Source of the DNA: Octopus sinensis
Lineage: Eukaryota
NCBI RefSeq assembly: GCF_006345805.1
Contig: NC_043005.1
Coordinates: 55,180,001 to 55,244,000, forward strand
Direction of reading: 5' to 3'
DNA length: 64,000 nucleotides
Below are positions 1 through 64,000 of the stretch, one piece after another. Under the pieces are notes generated by a model. The model was given only the letters and a program-made list of their open reading frames with translations, was not told the DNA's origin and ran no database searches. Made by a program: the position numbers and the translations under genes. Positions within the stretch are counted from its first letter, which is position 1, and the number at the start of each line of letters is the position of its first letter.

Positions 1-1
1 G

Positions 2-1345
2 CGAAAGCATGAACAGCTCCATCGTGCGGATCGCCCGTACGTTTGCCAAACATGTGGAAAGTCGTTCCTGTGGTCATCTAATCTCAAGGTGCACGAGAGG
101 GTGCATACAGGTGAGAGACCTTACAAATGTAAGATTTGTCACAGATGCTTTACACAGAGCAACGATCTACGCCGTCACGAGCGTAACGTACACATGCGGG
201 GTAAACTGTACGGATACCGTAATCCAGCACGACCAACTCCCCAGGTCAACTTGGCTGCCTACCAGGCTTTTGCCATGCAACAGAGAGCTTTGCTGCAACA
301 AGCATTGACTTATGAGACTCTTATGCACAACACAACGACAACAACCTCAGGACCAGCAGTTCCATCAAATTTAACACTCCATGATCAGTCACAGCAACAA
401 GCTGGACTGCTACAAGGTAAGCCACCGCCTCAACAACTTGAAAGGTCATCACAGCAACCGCACCAAAGAGATATGCAAAATGAACAGCAACAGCACCTTC
501 AGGCTATTTCTTCTCTGAGTTCAATTAAACTGGAACAAGTGACTCCACCAACGACACCATCTGAAATGGAAGACCAGCAACATGGGGTTCACAAAAGCAT
601 GGCCACTAGTAGCGGCAATTGTCATACTGCAGAAACAACGACTTATGTTCATACGAGTACACCTCCAAGCTTGTACACAATTGCCATGCCATCACGTAGC
701 GTTATCCATTCTCCACCATCATTGACTTCGGTGGCTGATATGAGCTCTTCAGAACTTCTAAGAACATCATCAGCAGAGAGTCAGAAAGATAAAGAAAAGC
801 AATACCCCTCTACCTCATCTGCATCACAAATCCTATCGCCCTCAAACACTCCATTAACAGATCTACCTCAGTCTGCCCAGATGGCACCACCTTTGTCAAC
901 TTTGACCCGTACATCTGAGGACAGCGTTATGGACTTGAGCATGAACAAGTCTACTGCAACTGTTTCAACTGCAAGCATGGTATGCGAAACGGCTACATCC
1001 GAGCATTATCGATGGAAGAGAGGTAGCTTTATCCAAACGTCTAAAACTCCAAGCTTAGATTCAGAATCTGAGGAAAAACGTGATGTGACAACTACCTCAG
1101 CTACCCCAACTACGGATGTTGGCTTCCATCAGTGTTTCCACTGCGGGATTTACTTTCATGACTACACAATGTTCCACCTCCATCAGAGCCTGCACTCACC
1201 GATTGACGAAGATCCGTTTCGATGTCCGTCCTGTAACAAGCACTGCCAAGACCGAATTGAGTTCACGTTCCACATTGTTTGGCATGTCAAGTACCCTCAC
1301 ACTATACCAAATTATCAACCTTTCAAGGAAAGCTACCTGTGTTGA
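2..1345 (+). CDS. 3' part of a C2H2 zinc-finger transcription factor gene (array fingers, Q/S/T-rich linker, C-terminal Ikaros/Hunchback-like dimerization finger pair); 5' end lies outside the window
   Basis: Frame open from base 2: ...RKHEQLH-RADRP-YVCQTCGKSFLWSSNLKVHERVH-TGERP-YKCKICHRCFTQSNDLRRHERNVH; C-terminus HQCFHCGIYFHDYTMFHLHQSLH-SPIDEDP-FRCPSCNKHCQDRIEFTFHIVWH; stop TGA 1343-1345; GC and CpG content well above the flanks. Confidence 0.93.
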   Translation, partial: RKHEQLHRADRPYVCQTCGKSFLWSSNLKVHERVHTGERPYKCKICHRCFTQSNDLRRHERNVHMRGKLYGYRNPARPTPQVNLAAYQAFAMQQRALLQQALTYETLMHNTTTTTSGPAVPSNLTLHDQSQQQAGLLQGKPPPQQLERSSQQPHQRDMQNEQQQHLQAISSLSSIKLEQVTPPTTPSEMEDQQHGVHKSMATSSGNCHTAETTTYVHTSTPPSLYTIAMPSRSVIHSPPSLTSVADMSSSELLRTSSAESQKDKEKQYPSTSSASQILSPSNTPLTDLPQSAQMAPPLSTLTRTSEDSVMDLSMNKSTATVSTASMVCETATSEHYRWKRGSFIQTSKTPSLDSESEEKRDVTTTSATPTTDVGFHQCFHCGIYFHDYTMFHLHQSLHSPIDEDPFRCPSCNKHCQDRIEFTFHIVWHVKYPHTIPNYQPFKESYLC

Positions 1346-2194
1346 CTATATGATCACAGAAGCCCTCTATTCTCTCAGGTAACTAAGTTTCTCTTTTAGG
1401 CTGTATTTCAAGCACAAGGAAGGTAAGAATTAATTGGAAACAAGGTAAGGTAGTGAAATGTCACCTGAAATGTATCTGACAAAATATGAAGTGTAAAATG
1501 TAAAAAAAGTCTACAAGGTGCTATCTGCATCTTCTGTCTTTGCACTATTCTTGGAAAATGTATTGAATTACATGTTGATATTACCATAGAAAGAAAATCT
1601 AGTTTTGAAATAATTGGGTTGCTTTTACTTGGAATAGACCATCTTCAACAGAAATTAACAAAATTATAAGATGAAGCATGTTTTCACATAGCTTTCCTTT
1701 AATTTCCTGCCCCCTCTAATAATAATCATTGTCATCAAGGTGGTGCCAATCATCGTCATCTTTAATGCTCATCATCAACATTCAAAACATATTTTAGTAT
1801 TTGCTTTTCACCATCCTTCATCTGTTCTCACCCATCATTTCTCCTAAATCAGTTCCCACAACTAGTTTCCTTTTTTTTTTTTTTTTTTTTTCCATGATCT
1901 ACATGTCTGGTCTCTGCTATCATTTCTTTTTAAAATTCTTCTCTCTTTCATCTTTTCCTAGTAGCAGTTGGACCCTCTGGTTTTTACTGGTCTCTTCATC
2001 TTTCACTCTTTCTTTTGCATTGTTCAGTGGACCATACTCATATCATTCTCTCTAGATTCTTCAGATCTGCATTAAAAGGATCAATTTTCTTTTTTTTTTT
2101 CTACAATTCTCCCAGGCTGAACAATTTCTTGGGAGTGGATTTGATAAAAGGAAACTGAATGAAGCTCATTGTGTGTGTGTGAGAGTGTGTATGT

Positions 2195-2410
2195 ATATAT
2201 ATAATGTTTGTGTGTTTGTGTCTGTCACCCAAAATACATTGTATGACAACTGGTGTTGGTTTGTTTACGTCCTAGTAATGTAGCAGTTTAGCCAAAGAGA
2301 CTAAAATAAGCATTATACTTTAAGAAATAAGCCCAAGGTCGATTCTGTTTGACAAAACCCCTAACATGGCTGCACTCCAATGACTGAAACAAGCAAAAGA
2401 TAAAGATAAC
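2195..2410 (+). mobile_element. SINE family A, 3' half
   Basis: Degenerate match to the family A body and tail seen elsewhere in the window (gtttacgtcc...aatgactgaaacaag...aaaagataaag). Confidence 0.7.
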
Positions 2411-3702
2411 GAAGCATTAATTTATATCAGGCTATAACCACAAAATTAGTTACTTTTTATTTTTACATGCAAATAGTGCAGAGTAGGGCGGTACCTTTAA
2501 CTATCGACATGTAAAAGTAGATTTGTTTTCTTAAATGTAATTAGTAAAATACTTTCTCTAACATGCAGATTTTTAACACAGTAATTAACTTGTTACATGG
2601 TAAACCAAAATTGTATGATGTAGACATTCTAACCGTTTAAAGAATTTCCGATCTTTCTGTGTGGAATGTATTTAGAATAATATTTAGAATAATAACGCTA
2701 ATTTTAACTAATATTGCTTTTGTAATTGAATGGAAAGTTTGGTTTATTGGAATTATCAATATAAAAATATCAATTTCAGAACACATTCCTGTAATGTTTA
2801 TAACATAGATTTTATAAAAGAAAAATCAATTTCTAAAACTTTTTTTTTTGTTTTTGTCTGTACTAAGAAAACTATCATCTGTTTGTGATATCTAGAGTTC
2901 ATTACTGAAATAGCATTGATTAGTTAAATGCTACATAACAAACTGAGGAAAATGAAATTGAAAATTTGAAGATATCAATTATGTTATTTACCAAAATGTA
3001 CTAGAGAAATAATTACACTATAGCTGCTCGAGAATTAATTACATTATTTAAATTAGAATGTATCGTATTATTATATAACCACCCCCCACCTGCGGTGTAT
3101 AATTACTATTTAATTGAATGTCAATATTTATAAAATAGTCATTTTTGCAAAGATGTATCTCAAGTGATATTCAAATATATTTAACCTTTTTGTAACCATA
3201 TTTCTTAGCAAGAATATACTGTCTTTGTGTTTTAATTTTCAAAAAATAATCACGAATTATGAGAGGTTTAATGAAGTTAGTGAAAGTAACTTTCTACTTT
3301 AATGAAAGATGAATATTTACATCTTAAGATCTAAATATCTTTCATAGAATAATGAAACTTCCGTCCAAGATTTGAATCTAAATTTAAACATTTTAATAGA
3401 AGCCATTGTGAGTAGGTCCATGTTGAAATGGTTAACCTGGTTTCAGTTTTCTTTCAAAGTTTCTCCACGGCATCTGTCTTTTGGATGAATCATGTTTTAA
3501 GAATTCTTTAACTTAAGGAGTTTGTTTTTCACCTGGAGTGGTCTTTTGTGATCTTTCATGGATATTAAGTGTCCTGTCATACTGATTCTTGCTCTCTATT
3601 GAATAGTTACTACAAATAACTAGATTATTGTAATTTAATATACAGTTCCATCTTCAAGAAGCTGTTCAGTCTTGCCTGAAAATGGACATACTAATATTTC
3701 AT

Positions 3703-3720
3703 CTCTCTCTCTCTCTCTCT

Positions 3721-3768
<48 letters not shown>

Positions 3769-3780
3769 GTATGTATGTAT
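3703..3780. repeat. (CT)n(AT)n compound microsatellite
   Basis: Direct reading. Confidence 0.95.
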
Positions 3781-4403
3781 GCGGTGCAAACATGGCTGTG
3801 TGATTAAGAAGCTTCCTTTGCAATCTCATAGTTTCGAATTTAGTTCCATTATGCAACACCTTGGGCAAGTGTGGAGGTGCATGGCTTAGTGGTTAGGGTG
3901 GACTCACAATCTTAAGATTGTGGTTTTGATTCCTGAACGCGTTGTGTTCTTGAGCAAAACACTTCATTTCACATTGCTCCTGTCCACTCAGCTGGCAAAA
4001 ATGAGTAAACCTGCAACAGACTGGTGTTCTGTCCAGGTGAGGAGTTTATACGTCATGAGACCGGGAAACCAGCCCTTATGAGTCGGCGTACCTCAAGAAG
4101 GTAACTTTAACTTTTACCTTGGGTGAGTGCCTTCTACCATAGCTCCGGGTTGACCAGTGCCTTGTGAATAAATTTGGTAGATGGAGACTTCATGGAAGCC
4201 TGTCATGTGTATTATATGTATATATGTATATATCTTTGTGTATGTCCTTATGTTCCCTTAGTGGTTTGGCAAAAGAGACTTACAGAATTAGCACCAGACT
4301 TTAGAAAAAAAGGTATTGCGGTTGATCTGTTCAACTAAAACCTTTGTAGGCAGTGCTCCAGCATGGCTGCAATTCAATGACAGAAACAAGTAAAAAGATA
4401 AAA
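3781..4403 (+). mobile_element. SINE family A interrupted by a family B SINE
   Basis: tRNA-like head ending caccttgggcaagtgt at 3872; resumes at 4116 accttgggtgagtgccttctaccatagc and ends gaaacaagtaaaaagataaaa. Confidence 0.8.
3873..4115 (+). mobile_element. SINE family B (tRNA head, CORE-like body, (ACTTT) tail) with 15-bp TSD
   Basis: A box tggcttagtgg, B box gttttgattcc, body gagcaaaacactt...ccactcagctggcaaaaatgagta; flanks 3858-3872 and 4116-4130 match 12/15. Confidence 0.8.
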
Positions 4404-4446
4404 TATATTAGATCTCACTAGATTTTCATGTGATATTCTTTTAACT

Positions 4447-4564
4447 AAAGGCGACGAGCTGGCAGAAACGTTAGCATGCCGGGCGAAATGCTTGGCAGTA
4501 TTTCTTCTGTCTTTATGTTCTGAGTTCAAATTCCACTGAGGTTGACTTTGCCTTTCATCCTTTC
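4447..4564 (+). mobile_element. SINE family C, 5' part
   Basis: aaggcgacgagctggcagaaacgttagc...gttcaaattcc...gaggttgactttgcctttcatcc, as in the copies at 26-27 kb. Confidence 0.8.
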
Positions 4565-4885
4565 AGATGGCACTCCCTTGATTACAGTGAGTGTTCCAGT
4601 TGATCCGATTGATGGAACAGCCTGCTTGTGAAATTAACATGCAGGTGGCTGAGCACTCCATAAACATGTGTACCCTTATTGTAAATCTCAGGGAGATTCA
4701 GTATGTCATAGAATGTGACAAGGCTGGCCCTTTGAATTACAGGTGCTACTCATTTTTGCCAGCTCAGTGAAGTGGAGCAACATGAAATAAAGTCTCTTAC
4801 TCAAGGACACTATGCACTGCTGGAAATTGAACTCACAACCCTATGATCATGAGCAAAATACCTTTATCACTGAGCTACATGCCTT
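4565..4885 (-). mobile_element. SINE family B
   Basis: Reverse-complement tRNA head near 4885 and the same CORE-like body as 3873-4115. Confidence 0.75.
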
Positions 4886-4891
4886 ACATAA

Positions 4892-5014
4892 ATGAGAGTG
4901 AGTCTGAAATTAATGTAATTTTTATTTGCATTACTTTTTGATTCACCTTCATATATATATATACAAAAAATTATGCAACTAAAATATTGCATTAATTTCT
5001 GGCTCACTCTCATA
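4892..5014. mobile_element. mariner-type TIR cluster / tiny MITE
   Basis: About 40-bp inverted repeat (4892-4930 vs 4973-5014) plus an internal third copy reading tatgaaggtgaatcaaaaagtaatgcaaat on the minus strand. Confidence 0.5.
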
Positions 5015-5065
5015 TAATATATATAATACAAAAAAGCACCCTGTAGACTACAATAATCAATAAAA

Positions 5066-5134
5066 TAGCTTAATTGGTTCAGAGCACCACAACATGTAAT
5101 CACAGAGGTGTGAGTTTGAGTCTCACAGCCGGCC
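5066..5134 (+). pseudogene. tRNA-like relic (tRNA pseudogene or isolated SINE head)
   Basis: D-arm tagcttaattggttcagagc; T-arm gtgag-tttgagt-ctcac (5110-5126); no 5' acceptor stem. Confidence 0.5.
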
Positions 5135-7750
5135 GCCAACACTTTTTTCTGCAAAATAGGAGTAGCTTATCCCATTCAGACTATATTATTAGCATTAAAA
5201 TCACTTCTTTAACTTTCTGAGACATCTCAATGCTTCTAAAGCAAACTTCGTTTGTTTATTTACGTTCATCGTAATTTGAATTTAATAAAATAGGAATAAA
5301 ATTTTTTAAAATTCATTCTTTCTATGTGGTCCAGTACTGGTCTGCAGTCTGGCGGTTAGTGACCCCCACCCCATAGTCTGAGGGAAAGACAAAAGCCAAT
5401 GTGGCTTGACCCTAGTATTTGCCTACAAGAACTAGTGTTATTGTAGGCAAACTCGGTGTGTAAAGTGTTGCACTAAATACCTCTAGGTATTCGTCCTATT
5501 CTCTAACAATTCAGCCGATCCACCACTCTGAACTAATACTGTATTTTAATTGACTGTGGGAGGATGAAAGGCAAAGTCTGCAGGATTTGGACTCACAACA
5601 TGAAGAGCCAGAACAAATATGACAAGGCATTTTGTCAGGTGCTCTAACAATTTTGCCAGTCTTCTACCTTTGTTACAATATTATATCTTGTTATCTTGTA
5701 AACCATAGAGATACAAACATATCTTGGTATCTGTAGAATCGAGATCTTTATTCATTTTACAATCCTAACATCTATTAGTAGCATGCTTAATATAACTTGC
5801 AGCATCATTTATTTAAAATGCTTTAAATGATGTTGTTTAGCACTAGACAATCCTTTAATTAATTTTAAAAAACCCTGAGATGAAAGGCACTCCAGCTGTT
5901 TGTTTTTGTTAGAAAGTGTATCTCAGACTACCATTATGCATTGTGTCTAGCATTTTTTTAAATGGCAGGATATGATCTGAAGAAGATTTAGCTGCTATTT
6001 TCAATAGATTCAGCAACTATGTAGAAGCTCTGCTGTTGGCCCTTTGGAAACTTTTGCTACCATATTTTTATTTAGCCACATTCTGTCTATATGTTTTAAT
6101 GACTTTGGAAAATAAATAAGGATTTGGAGGGACTTAGTGAAGTAACCAACTTTTTCATTATTAAGCTGTAGTTTGGAACATTACTTAACATCATCATCGT
6201 CATCAGTGGTAGTGGTGGCATTACTTATATTTTCCATGTATGTATGTATGGGTTGTTTGAGGTTTTTCCAGTTTATTGTTTTCACTTCATGCTGTGCTCC
6301 CTTGTTCATCTCCTTTGTGAGATTTCAGCCTTCTGAGGTCATTTTTTACACCTGTTTTGGGTGGCATGACTTCCTTTGGTCTTCCTCTGTTGCAAGTTTT
6401 TCTTCCTTGGCTTGCTTGCATTGCAGTTCACTAAATTGTTAGTTCATTACTAATACTGAAATTTATTGTTTGTAAAGTTGTACTGCATGTTTCTTCCCTC
6501 ATCCTTGAAAAATGTGAACAACTAGTTACACAGCTACTGTCATTAAACGAAGATACTTTATTTATGAAATAGGCCATGGCTTCTTAATTTCGATTCTTGT
6601 TAGAAGAAACTACTTCACAAGTATTACTAAATACTTATGGATTAAATAGGGATGAGAGATCAACAGTTATACACCTCCCACTATTTTGTTGTTGTTTTTT
6701 TTTAACCATTTGGCCATTTCAGCCTCTCTCCAACAGTAGGATTAGATATAATATGCTTAATCAGTAGTGAAGGTGTTGCAAGTAGTTTTAGGTGTATATA
6801 AGTTGGATGCAGACAATGCTTTCTTTCAGTGTGATTCTGTTTAATGTTGTAACTCTGAAAATGAGAAAGGATAAGGATCGATAAGAAACAGAGTGTGAAT
6901 AATGCAGCTCAATTGAGCAATGATTTATCAAATTAGTAACTGCTCTTTTAACTGTTTCTATCAGTACATTCTGATTACCTTTAGTTGCCCTGTTTATGTA
7001 AGCATGCATGCATATTTTTTTCACATATATATTCCTTGAGGAAATATATAGTATAAACAGAAACGCCAATGATGAGATTACACATTTGATAAACTTGAGC
7101 TGTTTTATGTTACAAGTTGTCTCAAAAATATATAAACCAAAAATAAAAAGGAGTCTGATAGTTTAATTACACAGCCATTGTTGGGGGTTTGGTTTGTAGT
7201 TTGCTTCCTTCTTTCGAGAAATTGAATTGAACGAACAGGATGTTGCACATAGGCAATATTTCATTTATATTCTGTATTGCCCTTTTGCAGTGTTTACAGC
7301 CTTTTTTTACACTGTAGTTTAATGTTTTATGCTCTAGGTAAGAAATCCAGGCTTTAATGCATTTCCTGCTTAGCTTGTAATTTCACAGTTACACACATGA
7401 ATAAGTGTGTGTGTGTTTATGTGTGGTGCCTCCACTTAGGCCTACCTGTCTCCAGTCTCTTCCCCACTGTCTATTCCATCAGGCTGTGCATTAATGTAAT
7501 TATACTCATTTCTTCCTTGCCGAAATGTTAACCCTCTAGAATTTCCTTCATGTCAGTGATTTTCCTGTGGTTGCCAACAGGTAGTTCAAGAGAAGCAATT
7601 AACTACATCAGTCTCACCTGTCCTATAGAGCCTGCTAAAGCTTTGCACGCATGCCCTTCTGCTAGACCCAAACCACACACACACACAAACAAATATATGT
7701 GTGTGTATACATACATATATATATATATATATATATGGGTGTGTGTATGT

Positions 7751-8050
7751 GGAGGCACAATGGCCCAGTGGTTAGGGCAGCAGACTCACGGTCGTAGGAT
7801 CGCGGTTTCGATTCCCAGACCAGGCGTTGTGAGTGTTTATTGAGTGAAAACACCTAAAAGCTCCACGTTGCTTCGGCCGGGGATGGTGGTAATCCCTGCT
7901 GTACTCTTTCACCACAACTTACTCTTACTTTTTCTTCTGTTGGCCTGCTCACTTAGCCAGCTGGGTGGCATCACTCGAAGGGTAAAACAATGTGAATGCA
8001 TTTTGGCCAGTGATGTGTAGCAACATCTGATGGCCTGGGCGGAAGGAGGG
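7751..8050 (+). mobile_element. tRNA-derived SINE (B-related), copy 1 of a tandem duplication
   Basis: A box tggcccagtgg, B box gtttcgattcc. Confidence 0.8.
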
Positions 8051-8086
8051 ATATATATATATATATATATATGGGTGTGTGTATGT

Positions 8087-8382
8087 GGAGGCACAATGGC
8101 CCAGTGGTTAGGGCAGCAGACTCACGGTCGTAGGATCGCGGTTTCGATTCCCAGACCAGGCGTTGTGAGTGTTTATTGAGTGAAAACACCTAAAAGCTCC
8201 ACGTTGCTTCGGCCGGGGATGGTGGTAATCCCTGCTGTACTCTTTCACCACAACTTACTCTTACTTTTTCTTCTGTTGGCCTGCTCACTTAGCCAGCTGG
8301 GTGGCATCACTCGAAGGGTAAAACAATGTGAATGCATTTTGGCCAGTGATGTGTAGCAACATCTGATGGCCTGGGCGGAAGG

Positions 8383-8386
<4 letters not shown>
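8087..8386 (+). mobile_element. tRNA-derived SINE (B-related), copy 2 of a tandem duplication
   Basis: Appears identical to 7751-8050, offset 336 bp. Confidence 0.8.
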
Positions 8387-8417
<31 letters not shown>

Positions 8418-8671
8418 CATACACTTCCCAAAACGTCACAGGTAAACCAAAATATTTTGTTGAACTTAATGGTGTTTATATTATACTTTATTTACTCATG
8501 TATTAGTCACACCCCATTCTTTTTTAATTATAATCAGGTATGAAATAGTGTTCCCTATACACAAATAAGCACAGTATATATATATATATATTTCGCCTTT
8601 AAAGGTATTTTAATATGCTGCCACTTTGAAATTATTTTGGAAAAAATTTTACCCTATATTAGAAGTATATT

Positions 8672-8900
<229 letters not shown>

Positions 8901-8999
8901 AGTGGGGGAGTAAATGTAATGAGAAGCAAGTTAAGCAGGTCAGTTTACACAGGATATTAAATACATTTAATAGAAAAAGATGTATATGTGTACTCATAG

Positions 9000-9369
9000 G
9001 TGCAAGAGTGGCTTGCTTACCAACCACATACTTCCAGGTTCAGTCCCACTGCTTGGCATCTTGGGTGAGTGTCTTCTACTATAGCCTCAGGCCGACCAAA
9101 GCCTTGTGAGTGGATTTGGTAGATGGAAACTGAAAGAAGCCCGTCGTATATATGTGTGTGTTTATATATATATATATAATGTATGTGTGTATATGTTTGT
9201 GTGCCTGTGTTTGTCCCCCAACCATCGCTTGACAACCAATGCTGGTGTGTTTACGTCCTTGTAACATAGCGGTTCAGCAAAAGAGACCGTTCTGGGGTCA
9301 ATTTGCTTGATTAAAGGTGGTGCTCCAGCATGGGCCACAGTCAAATGACTGAAACAAGTAAAAGAGTAT
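9000..9369 (+). mobile_element. SINE family A
   Basis: ggttcagtcccactg...gccgaccaaagccttgtgagtggatttggtagatggaaactgaaagaagcccgtcg...gactgaaacaagtaaaagag. Confidence 0.9.
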
Positions 9370-10294
9370 AGTGATGTTACCATTTTTCCTTTATACTATA
9401 TATATATATACATATTTATATTTTACTTTTAAACTTTAAGCTATCTTATGATAGTTCACCTTTTCTTAGAGAAAGAAATGCCCAAACTCTTATTAGGTAC
9501 GCATGATCTTGGCTACAACAACTCTTCCTGTCCACAGTATCTGTTGAATCATTTTACATGAACACACACTTCCATCATCATAAGCACATTGTCATTAATA
9601 TTTATTGATTAATGGCCTTTTGTGTCAGTTTTAAAATATGTAGCTTTTCTCTATACTTAATAGCATGTACTGAAGGCTCCTCCTCCTCTTCTTCTCCATC
9701 TCCATTTCCATCTCCATCTTCTTCTCCTCCTTCTTCTTCTACCTGTTAGCATACTATGGAATTCATAGTCGATGACTTTCCTGATTTTCATTCGAAACCT
9801 CTCTCTTGCAATGATGAGTGTAATATATATGGAAAAAATAATGAGTTTGGTGAGTGAGCTTATGTAAACTCCTAAATTGGCCTTAAATTATTGATAAACA
9901 TTTTTTTTTTATTGATTCCGAGTTATTTTCATAGAGAGGCGTAATCACTTATATGAATCATTTTTCCAGATTTAGCATCTATATTTCTCATCCTATTTTA
10001 GTGGATTAGACTGAATCATACTACTTCACTATATTGGCAAGGCTGACTGCAGATATTTATGAACAAGCTGTGAACAAGCACGTATGTCTGATATATTCAG
10101 TCCCATACTCTCGCTTCCTTCAGTTCGGTTTGTATGTTGTGGCCATACCTATCATCTGCTCCCTGTGCTTGAACTTGTGATAGCAGCAGAGATTTCTGGG
10201 TTTTTTTACCTTTCTGGCCTTGAATTTTATGGTCTTGTCACTTTCAAAACAGTGGTTGAAATGAATACTTTTTTTTTTTTGACTCCTAATGTGT

Positions 10295-10945
10295 ATTTTA
10301 TTTCTTTTACTTGTTTCAGTCATTGGACTGCAGCCTTCCTGGGGCACCACCTTGAAGGGTTTAGTTGAACAGATCAACCTCTGTACTTCTTTTTTTTTTT
10401 AAAGTTTGGTACCAATTCTACTGGTCTCTTTTGCCTAAACACTAAGTTACATGAACATAAACACACGTACACGTACACACACACACACAAACGTATATAT
10501 AATAGGGTTAAGACCCCCCTTCAGTCACTAGTCCAATCAATGTTGTCTATGGATACCAACCTCCCTTCTTCATACCACTGATGTTATTCAAGGCAAAGTC
10601 CGATACAGCTTGGCACCAGTGACATTGCAACTCATTTCTTCAGCTGAGTGTACTGGAGCATTGAGAAATAAAGTGTCTTGCTCAAGAGCATAAGACACAG
10701 CCTGGTCTGGGAATCGAACTCACTACCTCATGATTGTGAGCCCAATGTTCTAACCACTGAGCTATGCACCTTAATATATATATATCTGTATAACAGGCTT
10801 CTCTTAGTTTCTATTTACCAAATCCACTCACAAGGCTTTGGTCATCTCAGAGGTATGGAAGATATTTGTTCGAGATGACAAGCAGTGGGAATGAACCTGA
10901 AGCTATGTGGTTGGGAAGTAAACGTCTTACCCCAAAGCTACACCT
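10295..10945 (-). mobile_element. SINE family A (minus) with a nested family B SINE at about 10505-10770
   Basis: A tail at about 10300-10470, B element (head ...ctaaccactgagctatgcacc), A head at about 10790-10945. Confidence 0.75.
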
Positions 10946-11467
10946 GTGATGTTTTACACATTGTCCTTGAGAGAACCGTCTTTCTAGTTTATTCTAGAGA
11001 AACTCTTGTGTCTACAAGTTACGAAGATACATTACAGAAAGAAACACTTTATTTATTTCTTATGCCTCGATGACTACAAATCTAAACTTCAGTCCAATGC
11101 GTTTGTCTATGACATAGAAACATTGCTTGTTTTCAGTCATGTAGATTGTGATAGACAGAACTATGTGCCTGTCTGGCAGCCGAACACTATGACTATCTTT
11201 AGTAAGATTTAATTTCATGACCACTAAGTGATCAATAATCTTATGTCTTGACCTCACAGCCATTGACTTCCATATTTAGTTACCAAAATCTATAATTGTA
11301 CTCCTCACTATACTATGGTAGTCATCTCCCACACTGTAATATGGTAAAAAAAAAAAAAAGACAACAAAAAAGCAAAATGAATGTCTGGTGTTTAGCTCAG
11401 CTTTCATTAGGCTAAAGAGAATGGCATTTAAGACACTGGTCTGTTACACTACCTGGGTTACTAGTAC

Positions 11468-11625
11468 ATCAACATTTAACATCCATTTTCCATGCTGGCA
11501 TGGGTTGGACGGCTTGACAGGAACTGGCAAGATCAGGAGCCACACCAGGTTCCCATAGCCTGTTTTGGCTTGGTTTCTATAGTTGGATGCCCTTCCTAAT
11601 GCCAACCACTTCACAGAGTGTGCCA
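11468..11625 (-). mobile_element. RTE-type 3' end fragment (family D)
   Basis: tttaacatccattttccatgctggcatgggttggacgg...ggatgcccttcctaatgccaacc, same as the 3' end of the RTE at 28.1-28.9 kb. Confidence 0.75.
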
Positions 11626-12229
11626 GATAACGGTAATGTACATAAAAGTCGTGTCTTGCTCTAAACCATTTTGATATAATTAATTCTGCTCACAAGAATA
11701 CCTTAATAATTCTGCTATAATATCTCTACCACTGCAGATATAACATCTCTCATTGTCTGTAGCGTTTCATCCATGATCAAACGAAATTAACCAGATTTAC
11801 CATCCTTTCCAGCTATTAGTTTGCTCATGCTATTAGTAAGTATCCGTCTTCTTGAATTGTTAAGCATAAACTATCTTCTGTATCATTGCTTACTGAAATA
11901 GTATATCATTTCATTATCTTACTTTTTTCTCAAACTGTTTTTCACTGCAGTGGCAATGTCTACGCACGCAAACACTTTAGATTTATGTTTAATTAGAAAG
12001 ATATCAAACAAGCGTTAGAATTTCAAAAAAAAGTTATCTTTCTCTGTTTTTTTGTGGTGGGTTGGCTGCTACTTTAGCATGCAGTTTACTACAGTATCTA
12101 TAAGTCTATGCTGTGAAATGGCCTGATCTGAGTTGTTAAGGTTAGACTTCAGTACTAATGTGTAAATGGCCAAGTAATCTGGTAGAATGTCTTGATATTT
12201 CCAATTAGGATAAAAGAACGTCATACTTA

Positions 12230-12953
12230 CTGGCTGTGTGGTAAGATGCTGGCTTCTCAACAATGTGGTCTTTGGTTCAGTCCCACTGCACAGCACTTTG
12301 GACAAGTATCTTCCACCATAGCCCCAGGATGATCAAAGCCTTGTGAGTAGATTTGGTAGATAGAAACTGAAAGAAGCTCATTGTATATATATATATATAT
12401 AAATGTGTGCATGTCCTTGTGTTTGTGCTTCTCCCCAGCTACCACTTGACACCTGTTGTTGGTTTGTTTACATTCCTGTAACTTAGCAGTTTGGCCAAAC
12501 GAGACCAAAAGATTAAGTACTAGGCTTTAAAATAAGTTCTAGGGTTGATTTGTTTGACTAAAACCCTTCAAGGCAACACCTCCGCATGGCCGCAGTCCAA
12601 AGACTGAAACAAGTTAAAAGTAAGTAATATAGATGACCATGTAGTACGAAGTTTGCCTCCCAACCACGTGGTTCTGGGTTCAGTCCTACTGTGTGGCACC
12701 TTGAGCAAGTGTGTTCTATTACTGTCTCAGCTGACCAAAGCCTTGTGAGTGGATTTGGTTGACAGAATCTGAAAGAAACCCATCATATATGTCTGTGTTT
12801 GTGTCTTTGTGATTGTTTATCTCTCCATCACTTAGTGGTTCAGCAAAAGAGACTGATAGAATAAGTACTGGGTTGATTCATTTGACTAAAATTCTTCAAG
12901 GCAGTGCCCCAGTATGGCCACAGTCTAATGATTGAAACAAATAAAAGATATAA
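12230..12953 (+). mobile_element. Two family A SINEs head-to-tail (about 12230-12628 and 12635-12953)
   Basis: Both show the head, ccaaagccttgtgagt..gatttgg core and tgaaacaa tail. Confidence 0.85.
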
Positions 12954-13793
12954 GTGATTTATTGATGGACTTTATCTGGTGTCTGTGTGGTAACACTAAT
13001 CAGATTAAAAGAACTTAGTATTTTCAGAATTTTAGTTTTTACTTTTCTATTTAATTTCCGACACTCTAAGTATCAACTAATTGAAACAGAATGGCAGTAA
13101 AATTAAATTAAGAATAGAAATGACCATGTTGAAAATCTGTATGGCTGAAGAAGAAAATAAATCAATTAAAAAAAGCATCTGAGAATCAATGAACACCGTT
13201 AGAGTTAGTGTTTCCATTCATAATAAACTGACTGAATCAAATCTTTTCACTCTATCATTAAATAGTCTATATGAGTGTATATTCTCTTAGCTATATGCAA
13301 CTTCAAAGCTCAGTGAGAAAGCCTCTATATGGTCGCTTCACATGCTAGGCATAGCAGCCAGATTTTTTTCCTCGAATCACATGTTACTGTCTCAGCATGG
13401 GTCACATTTGCTAATGTGGTCTTGAGTGCAGTGTGCTTGAGAAAGAAAGAAAAAAAAAGGTGGAGTGGTCATGTCTGGAATGTCAGAATACCTTTATCAG
13501 GAGTGGCATGAACCTAAGCAATAACAACCACCATCATCATCATCATCATTATTGTATATTAGTTTTCCATGCTGACACAGGTTGGCTGGCTTATCATGAG
13601 TTACCGTGTTACCTCCTATCTGGAATTACTGACAAGTTGGGGAGCCACATCTCACTCATACATTGTATCTAGTGTGACTTCTACAGCACTGTGCCCTTTG
13701 TAACACCAATTATTTTATTGTGGCATCATTGCTCTAAAGATTACCAAGTCTCTGGCGAGACAGATGAGTCCTTTCTAGCTTATGTTGTCTCCT

Positions 13794-13889
13794 TTAACCC
13801 ATGAAAGAGGCCAAATTTGGCTGGTTTGAACTTAAAACAGGTAGGATATTTGGGCTAAGATATGGCAGATTTAAAGTCTAAGGGGTTAA
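13794..13889. mobile_element. Internally deleted TTAA-flanked MITE
   Basis: ttaaccc...ggggttaa ends; interior is the reverse complement of the left part of the 19947-20173 element. Confidence 0.55.
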
Positions 13890-14559
13890 CTTGCTAACCA
13901 TTCTGTGTGGCATAATCAATGCAGCTTATCATGGCACAAGCATTAGAGAGGTCCTCTTGTCTTCATTCAATACAGACATGACCAAAGAGATGAATAGAAG
14001 AAAGTATATGAATGTGATAGGGGAAGCATAGTTAATTGGGTGTTAGAGGAGGGAGCAATGGAAGAGAGACAGTGATGGGCAGCTACATGATGGAGATGAC
14101 AGGAGGAGAAATAGAAGTGGAGGTGAGTGATGGAAGTTAACGCTGAGTAGAGTGATATGTGTCAGTGAAGAAAGATAGAAGAGTGAAGGATTGAAGAATA
14201 GCAATAAAGATGGGTGATGCTAAGAGAGAGAGTGATGAATGATGATATGGTGGGAAAGGGAATGAAGGCTAGCCATCCTTTGTTATACAGTCATCATAAC
14301 AGTAGAAATGTAGGATGACAAAGGTGATGGCAGAAAGGATTGACTTTTGATAGATCCAGTGCCATTATTCATTACTCAGATGATGCAGTGAATAACTGTG
14401 GTGAGATTAACAGTTCAGAGCATAATAAAGATTGCAGTTTTAATAGGAATATAATTAATATAATGAACAAGGACTTAAATGTAGAAATATTATCCTAACC
14501 TCCCTCACCACCACCACCATGCATCATTATAATGATTGTTTTCCCTGTGGTTGTATTTA

Positions 14560-15975
14560 AGAGTATCACATTGCCCCTCGTCATTGTTCTATGTGACTCT
14601 TTCATGAAATTTGGCTTCCTGAGATCAGCCATCACCATTTTGGCCTATGACTTTCTGAGTCTTCTTCTACCGGTTCCATGTTCTTTGAGCACTCAGAACA
14701 TCTTTACACATCTGATATACTCCAAATGTATCACACATCCATACCAGCACAGTCTTCTCTCTCTCTCTCTCTCACTTTTGTACATTGTAATTCCTTCCTC
14801 ATTGCCAGTTTTTTTCTTCTCTATTCCTTTCTACACGGTTGTTCATAAAAGCTCACATCACATATCTTGCAGGTCTTACTTCATTTCTTCCTATTTCTTT
14901 CTTGCTGTCTCAGTTTCCAACATTTCACGACTTAAATTTATGCTACTATACAGCATTGCAGTTCATCATCCAGTTACCCCTTAACTCTGAGAGAAATCCT
15001 TTGCTATCACCAGAGGTAATGATTCCTTGAACTCTTTCCACCCTGTTCTTACTCTAGCCCCTATGCCATTGATACACCCACCTCAAGAGCCATCTTAGCA
15101 GCATTATAGGCTCCTGGGCAAATCAGTGCACTGGGCCTTATAGTATTTATTTATCAACAGTAAGCCACAACATATATAGATCAAGATTGGGTCAAGACAG
15201 TACTGCCTGTCTCTTCTCTAAGCTTGATCGCCTAGATAACAAAAGTCATCAACCACTTCTCGTGAGCCTCCCTAGCATTTGAAGGACTTCATTTTATGTG
15301 TATTCATATTGCTAACTACACCTGTGCGTCTGCCATATATGATATCATTTTTTCCTCTGTTAGTCTACCTGTGATGTCATTACATCTCATCTGAGCCCAT
15401 GCTTTATACTGGGTACACCATATAGAATTTCTATCTGCTCCTTTCCTGCAGACAAAACACAACCATTTCCCTGTTTGATAACAGTCTTTTCTTTCTTCTG
15501 TCTGTTCAGTTTACTCTTGATTCTAGATTTTGCTTCCCTGCATGGAATTTCTTTGAGTCTTCTTCAGATCTGGCTACAAGAACTAAATCGCCAGCATATA
15601 GGTTCCCATGGACAACTGATCTTAAACTCCTATGTTGTAGCCTGGAGAACAATAATGAACTGGAACATGCTAAGGACTGAACACTGGCAAACCCCTAGCT
15701 ACATAGTGTGTTTATTGAACTCCTCCCTAGCTCTCACCTTGGAGATGGCACTCCTGTACATGGCTTGTATAGTTGTCACAAGCCATTTGTCTATCCCTAG
15801 TTTTCTTAGTGACCACCAGGCTGCACATTATGGAATCCTGTCAAACTCTTCTCCAGGCTGTTGAATGTGACCTATCGGGCTTTACCCCTTGATAAGTACT
15901 TCTGCATATAAATCCTTCTGGCATAAAACCGGACTGCATCTCATCTGGGGGGATTTATTTTGCTCCTAATCAATT
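14560..15975 (-). mobile_element. Decayed RTE-clade LINE: RT, Cys-rich insert, thumb and C-terminus
   Basis: Minus-strand translation with stops and frameshifts: DEMQSGFMP...WWSLRKLGIDKWLVTTIQAMYRSAISKVR...GVCQCSVLSMFQFIIVLQA...CPWE-LYAGDLVLVA (15587-15598)...GKWLCFVCRKGADRNSIWC...EVVDDFCYLGDQ...ARVRTGWKEFKE...RRLCWYG. Confidence 0.9.
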
Positions 15976-17248
15976 GTGCTACAAACTCTTTCACACATTG
16001 ACCTATCAATATTATTCTCAACCAACACACACGCATATGTATGAGCACCCACACACACACCTAACCACTTTTGTAATTATTTCGCTGGCTGTTATTTCTG
16101 CGGTATACCTCACTGCATTCATGTCCCCACAAGGCTGCACATTAAACCATCATGCAAACTTTTTCTCCTCTTCAGATATTACCGTTTAATCTATAATAAA
16201 GAGAGAGGCAGGGGAATAGAAAGCCTAACCTTGAACTAATCCAATTTGTACTAATCTAACCAAAACTAATTCTTCGCTCCTCTTCTCTTCCCAGTGAGTC
16301 GAGTCTGCGTGGTTTGTATACCAACCCGGACTTGTCAATCCTTGGAAATTCATCCATCCTAAATGTGTAGACTAAAATCTTATTAGTAACTAATACTTAA
16401 TACTTTGATCAATTTTACACAGACACACTCTTAATTCGATAAATATTTTCAAACTAGGTATTAGTAACACTCTACATAGGCTATTTATATAAATTGTATG
16501 CAATAAGTATTTTCCCAAAATTGATTTTTTACCCTTTACAGTGTTAATTTAAAGGGAGACAACTTATTGTTTACCAAATAAGTTTATAATTATATAATTC
16601 AAGCCCATCGCGAAACATCCTATCATCAACTAACAATAGTCAGTGTTGTTTGTTTATAGCTATAAACTTACTTGTCAGTCTCTATTATTTCTTTTAATTC
16701 TGACTATACTAATAATGACTATCAGCTGTTTTAATTTAACGTTTTTGAGAAAAAAAAAAAAAAAGAATTAACTTTTAATGAATCGGCTTTTAAGGAGGTT
16801 TCATAAAAATGAGTTTCTTTAGTAGACTGTCATGAGTTTGAGCTGTAAGCCTTCATATTGTCTCAAATATATTTTAAATCGTATCTCATATGATGTCAGG
16901 TAATGTATTTTTATTTATTTATTTATTTTTTGTTTTTTTTTTTGTTTTTTTTTTCCATATCATCAACAGCTTTTTTCTTTTTGTATTTCTCTCTGAATCA
17001 TTGATAACCTCCTGTTGATTATTCATCCCCTTCTACCACATCTATTTTTAGATGGTATTTCATTGTTATTCTACTGCATTCTTTATGCCTCTGTCTGTCA
17101 GCATGTCTGTATGTATCTAACATTTTATCTGCTTATTTATTTTCCTATCAATGTATCTGCCTATTCATCTTTCTATTTACCCATCTAACATGTCCATCTA
17201 TTTATTTGGTTATCTGTCTATTCATCTATTATCTATCTATTTATGTCT

Positions 17249-17279
<31 letters not shown>

Positions 17280-17371
17280 TATCCTTTTATCTATACACCC
17301 ATCTGTCTATCCATTCGTCAGTCTGTCAATCTAGCTGTCAGTCAGTCTATCTGTTTCTTTCTATCTTCTCT

Positions 17372-17402
<31 letters not shown>

Positions 17403-17404
17403 CT

Positions 17405-17614
17405 ATTTTACTCTTTTACTTGTTTCAGTCATTTGATTGTGGCCCTGCTGGAGCACCGCCTTTAGTTGAGCAAATTAACCCCAGGACTTATTCTTTGTAA
17501 GCCTGGTACTTATTCTATGTCTCTTTTGCTGAACCGCTAAGTTACGGGGACGTAAACACACCACCATCGGTTGTCAAGTGATGTTGGGGGTCAAACACAG
17601 ACACACAAACATAT

Positions 17615-17645
<31 letters not shown>

Positions 17646-17816
17646 CACACACACAATGGGCTTCTTTCAGTTTCCGTCTGCCAAATCCACTCACAAGGCT
17701 TTGGTCGGCCCGAGGCTATAGTAGAAGACACTTGCCCAAGGTGCCATACAGTGGGACTGAACCCACAACCATGTGGTTGGAAAGCAAGCTACTTACCACA
17801 CAGCCACTCCTGTGCC
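17405..17816 (-). mobile_element. SINE family A, well preserved
   Basis: Full tail-to-head reverse complement with CpGs retained. Confidence 0.92.
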
Positions 17817-17907
17817 TATTATATACACATCCATGAATCTATCTATTTATCTGTCTATCTGTCAGTCTATTTGTCTGTCTATCTACCTATCTCTCTCTCT
17901 CTATCTA

Positions 17908-17971
<64 letters not shown>

Positions 17972-18059
17972 AAAAATATCCATCCATCCATTCATGCAAC
18001 TATCATTTTATGGTTGTCCTTGCTGAGCATTCCTAAATCTGCTGGCTCGCAGGTGCTGC

Positions 18060-18232
18060 TGCTGCATAAAAGCACCCAGTACATTCTGTAAAGTGGTTGG
18101 CATGAGGAAACCATGCCATAATAGACATTGAGCCTAGACAGCTCTGTAGCTGGCCAGCTCCTGTCAATCCATCCAACCTATGCCATTGTCCATGGACAAT
18201 GGACGTTAAATGATGATCATGATGATGATGAT
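18060..18232 (+). mobile_element. RTE-type 3' end fragment (family D)
   Basis: gtggttggcatgagg...ggacgttaaatgatgatcatgatgatg tail. Confidence 0.7.
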
Positions 18233-18559
18233 CCATCCATCTATCCATCTATTTATCCATCCATGCATCTGTCTGTCTATCCATTCATTTGACCATCTGT
18301 ATAGCTGTCTGTCCTTCTCATATATATATATTGCATTTCTAAGTCTCAGAGAGACTTATACAGTAGCAGCACAATAAAGTACCAAAGAAAAGGATAGGAC
18401 ATTCATGACTCAAATATTTTTGATTGTAGATTCTACTAATTCATATCTGACACCACCACCACCTCTTTGCATGTACCTTATATCAACACTACTACTACCG
18501 TACATGTACTTTATTTGAAAATATCTTCCAAACTGGATAAGTTTACATTAAGTTCTAGT

Positions 18560-18841
18560 GAAGTCATATGGCTTAGTGGTTAGGGTGTGCACTTATAATC
18601 CTAAAATTGTGGTTTCAGTTCCTGGACCAGGTGGTGTATTTAAATCTTGAGCAAAACACTTCTTTTCACATTGTTCCAGTCCTCTCAGCTGCACATGAGT
18701 TCCAGCAATACCTGGGAAGTTAACCCTGTGACAGACTGGCTTCCCGTTGATTGGAGAACATTGTAATCTCACTCTGTTACTTATACACCATAGGGACTTG
18801 GGTTAAACTCTATTCTCATGAGTCTTAGAGCTCATGTCAGG
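18560..18841 (+). mobile_element. SINE family B
   Basis: tggcttagtggttaggg head, gagcaaaacactt body. Confidence 0.75.
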
Positions 18842-18879
18842 TATATGTCTAAGTAATATGTTTTGTGTTGTGTAGGACT

Positions 18880-19145
18880 AGATACAAAATAATTTTGTGT
18901 AAATGTTCCAACCACTTGTTCAATTTCTTTTCATCTTTCAAAACTGATATGTAGAATTTTCGTTTTCTTTGTGATCAGCATAATTTCAATGTCAGTATCA
19001 CATCAATCAAAGAGAATATTCTCAAGCAAGACATATTAAGACTACTCTCAGTTTGTTTGCAATCAGTTTGGTATAATTAGTATAATTATCAAATCGATAA
19101 TTCTCACTTGCTTCTTGGTCCATCTGGTTTTGAAATATAATTTCT
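18880..19145 (-). mobile_element. Possible L1/Tx1-like RT relic
   Basis: Minus translation ENYRFDNYTNYTKLIANKLRVVL resembles NYRPITLLN.DYKILAKILANRL; otherwise heavily decayed. Confidence 0.35.
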
Positions 19146-19249
19146 GTATCTACTTGCCTAAGGCTAGGTAAGAGCTTTTTGTATTTTTCTCTATAGAAAA
19201 GAATATATTTTATCTTTCTATTTTGTTATACAGGCATGTTATATACAGA

Positions 19250-19603
19250 CACAGGCATGGTTTGGTGGTTAAAATGTTTGCTTTGTAACTACTCAGTTTC
19301 AGGTTCAATACCACAGCATGATAATTTTTGCAAGTGGAGTCCTTTGGTTGACACATGCCTGTGTGAGTGAAATTTGATGACCAGAACCTGTATGGAACCT
19401 GTCATAAGCATGTGTGTATCCCCATCTGTATGTATGTTTATTTATGTCCCTTAACTAAACATTTCAACAAATAAGAAATTAGTAAAATAAGTTCCAGCCT
19501 AACTTGAAAAGATTAGCACTACATTTGATCTGATTGACTAAGCCCTCGAAGACAGTGCCCCAACATGGTCACAGCTCAATGACTGAAACCACCAAAGAGA
19601 ATA
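19250..19603 (+). mobile_element. SINE family A, old copy
   Basis: Degenerate head, core and tail. Confidence 0.7.
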
Positions 19604-19946
19604 ATGACTTGAACTGATCTTTCAAAGTTGGATATTTTTCATTGCTCTTCTGTTGAAATGTAATCACTGGGTTGACGAATTCAGGAGTGTATGGCTAGAG
19701 ATTTAGAAATTTTATTTCAGTTTCAAAAACATTGTGAAATGAATACTGATCAATTGTTTATTTACTGCAAAATTTAAAAGCAAAGAAATTTGTTCTTATG
19801 AGTTAGTTGTGAGCCTTTGTATTTGCCATCATACTGCTTAGCACCTGTAGAGATACTTTCTCTCCACCCTCCATTTAGGTACTTGTAAGATACTTAGACA
19901 AGTGACTCTTAATTTTTCTAAAACTTATACAATTTTAGATGAACGT

Positions 19947-20173
19947 TTAACTCTTCAGCATTTAACTGGACTTACCCGGTGCAGATATTCCATCTGTTTT
20001 ATGTTCAAGTGAGCCAGATCCAGCCTCTCACACCTATCTTACAATATCATTTTAAGGATAAGCAATCACATCATCAAATCTCCAAGCTCCAAGATAATGC
20101 ATGGTTAATTGATAACAATATGAATAAATAAGTATTATATTTGGTAGGGCAATCTGAATGCTAAAAGGGTTAA
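19947..20173. mobile_element. TTAA-flanked MITE (piggyBac-like)
   Basis: TTAA-ctcttcagcatt ... aatgctaaaaggg-TTAA; related copies at about 42295-42500 and 13794-13889. Confidence 0.75.
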
Positions 20174-22734
20174 TGCATAGGAAAATAGATGAGCATAATC
20201 CCAAGAGGTGATAAGCCTGGTACAAGGTTAGGATGGAAAATTCATTACTTGCAGGAAAGGAAATTTTCTTTTCTTTTTAAATAGAAAATAGTTACAACAA
20301 ATATACAAGGCATATCTCAACTTATACCACTAATTGGTTTTAAGACAGGCAACTTAACTTGAAAGACAAAGTAACGCACAAGACATTTTAGAAAGATTTA
20401 TTAGCTTATATCCGTTTTAATAAATGGTTTGTGCATATTTTCACACGTATTTGATTTGATTTTCCACTTCAGTGTTGGATTTCAGGTGTTTTTAAACAGC
20501 ATGCCTTTAAATATGTTCACTGAGAGACCAGCATAAAGTTGGATAAATTGACAGAAGTTGAGGCTTATTTTCCATGTTTAATTTCTTGAATAGTGGCAGG
20601 GTGGGGTGGAAATAAAGGGAGACATAAAGTCAGAAAAGAATTAACTCAAAACGACATAAATTGAGGTGTGCTTGCACATCAAAATTGTGTCTTCAGTCAT
20701 TTGTGAAAGATTAATGATTTATTTATATGCCTGTATTACATTCAGGTTTCCTTAAAACAATGAATTGCAAAAATGTATTTTTGCAAATTGCTGAGGCTTG
20801 AATACAAGATGTAGCTTATAATATTTTGCTGTTATGAAGATCTGTTTTATTTGGGTATTGTTGTACATTTTCTTTTTCTTGTATTAAAAGTTTAGGTGTG
20901 TGTGCGCATGCATGTGTGTGTTAATAAAATTGTATTGATATAGCGAGAGTAGATGGTTTACTGCTTTTTAGTTGTGAGTCTTATCAATGGACTTAAACCA
21001 CACTATGAGATTTAAGCCTGAGGTTATAGACAGCTAAACATCATAGTGAAAATAAACATGATGAGCAATGGCTGTTACCAGTAAAATTAGGTTGTATAAA
21101 CAGAAAGACAACTGAAACATTGGCATAAAAACTGAGCCAAAGTTCAGTGTGAGCGTATTTCATTTTCACAAAATTTCAAAGGTTTCTGTCTGGAAGCTTA
21201 TTTGTTAATTAAAACAAGTTATTCATTGCAGCTCTGAATGTTGCTAAGTTTTCATACTACAGAGATTTCTCGTGTATCCTGTTACAATATAGCTTCTAAT
21301 TGTCTTTCATTGAGGAAACATCAGTTTGACAACTAAATGCAGTCTGTGGAAATGTAACTGTATATTTGTATCAAGTTGTCTGCTAAATCTGCTGTCAGCC
21401 AGTTCAGTTAACAAATGACATAGCTACTGCTTGTTTCATGAAATTCGCATTGAAGTCCATTCTGTTCTTCTGTGTTCAGGAAAGGAAAATAAGTTACTGA
21501 ACCTTAAAACTGATTGTCCATATGTCTAGTGCTCAGTTGTACACCAGAGACATTTCAAATAGATTATGCTGACTATGCATTTAGTTGGACCAATAACAAT
21601 ATTGCTCAGCCAGAAATGTCAGAACAGATAGAGCAATTATGCAATTTTTATTTGGTTCTTTTATTTGGTTCATAAATTATGACATATTATGATAGACTAT
21701 AACACTGGGGATTTACTACTTTATCTAATTCATTTATTGGAACATGGAGTTGACATTCAATATAGAAGAAAGAAATGGTATTATAAATGTTTGAATCATG
21801 ATGCTTGCCAAATTGCTTGTCACATGCTTGTGCTCATAAGAAATGTTTATATTGGTCAAGGAGAATTTTGAATGAACTTTTAATATTGCTAGCTGTCTGT
21901 CTGTTGTGCAACATGATAAAAATCAATCGATTTAATCTCTGATCTAATATTGACTGATTGAGAAAACTTAGGATTACTCACTTGCTCCAAGTTTTACAAA
22001 TACACTCATCATTTTCTCCTCTTTCTTAATTGTGTATTTATTAGATTATTCCTTAGAAAATCTGTTGTTTTAATGGAGTTTACTTTTATCCATAGAACAC
22101 ACACACATATATATATATAAAGAGAGACAGACAGACAAAAGAAAATTATCTAATTTTCTTCTAATAATTACAGATTCCAATTCCTTCAGACTACTTACTA
22201 ATTTCAGGAATATTTTTTCGGACTAAATTCTGATCATGTCAGAATTCTGAGAAAGCTGAAATAGAAAACAGATGGTATTAGCTAGTGGCCTAGTGGATGA
22301 GTTTTGAAATAAAAGTTCCTGGTTAGAATCTAACCGCTGTTATGTACACTTCCAGCAGTAAGACATGTAATGAAATTTAGAGTTCAAACTGATCAAATGT
22401 AGAAAAGAATGCTTTATCTCTAAAGATGAGGTAAATAATAAATTCATTATATTCTAGGAATATTTCTGAAGCTGTAGTGTCTACAGTATTGCTTAATGGT
22501 TAAGAAGTTCATTTCACAGTCATTGTAGTTTTGGGCTTTTATCAGACTACATAACATCTTAGGCAAGTATCTTTTACCATTGTCTTGAGTCAACTCAAGT
22601 CTTGCAAATGAAATTGGGCTGGCAGAAACTGTATGGAAGCCTGTTGTTTGGATTGAAATTGTAATTTACAAGACCATTCTTATCACATACTGTATCATGT
22701 TGACTTTGCTTGAGGATATACATCAATTATGTAT

Positions 22735-22900
22735 CATCATTATCATTTAACGTCCCTTTTTCCATGTTGACATGAGTTGGGCAGTTCAACATAAACAGCC
22801 GAGGTCCAATGTCTGCTTTGGTTTTCAATTTGGATGCTCTTCCTAATGCCTTTCACTTCACAAAGTGCACTGGATGCATTGATTGTAGCACCAGCACTGG
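22735..22900 (-). mobile_element. RTE-type 3' end fragment (family D)
   Basis: catcattatcatttaacgtccc...ggatgctcttcctaatgcc. Confidence 0.7.
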
Positions 22901-25900
22901 TGAGATCACCAGGCACCCACAGAACAAGACCCCTCAACTTATATTACTGAGGGATAAGGAACTAAGACAGAGGGACAGGGGTGCCTTGCTGAAGAGGTGA
23001 ATATATGGACTGTCTGGAAAAAAGAAAGAGATATGTGAGACCAAGATGAATATGCAAGACAGAGTAGGGGACAGGAACAGTAGAAGTGGATGGATACATT
23101 AGTGATGATTTGAAATATTTCCTCACATTTAATTCAATGAGTAGGTGGTTCAGTTGATTGGGCAATTGAATACTTTTCATCAAAACTACAATCCATTTTA
23201 GTACTGTTACTCAAATTATTTAAGGTGAGTGAGCTTTGCAGAAACCATCCATCTCTGAAACCCTCTTCAATTTTACAGTGTTGCCTATGCCCATAGCAGC
23301 AAGTTATTCCTATCATATGATAGTTATTTACAGTTAGATGACCTGGGCTGTGTATGGGTTACATGGCTTGGACACAAAGCAACAAGACTTACTTGACCCT
23401 TCTACAAGTAATCTAATACCCTGTTCATTCAGCCACCTGTTCTCTTCTAGAGAAGATGTTGGACCGTAGAATACAATGATAGTGGTTGAAATTGATATGG
23501 TTTACCATGTTACTATACTGATTTCATAAACTGGCAGACCTTGGAGATAAATCATGTTAAACCAATCAGCATGGCAGTTATTACTGCAATATTCAGTATA
23601 ATCTCATTACTAAGTCTAATTTACTTAACAGCACAATCTAAAAGGAAATTGCGCAATGTAATAAGATTAAAGATTTTTTTTTAAAATTAGGATGTTCATT
23701 TCTTTACTATTGTATTTTCTGCTCCAGAAATAAAATTTCATTTGAGATAATTTTTCATTTAGCTTATTTTATTTAAGAGACAAATCTTCTCCAACAGTTG
23801 TTTTGTAAATCAAATATTCTCGAAAGAATAACATTGGTATATTGGTATCCATGTGAAATAATTAATTTCATGTATGCCACTTTTGCTATATCATCCTTTG
23901 GTTTAAAAATTTAATAAAATAACAGCACACATAGGTTTTGTGTCGGAGTTGTTCAGTCTCTCAGTAATATCCATTTTTAAAAAAGCAGTTTGTCCTTTGT
24001 AACTATCTGGTGGTATTCGCTACACAATGCTCAAAAACTGAAATCTATATTCTAAACTAAGTTCAGATTACATTTTCTGAGAACGTTAACTTGAAATAAT
24101 TAAGCATTATCACTTGTGTTAGTGATATATATTCAAATGCACTTCACTCTAAACATGAATATACATGTATGTATGTGTTGTTTTCTATGTGAAGCACTCA
24201 TGTTCAATTGGCCTTTCTGAATAGAAACAATTTCAGGATAGTTACATCTCAACTACCAACTACATCAGTTGCATGACATTGAATGAAGCATTCGGATTTG
24301 TGCAATAGATAAAATTGATTTGTCATTGATTTGGCCCAAATCAATAAGTAGTCTGTTGTCACAACATAATTGTAATATTTATTAGCCATAGATGTTGTGC
24401 TCGTTGGGAATGTAGTGTTCAGCAGTAAAAACTTATACCATTTAAGGATTTTCGTAATTAATGTTCATTATCAATAGCAGACAAAATTATTTATATATTA
24501 ATCATTAAACTTTTCTTTTGTCCTTTGCTTGAAAGGATTCCCTTGTACGTTTAGTTTTATTTGTTGAGCCTTTTATGTCTCTGAAGTTGATGAGCTGATC
24601 ATGCATGAGACATTGATGCAAACGAAGTGGGAATCTATATGGTTTTATAATTCCTGTATCTGTATAGGTTAGGAAAGAAGATAATCTTATGATAAGATGT
24701 CACTTTTTAAATTTCAGCAAGAGTTTGGTAATTTCACAAATAACGAACATTTATAATAAGATGAAGTTGTATGATTCTTTGGAATCTCTAAGTATGGTAA
24801 CGTATTTCTGTTGATCTTTTTATTGTCTAAACTGAGTAATAATCTGTATCTGTCTCGTTTATCACAAAACAGAAGATGCTTTTAGTATGAATTGGGTGTG
24901 TGAATGTGTGAGCACGAGAGCATGGACTCGTGTCTTTTTGCATGTTATTCCGTGCACGAGAGAAAAAAGGAAAAGAAATCGGTTATAAACTATTCAAATT
25001 AATAAAACTAATTATTAGCTTAACATCTATTTGAAATTTAACTATATGTTTCAGTCTTAAAGCTGTAGCTGTTATTAAATTTTATTTCTACTTTAGTTGG
25101 CCACATCTACTAAATAAAACAAAAAAACAACAAAAAATTTTAAATAACTCTAAAAACATTAAGCAAAGCTGCAAGAATTTCCTTTCATTCCATTTATATG
25201 TGCCACTGGCACATGGAATGTTTAAAAAAAAAGAAAAAAAAGGAAAAATCAGTCATGACAGCTACTTTATGACATTGCTCTATATTTCAGGCGATGCCAA
25301 GTATGCATTCCCTGCCAGCATGATAAAATTGCTATTTATTTATTTATTTATTATTTATTTATTTGTTTATTTATTTTTCTTATTATCTGACTGCTAAGTT
25401 TGTGAAACACAATTCTTGATAACTTTATCCTAATAAAAACAAGACATTCACATGAATGTCTTGTGTTGTTGTTTTTTTTTTTTTGTTTTTTTTTTGTATT
25501 CGTTCACTTGAGACGACGAGGCTGTGGGCGGAGGGAAAGATAATGCATAAATAATATCAGTCTTTTGTGCAGCCCTCTCGGTATGGCGGGGGGGGGGGAA
25601 CTGAGATTACATCTGGTGGTAGTGGCAGTGGGGATTATACAAAATAAGACACTGTTCATCTCTTAAAAAAAAAAAAAAAAAAAATCTGGTATCCTTCTCA
25701 TGCAGCGACATAATAATTTAGCTGTATGCTTACATGTGATGGATGAAATTCATGAAATAGCATGTCACTACAGACTTCCTTTCAATTTATCAACTCTGTC
25801 CTACATCACCCTTTAAAAAAAAAAGGACATCATTTCATCACGTTAGTGTCAAACCCTATTGCTACTGATTCAAAGAATGCACTTTCCTATCACACTAACA

Positions 25901-25953
25901 CCATTCGCTCCAAACCTGCCTTTTGTTTTGCCCATTTGTCATTTTAAAAGAAA

Positions 25954-25985
<32 letters not shown>

Positions 25986-27205
25986 GAGGCAGCGAGCTGG
26001 CAGAATCATTAGCACACCAGGCGAAATGCTTAGTGGTATTTTGTCAATCTTTATGGTCTGAGTTCCAATTCCACCGAGGTCGACTTTGCCTTTCATCCTT
26101 TCACGATCGATGAAATAAGTACCAGTTTTGCACTTGGGTTGATATAATTGACTAGTCCCCTCCCCACAAATATTTTCAATGCCTTGTACCTAGAGTAGAA
26201 ATAATAATTATTATTATTACCATTATTAAGGTGGCGAGCTGTCGACTTTGCCTTTCATCCTTTTAGGAATCAATAAATTAAGTACCAGTTACACACTGGG
26301 GTTGATGTAATCGACTTAATCCTACCACCCAAATTTCAGGCCTTGTGTGTATAGTTGAAAGGACTACTACTATTAAGCCAATGAGCTGGTGGAATCATTA
26401 GCACATTGGGCAAAATTGCTTAGAGGCATCTCTTTTTATGTTCAGAGTTCAAATTCCACCGAAGTCAATTTTGCCTTTCATCCTTTTGGGGGTTGATGAA
26501 ATAAGTACCAGTTATGCACTGGGAGGTCAATGTAATCGACTAGCTCCCTCTCCAAAAGTTTCAGACCTTGCTTGTGCCTATAGTAGAATGGATTATTATC
26601 ATTGTTGTTGTTATTATTATTATTATTATTATTCCATTCAGGGCAACTTTGCCTTTCATCCTTTTGAGGTTGATAAAATAAGAACCAATTGAGTGCTGGA
26701 GTCAGTTTAATTATTTTATCCGCTCCCCTGCTTCTGTCAAAATTTGAAATTGTCATTATCATTATCATCATCATCATTGTTATTATTATTATTATTATTA
26801 AAGCAGTGAGCTGGCAGAATCGTTAGCACATTGTGTGAAATGCTTAGTAGCTCATCATCTGTTTTATGTTCTGAATCCGAAATTCCACCGAGGTCAATTT
26901 TGTCTTTTGTCCCTTTTTGGGTTGATAAAATAAGTACCAGTTGAGCACTGGGGTAAATCTAACCGACTTGCCCCATCCACCAAAATTGCTGACCTTGTGC
27001 CAAAATTTGAAATCATTATCATTATTATTATTATGTCTATTAAGGCAGTAAACTGGCAGATTTGTTAGCACTCTGGAAAACTGCTTAGCAGCATTCCCTC
27101 CATCTTGGCGTTCTGAGTTCAAATTCTTCATTTCGGAGTAGATGAAATAACTACTAGTTGAGCACAGGGGTCCCAAATTTCAGGCCTTGTGCCTATAGTA
27201 GAAAG
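25986..27205 (+). mobile_element. Head-to-tail array of six family C SINEs separated by (ATT)n-type tails
   Basis: Units start at about 25986, 26228, 26375, 26634, 26801 and 27042; shared ctttgcctttcatcc...aagtaccagtt core. Confidence 0.9.
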
Positions 27206-27699
27206 TAGATAGTATCATCATCATGCTGCCTTGCAAACTTTAATAGTTCACACATAGATTATAAAGGATATGTACATTCCCTCACTTCCGACATTCCTCT
27301 CACATTCCAGCATACTCATTGGCACAAAACATGTTATATTTATTCCATGTCACATGCCATCAGTGAAAAAATATATATATATATAACGCCAGGTAAATAA
27401 TTTTTTATAACAGCCATAGCAGTGATATTCCTTCTTCATTACTTTATTACTGATTTTCTTGATCTTGGTATGAATGCATCCTATGTTATTCAGTGATTTT
27501 AGTACTTTCAGGTGTATAACTACCTTTCAACTAATGGAGGCAGATGTAAAATAGATATCAGAATATTATGTAAATATATGTTGATAGATAGTTTATGGTG
27601 CTAACTGGACTAAATTTGGTCTTTGTGTGTTTCTCTGAATGTATGTTTTTGCATAGTGGCATGCCTTCAGTTTTATTAATGTTCCCTGCTTCTGCCTAT

Positions 27700-27792
27700 C
27701 AATCTGTCTGTCTGTCTGTCTACCTGTCTATTTCTCTATTTGTGTGTATGTGTGTGTCTCAATCTGTCTATCTCTCTCTGTGTATCTGTCTG

Positions 27793-27829
<37 letters not shown>

Positions 27830-27999
27830 CCATATATATATATATATATATATATTATTTATATGTGTTTATATATGTATATATATATATATGTGTTTAT
27901 ATATACGTATGTATAAATGTGTATGTGTATATATATGTATATAAGTGTGTTTATATATGTGTATGTATATAAATGTGTTTATATATATATATTATATAT

Positions 28000-28036
<37 letters not shown>

Positions 28037-28060
28037 CATACATACATGTATATATATATA
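27700..28060. repeat. Compound (TCTG)/(CT)/(AT)/(ATGT) microsatellite
   Basis: Direct reading. Confidence 0.9.
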
Positions 28061-28890
28061 TCATCATCATCATTAATGTCCATGTTCCATGCTGAGTCTG
28101 ACTTAGGTTTGGAAAGCCACCAGCTGCATCAGGCTCCAGTCTGGTGTGGCAATGTTTCTACAGCTGAATGCCCTTCCTAATGCCAACCACTCCAAGAGTG
28201 TAGTGGGTACCTTTTCAGTACCACCAGCATAGGAGCCAGTCAAGTGGGCCTGGCATTGATCACGTTCAGATATGTGCAACCACCATGGGAGCCAGTCTGG
28301 GGGCACTGGAATCAGCCATGTTCAGATGGTGCTTTCTACATGCCACTGGCATGGTAGCCAGCCAGGCAGCCCCGGCATCGATCATGTTCAGATAGTGCTT
28401 TTTACGTCCCACCAGCACAGGAGCCAGTTAGGATGCACTTGCATCAGTCACATTCAGATGTTAATTTTTACGTGCCACCAGCATGGGAGCCAGTCAGGCA
28501 GAAATAGCATCGACTGGCTAGTTCCATGTCACCGGTGCTTTTTATGTGCCACTGGAACGGGAACCAGTCAGGGGGCACTGGCCACAGCTACAGTTTGGGT
28601 TTTACTTGACTCAACAGGTCTTCTCAATCACAACATATCTCCAAAGGTCTCAGTTTCCTGTCATTGCCTCTTTGAGGCTCAGTGTTTGAAGATCATGCTT
28701 CACCACCTCATCCCATGTCTTCCTGGGTCTACCTCTTCCACAGGTTCCTGCCACAGTTAGGGTGTGGCACTTCCTCACACAGCTATCCTCATCTGTGCAT
28801 AACACATGACCATATCAGCATAATCATCTCTCTTGCACACCACATTTGATGCATCTTATGTCCATCTTTTCTCTCAGGGCACTCACACTG
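28061..28890 (-). mobile_element. RTE LINE 3' end (ORF C-terminus, 3'UTR with 66-bp tandem repeats, (GAT)n tail)
   Basis: Minus translation YGHVLCTDEDSCVRKCHTLTVAGTCGRGRPRKTWDEVVKHDLQTLSLKEAM; catcatcat tail at 28061. Confidence 0.9.
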
Positions 28891-28968
28891 TTGTGTATTC
28901 ACACTGACATTACACACATATATATGACTCTCCTTACATATATGTACATTTATATATTAATGTGTATA

Positions 28969-28999
<31 letters not shown>

Positions 29000-30040
29000 G
29001 TATGTATATGTATATATCACTCTCTCTCTCTATATATATATATGTTAATTTGTATATATATATATGAATATAGAATTTGTGACATGGCTGTATGGATGCA
29101 GAGTTCATTGTTATCACTTGGTCTCAAAATCTATCTCACTGCATTCTAGTGCTTTCAACAAGTGTTTTCTACTTACAATGCATTGGCTGGTTCAAGCCCT
29201 TAAGCCAGTCAATGCATTGTAAATAGAACTGATAGACAGAAACAATATGTAAATCCATTGTGTGTGTGTGTGTGTATAAACATTTGTTTTCTAGCTCTGG
29301 AATGAAAAAGCATTGAGCAAAACCTGTATATATAAAACCTGTACACATAAATGCATAAACACACACACATCTACTTGGCAGTCACATAATTGACAAAGTG
29401 ATATAGAGAGGTGCCGTATTCATTGGCTGGCATTACATTATAATCTTCATCTGTTACTTGAGTAAAAGAAAGAAGTAACTTTCGAAGAAGTAACTATATA
29501 GGCATTAGATTGGTGGACTGAATTATGAAAGCAATTAAAAGTGTATTAGCACAATTAATTGGAAAGACAATCAGCTAAGATGAGATGCATTTCTGAGCCA
29601 GGCCGTAGTATTACTGGTTGCTTATACTCTTTTTCATTGTGACATAACTGCGAAAGAAATTGCATTACACTTGTCATATCTATTCTTTATACATTTAAGT
29701 TGATTGCATCCAAAGAGGGCTACTGTCGAACTCTTGTGTGCAAAGCCTTTCAGGGAAATAAATATTAGGATATTTGTTTTTTATATAAGAATTAATAAGG
29801 TAGAACCAGTAACTTAGGGCTGGAAAGCAAAAGGTTATTTTCCTTCCCAAGAGAAAGGTCAGTTTGTAAATCCAACTTTAGAAAGCTATACATGTAGGGA
29901 GAGAAAGCAAGAGAGGTATATCAAAGCATGAAAAAGGTATGGAGGGCAGAAATATTATATAAATAATGGAGAGTCAAGTGCAAGAAGCAGTGTGGTGGAG
30001 TGAAGGAGTAGGGGTGTTGATTTTTCTTTGGCACCTTGAA

Positions 30041-30450
30041 CTAGTTTCTGAGAATGTACTTAATCTTGTGTAAACAAGCTGAAGCCATCTCTGATTTGGT
30101 ATTTAAGGTACATCCCAAGCATGAAGTAACTCTCAAAGTATCAATCTCATTATTACTAAATATAATCTGCAGTTTCTGTCATTATTGGAGTCAGGCTTAC
30201 AATTCTCTCATCACCTTCATTTGATATCATATTCTACAACCTTCTTTAACTGCCATATATACTTGGCCAGTGTTATTATGTTCCAGGCTAGAAACTCTTA
30301 AAGTATGGGGTAGGATTATGAAGGCATTCCTTGAAGAGGCCCTCCATCAGTCTGATATAGTCCATTATGCTGTATATGTCATCTGCCCTCCCTCCTGGGT
30401 TGACTTCAACTTCATACAGATGCACAGATGGCATACGTGCAAATGCACAA
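30041..30450 (-). mobile_element. Penelope-like element GIY-YIG endonuclease C-terminal relic
   Basis: Minus translation with frameshifts: LYEVEV...DYIRLMEGLFKECLHN...TLAKYIWQLKKVVEYDIK*...CKPDSNNDRNCRL...CTLNTKSEMASACLHKIKYILRN* (stop 30041-30043). Confidence 0.8.
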
Positions 30451-30769
30451 GTAAAAATGGAGCACACACACTTGTGTACTAAAGTAACTGCAAATATGTT
30501 AATAAAATTACATTTTCCTTCTCATATGAACGTAGTTGCTGGCATTCACTTCAAACTTTGACGGTCAAAGTAAGGGATACTGACAGAAAAACATGCACAA
30601 ACATAAAAGCACAAGCATGTAAAATATTGTCAAATTGAAGGGTGGCATTCAAAAATAAACCAAGTATGTTTTTATTGTCAAGTAATATTTTAATCAGTCA
30701 CCAGAATTTTCATATTTTTCACTTGATGTTACTTTTGAAGGAAATTTATTGTTATTTTTATTTAATTAT

Positions 30770-32345
30770 CAAAAAATTCTGAGCAGTTTAATGGGGTGTT
30801 GATTTTAACCATTCCAAAGGTCCTAAGACTATAGTTTCTACAATATTGCCCCTCTCTTCTTGCTACACTATATTTATTACAGAAAACACTGATTCAATTT
30901 GTGCAGAAGTATCAAGAAGATAGAGTGTTCATTTTACTACAGTACTAAGATTTTTGTATAGCTTTCTTTACAACAGTTTTATGTTGCCCAAACTTCTGTC
31001 TTAGAAGCACAAAAATTTATCTGCACTAACAACCACATCAATTAATTTATCAGTGTTTTTTTCTTGTTATTCAGTTTTTTGTTTATCTTAACTGCAGACT
31101 ACTCAACTCTTGGCCAAAATATTTCTCCAGAAGTTTTTCATTCATTCAAAGTTCTCTTTCCATAGTATAGGTATTCAAGACACCTTTCAAAAAGAAAAAA
31201 AAAAGAAAGAAAATTCTTCTTCACTTTGTCAATGCTTTTTTAAAAAAATTTTCTCAGCAAGGCGTTTGCATCTTGAGGCACAAATTCACAGTCTCTCTGT
31301 TTTTAATCAGGTTTTGCATCTCCAGTTTGATAGCTGCTGTGTCACTACTGTCCTTTTCCTCAGTCAATTTTTTGCAGACTAAGCTGTCTGTGTACAAACC
31401 ATAAGTAGATTCCTCCAAAATCAGGTCAAAGAATTGCTTCATCAGTCTTAGGCAGTGTTCTTAGGAACCAAATTAGGATGTCAAACCAGTGAAAATATAA
31501 GAATTATTTCAGCTACTAGTAGTATTGACAAAAATATGGTATTACCATGCTGTAATAGCATTTTTTATTTTGTATTGTGACTCTGGCAAAGTCACAATTT
31601 TTTTTTTCAGCTGTGTTACACAAACAGTATATATGAAAATATTTGAAAACTTTCATAGTAAGTGCTTCTGTCTCAGTTGGTACTACCTCAGCAGCTATTT
31701 GGAGAGAGTTGTGCATGATATGTGCACCACAACCAGTTCCAATGTCTCTTCAAAGTTTGGCAGTCAGTCAGCTATATATTTTGTTCTTGCTTTTTTTTTT
31801 ATTTCATACCACCAAAATTTATGCCACAGTTAAGTGCCTCCACAAAACCTGAAAACTTTTTCCATCAATTCATGAATTAGTCAAGATCTAATTTTGCACA
31901 TTGAAAAATTTGACTTGTTTCTTCTTACCAGAGATGTGTCATACAAAATACAGTGACATTTCAACATCTTTTTGATTCAAAACATCCATAGAAATTGTCC
32001 CAAAATATGTCCCCCACAGGTCTTTAGTATAGCAAGCTCTGATTTAGCCATTGGTGCAGTTACATTATAAAATAGTACTTCACATTTTGTCATTGCTAAA
32101 TTAAGCTTTGGCTGAAAACGTTTTGAGACCAACTTTGTGGAACAGCTGACAGTTTCAATATTGAAAAATATATTCTTAATGACCTCTTCCATTTTCTTTG
32201 TCGCAATTGATCTGGCACCAGAGTATCTAATAGTGGTCATCTTACTGGGATCATTGAGAACTGCTGCTATTGTGAAGGTTTCCTGTTAGCTGCGCTACAT
32301 AAATTTGTTTCTTCACTATGAACACTTCATTGTTACAGCCACTAT
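30770..32345 (-). pseudogene. Decayed hAT-superfamily transposase
   Basis: Minus translation in expected order: CSTKLVSKRFQPKLNLAMTKCEVLFYNVTAPMA; MDVLNQKDV; NCGINFGG; GTGCGAHIMHNSLQIAAEVVPTETEALTMKVFKYFHIY; ERCLEYL; DTSAQIESVF (dimerization-domain motif). Confidence 0.82.
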
Positions 32346-32454
32346 TTTCATATAAAACTCAGTCTCATGTACAATTGGGAACATTTTAAACATTTGAATA
32401 ATCCAGTATCTATCGTGTATGAAATTGTATATACATATACACACACACACACAA

Positions 32455-32628
32455 ACCATGTAAAAAGCACTCAGTTCACTCTGTATATTAGTTTGGCATT
32501 AGGAAGGGCATCCATCTGCAAAAGCCATTTGAAAGTAGACAGTGGAGCTTGACATAGTTCTGTGGCTTACCAGCTTCTGTCAAACTGTCCAACCCATGCC
32601 CGCATAGAAGACAAACATTAAATGATGA
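32455..32628 (+). mobile_element. RTE-type 3' end fragment (family D)
   Basis: gtttggcattaggaagggcatcc...ccaacccatgcccgcatagaagacaaacattaaatgatgac. Confidence 0.75.
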
Positions 32629-32745
32629 CACCACCACCACTCATTTATATATATATATATGTAAATGTAAAAAAATACAAACTGGGACAAGAACGTGAAA
32701 CATATATTTGTGTGTGTATATATATATATATATTATATATATATA

Positions 32746-32808
<63 letters not shown>

Positions 32809-33682
32809 GTCTTTCTCCTTATGTTTGTTTCACTGTATGAATATTCGTGTGTGTATAAATAAATATGTGTGTCTTTCTGCTTATATGTTTATATCTCTAT
32901 ATGAATATTCAGATATATATACATATATATATTGTGCATGTATATATAAATAAATAAATACACACACACACTCACATACACATACGTGGGTTATTTGTAT
33001 AAATGTTTTGGTGAAATGTGTCTATATGTGAAGATGTATATAAACTTGATAACTATAAGCATCAAATATTAATATCCCTCATTATTTACAATAGCGAGTA
33101 ATTAAAAATAAACTCTTTTGTCTATTTGAATATATGCTTGGACACAATATTTGCACACAAACTACAAATTTCTATGTCTTTGACCCATCACCCCAAATAA
33201 ATTTCACTCCTTGCACCTTTGTTTACTTGTACACTTGAATGAACCCAAACTAGAATATAAAAGCAATCATTAATTTCCTACACTAAATATAACTAATTTA
33301 AGCTGATGATAGATAACAAAGACACCTACCCAACCAGAACAATGTCTTCTTTACCTCCTCTTCTCATCCACCCTCATCCAGTATACATTCATCTTCTCCC
33401 TCCTTTCCCCCTTATTCTACTACTTCCCCCTTCTCCCCACAACTTATTTTTGCTCACCCAATTGAACTATCCATAAAGATGTTAATTTATATGCTACAAT
33501 TGAACCACACCTACTTTGTAACCACCATGTACCAACCACAAGATGAGCCAAAAAATTTATGAATCTAATGAAGGCCACTGGACTGTCTCCTGTCCCCACT
33601 CACCTCTATCGTCTCGTGTCTTTGAGGTTCACCCAAGCACTTTTTCTTTAATATAAAATAACTATAATACAGACACATACAT

Positions 33683-33860
33683 ATCATCATTTAACATCCA
33701 TTTTCTATGTTGACGGTTTGACAGCATCTGACAGGTCCAAAGACTGTGTGGTGCACTAGTGGCTGCTTCAGCATAATTTCTCCAATGGCTTGATACCTCT
33801 TCTAATGCAAACCATTTTACAGAGTATTGTGTGTGCAACCATGTGTGTGTGTGTGTTTTT
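33683..33860 (-). mobile_element. RTE-type 3' end fragment (family D)
   Basis: catcatttaacatccattttctatg...cctcttctaatgcaaaccattttacagag. Confidence 0.6.
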
Positions 33861-35721
33861 TTCCACCTGTACTTGTGAGGTAGCCATGCAGCTCATAAAA
33901 CCGAGATCTCTTTCAATTCAAATAGGATATAGTAGAGAGGAAGCAGCTTTACACTAGGAGATGAAAGGTAGCGGTATCAGAAAAGGGGCCAGAGCAGAAC
34001 AGATTTTGTGCTGTAGAGGAGCCACATGGTTACTTACATTTTGGAGGAGAGGGTGGGACGACAAAGGGTGGCACTGCAAAAGGATTTTTTTTAAATAACA
34101 TAACAACGGCATCTCATCCAGTCTAATCCTTCTTTTCCAATCAATTTTGCTATTACTCTTTCTGTAATTTTCATATCCTAGTCCAGTTTACCGATGCCTC
34201 TATAGTTTTCTTTTGTGTCAGTTTATGATGCTGTTGCTATGCTAGCCATTGGTCATCATACCTTCCTCTATTACTGTCTGTTTTTACTTTCATTTCTAGT
34301 TAGTTTCTATGTTTTTTAGCCTGGAAGCCACCTACTTTTGACAAAGTAAATACCTTCCATGTCTTGTTGCATTAATAATGAAGAATTACCCAAATGTCTT
34401 CTTTTCAACAATACTAGCCTAACCATTTCATTATTCTGTTTCTAACTAAAATACTGCTCTTACATGTTTCAGATGAATTTTAAAATAATCATGAATTTAT
34501 CCTGGTTTCATAAAGCAACTACAACCTTTTTATTTATTGATATATTAATGTGGTTTTCGGAACGCAACAAATGGTTATTAAATAAATCTATTACGTAGTT
34601 TTTGTCGCAAAGCAAATCTAATAGGTAAATATGGGTAAATTGAGTAAAATGTAAATGTATTTAAATTTTGCTTAAACATCACCATATAAAATAAGTTATT
34701 AGCTAATATTCAATTGGGTATACAGCGAAATTGTAATATAGGAGAATTGTGCACATTATTGGATTTTCAATTGAACTTAAGTGCATATAAAATAGGCATG
34801 CCACAAAGGTAAAATAAAAATGAAATATCGGAATTTATGTCTAAAGAAAACTACAAAACGAAATAAATACACAGAAACATAGTGATTCACTAATATAATT
34901 TATCAAAATTTGTCACCCACCTTACTGGCAAATTAAAACTACAAGACAATAAATAAGAACAAAGTAAATTTTAAAAAAGCATTTTATAAAATCAAATTAT
35001 ACATATACAAATATACACTTGAATGGTATTCCTCTTGTGGAAAGTTATAAAGTATCTCACTTCACAAAATGAACATTGAAAAGTCATTTAGGTTGACTAT
35101 CTACTGGGAGCTTTCTTTTTCCGAGATATAGTTTTTCACAATTATTACTCTGACAGCTTTTTGCCTTCTTTCTAACAGTTTTGTTTCTTTTCTTTGCTTT
35201 TCTTTCTTTTTCTTTTTTTTAAATTTTTTTATTTGATGGATAGCTTACCCTTACACTCAACTGCATTGTTACATCTAAACTCTACACAGAACTGCAGTTG
35301 CTTGCATCTGTTTCGAAGCACCCCTAATTTGGGTTATTGTAGGAAAGCATTCAAAATACCAATATTTACTATTTATCGAACTAAGTATTGCCATTATTTT
35401 TTACCCAGTCTACTAACCATGTAATGCTTTTTTGATTCATTCAGTTAATGCCACCTATGCAACTTTTGTAATCAGACTCCATGGACAATGTGCCATTTTT
35501 ATCCACATATTGGAAAATAAAATGGCTTTGTATTGTATGAGGTCACTGAACAGTTTCCTTTCTGTTTACATTGTGGTTAACAAAAATTTGGTTTATAGGT
35601 ATGATTGGGATTTTAACATTTAGGGTTAGAATTTTAGAGTTTAAATTACATGGTGGGGAAAATTATTTGAAAAATAATTAAATTTGTAAATTGTACTCAC
35701 ATGCATAATTCCAGTCTTAGA

Positions 35722-36063
35722 TCTTTGTTTCAGTCATTAGACTGCAGCTCTGCTGGGGCACTTCCTTGAAGAATTTTAGTCAAATGAATTGATCCCTGTA
35801 CATTTTTTTTCTTTAGCTAAACCATTAAGTTACAGGGATGTAAACACACCAACACCGCTTGTCAAGTGGTGGTGGAAGACAACCACTCGCACAAATACAC
35901 ACAGATATGTATATAAATATGATGGGCTTCTTTCAGTTTCTATCGACCAAATCTCCTCACAAGGTATTGGTTGGCCCGAGACTATAGTAGAAGGCACTTG
36001 CCCAGAATCTGGAACCATGATTCATGAGAAGCATACTTCTTACCACACAGCCACCCTGTGCCC
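35722..36063 (-). mobile_element. SINE family A
   Basis: Reverse complement of the family A tail, core and head. Confidence 0.8.
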
Positions 36064-36082
36064 ATATATATATATATTAAGT

Positions 36083-36132
36083 GCACGATTTATTCGTGAT
36101 CAGAGTTGTTTGAAAACTGAGGTACTACTGTA
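36083..36132 (-). mobile_element. Tigger/pogo-like TIR remnant with TA target site
   Basis: Minus strand TA-CAGTAGTACCTCAGTTTTCAAAC; no partner TIR found. Confidence 0.45.
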
Positions 36133-36166
36133 TGTATGTATGTATATATATATATATATATGTATG

Positions 36167-36251
<85 letters not shown>

Positions 36252-36306
36252 GTATGTATATATATATATATATGTATGTATATATATATATATGTATGTA
36301 TATATA

Positions 36307-36344
<38 letters not shown>
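36131..36344. repeat. (AT)n/(ATGT)n microsatellite
   Basis: Direct reading. Confidence 0.97.
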
Positions 36345-36346
<2 letters not shown>

Positions 36347-36567
36347 CAATAAAGGGTTTAGCAACGAATTGCCTTACCACATACCGAATTTAGAAATAGC
36401 AGTCAAAGAGTTATAGCTATTTCTTCTACTAAAAAGGGAGATCTCAGTAAAAACAGCAATTGGAAGGCAGACACAAACAGGTAAGAGAGAATGAATTGAC
36501 GGCAATCTATCATACATTTTTAAGTTATCTACGGACGTACGTTTCGAAATCAAGTTTTTAGGAAAGC
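36345..36567 (-). mobile_element. Left arm of a perfect 223-bp inverted repeat; young element fragment, possibly a Penelope-like terminal repeat
   Basis: Exact reverse complement of 36906-37128; CpG-rich; abuts (AT)n. Confidence 0.6.
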
Positions 36568-36606
36568 TTTTATTGGTTTTAGGAAAGAAAGCTTTTAGGA
36601 AAGTTT

Positions 36607-36900
36607 TTATTGGTTTCAAATTTTGGCCTATGGCTAGGAATTGGGGGGAGGGGGGGACAAGTCGATTGCATCAACTTTAGTACTGGTGCTTATTTTATCA
36701 ACCCCAAAAGAATGAAAGGCAAAGAATTTGAACTCAAAGCATAAGGACAGATAAAATACCAGGAAGTATTTTGCCCAGCATGCATTAGCATGATTCTCCA
36801 GCTCACTACCTCATACCTTTTTTTTTACATATTGAACACATCCATTTCTCTAATGTTGAAAGGATCCATTCTTCTCTCCTGTTTTAATCTTTGATAAATT
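36607..36900 (+). repeat. 294-bp copy of 37935-38228 (family C SINE plus RTE flank)
   Basis: One substitution seen (cctatggct vs cctaaggct). Confidence 0.95.
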
Positions 36901-36905
36901 CTTAT

Positions 36906-37234
36906 GCTTTCCTAAAAACTTGATTTCGAAACGTACGTCCGTAGATAACTTAAAAATGTATGATAGATTGCCGTCAATTCATTCTCTCTTACCTGTTTGT
37001 GTCTGCCTTCCAATTGCTGTTTTTACTGAGATCTCCCTTTTTAGTAGAAGAAATAGCTATAACTCTTTGACTGCTATTTCTAAATTCGGTATGTGGTAAG
37101 GCAATTCGTTGCTAAACCCTTTATTGCTTAGTATTACTTAAATTTTCCTCGAATGAGGCTTTTACATGCCGAAGACTACTTGGTGTAATTGATAATTATT
37201 CCAAATTAATTAATTTCACCCTTCATTATTACGG
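36906..37234 (+). mobile_element. Right arm of the inverted repeat plus about 106 bp extension ending in (AT)n
   Basis: 36906-37128 pairs with the left arm; continues to ...cttcattattacgg then (AT)n. Confidence 0.6.
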
Positions 37235-37272
<38 letters not shown>

Positions 37273-37739
37273 ACATAGACATATACATACATATATTCAT
37301 ATATGCACACACACACAGAGGCACAAGTTAAGAAGTTCACTTTGCAACGATATGGTTTTAGATTCAGTCTCACTCTGGGGCATCTTGTGCTCATGTTTGC
37401 TTTGAGCTCATAAATGTCTTTTGAATGAAATTGGTAGGTGGAAACTTCAGAAGTTTTTTTTTGTTTGTTTGTTTGTTTGTTTTTTTGTTTTTGTTTTTTT
37501 GTTTTTTGATAATCAGCTTTGGCTTGTGAAACATATTTATATCTGTTTAAGAATTCTTCAGTAAATCTGTATTTTGGATTTCACTCAGTTTGATAATTCC
37601 AATATGTCTGATACTTCTTGCATTGAGTTGATTATTTGGATTAATTGCTGCCAGTCACCTGATTGTTAGTCTACACACACACATACACACACACACACAC
37701 CCACATATAGTGTGTTTGTGTGTGTGTCTATGTCTTTAT

Positions 37740-39260
37740 TTAGGTCCTATCACTTAACTGTAAGAAAAGCTACCAATTACTTCAAAGGAACCTTTTGTGG
37801 GTATTTCAAAGAAATTATTATCTGCTACTTAAGAATTCTATCTTCTCCATTAGTCTCCATGTGATCCCACTACATCTTGTTCATCCCTATTTTGCATTAA
37901 AATTTGTAGAATTTATATCTATACCTTTTTTTACTTATTGGTTTCAAATTTTGGCCTAAGGCTAGGAATTGGGGGGAGGGGGGGACAAGTCGATTGCATC
38001 AACTTTAGTACTGGTGCTTATTTTATCAACCCCAAAAGAATGAAAGGCAAAGAATTTGAACTCAAAGCATAAGGACAGATAAAATACCAGGAAGTATTTT
38101 GCCCAGCATGCATTAGCATGATTCTCCAGCTCACTACCTCATACCTTTTTTTTTACATATTGAACACATCCATTTCTCTAATGTTGAAAGGATCCATTCT
38201 TCTCTCCTGTTTTAATCTTTGATAAATTTACTTTGATTCTAGACTCTGCCTCCTTGTCTGGAATTTCTTCTCTTAACCTGCTACATGCTCAGTTATAAGG
38301 ACTGACTCATGGGCAAGCAGGGGTTCATATGGACCACCAGCTTTAAGCTCTTCTGTTATGGCTTGGAGCTCTACCACAAAAAGGCAGGTACAGATGACTA
38401 AGCTTTGATGGACTCCAACCTACACAATAAATTTATCTCAGCTTTCTGACTGCACCTCTATATATGGCTTGAATGGCTCTCACAAATCATTTGTCTACCC
38501 TTAGTTTTCTTACTGATCACCAGATTATAGAACATGGAACCCATTTAAAGCAAATGCATACTTTCTCCAGCTTTTACAGTTTTATTTGTAGTTCTTCTGC
38601 CACCATGTTACAGTCTGTGTTATTGAAACCCTGACCCAGTTACAGATCTGGTCTATGGCCCTCAACAGCTTATTCCATAAAACCTCTGTTCTAAGTTTCC
38701 ATCTCCAACTTCTTTTTTGTTAAATCTTTCATCTGGTACTTCTCTGAACTTCTAGCAGCTCTATGGCTCCATTTTTGTTTTCTCTCCAAACCAGCTGTCT
38801 TACATCTCTGATTTTATTTAGCCCTAATTCTGAAGTCACTAATTGCTAGTTTCTGTTCAGCAGGGAAAGATTTAGTATTCACAACCATCTGTTTAGCCTG
38901 TTTCTAGTTAGAATGAAGTCTTTCTGGCTTGTATGTTTGCTTGATTTCCAAGTGATTTGGTGGCTGGCTGCTTGGTTTGCTGAAGTTCATGTTGCGATTG
39001 TTTAGGTCACTTATATTGCAGGTCTCCAGAAACCTTGATTCCTCTTGGCTTTTCTTACCATATCTTTGATCTCCATTTACACCACAGCAGTCCTCAAGCT
39101 GTTATCCAACATATTCAATAAGGTCACCACCTGCAATAATGAAGGTGGAAGGGCTTCATAAATGCAGTCCTTCTGTTCATCTGCTAGCCCTGGCTGTGAT
39201 ACTTAGGCAGAAATAAATATTGCAGCCTATTGTCAATAATTAACCTAAGCTTACTTATTT
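37740..39260 (-). mobile_element. Decayed RTE LINE (APE endonuclease, RT, Cys-rich insert) interrupted by a family C SINE
   Basis: Minus translation: ISA*VSQPGLADEQKD...IIAGGDL...YGKKSQEESRFLETC (EN); LEK...VPCSIIW*SVRKLRVDK*FVRAIQAIY...VGVHQ...LQAITEEL (RT); KWMCSIC...RCSGIT.RLMEK. Confidence 0.85.
37935..38130 (-). mobile_element. SINE family C with about 20-bp TSD
   Basis: Flanks atacc(t)nacttattg (37921-37940) and atacc(t)nacatattg (38131-38152); tail gccaaaatttgaaaccaataa on the minus strand. Confidence 0.85.
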
Positions 39261-40262
39261 AATCACTCACTCTAACAACTTAAATTCTCTAATTATCACA
39301 TTTCTCTGCTAACTGTATACCTACTCCACCTACTTCCTTTGATATTACCTACCTAGAATTTTTTTTTTTTTTTTTTACCGTTCTTTGCCTACGATGAGTT
39401 TGACTGAAGGTCACCTTCCATCTTATTTCATGCACACATCTACTTGCCTCTGCTTTTGCATCTCTGCAATATTTTCTGAGACCTTTCATCATACCATTGA
39501 TGACAGCAGCAGCTCTGAAGTTTATCACCTCACAAAACGATGCAGGATTTCTGCAGGTGGCTAATTATTTGACTTTTGCATCTGAAAAGAATAAGAAAGC
39601 CAGTGCAATCATTTGCTGACAACCAGAACACCCTCCCACATGACTAGATGTTTCCTTTTTGATTGGTTTGCTATATTTCACCCATTCACTAACAATTTCT
39701 AGCATGCAATTATCATTATTATTATTATTGTTACTACTATTATTAACGTTGGGGTTGTTAGTCTAAGTCACATGATATGTTATATGTTAAGTGTTAGCAG
39801 TACAAGACCCCCAAAAAACAAAAATGCTGGTTACTAAGGGAATACATCATAATAGACATTCCAGAAATTTGCGGTGGGAAGTGGGTGCTCTGAGGATGAA
39901 CAATACATACTTTAGATTTTAGGCTATCACTATAAGACAGCAAGAAATGAAAACGATACAAACATTAATGATAAAACTAATGGATAGCAACATATATATA
40001 TATATATTACTAAATTGCTACATGACAAAGCAAACAAATACGATTAGCTTAACTTTCCATGGATGGAGCAACTTGCAAAGTCACGTGACATATACAGAGA
40101 AGGAAAGGAGACAGACAAATAGAGAGAAGGTGAGAGGGAGAGAGGACAAACAGCATACACTTTTGGTTTTAGGCTATCACTTTTAAGACAATGCGTATGA
40201 GATGTATTTTTCTTCAGTGTGCTTTGTATATGTGCATGTGTGTGTATATATACATATATTTA

Positions 40263-40304
<42 letters not shown>

Positions 40305-41542
40305 AATTTAATTGAACCACTGATCCAGTGGTTCAGTTTGCCACCCACTGATGTAATGTTGCATCTTTCATCTAACTCCATTTTGGTTAGTAATACAAAG
40401 GGAGCACAAATCAGGAACTCTTAACTTTTAGCTACATTCTGGACCACCTACAGAGTTGTGGTGCTTTAGTGAATTAAATATTGGTCTATAAATGAGCATC
40501 ATTAAAAGTTTGATGCACTCTCACTTGCCCAACCTTAAACTCTTTGAATATGGCAAACATGTGTGGTCAAACAAAATATTTCCTATGCTGCTTTTCTTTA
40601 TGCAAGTATTGCTTTCTGTTCCTATGTCAACCAAAATGCCGTTTAACAACAATACAAATGGCTTCATAGATTCCGCAGCCCTCAAAGAAAGTGTGTTTGT
40701 GAGTATGTGAGATTATTTAGTAGTTACTTCTCAAGCATAATTTGTAAACAACTTTCATAACAAATATATTCCATCAATTTCATTGTAGTTTGATATCTTG
40801 ATGCTATTTTCACTTTTTACATTTGTATATTTGTAAAAAGAACTACTTCAGTGCTTCTGAAAAAAAAAAAAAAAAACAGATTTATAATTAGTGCCTACTT
40901 ATTTATTTGGAAGACTCAAATTTTTCTTGATGTATGTAGTGAAATCGGTGTTCTTATATATTTAGTTTTCATTTCATTTGTTAATTACTCTAGAAAAAAT
41001 TGCCAGTAACTACTTTATTTATAGATTTTCTACAGCAATACATTTTGAAATCTTTATTTTATTTTATTTTACTTGTCACATTCTTTTTCTTTTCTTTCAT
41101 TTTTCTTCTTCATTGCTTCACAAACATTCACCATACATTAAATGGCTAATAGTCAATCCGAGTTATTGACTTCATTCAAAGACCAACGTAACTACACTTC
41201 AAGTCTATTGTTTTGTCTACATCCCATGACTTATTTCTCTTTTATCCAATTTATCTTACTCCACTGTATTATCAGTTCGACCAATTGTGCGATCAACCTT
41301 GTGAGAGGGAAAAAAAATCTATTTTCAGGTGGTGAATATTTGTTCAAATGCCAAAACTAGTCACATTTGATTCACTCTGTCTAACGCTGTGACTAGACAT
41401 TTTCAAAATACCAAGTGCCTTGTAAGAATGCTTTTGATCAGTAAAAACCACAGAAGTAAGCAGAAATAGAAGAGCAGATTGGCTTCTTATTAAAGAGAAT
41501 ATCGTTGTCATTGTATTTATTATTATTATTATCGTCATCATC

Positions 41543-42030
41543 AAGGCAGCAAGTTGGCAGAACTATTAGCACACCTGACAAAATGCTTAATGCCATTTTG
41601 TCTGTCCTTACATTCTGAGCTCAAATTTCACTGAGATCAACTTAGCTTTTCATCCTCTTGGATTTGATAAACTAAGTACCAGCTGATCACTGGCATCAAT
41701 GAAATTGACTTATCCCCACCCCAGAATTTCAGGTCTTGTGCCTGTGGTTGGAAGGATTATTATTATTACTACTACTACTAAGGCAGCAAGCTAGCAGAAT
41801 TGTTAGCACGCTGGACAAAATGCTTAGCACTTTTGTCTGTCACTACATTCTGAGTTCAAATTCCGCCAAGGTCAGCTTTATCTTTTATTCTGTCAGGGTC
41901 AATAAATTAAATACCAATTGAGTACTGGGAGTCAATGTAATCAACTATCCCCCTCCCCAAAATTTCAGGCCTTGTGCCTATAGTAGAAAAGATTACTATT
42001 ATTGTTACTACTACTACTACTGCTGCTACT
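41543..42030 (+). mobile_element. Two family C SINEs head-to-tail with (ATT)/(ACT) tails
   Basis: Units at 41543 and about 41779. Confidence 0.85.
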
Positions 42031-42294
42031 GTGATAGAGCATGCTAATTTAGTTAGGTATTTTATCTTGGTGTATGGTGACAACAAGTCTCTTCAAATCT
42101 CAAATTTGTGAACAGGTCTTAATGTATGCTTGCATCAGAGTGAAGTGTGCTAAAAGCACTGAAACTGCAAATGATCTTAAGCCAGGCAAAATGTTAGCTC
42201 TGCTTTTCTCACCTTTTACACACATGTGCTATCTACATGCAACCTAGTTCCTCCACCATTCTTCAGACACCAGTGCACAGCTACACCAGTTTTA

Positions 42295-42503
42295 TTTAAA
42301 CTGGCCATATCTGGCCAAAATATTTTATCTGTCTTGTGTTCAAACTGACTAGTTGTGACCTCTCACACCAACCTACAATGTCATTCCAAAAATATACAAT
42401 CACATCACTGAAATATCAAAGCTACTAGATAAGGCATGATTAATTCAAACCAATAAATAAGCATTACTTTTGACAGAATAATGTGAATGCTAAACAGCTA
42501 AGT
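42295..42503. mobile_element. Decayed copy of the TTAA MITE seen at 19947-20173
   Basis: Collinear similarity (cctctcacacc...tacaat.tcatt...gaatgctaaa). Confidence 0.65.
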
Positions 42504-43254
42504 TACCTAGAAAGCTGGCATCAATGCAGTAGAGTTAAAGTAGCACCTGCAAAACCCACTGTTTTCTTTTTTACCAGCAACACCAAAGGACACTAACTTA
42601 ACAACATAAACATACTACACACACAGACAACAAAAATACTAAGAGTTTCTTATAATTCCTCATAAAACATTCACGGTTCGCATAGAAGACATTAAAGAAT
42701 GTAAACATCACTCAGACATACTTAGGAAGGCATAGGTACTCTCCTCCACAATAGCCGCCACTGGAATTTATGATGACCGAGTAGTGGAGAGGGAGTCTGT
42801 CTAGCTTGTCATGCTGTTTATCAACGCATGTCAGAATGTTAAGTACAGTCCTCTGCTAGACAACAGAAACATGTATGCCATAAGACTGCTTGATTGGAGC
42901 TGACCTGGGGTTGCATAACAACAGCATGGTTTCTGTGTTTAGGTAGCATGTTATGTAAAGCTTTTTGGTTTTATTATTGTTTTCTATGTATTATGTCATA
43001 GAAGATCCCTGCAAGTGTAATGTTAATGATTTGATAAAGAATTTCACAGTCATAAACTACAATTCAGGGGAAAAAAAGAAATTATAAAAAAAAGAATTGG
43101 AAATGGATCTGACATCTAAAGCAACTGTTGTAGATATGTAAAGCTAATTGAATTGGTTATCAGACAGTAGGCTCAGATATGAAAGTTAAGGTTCTGTGCA
43201 AAGTTCCCAGTCAAGGCACATAGCTTTCAGTATACAAGCTAACAAGGGAGCTTG

Positions 43255-43402
43255 TATGAAGTTACTAGATGTGCTAGAAAAAGAAACCAAATATAAAGTT
43301 ACTAGATATGCTAGAAAGAGAAACCAAATACGAAGTCACTAGATGTATCAGGAAGAGAAGCCAAATATGAAGTCATTTGATGTGCTAGAAAACAAAGCAA
43401 AG
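43255..43402 (+). repeat. 37-bp minisatellite, four units
   Basis: Units at 43255, 43292, 43329, 43366; consensus tatgaagttactagatgtgctagaaagagaaaccaaa. Confidence 0.9.
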
Positions 43403-43740
43403 CCCACTTTACTGTCTTAAAAGAAGGATATATAAGATTTTGCAGTCCTATGTTCTCTAAGAATAGAATGGTCACATTCGGAATGCCTTTGGAATTAGAT
43501 CTGCTGAAACAACAACAGCAACATATTATACTAGCTATAGGAAAATGTCATGTAGGATACTGCATTCAACTGTAATTATCAAAGGAGGGTTACTGAGTGC
43601 TTCACTGAGTTTTTGTCAACAGGGACATCCAATTAGCCTTGCATGTAAATAAACCTTGATGTATTGTCATGAGTTATGATTGGTGAAGATGGAGGAAAGT
43701 AACTAATCAAATAGTGAAAAAAATTCTCAAAGTAGAATAA

Positions 43741-44083
43741 AAGGTAAAGGGTAAAGACCCCCTTTGGTCATGAATGATCAAGAGATTGCACCTACAAAGT
43801 TCCCCTCCAAGGCACAAGTCCGAGTAAGGTTGTTTATGGAAACAAAAACCAGCAGTTACCCATACATACCAACCTCTCCTCTCCACGCTACTAATGTTAT
43901 CCAAGTAAAAGGCAAAGTTCGATACAGTTTGGTACCAGTGATGTCGCAACTCATTTCTACAGATGACTGAACTGGAGCAATGTGAAATGAAGTGTCTTGC
44001 TCAAGAACACCACACAGTCCAGTCTAGGAATCGAACTCGCAACCTTATGATTGTGAGCTCAGTGCTCTAACCACTGAACCATG
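43741..44083 (-). mobile_element. SINE family B (same subtype as 10505-10770)
   Basis: aaaggtaaagggtaaag tail, gtgtcttgctcaag body, ggaatcgaac/ctaaccactga head. Confidence 0.85.
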
Positions 44084-45814
44084 GAAAAGGAAGTAGTAAA
44101 GTTCAAATTTCAAATTCCTTCCAAGATGCAGAAAATTTGTCCTTTATTTTTGTTGTCAGTATCATGTTGGTGTCTCAATTCCACTGAGACGCCATATCAA
44201 TTGCAGTTAATGGAAATTTTCATTCAGTGTTGAAATTTCATGAATATTACAAAATGTATTTGTTGAAAATTAGTGAAATCTCATCAGGACATCATAACAC
44301 CTATTATGAATCTATAATATGATTTTTTAAAATCAGAACCATCATGAACTATATATGCCATAGTTAAAGGCCTAAGCTACAGATTGAAATGATCAAAACA
44401 TTAACCGTTATTTATTGAAGCTCTCTTGTGAAGATGAGCAAAAATATTGCATCTTAAATGGACAGACTATATAAAAATTTGAGAGGTGATATCTGGAAAT
44501 CTTTCCTTCTGGGTTGCTGGTGATGATGATGGTGGTGGAGGTGGTGTGATAAAATAAGTATCCAATCGCTCAGATTTAGGCCTTATGATTATATAAGAAA
44601 CCAGTGTTAGGAAACTGAACTGAAGAATTATGGACTTTCTTTTTGTCTCCCATTCGTTTTAACATTCAGTATACGTTACATCGTTTGTTTATACATTTTT
44701 CATTTATGTGTGTGTGTGTGTGTGTGTGCATGCACACATGACGGACTTATTTCACCCATAAAGACTTCATTGGCTCAGGGCTAAAATAGAAGAGATTCAT
44801 TGTCCAAGGTGCCGCACTGTGAGACTAAGCCTGAAACCATGTGGTTTTGGAGGCAAACTTCTTCAATCGCCTATATGTGTAGCCTTAAGGTTTTTGAATT
44901 TCTACAGATGAAAGGAATGGGTTAAAATCATGGTCTAGGTAGAAGAAACATTTCCCATTTTGTGTTCCAGTCTCCTTTATATAGCTTGCGTTTGCTGAAT
45001 TTCTATAACTATCTGATAAAGTTGTTTACTTAATATCACAATGTACGCATATTATTTGAAGTCATTACTGTGACATGGAGTGAGGTGTAACTGCTGTTGA
45101 TGATGATGATGCTAATTACTCGATATAGCATTTTTCTGTTAGTTTTGTGCTTTATATTGAATGCAAATGTTTGCCAGTTTTTCTGTGGTTTATTTATTTT
45201 GCCTTGTTTCGTTGTTTGATGCTGGCTTTTATTTTGGTTGTGTGTGGTTTCGGTGTATTGTGTTTGAGGTTGTCTCTGGTTTTTATCAGATTAGCTATTT
45301 CTAGTGTTTAATTGGGGATTGTATTTTTTTTTTATATTTCCTTGTGTGGTACTTTTTCCTTTTTGTTTTGATGTGCCTATAATTATTTTGTCGAATGTAT
45401 GTACTACAGAATGGCTACAAATTGGCTGAGCTACTGGAGTGTTGGATAGAATGCCTTGCAGTGTTTGTTCCTGCTCTCTATGCCCTGAGTTCATATCACA
45501 CTGAGGTCAGTTGTGTCTTTCAGCCTTCCAGGCCTGATTAAACCATTAGTCATATATACGTACCAATACCCCCACTTTCTGTGTTGCATTGGGAGAAGGG
45601 TCAGTGAGATGGTGACTCCTTAGAAGGGTCTTGCAAGAGGCTAGCAACCTTTTCTCAGAGAAAAACTGATATAGTATTGGAAATGTCCAATGACAGACTG
45701 ATATGGAGTACAGCATAGAACAGAAATAGCGATGCGGTGTCTATGCTGGTAATAATGTTGTTTGCGAACCTTTGAAAACCTTGATTCCATTTCATGGCAG
45801 AACTCCTTCCGTTA

Positions 45815-46182
45815 TCTTTTATCTTTCACTTGTTTCAGTCATTGGATTGTGGCCCTGCTAGGGCACCACTTTGAATGGTTTAGTCAAACAAATCAACCCC
45901 AGTACATATTTTAAAGCCTGATACCTATTCTGTTGGTCTCTTCTGCCAAACTGCTAAGTTACTTCGACATGTAAAACAAAAACCAACCCTAGTTGTCAAG
46001 TGGGTAGGGGGAACAAACACACACAGACACACACACTTATACGCAACATGCTTCTTTGAGTTTTCTTCTACCAAATTTATCGACCCTGAAAGGAAGTCGA
46101 CCTCAGCAGAATTTGAACTCAGACACAATACCACTAAGCATTTCACCCGGCATGCTAATGTTTCTGCCAGCTCACCACCTTT
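45815..46182 (-). mobile_element. Family A tail (about 45815-46070) adjoining a family C fragment (about 46075-46182)
   Basis: Reverse-complement matches to both families. Confidence 0.7.
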
Positions 46183-47080
46183 AAAAGCCTGTAATATTGT
46201 TTAAAAGGCGGGTAATATTCTTCATATTATCACGATTAACAAGAAATCAATTGGAATACTTCTTTTTCTTTTACCTCCTCTAATTGAATACCATGGTCCT
46301 ATTAGTATTATATTTGCTGTCAAATCTAACTGCTACACTATTCTCTCTGTCTTGTTCTATTGGATAACAATGCTGTTTACTTTACAATTCTACTATAATG
46401 GCCTTTGCTCCTCAGAGCTGGCTGGTCATGTACCCTCACAACTTGGGCACCCCAATCCACTTGTCTCCCCACCTGTTATCATCTTTGGCGCAGCCAACTC
46501 CTCCTTTCTGCAGTAAACCTAATCCTATTCCAGCACATCAATCTCCTGGATTCTTCCCCCTGCTCATATCTTGCAAGCATTGGCCTGTAATAATTTGAAA
46601 TGGAATGTTATTAGTGTCAGTCTCACCTGTTTCAGTGAGATCGTGAACCCTTCTTACAGGCTTAACAAATTGGAAAACAAAATAAAATAACTCTGCCCCG
46701 CAGCTTTTTCACTCTTACCTCATAGCATATGCTTGGTTGTGCAAGAATCAGAAGTTAAATACATCACACTGAAATGTGGACTGTTAAGATGAGAGACAAC
46801 AAATTAGAGAAGTTAATGAATTAAAGCATGTTCACAAGGAATTCGAGAAACAAGCTTTGGTATGGCAATTATCTCTTACAAAATGATTATTTCCAAAGCT
46901 ATAGTTCTGTTACATAAAAATGTTGCATAAAATGATTGTGAAATGCATCAGGGTAATAGACAGACCTGTCACTTAACTAACTAGGAAAGAATTCTTATAC
47001 TAAATCATTCTGATTGGTTGTTACATGATAGGCATGCATCATGTCCATCGTATAAATTTATTAGGCTTCAACTTTCAAAT

Positions 47081-47304
47081 TCAACCCTTTAACTGTAAAA
47101 TTAAATTTCATGATTATTCCAATAATAGAATTGGTATTTTCTGCAAGTCACGTTGTCTCAGGATACTTGACATATCACAGCAAAGAATACTTTCAAATAT
47201 GACTGACATTCTCCCAACAACTGGTAGACTGATATATAAAATTGCTCTCTGCAGATAATGAAATTTTGAGTGGCGACATGTGGTTTCCACAGTAAAAGGG
47301 TTAA
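47081..47304. mobile_element. Second TTAA-type MITE family
   Basis: tcaaccctttaactgt vs reverse complement of the right end ttaacccttttactgt (14/16); interior unrelated to 19947-20173. Confidence 0.6.
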
Positions 47305-48103
47305 TCGATTGATTTTTTTTTTTTAAGTGGAATTTCCAATACAGAGGATTTTAACAGGATTCATAGAATAATATTTCTAATATTTATTCTTAGTCTTTCG
47401 TCTCTCCAACTAGGTCAGCACTGGTCTTACACTTGGGTCAGTTCAGTTGTTTGCCCCTACTTCATATGTAATTAGACCAGGTAGAAATGTATGAGACAGC
47501 AGAAAATGATAGAGACAGCCAGCGTAGTATATTAAAAGAACACTGAACTTGCTCATTACATCACGTTTAGTGTGTCCTTGTTCTGAAGTCAAATATCACA
47601 TTACCATTTTTTTGCAGCACATAAGTCAAATTTTTCAGATCAAAATTTACAGCCGCAAAAAAACCCCCAAAAAACTTATACATCAAGATGACTTTGGAGG
47701 GTCAACAATCCCATGGGAAATGCAGCAGGATTTGGATAGATAGCGACAATGTATGGATATTTGCACTATATGTTTATAGTATATACTACATTGACATGTA
47801 TGCCATAAAATATGGAGTATTGAAGGTCATTCAATAGAATACGTCAAATTCTCTGCAAGAAAAAAAAAAGTTAGCTTTGTACTTCGCCATAAGAAATCAA
47901 TATGTTGAAAAATACAAAACTGAAGGATTGAAATTTTTCATTCCAAATTCTTAGAAATAATTCAGAATTCTAGAATTGATTCATTATTTTGGTAGTATTA
48001 CTTGCTGTATTTATTGTTTTGTGATAAGCAAATATAAAACAAAATTATTTTTAATGTTTTTTAATCAGAATTCTTCAAAAGAAATTTAAATAACATTTTA
48101 AAC

Positions 48104-48413
48104 TTCTCTAAGTTATGGGAGCATAAACACACCAACACTTCAAATGGTGGCTGGGTGGGTGGGGGACAAACAAAGACATTCACATGTGTGTGTGTGTGTC
48201 TCATAAGCCTGGCATATATATATATCTATATACACATATATATATATATATATACATGACAGTCAACTTTCAGTTTCTGTCTACTAAATTCACTCATACA
48301 GCTTTGGTTGGCCCAAAGTTATAGAAGACACTCACCCAAGGTGTCACACAGTGGGACTGAACCTGGAACCATATGATTGGGAAGCAAACTTCTTACCATA
48401 GATCCATGCCTAT
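48104..48413 (-). mobile_element. SINE family A
   Basis: gctttggttggccc...cccaaggtgtcacacagtgggactgaacc. Confidence 0.8.
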
Positions 48414-50659
48414 GTCTTTGAAATTTCCCTTTTTTTAACTTTATTCACATTAATTCTAATGGTTTGTGTGAGAATGAGATAGAGAGACCCCTAATTTCTT
48501 CATTCTGTGACAAACACTTGAATCTGAGTGAGGTTATATTTCTCTGATACTGTTAAGCTTTGTCTGTCTTATCTTGTGAATTCCTTTATCTTTGTTTGCC
48601 CATGCTTATCATTGGAACCAAAGAAACACTTTACTCTTTTATTTTCATCAGAAATTCATTCAGTGACTCATTTTGTTCTTTCTGATCAGTTCTTTTACTT
48701 ATGCCATGCTACTTGACAGTATAATCCTCCTGGCATGCACATACATCCATATTCTCTCGGGTTCTGTATAAAGACAAAATAGTTTTCTGTTATCACTTTA
48801 ATCAAACATGCATTACACTATGTAATGAACTTTTTTTCTTTGTCTTTTGTCAGTAAGTGTTATTTCCTGTTTGTTTTTATCTAGAAATCAGAGGAAGTGA
48901 CTACTATTTCCTTCAAACTTAGCTTTTGTGACTTGGACATCAATGTTTTCAAACTGACCTGTTTTCCATTACACTTCAGACTGATTCGGTGCTGAGTTGC
49001 TGAAGCTGAAATATTGTTATAGCAAATATTCTGCTCAATATTACGCATTTGTTTGTCAGTTGCTTGACCTTAACCACTTGAGCATGTCCCTTAGAGGCTG
49101 ACAGTACATGCATCTCTGATCATGAGCAGGAGTAGTTGGGGAGCATCATAGCTATGTGTTGAGAGAGGGATTCTTTGGGGTTTGAATAAATGTAACAAAA
49201 GCAAAATTTGAAGGAAATACTAGCCACTTTTCATACTTTCTAGGGATAAGCAAATAAGAAATAACAGTTGCTACACAAGGACCAAAATCGTGTTACATAG
49301 TGTTATATGCTAAGTATTACCTTATAGTGAATTTGTCAGGTATAAAACACTGCAACCAATTGTCAAATGCTGATTGAAATCATTTCACTCCAAATACCTA
49401 GAAAATGTTATGAAAACATCATAACTTCTTGTTTCCATTTTTTTTTTGTTTTTTTTTTTTGTATTTTTGTCTCTCTACCATATTGGGGTTTTATGTCAAA
49501 ATAATGAATTTGAATCCTGGTTATTTTCATATTTAATTGATTAAGACTTTCTCTTATTCTTTTGCAGCATCCTCTCTTTCTCTCCCCTACACTTCTCTCT
49601 GTATGTCTGTGTGTGTATATATATATATGTATTTTATTTTGCTGACTTTCTTTTGTCTGTTCCAGGTGACCTACTACCTCAGTAATGGCTGATTCCTGGA
49701 GGAGTTGTCAGAACATTCTCAGTGGCGACATCACATGAGCACTGATTAGCAGCTGTTGATTAGTGCCCATAGGCAGGTTTTTATTATTGCCGTCACTAAT
49801 GGACTTTTAAGCATCTTGTTAATCAGGTTATTCTTTGCCATTGATGTGCAATGTTTATATATTTGTTCTTATTTTTTTTTTATGTGTATTTTAATTTATT
49901 AACTTATTTTTTATTGTCCCCCCACCCCCATTTCTCTCTGAATTAATTATACCCATGATGGGTTTCATATCAAACAAAGAAAAATTATTAAATAGTATTT
50001 CAGTGAGTTAATTTGCTATTTGTGTGGGTCAAAATGATGAAATCTAAATAATAAATGACAATAAAATTGTCGTTTATCCCAACACACACTGGCTGATCCA
50101 TATACGTAAATAAATAATTGAAACACTTCTGTAGAAACATTAGATCTTGAGCTAATAGGAGATGGCCGACACAGTAGAGCGCCGGACTAAATGCCTCACA
50201 GCATTTAGTTTCGTCCCTCTCCTTTCCATGTTTACAACACATCAAGTCAACTTGGCCTTTCGTGCTAGCTAGCGAAGGCTGATGAAGTGAGTACTGGTGT
50301 TATAATAGGCTCGATTATACTGTACTTCTTCCCCCCCCCCCACCATCCCCAACAAAAAAATGATGGCTCTGTGCCTAATCAAAGGAAATCAATATTCAGC
50401 CAAAATTTTCAATATCAACTAATATTGAGTTTTTCCCCCCACCCCCCACCCCACCCCTCTATTTCCTATCATTCTGACATCTCACTCACACAGTGATGAT
50501 ACAACCTATCTCTTGTCTGTTAACATACAGTATGTGTTTATTTACATACGTGTGTGTGTTATATATTTATATATATATATATATATATATATGTACGTGT
50601 TTGTGTGTGTATATATATATATATAGACATATACACATACATCTGTATGTACATATATA

Positions 50660-50694
<35 letters not shown>

Positions 50695-50826
50695 ATCGTT
50701 TTTTTTTATGTTTAAGAAGATATCAGTTTTTGTCACTTTTATATGCATGTGCTCAAATACCACATAACATTCTCAATACATACAAACATACACACACACA
50801 TATTAACATATATACATATATATACT

Positions 50827-50857
<31 letters not shown>

Positions 50858-51560
50858 ATTTTCTGGTACTCTTGGTTCCACCCACACCAATGCCAGATTA
50901 TCTGCACATAATAATACTTCTGGTTAAATTACTAGCAGAATTGAGATGACTGCTGCCACTTTGTTTAATAATTTTTTCACTGCTAAACTTTCTTGATACA
51001 CCTTTGTTTCTGCATTAGAAACTTCTTATAAAGTTGGAAACATTCACTCTAGATTTCAACCATAATAATATGAAAGTGCAAATATTTAAAAACTAAATCC
51101 ACTAATTGTCAATACCAAATCTAATGACCATACCTGGCCCTCTCTTGAAGTGTAACGATGAAAGGCATATATTTACCTTTTTTCTTTCTCACACTGGGAC
51201 ACTGTGAAGGTATGTTATCTTCTAACTTGCTCTTCACTGAGAGAGCATCCGGTGTTGTGTGTGGTATCAGTTTTGAGATTTAGATATTCGCATCTTTATA
51301 TTATTGTAAATAGGTGTAGGGAAAGTGTTTCCACCTTCGTGATAATGTTACAAGTGAATGAACAACAGTCTATCGTGGAAGCTTGGTAATGAAAGAATTG
51401 CTAATAATGGGCACTATAAATTTAAGTGTCTTCACGTAATTATGTCCAGATTAAAGGAGGTACCACATCGTTTATTGCCAAAACATTGCTACAGTACATG
51501 CGTTTAAATATATAAATATATATATATACATACACACACACATATATATATACATATATT

Positions 51561-52475
51561 ATGTGTGTGTGTGTGTGTGTATGTGTAAGTATGCACATGT
51601 AATATATATGTATGCATTTATATATGCTTGTGCGTTTTTGCATGCATATAAATGTATATATTATATATATATATGTATATATAATGTATATATGAATATA
51701 TATATATATGTATATATATATGTGTGTATATATGAATATATATATATATATATATAATATGTATATGTTAATGCTCTTTATTAGCGTTTGCACTATATAA
51801 AATGTATATAATAATGTGTGTGTGTATATATGTACATCCATATAAACTGTATACACACACACACATACATAATTATATATATTTATATATACACAGAGTG
51901 AGAGAGATCCACGGGCATCAGTGTATGCCTAAGAATTTCTCTTAGCATCTTTTGGTATTGGATTCAATCTGACTATGTGGCATGCCTCTATGTTGCACCT
52001 TGAGCAAGTGTCCTCTGCTTTTGCCCAAGGCTGACCAAAGCCTTGAAAGTGAACTTGGTGGATGGAAGATGCAAAAAGGCGTGAAAGCAAACATGCAGCA
52101 TTTTCTTTGTCCAGGGTTCGTTTGAAGGCGTTTGGTCAGTCTAGGGCTATTGAAGAACGTGTGTGGTTGTGCATGCACACACACAAATGTAAGTGAATGT
52201 TGATATTTTATGTTTTCACTACTTGAAAGAATGGTGATGATACAGACAATTGTTGTTGATATTATGATTGGTTGCTCTTGGCATTAGACGATCTCTGAAG
52301 TAAAAGGATACCTTAATTAAAGAAGCAGGTAATAGTTGATAATGGGAATAGCATCAAGGTGTAAGGTCCTGCCTCAACAACCCCATCCAATTTTTGCAGG
52401 CTTGGAAAAATGGACATTAAATGAACAAATGGACGTCTATAATATATACAAATACATGTATATAAATATATACAA

Positions 52476-52519
<44 letters not shown>

Positions 52520-52656
52520 GTACATATATATATATGAATATATACAGACATTACACATAAAGACATACACATACTTACATATGTAAACAAGCACATATAT
52601 GTGTGTGTGTGTCTTTATACTCTCACACACACACACACATACATAATTATATATAT

Positions 52657-52702
<46 letters not shown>

Positions 52703-53591
52703 AGTATGCACATGTAATATATATGTATGCATTTATATATGCTTGTGCGTTTTTGCATGCATATAAATGTATATATTATATATATATATGTATATATAAT
52801 GTATATATGAATATATATATATATATATATATATGTGTGTATATATGAATATATATATATATATATATATATAATATGTATATGTTAATGCTCTTTATTA
52901 GCGTTTGCACTATATAAAATGTATATAATAATGTGTGTGTGTATATATGTACATCCATATAAACTGTATACACACACACATACATAATTATATATATTTA
53001 TATATACACAGAGTGAGAGAGATCCACGGGCATCAGTGTATGCCTAAGAATTTCTCTTAGCAATCTTTTGGTATTGGATTCAATCTGACTATGTGGCATG
53101 CCTCTATGTTGCACCTTGAGCAAGTGTCCTCTGCTTTTGCCCAAGGCTGACCAAAGCCTTGAAAGTGAACTTGGTGGATGGAAGATGCAAAAAGGCGTGA
53201 AAGCAAACATGCAGCATTTTCTTTGTCCAGGGTTCGTTTGAAGGCGTTTGGTCAGTCTAGGGCTATTGAAGAACGTGTGTGGTTGTGCATGCACACACAC
53301 AAATGTAAGTGAATGTTGATATTTTATGTTTTCACTACTTGAAAGAATGGTGATGATACAGACAATTGTTGTTGATATTATGATTGGTTGCTCTTGGCAT
53401 TAGACGATCTCTGAAGTAAAAGGATACCTTAATTAAAGAAGCAGGTAATAGTTGATAATGGGAATAGCATCAAGGTGTAAGGTCCTGCCTCAACAACCCC
53501 ATCCAATTTTTGCAGGCTTGGAAAAATGGACATTAAATGAACAAATGGACGTCTATAATATATACAAATACATGTATATAAATATATACAA

Positions 53592-53643
<52 letters not shown>

Positions 53644-53762
53644 GTACATATATATATGAATATATACAGACATTACACATAAAGACATACACATACTTAC
53701 ATATGTAAACAAGCACATATATGTGTGTGTGTGTCTTTATACTCTCACACACACACACACAT
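51561..53762 (+). repeat. About 1.12-kb near-perfect tandem duplication (about 51561-52640 and 52670-53762)
   Basis: Offsets 1115-1122 bp; differences seen only in microsatellite lengths and one 1-bp indel. Confidence 0.93.
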
Positions 53763-53899
53763 ATTTCATAGAACAGAATAGTGACAAAAGTGACTCAAAG
53801 AACTTGTATGAAATTCCTGATCTTTGAGACATTTTCGAAGCATTTCTGCACCCCTAACTCTAAGAATATACACATACTGTAGTATTGTTGTTATATTTC

Positions 53900-54314
53900 T
53901 CCTGTATAATGTTCCACTAAATGTGTGTGTGTGTGCAGTGCATACACTTGAGTGTGTGTGTGTGTAGGTAAATATATGTATATGCATGTATATATATGTA
54001 TATATATATAATGTACACACATACATATACTCTTTTCTATGCATATATACATATATAGGCACATGCATATATATGTGTTTATGTTTTTGTGTGTATATAA
54101 ATATATTCATATTTATTTACACACACACATGCACATGCATATACAAATATATTTAAATGCATGTTTGTATATATATATATATATACACATACATACATTT
54201 ATTATTTACATACATGCACACACACTTATTTATATATGTATATCTGTACTTACATGTATGTATATAAATATGTGTGCATCCATGTTTTGACATTTATTTA
54301 TACATACATATATA

Positions 54315-54347
<33 letters not shown>

Positions 54348-54534
54348 TATATATATATACACGCACACACACACATCTTCCAAATATTCTTCAGTTGCAT
54401 CAATTTAATTACACTCACATTATGATTTAAATTCATAAAATTTATTCTGATATTTTGTTCATTTCATATATATATACACACACACATACATGCATATACA
54501 TATATATATATACACACATACATACATATATACA

Positions 54535-54596
<62 letters not shown>

Positions 54597-54720
54597 CATA
54601 TATATGCATATATATATATACACATATATACAAATATACATATATATATTAATATGTATATATATACACATACATACATACACACACACATTTTTTGCAT
54701 ATATATATATATATATCTGC
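53900..54720. repeat. Degenerate (AT)/(AC)/(GT) microsatellite field
   Basis: Direct reading. Confidence 0.9.
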
Positions 54721-56271
54721 AATTATTACAAACAACTTATTTTTAAAAATATTTTTTTCACCCTTTTTTTTTTTGTTCCAAATTATCTATAGTATTCTTA
54801 GTAATTTGGTACTTAAACTCATCTCATTGGTTTCATCTATTGCTTTTAGTAAGAGATACTAAAGAGATACTATGATACAAACTGAGCTCACAAAATGTCT
54901 GTATTAAGTCTATTATTTTAACTGAATAAAAAAAATTATTTCTTCATTTCCTCATATTTCACAGTAATGAGTATGTTAGTTCTCCCCACCATTTTTTTCT
55001 ATATAAACTTGTCTTTGAGAAGTCAACATTAGGAAAACGCAAGATTTTCCAGATCTAGTGTTTCTCATATCTCAAACAGCAACTAATTATGATGTTTACT
55101 AGTGTTTAAATTTTTTTTCCTTTTCCTTTTTTTTTTTTCCTTTTTAAATTTGATATAATCAAAAATATATACTAAATAGCTATAGTTGAATTTAAGGTAA
55201 CTTTTTGTTGTTTTTCGGATTTTTTTTTTTAAATTTTAAATCTGGGATAATTTTAGCAAAGATTATTCTAAAATGAAATAGCCTCTTTTACTGAAGGGTA
55301 TTGATTATCAGTCATACTGTGTTTGTTTAATTTTAATTTTTTTTTTAAATTTTAATTTTAATTTAAAAAAAAAAATTTTTATTATTTTGAATTATTTCAG
55401 TACTTAGCAATTTGAAGGATTAGCAATCTAAAGTTGTTTTCAATAACAACATCTCTGTGGGGTTTGGAATCCATGCTCCTCAGCTGTTATTGCTCTGAAT
55501 GCACTTTAGGTTCGACAATAAGAATCAAAATACACAATGGAACACTGTTATTTAGTTTCTTACAATGATCAAAAGGAATGAACTTTGTCTTAAGTTTATA
55601 CACAAAATTCTTCTGCATTTTTTTTTTTGTTTTTGGTCTATTTCCTTCAAATTGTCATTGTTGTTTTTTGTTGTTGTTGTTGTTACTGTTGTTGTTAGTA
55701 TTATTGTTTTTGTTATGGAATATTATATGGTATGTTTTCAAAGTATTATTACACTTTTTAATCATAATTTTCAATCGTATGAATATTTCTTTATCATTTT
55801 TCTATAATTAATGTTTTAAGCGTTATTCTTTGAAAAAAAAAAATTAATTTTTATTTTCGTTTATTTTTTTTTACTTTTTGTTTTTTCTTCTTTTTTTGTG
55901 GGCAACTCTCATAAGTGCATCCTGAAATGCAACCATATTAAATAAACAAATCAATATTTATTAACTTCATTAATTATGCTTCTGGGAGCTATCAAAATTA
56001 AAATCATTAGTAGAGTTTCTTTTTTTTTATCTTTTCTGTTTTTAAGTCTTTTCATTTCTTCTTCTTTCCTCCAACACTTCAATCTGTAGTGTTTTATGAA
56101 TTTCCATTCTGAAATATTTAGTAATCCATCTTGGAGTATATTAAATACATTCATAACTATTAACTATTTTAAATTTATATCTCTTCTTACTATTAAAAAA
56201 AATTGGAAAGCATTCAGAATAGTTTAAATGTATGTGAAACTATTCACAGCAAATGTGTGTGTGTGTGTATA

Positions 56272-56316
<45 letters not shown>

Positions 56317-57301
56317 TATTTATTGTGGTAAGGATTACATCTGACATATGTTATATTAGTGTTGATGCAGTGGGCAATATCATTATGTCAAAATATTTAG
56401 TCTTTGGCTTGCATTTTAGTATTTACTGTAAGCATCATAAAACATCAATTTCTCATAATGGAGCAATTTCAATATTAATATTATCACATAACATTTAGCA
56501 AACATACATAAAAAACTTTTAAATAATTTAACATAATCATCAAACTAAAATTAGACTTTGCCATTTCTAAGTTGTTGAATAGTTCTGTTGTATTATTTGA
56601 TCTGGTATTTCGTTTACTATTTTCCCTGTCATTATTTCCACTTTTGTTCCTGGCTGTTTCAGTATTGAGTAGCTTAATCTCTATATATAACACACAGAGC
56701 CTACCTACATCTACTTTCAATTCTTTTTGAAAACCTCAGTAATGTGCAAGAACTATGAAAGCAGTTCCTATGTGAACATTTACCTTTTCTTTAACATCTA
56801 TAGATGAAAACAGCATTAAAATGTAATTAAAGTGTACTACTAAAGTTTTAGCACATGGGCTTCATTATTATAACTCTTTCCAAAACACATTCTCATTGTA
56901 TTAAAGTGTATTCGATTCTTCCTAATGTTACAAATATATTCAGTCTCTTAAAGCATAATTTACAAAACATTAAAACACTATGATAACTCTAGATAAGATG
57001 CAGCCCCAGGTCCAAGCCATGCAATAGATACTACATTATGACATTGTTTAAGTTATATTAATCTATTTCTTTCGATTTACCTAGCTATAAATTCACTGTC
57101 TAATGGTACTAAATAAAATAGTCGTAAAATAATTGATCAAAGAATGTATGCAAATGTTCATTGAGATGCCTGGAATAGCAGAACATAAAATTCAAAACAA
57201 AGCTAAAAGAATATCTTATTTTGGAGAAAAATTTATGTAAAATTATTTTAGATTCAATCTACCTAATATCAAAGTTACATATTTCTGCGAACTGTGTGGG
57301 G

Positions 57302-57693
57302 GCACAGGTGTGATTCTGTGTTAAGAAACTTGCTTCTCAACCACACAGTTCTGGGTTCAGTTCCACTGTGTGCCTCCTTGAGCAAGTATCTTCCACTGTA
57401 GCCTTGGGCCAACTGAAGCCTTGTGAGTAGATTTAGTAGACGGAAACTGAAAGAAGCCCATTATATATATATATATATAAAAAACTATGTTTATGTGTCT
57501 TTGTAAGTGTTCGCCACCACTGCTTAACAACCAGTGTCCATTTGTTTACATCCCCGTAACTTAACGGTTCGGCAAAAAGAAGACTAATAGAATAAGTACC
57601 AGGCTTAATATAGGGTCTGTTCAACCAACTAACAGTTCGTCAAGGGAGTGCCCTAGCATGACTACAGTCTAAATACTGGAACAGATAAGAGAT
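57302..57693 (+). mobile_element. SINE family A
   Basis: ctgggttcagttccactg...gccttgtgagtagatttagtagacggaaactgaaagaagccc... Confidence 0.85.
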
Positions 57694-58826
57694 ATCTGCA
57701 TGAGTATTGATAAAGGACAAAGCTCTGATAAACCAAATATTCATATTGTAGGTTTTAAAGGAAGGGTAAATGGAAGTTACATGGATATTACTATCTATTT
57801 ACTTACTACTTTGAAGGATTTCTAATTGAGCATTAAAACCGAATTAGAAGCACAGTGCATTGAGAAATAAACTTATTGAATGACGTTCACCATGATGCTG
57901 TGGAAATTGCTTCCAATATTGGTATGACAACAAGATTAATTTTATTAACAACTATATTTAATAGTGATCTGTTGGTCCTTGATGTTGACACACTGTGTAT
58001 TTTCCTAATCATCATCTGAAACATCGCTGTGGTTACACTCAGAAAGAAACCTTTTAGTATTATGTTACATAGTTGGCTCTCTTTCAATTCAGATCTTTTG
58101 GCAGATATATATTTTGGAAACCTCAGCCAATTTATAAGAAATCTTCAAATATTTTCCTTTTCTAATAAAAATCTATATCCAATCCATAGATTATATTATT
58201 ATTGATTAGTGTTTCTCAGCCAACTTATGTATGTTTTTACTTTTCTTTAGCTAAGTAGGTAAGGTACTGGCTTTCAGACAGTTTTTTGTCTGTTTTGTTG
58301 AGGAGGGGGTTCCCCTCCTTAGTTCACATCTAACTTCCAGGCATTGTGTTGTATCCTTCAGCAAAATGATTGAACTTGAAAATTATTAACTAAATTATTA
58401 ACTTGAAAATGTTTAATAAACACAACTATGGAACAAGAAGCTCCATCTATTTTACAACTTCAGTAGTTGTCATATTTTTCCTTGAATTTATTGTTTCTAA
58501 TGAAAGAAATTTACTATACAATCCCCACAAACTTGATATAAATGAATTTCTATATAAAGTATAAAGATAAGTTTTAAACAGAATTTAATTTTACTTGTTA
58601 ATTCCATATATATAATATACAGTTGTGTCACAAAGCTTTCCGAAGTTGTTCTTTTATGATAATATTTTTATAATTACACAGCCAACAATTTATATTTTTT
58701 ATTTTCTGTGGAGGGAAAGTTCAACTTTTAAATATTTGAGGTTTTAAAAAATAAAATTCAATCAATTAAGCACTAAGGATAAATGTTTGTCGAGCTTATA
58801 CAATCCTAAATATTATACACATCCAT

Positions 58827-58869
<43 letters not shown>

Positions 58870-60773
58870 CGTGTCTTTATGTAAGCCCAGTCTACTCAAA
58901 TATTCTGTTCTTATACGCATGGGCAAAGAGCATCCATATATCCAAAATTTTCCTACTAAAATTAGTATGGAAAATGTGGATCTTGAATAATCTATCAATT
59001 TCAAGACATTACAACTATGAAAATAATAACAAGGCTGTGTTACACTTGAAACCACAACTTAACTATTTCATTTAAATAGAGTGAAATAAGAAAATGGGGT
59101 TTTATTTAGCAATTTATCTACTTAATACTGTCACAGTCAAGCCAAAAACAAAATGAAACAATTATAGGAAAATGGCATTAAATGAAATATCATAGAATTA
59201 GGTTTCTTTTTTTTTTTAATGTTTCTTCGGCATTTCCAGATGTAAATTTGCTGATCTTGTTGATTGCACTAAATCTATGATGGACATATTTAATTTCCAT
59301 GTATCACACTAGAGACATCATTATTGAAACATCTTCTCTTTATGACAAGCTCCTTTATAACATATCTATATAAGAACACATTTTTGTTGGATGTTATCAC
59401 TTTCAAATTTTCTTTCATTGTTGAAACATACCATTCGTAAGTAACTAGAATTAGAAGGAGAAAAAAAACCCACTTCCAGTGTAGGGCTTTTCATTTAATT
59501 GCTCTTTTTTTTTTCTTGCTTTTCTCATGCAATATCCATAAATATGTTTATAAAAGGAGATTAATGACATATTGCTTTGTTTGACTTAAACACACAAAAT
59601 TGCACATGTTTTATACTTGTTTTTGATTAATTCTTATTTCATAGCATATAAACTATTTATCCTAAGCTGTTTGTATTTAAAACCTAATTGGAAAGACAAA
59701 GAAATCCATCTGTTATCTTGAAATAATTTAATAATGGCATCCTATATGATTGAATATCAGATAGTTTATAACATTATATTTGAATAATGTCAGTACATAT
59801 GTTTTCACTACAATTTTATGTTTGTTTATACATATTTCGATTCTAGTTCATCACATACATAACTTACATACTTGCATACATTTACACACAGTTTTATGAC
59901 TAAAAGACACTCTCTGTATGGTAAATAGAATTTATCTACAGAATAACTCCATTCACTATTAGTCTCTTATGTGTTTTTTTTTCTTTTGTCATATCAGAAT
60001 ATTTGTTATATATTTTAATATCTTTATAATACAGTAATACAGAATAATCTTTTATCTGCCTAGTGTCATATTAGAAAGTGGGTTTCTAATTAGATTATGC
60101 TCACCGTTTTATCAGCTTTCTTCAGAACTTTTAACTTAAAAACACACACACACACACACATACACAACAACAAACAAAATTTAAATCACAGACTCAATAT
60201 TTGCCATTGATGCATTGCTTTTATTGATGTTTGCGCAAAACTAAATATAGATAAGAGAGGCTATTTAAAATTGCTCTCTTTTTCATTTCTAATTCAACAC
60301 TCACCCCCTCTCTCTCTCTCTCTCCCCCTTCTCATTCTCTCTCCATCCATTGTTATTAATAGCCTGACTAACAAGATGACCTGTATCTATATTCATATTT
60401 GTTCTACCTCATTTATGGAAACAATTGTTGGAGCATGAAGGTATATATGGAGTACTTATTATACTTTTATGTTCAATCATTAATGAAGAGAAGTTTCCAT
60501 TTTGTGTATTTTTTCCTTTTATTTTATTTCAGTTTATTTTGTAAATTTTTTTAATGTAAATTGATGGAGAGATTTAATTTTTCGCCCTTATTTTAAATTG
60601 TTTTATATTAAGTTTCACATTTTTAATAATAATCAAATTTAATTTTGCAAAATAAAGCTAGAAATCATTAGAATTTGCTAGGTGGCTGTCAGAGAGCTTT
60701 CAAATTAAGTATAATTTGATTTTATTGACTGTTAATTTTCACTAAAATATTTTGGCACAAAATGTCCCAGATT

Positions 60774-60811
<38 letters not shown>

Positions 60812-62599
60812 ACGTTCTGCATGAATATAACTGCAGATGACAACAATCTCGAACCAGTGTGAGGTGGCAGAACTGTGTGAGATGGCACCTGTGTAGAAAT
60901 TCTTTTCTTTGTACCAAAGGAAAACCAAATTTAAATCCCTTAGATATGAAATCATAGATGGATTGATTTTTCCATCCAAAATCAGTTCTACTTAAAAAAA
61001 AAAAAGAAGAAAAAAAAAAGCAATCTTCTTTTCTGACATTTAGATTATCTGTATGGTAATAACAAATGACTGCTAAAGAATTTTGTATATCTCAATATGA
61101 AGAAGACATGGGAATTTTAATTTCAATTCCCCTTTTTCAAAATATGTGATCCTTCCTCATTGTTACTTTGGTGTAATGTATATACATGAACATATAATTT
61201 CATAATTTTGTAGTTAACAATTATTAAACATTCTCCTCTCCAATAAAAAAAAATCACTTGATGTGGTCATGTATATTTGTATATGTACTCGCAAGTGTGT
61301 ATATATATATATATGTATTATGTGTGTGCACAAGTACACACACATAATACACTGAGATAATACATAATTTTTTCGTTCTGTTTTAAGTATATGAGTGCTG
61401 CTGAAGCCCTCATTCTTTCATTTTATCATGTGATTTCTTTTAAGTCTTTATAGTGATTATATTTTCTCCTCTATTTGCTCAGAAAAAAAAAATTATAAAA
61501 TTATATACATGTATGTATATAAATATATGTATGTATGTGAGTGTGTATGTGTATTTGTATACATATACATGTGTATATATATGTGTGCTTGCATCTATAT
61601 GTGTATATATATATATATATATACACATATATTTATACATGCACATGCACACACACAGACACACACACACACACATACACACATATATATATATATATTA
61701 TGTAAAGAAAGATGGAACCTCTACTGCTGCGTTGAGTGTTCTGAACCAAACTTGTTTTAAAATCTAAGTATTTTGGTGCATGACAAAACAAACATGTACT
61801 CTGAAAATGGTAATTTAAAAAAAAAACACAAAAAAAACATGATGTAAAGATTTTGTAAGACATGAAATAATATATAGACATGTATAGAGAATTACTGACT
61901 TTTTTTTTCTATACCTTCATACTTATTGATTTATATATGTTAGTTAAAAATTCTCACACGTAGGTTAAAATTTTATCACCTGTGTTACAAGGAAGTGTAA
62001 TAGTACTTTTTTCTGTGGCTTAAATTTTTGAGCACTGCTTGTTAATCCCTTCTTTTGTAGTTGATATCATGTACATATTGTAATCTGTGGAAAATGTGCT
62101 ACACCTACCACCTACACCCACCCCCACTTTTTTTTTACCTCTTCCTTTAGGACTCACTAGATATTGAACTTGAATTGTCTCCCTTCATTTACACTCTCTA
62201 TATAAAAAAATACCTGTAGTTCTGCTTTTTTTTATTTTAATTTTTATTCTTGATTTGTTTTATGTTTCTAATGACAAGATTTCTAATTGACTATGACATT
62301 TCTTGACCTAGATAACTGTATACTTTAAAAGCAAAATCGTAAAAAATACAAATGAAAAAAATTGTACTGAATTAATTTCATGATTTCACCCTTTATCCTA
62401 AATTCCTAATCACTCGTTAATGTTGATTGCCCCCTTATCCCAAAGTAAATTCCAATGTTGGCTATAGTTCTATATGTGAACAAAACATCATTTTAAGTTG
62501 CTACTCAGGAAAATGGAAACAATTTCCACTTTTGTAAGCATGTATGTATATCATGAATGTAACCGTGGATAAATGGATTGTAACGTCAACTATCTTATT

Positions 62600-62898
62600 T
62601 GTGTTTGTATGTATACATGTGTGTGTATACACTCACACATGTAGATATACACACGCATGTTTTTGTGTGTAAATACATATATATATAATATATATATATA
62701 TATATTATATATATATATATACGTTTATATATAATAATATATGCACATGCGTATATATATTTATGTATATGTATATAAATATATATAAGGTGCAAAAATG
62801 GCGTACTCCAAATGAATAATGTTATGTAATCCGATGGTAGAAAGAATTACATGGATTAGGTACTCCAAAACCAGTCGGAAAGATGGGGTTCCATGTAA

Positions 62899-62937
<39 letters not shown>

Positions 62938-63254
62938 TATGTACATATATATATATGTGCATATGTACATGTGTGTGCATGTATATATGTGTGTGTGTAT
63001 TTATAGGTACACTTTATGTATACATGTGTATATAAGCTTGTATATACATTTGTTTTTTTGTGTGTATATATGTATGTGCATAAATATGTTTGTGGATATA
63101 TATTTGTGTGTGTGTGTATGTATGTGTTTATATATGGATGTGTATATCTGTATATATGGATGTGTATATTTATGTATATATGCATATATGTATGCGTCTA
63201 TATATGTGTGTATATATATATATAAATGCATGCTAATATATAAGTATATTCATA

Positions 63255-63303
<49 letters not shown>

Positions 63304-63390
63304 ATATATACATATATATATACACACGTATGTGTGTGTCTATTGTCTATATATATATTCAAGTGTATACATGCATGCAAACATAAAATA
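62600..63390. repeat. Degenerate (AT)/(GT) microsatellite field with a unique insert at about 62788-62900
   Basis: Direct reading; explains the YI/CV-rich ORFs. Confidence 0.9.
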
Positions 63391-64000
63391 TTAAAAAAAT
63401 AATAAAAATGCTTAATACGGGTCAGATATTAGCAGTAAATTAAAATGGTGATATTGTATCTGCAAATTCTCTGTATGCTTTTAGTGGTTCCTCTGCTTTT
63501 TCTTTTCCTTTTTTCATTTTTTTTTTTTGTGGTTATAGGGAAAAAAAATACTTTCTTTATTTTATAACAAAAAACATGAAAAAATGTATAAAAAAAAGAA
63601 CAAAAATAACAGAATTGTATAATACTTACTAAGTTTATGATTAATACCATTAATATTACTTTTATCATTCTGATTGCTATGGGAGAAATGCAAATGTTTT
63701 TTTTCTTCTCCAGAATGGAAGTAGTAGACAGGTCAAAAAAAAAAAAGGAAAAACATTAAAAAAAAAAGTTTTATTTTATAAAGTGCAAGGATGTGATAAT
63801 AGATTCATGAAGAGTTGTCAAAACTATGTTTCTGAGAGTACTTCACTACAGCTGAGCTGTGCTTGCACACTTCTTACTGAACATACAGGCATCTGAGAAA
63901 GATGTCTTAAAACTGAACTGCTAACAAAAAAAATAAAATGAAATATAAAGACAATTTATCATGGTAAACACAAGGCAGGGCTCTTTATATTCTCTATAAA

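Follow-up and report, generated by a model that had tools for sequence, protein, structure and literature searches.

A 223-bp perfect inverted repeat bridged by a copy of neighbouring DNA in an octopus intron: a possible double-ended insertion joined by template switching

Penelope-like elements (PLEs) favour (TA)n targets and often carry an adjacent inverted, 5′-truncated copy, with a tail at one end only (PMC8557442). A PLE protein cleaves and extends both target strands, and reverse transcription starts at two internal sites (PMC11167929). PLEs of the Naiad type, which have no hammerhead, are present in cephalopods as old remnants only (PMC8557442). Twin priming yields inverted and direct segments that are neighbours in one RNA, with an overlap or gap of at most 10 bp (PMC11702581), and templated insertions occur at LINE insertion sites (PMC11702581; PMC13174262). 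The genome of Octopus bimaculoides is rich in LINEs, with R2/R4/NeSL elements at 3.1% and RTE at 4.6% (PMC10925132). Templated insertions of the polymerase theta (Pol theta) or SD-MMEJ type are treated further in PMC2943611 and PMC5728401. Here we compare with these systems an 890-bp block (36345–37234) from a window of 64,000 nucleotides of Octopus sinensis DNA.

Self-comparison of the window, confirmed by script, places two inverted-repeat arms of 223 nt each at 36345–36567 (− strand) and 36906–37128 (+ strand, direct orientation), 338 nt apart and 100% reverse-complementary, so the perfect 223-bp foldback of the original prediction is exact; such a repeat cannot have arisen by chance. Only one other inverted match of at least 60 bp at 85% identity or more occurs in the window, a SINE pair 8 kb apart. 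The inner termini of both arms fall at the identical template nucleotide, the left arm ending ...AGGAAAGC. The right arm is extended by exactly 106 nt (37129–37234, +), ending directly at the right flank, (AT)10(GT)10 (37235–37270); the right head-to-head copy is 329 nt long and the left 223 nt, with the outer ends of both against microsatellite. The left flank is an imperfect (TA/TATG)n tract (36126–36344, with a 215-bp array given as 36131–36345) whose last 31 nt, 36314–36344, are pure (TA)n, and the outer end of the left arm meets (TA)n with 0–1 nt of microhomology. The spacer between the arms is made up of a 39-nt filler, f1 (36568–36606, +), a captured copy, B′ (36607–36900, +), of the downstream locus B (37935–38228, +) and a 5-nt filler, f2, of sequence CTTAT (36901–36905, +). 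B′ and B agree over 294 nt save at one position (T at 36631, A at 37959), the local duplicate being just as first described. The block is composite, consisting of arms, fillers and a copy of a neighbouring locus, and very young, with 0/223 differences between the arms and 1/294 between the copies; both properties had been claimed for it. The whole feature is contained in a host GT–AG intron of 48.3 kb (1379–49665, +).

Locus B, 0.7–1.0 kb downstream of the gap, holds a SINE (~37932–38160) with diverged family copies at 25985–27018 and 41544–41989. B′ begins within ~10 nt of the 5′ end of this SINE. In its native context the donor SINE is inserted in an older interspersed repeat, an uninterrupted copy of which lies at 15329–15715, and alignment to that repeat is continuous across 38228|38229, that is, past the right end of the donor copy. 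At the single mismatch B has retained the SINE-family base and B′ carries a derived one. Because B is embedded in the older repeat, which crosses its end, and because B keeps the family base, the direction of copying is shown to be B to B′, with the downstream copy as donor. Repeat context and mismatch base together bear out the proposal that the bridge was copied from a neighbouring locus. The accompanying idea of gene-fragment capture does not hold: the captured piece is just the SINE body and 66 nt of the older repeat, with no gene fragment. A Pol III transcript of the SINE, attractive as the template of B′ given a start so near the SINE 5′ end, was considered and rejected, since a T9 run at 38151–38159 should terminate Pol III before 38228.

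Filler f1 is a stutter made only of snippets from the arm inner end and the captured-copy start. It contains TTTTAGGAAAG from the former (three occurrences, with the arm itself counted) and TTTTATTGGTTT from the latter (two occurrences), and the sequence restarts three times exactly at the arm's terminal ...AAAGC. Tiling by 6-mers or longer words from both junction flanks accounts for 36/36 nt tested (36568–36603), which 0 of 20,000 shuffles achieved. Read on into the right arm by 5 nt (CTTAT+GCTTT), filler f2 is the reverse complement of AAAGCATAAG, found inside the donor at 38064–38073; any particular 10-mer should turn up ~0.003 times in 3 kb, the length searched. We read f2 as 5 nt of putative templated synthesis primed on the 5-nt microhomology AAAGC. 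A rolling-circle or microDNA origin of B′ (CTTAT also matches 37934–37938) was dropped because the 10-mer match explains f2 better; f1 is also without the expected circle junction. Judged from their letters, both junctions are filled by microhomology-templated synthesis, and the arms would have behaved as free 3′ ends. The filler is flank-derived and microhomology is found at the switches, as in templated-insertion end joining; the match to the Pol theta/SD-MMEJ type describes the chemistry of the junctions, not the enzyme.

The left (TA/TATG)n flank is presumably the target or fragile site. Deletion of 36345–37234 joins 37235 to 36344 and leaves a (TA)n(TG)n tract that continues in phase. No target-site duplication (TSD) is readable at the block edges because TA repeats stand on both sides, and the earlier remark that there is no clean TSD holds. 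The only candidate is a trivial TA|...|TA, with the unit cut at 36346–37128; it has the form of a Tc1/mariner- or Stowaway-like TA duplication (TA|GCAAT...ATTGC|TA), its left TA lying within (TA)n and its right TA having a 1 in 16 chance of occurring there. Tracts of (TA)≥8 are found once per 1.3 kb of the window, so a location between two of them proves little, and the microsatellite-target argument for insertion is weak.

Base composition gives a further indication of age. The arm with its extension holds 10 CpGs, an observed/expected ratio (o/e) of 1.06, against 0.28 for the window, 0.06–0.27 for the flanks and 0.10 for B; just 0.7% of 329-nt windows reach 1.06, and the Poisson P is 4 × 10−4 at the window rate and 2 × 10−5 at the local rate. 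The 106-nt extension by itself holds 3 CpGs (o/e 1.26; P = 0.01–0.03), and for that reason we group it with the arm and not with old flank. Since the arm is undepleted amid depleted surroundings, its sequence looks like a recent arrival. This CpG argument is of moderate strength: recognizable SINE copies, a 100%-identical SINE pair among them, make up about half of the window's CpG-rich patches, and the other half or so are not recognizable repeats, so the patch could instead be resident and unmethylated. The original suggestion of an insertion into an AT microsatellite draws support from the undepleted arm and extension and from the in-phase tract regained on their removal.

We consider it roughly 0.45 probable that the block comprises one short template copied twice, head to head, from both strands of a (TA)n break, the copies then being bridged by template switching onto nearby sequence; that all 890 bp arose in place, through a single recent event at the (TA)n tract, has odds somewhat short of even. 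Such an event would begin with a cut in both strands of the (TA)n target. Each 3′-OH would then serve as primer on one short template common to both, most likely a recently active retroelement's RNA; synthesis would begin at the 3′ end of the template from one primer and 106 nt further inward from the other. Both products would reach the template's 5′ end (we assume a template with a defined 5′ end, which the common inner end needs), leaving two inward 3′ ends (...AGGAAAGC-3′) unable to pair with each other. Abortive starts primed by microhomology, first at AAAGC and then at ATAAG, would produce the stutter of f1, after which the polymerase would copy nearby nucleic acid, namely locus B as DNA or as nascent intron RNA; a last jump, to the extreme 3′ end of the other product, would close the gap. 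A 223-bp perfect hairpin in a transcribed intron would be the by-product. Counting against retro-insertion are the lack of an arm family, of element hallmarks at the locus and of a readable TSD, as well as an extension longer than the PLE tail and the age of the Naiad remnants in cephalopods. It is unlikely that the block preserves, more narrowly, an intermediate of double-strand-primed retrotransposition (PLE-like or R2/R4-like), whose cDNAs were joined via a reverse transcriptase (RT) jump onto host nucleic acid. Were that so, capture of host sequence and a long perfect dsRNA hairpin would have come about in one step, in a neural transcription-factor gene.

Relatives of the arm were sought in several collections, at a depth that rules out a family only if it has about 40,000 copies or more: sensitive blastn found no further arm copy, diverged copies included, in the 64-kb window and no match in 21.5 kb of Argonauta hians; HMMER found 0 proteins similar to the arm ORF among 1.8 billion representatives; no exact match to one arm 24-mer turned up in the metagenome, prokaryote or viral collections; and the arm with its extension had 0 blastn matches to plasmids. 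The A. hians relative is ~90% identical in a coding exon, its non-coding DNA is unalignable and its locus ends 25 kb before the feature. Six-frame translation of 34600–39500 contains no Pfam domain, and hence no RT or GIY-YIG remnant in that interval, and no ORF of at least 90 aa occurs from 36416 to 50493. Exact-protein look-ups of the ORFs at 36374–36619 (−), 36920–37099 (+), 28272–28760 (+) and 35789–36346 (+) returned nothing on record. The window has no Rfam family at gathering score; matches to mir-297, mir-466 and mir-1277 were rejected, at 28–60 bits against thresholds of 81–90 and all on TA/TG microsatellites. No hammerhead was found in 35500–39000 even at E ≤ 5, but since Naiad-type elements have none, its absence here does not exclude every PLE. 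No 3′ motif is common to the arm and other (TA)n-adjacent sequences.

Local repair offers a different account, one we hold to be rather unlikely. Here 36906–37234 would be old resident, unmethylated DNA; a break or stalled fork at the (TA)n edge would leave an end at 36906, and fold-back would invert the adjacent 223 nt, either through a hairpin or palindrome intermediate or through a leading/lagging template switch, with the centre filled from locus B in Pol theta-type or MMBIR/FoSTeS fashion. Such a route agrees with an arm that is unique in all sequence searched and with inner ends that are identical, as expected of a hairpin or palindrome centre; the filler is classic templated extension in cis and in trans (PMC4912351), and fork template switching is documented for inverted copies and new RNA hairpins (PMC10766183, PMC5453318, 10.1101/2021.04.15.439925). 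AT-rich microsatellites are moreover dense in the window, which contains other young local duplications. Against this, a 329-bp patch at full CpG content must persist among strongly depleted intron flanks, the 294-nt insert is about ten times the typical Pol theta filler, and the clean in-phase empty site would be a coincidence.

Very unlikely, in our judgement, is an assembly or library artefact, by which a chimeric or in-vitro template-switched molecule would have supplied the left 561 bp, namely the inverted arm, both fillers and B′. Perfect arms and a near-perfect copy would be expected equally of such a molecule, which could enter the consensus at a hard-to-sequence microsatellite, and the 215-bp (TA)n array lies alongside; the window has two further duplications of very recent date (one a match of 358 bp at 100%, one a tandem of ~1.1 kb at 98%), and tandem and inverted structures of the PLE type are known to trouble assemblies (PMC8557442). 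The block nevertheless regains the correct left flank after three junctions, unlike fold-back reads, and B′ has a private substitution. Since no N occurs in the window and long microsatellites are numerous there, the sequence probably rests on long reads, and the entire block would be short enough for one of them; GCA_001194135.2, an assembly of Illumina data, is split into 713,915 contigs.

Less probable still is the capture of DNA other than a retroelement (mitochondrial, viral, extrachromosomal or free cDNA) at a (TA)n break, with one end copied by fold-back and local filler added. The T-rich and CpG-undepleted character of 36906–37234, the end-joining-like junctions and the absence of retroelement hallmarks would all suit it. 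A mitochondrial protein-gene origin of the arm was rejected, however, as every frame is stopped under the mitochondrial code (code 5); no rRNA or tRNA signal was detected, and the exact-word searches of viral, metagenome and prokaryote collections and the blastn search of plasmids were blank.

Abortive gap repair in P, Ac/Ds and Mu elements typically leaves filler DNA where an internal deletion is joined. The most improbable alternative is a DNA transposon or foldback element bounded by terminal inverted repeats (TIRs) of 222 bp and a TA duplication, its interior replaced by local sequence during gap repair (Pack-type or MITE-like), for although TA stands on each side of 36346–37128 and the junctions carry filler of that typical kind, the left TA is trivial in (TA)n and the right one a 1 in 16 event, the arm's CpG excess extends to the 106 nt beyond the right repeat, so that the young unit runs beyond the supposed terminus at 37128, an interior swap exactly at both repeat boundaries is unlikely, and neither a transposase remnant (34600–39500) nor a second copy (window and A. 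hians sequence) was found.

The host intron lies downstream of the stop codon (1343–1345) of an Ikaros-like C2H2 zinc-finger ORF, and an octopus metatranscriptome supplies an RNA-seq contig from which it has been spliced; in O. bimaculoides the record with this gene gives it a range of 286 kb. Placed within a + strand intron, the block would therefore be transcribed (+) as pre-mRNA. The predicted RNA fold of 36345–37128 has an energy of −468.6 kcal/mol, against −173 ± 9.6 for shuffles (z = −30.7). The dsRNA stem put forward as a corollary of the original prediction is plausible as a product of the intron transcript, the intron being spliced and the stem being predicted to form. Editing of A to I is extensive in O. 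bimaculoides, and the hairpin locus offers a natural substrate on which to test ADAR or small-RNA processing. If real, the structure would represent a one-step origin of a 223-bp perfect hairpin in a transcribed octopus intron, with all junctions of a complex event preserved almost unmutated, in a detail that older insertions seldom allow to be read; the locus is relevant to the resolution of head-to-head retroelement insertions or of fold-back repair events. Should other loci have the same order of arm, local copy and inverted arm, they would point to a recurrent capture mechanism undescribed for PLE-like or R2/R4-like elements. We define no new class, because this is a single locus and all its ingredients are already known.

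Among the described systems, Pack-MULEs share with the block the placing of host-derived sequence between long inverted repeats, but the octopus arms belong to no known TIR family and have no transposase relative, and the insert is a SINE with old repeat from 1 kb away. Pack-type capture, one of the mechanisms first proposed, fits poorly because the unit runs past the inverted repeat into an extension with the arm's CpG signature; no 9–11-bp TSD is present, only the trivial TA. Pol theta and SD-MMEJ repair likewise yields short copies of end-adjacent sequence, repeated abortive starts and microhomologies of 1–5 nt (PMC4912351), with inserts usually of a few to tens of nucleotides, whereas the main octopus insert is 294 nt from ~1 kb away; equal traces would be expected of a reverse transcriptase that jumps from one template end to another. 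Replication-based template switching (ODIRA, FoSTeS/MMBIR) also makes perfect inverted copies of adjoining sequence in one step, and new RNA hairpins (PMC10766183; PMC5453318; 10.1101/2021.04.15.439925; 10.1101/2023.04.19.537475), but resident DNA is copied there and the sequence copied here looks newly arrived by its CpG content. In scale, the 223 nt of the octopus arm compare with tens of nucleotides for template-switch mutations and kilobases to megabases for ODIRA.

Twin priming of LINE-1 resembles the block in that second priming on the opposite strand gives an inverted segment and junctions are resolved by microhomology, although the octopus block has neither a poly(A) nor a TSD of 12–18 bp. 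The twin priming first suggested fails in its strict form because the same 223 nt were copied in both arms, all of them common to the two. PLEs differ in other respects: the octopus locus has no RT/GIY-YIG ORF, pLTR or hammerhead, and no family in the collections searched; its two arms share one truncation point, something not demanded by the PLE literature; and its copies are separated by a 294-nt bridge of nearby host sequence, a feature that we have not seen described for PLEs. The likenesses are a (TA)n target with an unreadable TSD, the microsatellite evidence for which is weak, and a head-to-head pair of copies with 3′ ends outward, one of them inverted and 5′-truncated. The octopus block also has extra terminal sequence on one side, but of 106 nt, where the optional tail of PLEs has 30–40 nt. 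The double-strand cleavage and extension of PLEs in vitro, combined with their two RT start sites, would yield the layout seen here (PMC8557442, PMC11167929).

The inverted repeat is perfect. A repeat search and a script check show the left arm (36345–36567) and the right arm (36906–37128), 338 nt apart, to be 100% complementary over 223 nt, which bears out the foldback of the original prediction; the only other inverted match of at least 60 bp and at least 85% identity in a self-comparison of the window is formed by two SINE copies separated by 8 kb. The flanks are also as predicted, with a 215-bp (TA/TATG)n array directly adjoining the left arm and 106 further nucleotides (37129–37234) separating the right arm from an (AT)10(GT)10 tract. 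The same search recovers a 294-nt direct repeat, with one copy between the arms (36607–36900) and one downstream (37935–38228), and a script places the single expected substitution at 36631, where the between-arm copy has T and the downstream copy A. With one difference in 517 compared positions, the 890-bp block (36345–37234) is very young, as first proposed, although an age in years would depend on the assumed rate.

The first ~205 nt of 37935–38228 belong to a SINE family with many copies in the window, 65–75% identical and carrying (AAT)n tails; tandem arrays of this family, whose units are split by these tails and are 65–75% identical to one another, occupy 25985–27018 and 41544–41989. 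R2, an older interspersed repeat, flanks this SINE on both sides (37821–38436), whereas its other copy (15329–15715; ~62–64% identity) is uninterrupted. The alignment pairs 37821–37928 with 15329–15444 and 38163–38436 with 15456–15715, running continuously over 38228|38229, and the downstream copy is therefore the donor, still in its original setting. Between the arms stands an incomplete duplicate that comprises the SINE and 66 nt of R2. The donor holds the SINE-family base at the mismatch, so the substitution arose on the between-arm copy. R2 continuity and this base agree with the predicted copying of neighbouring DNA, in the direction 37935–38228 to 36607–36900; the idea of gene-fragment capture falls, the captured DNA being intronic repeat (SINE and R2). 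The captured segment starts (37935) within ~10 nt of the SINE 5′ end; run-off on a SINE transcript would account for this start, but a T9 run at 38151–38159 should stop Pol III before 38228.

Both inner arm ends lie at the same nucleotide (left arm ...TTTTTAGGAAAGC, right arm GCTTTCCTAAAAA...). Just two kinds of snippet make up the left filler (36568–36606), joined through TTTT and AAAG microhomologies: TTTTAGGAAAG(C), derived from the arm end (three occurrences, including the arm itself), and TTTTATTGGTTT from the start of the captured copy (two occurrences). All 36 nt tested are covered by words of at least 6 nt from the 30 nt on either side, a tiling equalled by none of 20,000 shuffles. The right filler (CTTAT, 36901–36905) and the first 5 nt of the right arm together form the reverse complement of AAAGCATAAG, at 38064–38073 within the donor. 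Viewed on the minus strand, an end ...AGGAAAGC-3′ would have paired via AAAGC, been extended by ATAAG and then been released. The shared inner nucleotide and templated fillers suggest that both arm ends acted as free 3′ ends of identical sequence; abortive microhomology-primed synthesis would have come first, after which synthesis of the 294-nt copy, followed by a jump to the opposite end, would have closed the gap. Non-LTR reverse transcriptases that jump end to end between templates are known to leave this junction pattern. It is equally known for Pol theta (PMC4912351), and the chemistry of the junctions does not reveal which enzyme was at work.

Base composition bears on whether the block was inserted. 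The right arm plus its extension (36906–37234) has a CpG observed/expected ratio of 1.06 (10 CpG), against 0.28 for the whole window, 0.27 in the left flank (35000–36125), 0.06 between arm and donor (37271–37934), 0.10 in the donor (37935–38228) and 0.07 downstream (38229–39500). Just 0.7% of 329-nt windows reach this value or more (Poisson P = 4e-4 at the window rate, 2e-5 at the local rate). The 106-nt extension alone contains 3 CpGs where 0.5–0.7 are expected (P = 0.01–0.03), the last lying 2 nt from the microsatellite, and it therefore belongs with the arm. Joining 36344 to 37235 restores an in-phase (TA)n(TG)n tract. Because of the CpG excess and the in-phase empty site together, we favour the view that all 890 bp, as originally delimited, were recently inserted into the AT microsatellite. 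Some 20 CpG-rich 200-nt patches occur in the window, only about half of them recognisable SINE copies, and microsatellite density is extreme throughout, the 64 kb holding 48 pure (TA)≥8 tracts, or one every 1.3 kb; the evidence for insertion is therefore a moderate likelihood ratio, ~3–5 to 1, short of proof.

Our leading reading, tentatively held at a probability of roughly 0.45, is a double-ended, in-situ insertion of recent date, in which one short, CpG-undepleted template entered (TA)n and template switching onto the donor locus supplied the bridge. Fold-back repair of resident DNA follows as an unlikely but serious competitor. Replication template switching, which gives rise to both inverted copies and novel hairpins (PMC10766183, PMC5453318, 10.1101/2021.04.15.439925), is the main rival should the arm prove to be resident DNA. 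The window has no N and numerous long microsatellites; an assembly or library artefact is improbable.

No search result marks the arm as an element end. Neither the window nor 21.5 kb of Argonauta hians sequence contains a further arm copy, even a diverged one; a sample of 64 kb is large enough to rule out only those families with roughly 40,000 or more copies. Among 1.8 billion representatives, no predicted protein resembles the arm ORF. Exact matches to one arm 24-mer are absent from the metagenome, prokaryote and viral collections, and arm plus extension yields no blastn match among plasmids. Neither Pfam domains (six frames of 34600–39500), ORFs of at least 90 aa (36416 to 50493), a hammerhead or other Rfam family, a tRNA, nor a 3′ motif common to the arm and other (TA)n-adjacent sequences was found. 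Across the window, TA/TG repeats encode many spurious long ORFs. A captured fragment of non-retroelement DNA is an improbable source of the arms. A TIR transposon with internal replacement is the least credible of those named, since grouping the extension with the arm argues against an element ending at the inverted repeat; other explanations take the remainder of our confidence.

Several other repeats were observed. At 7715–8413, a tRNA-like SINE rich in CpG is present as two head-to-tail units with 100% identity. The same 22-nt (TA)n tract stands before each unit, and a third (TA)n follows the second; the arrangement reflects either one tandem insertion or a duplication mediated very recently by the microsatellite. 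Another SINE family, with copies that end ...CTTACCACACAGCCAC... and are often followed by (TA)n, occurs at 2115–2404, 9007–9368, 12312–12632, 17409–17793, 35810–36060 and 57392–57650, one copy lying directly upstream of the block's left microsatellite. A ~1.1-kb tandem duplication rich in TA/TG microsatellites (51543–53763, 98% identity) includes two 300-nt stretches that are 100% identical. Seven CpG-rich 200-nt patches (5076–5325, 16251–16450, 24776–25100, 25401–25675, 34551–34750, 44551–44750 and 51276–51525; ratios 0.87–1.55) have no other copy within the window; they may represent unmethylated regulatory patches or young insertions of low copy number.

The block lies in a gene. The terminal coding exon (1–1345, + strand) of an Ikaros-like C2H2 zinc-finger gene contains an ORF (89–1345) matching an NCBI protein at 417/418 residues; that protein is on a 94.6-Mb record of GCA_001194135.2, the Octopus bimaculoides assembly (PMC13652810), which has 713,915 contigs (PMC10700109). 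Being free of N and rich in long microsatellites, the window therefore probably derives from a newer assembly built on long reads, and a HiFi assembly exists (PMC10925132). A Logan contig from SRR3401912, an octopus metatranscriptome (PMC11662614), is 99% identical to 263–1378 and then jumps to 49666–49739. With GT at 1379–1380 and a polypyrimidine tract then AG at 49664–49665, the contig places the block inside a 48.3-kb intron (1379–49665) downstream of the stop codon, hence a 3′-UTR intron. The block would be transcribed on the + strand, as intron sequence. The RNA fold of 36345–37128 has an energy of −468.6 kcal/mol (shuffles: −173 ± 9.6). Formation of dsRNA would be a reasonable corollary, given the intronic, sense-strand position of the block and its predicted perfect stem.

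Among known systems, Pack-type capture, a resemblance first proposed, misfits in TSD, unit boundary and nature of the insert. Twin priming in the strict sense does not apply either: in LINE-1, inverted and direct segments overlap by at most 10 bp (PMC11702581), whereas 223 nt are duplicated here. Penelope-like elements (PLEs) insert preferentially at (TA)n, where TSDs cannot be read, and show an inverted 5′-truncated copy beside a direct copy, with a 30–40-bp tail at one end only (PMC8557442); a PLE protein cleaves and extends both strands, with reverse transcription from two internal sites (PMC11167929). The block's layout qualitatively fits all these features, although its one-sided tail is 106 nt and the locus lacks the defining features, having neither a hammerhead nor an RT/GIY-YIG coding remnant; Naiad PLEs in cephalopods are reported to be old remnants (PMC8557442). 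By analogy, the block would work like a PLE insertion, as at most a candidate member of that group. All of its ingredients are already known, and its value lies in junctions that are unusually legible.
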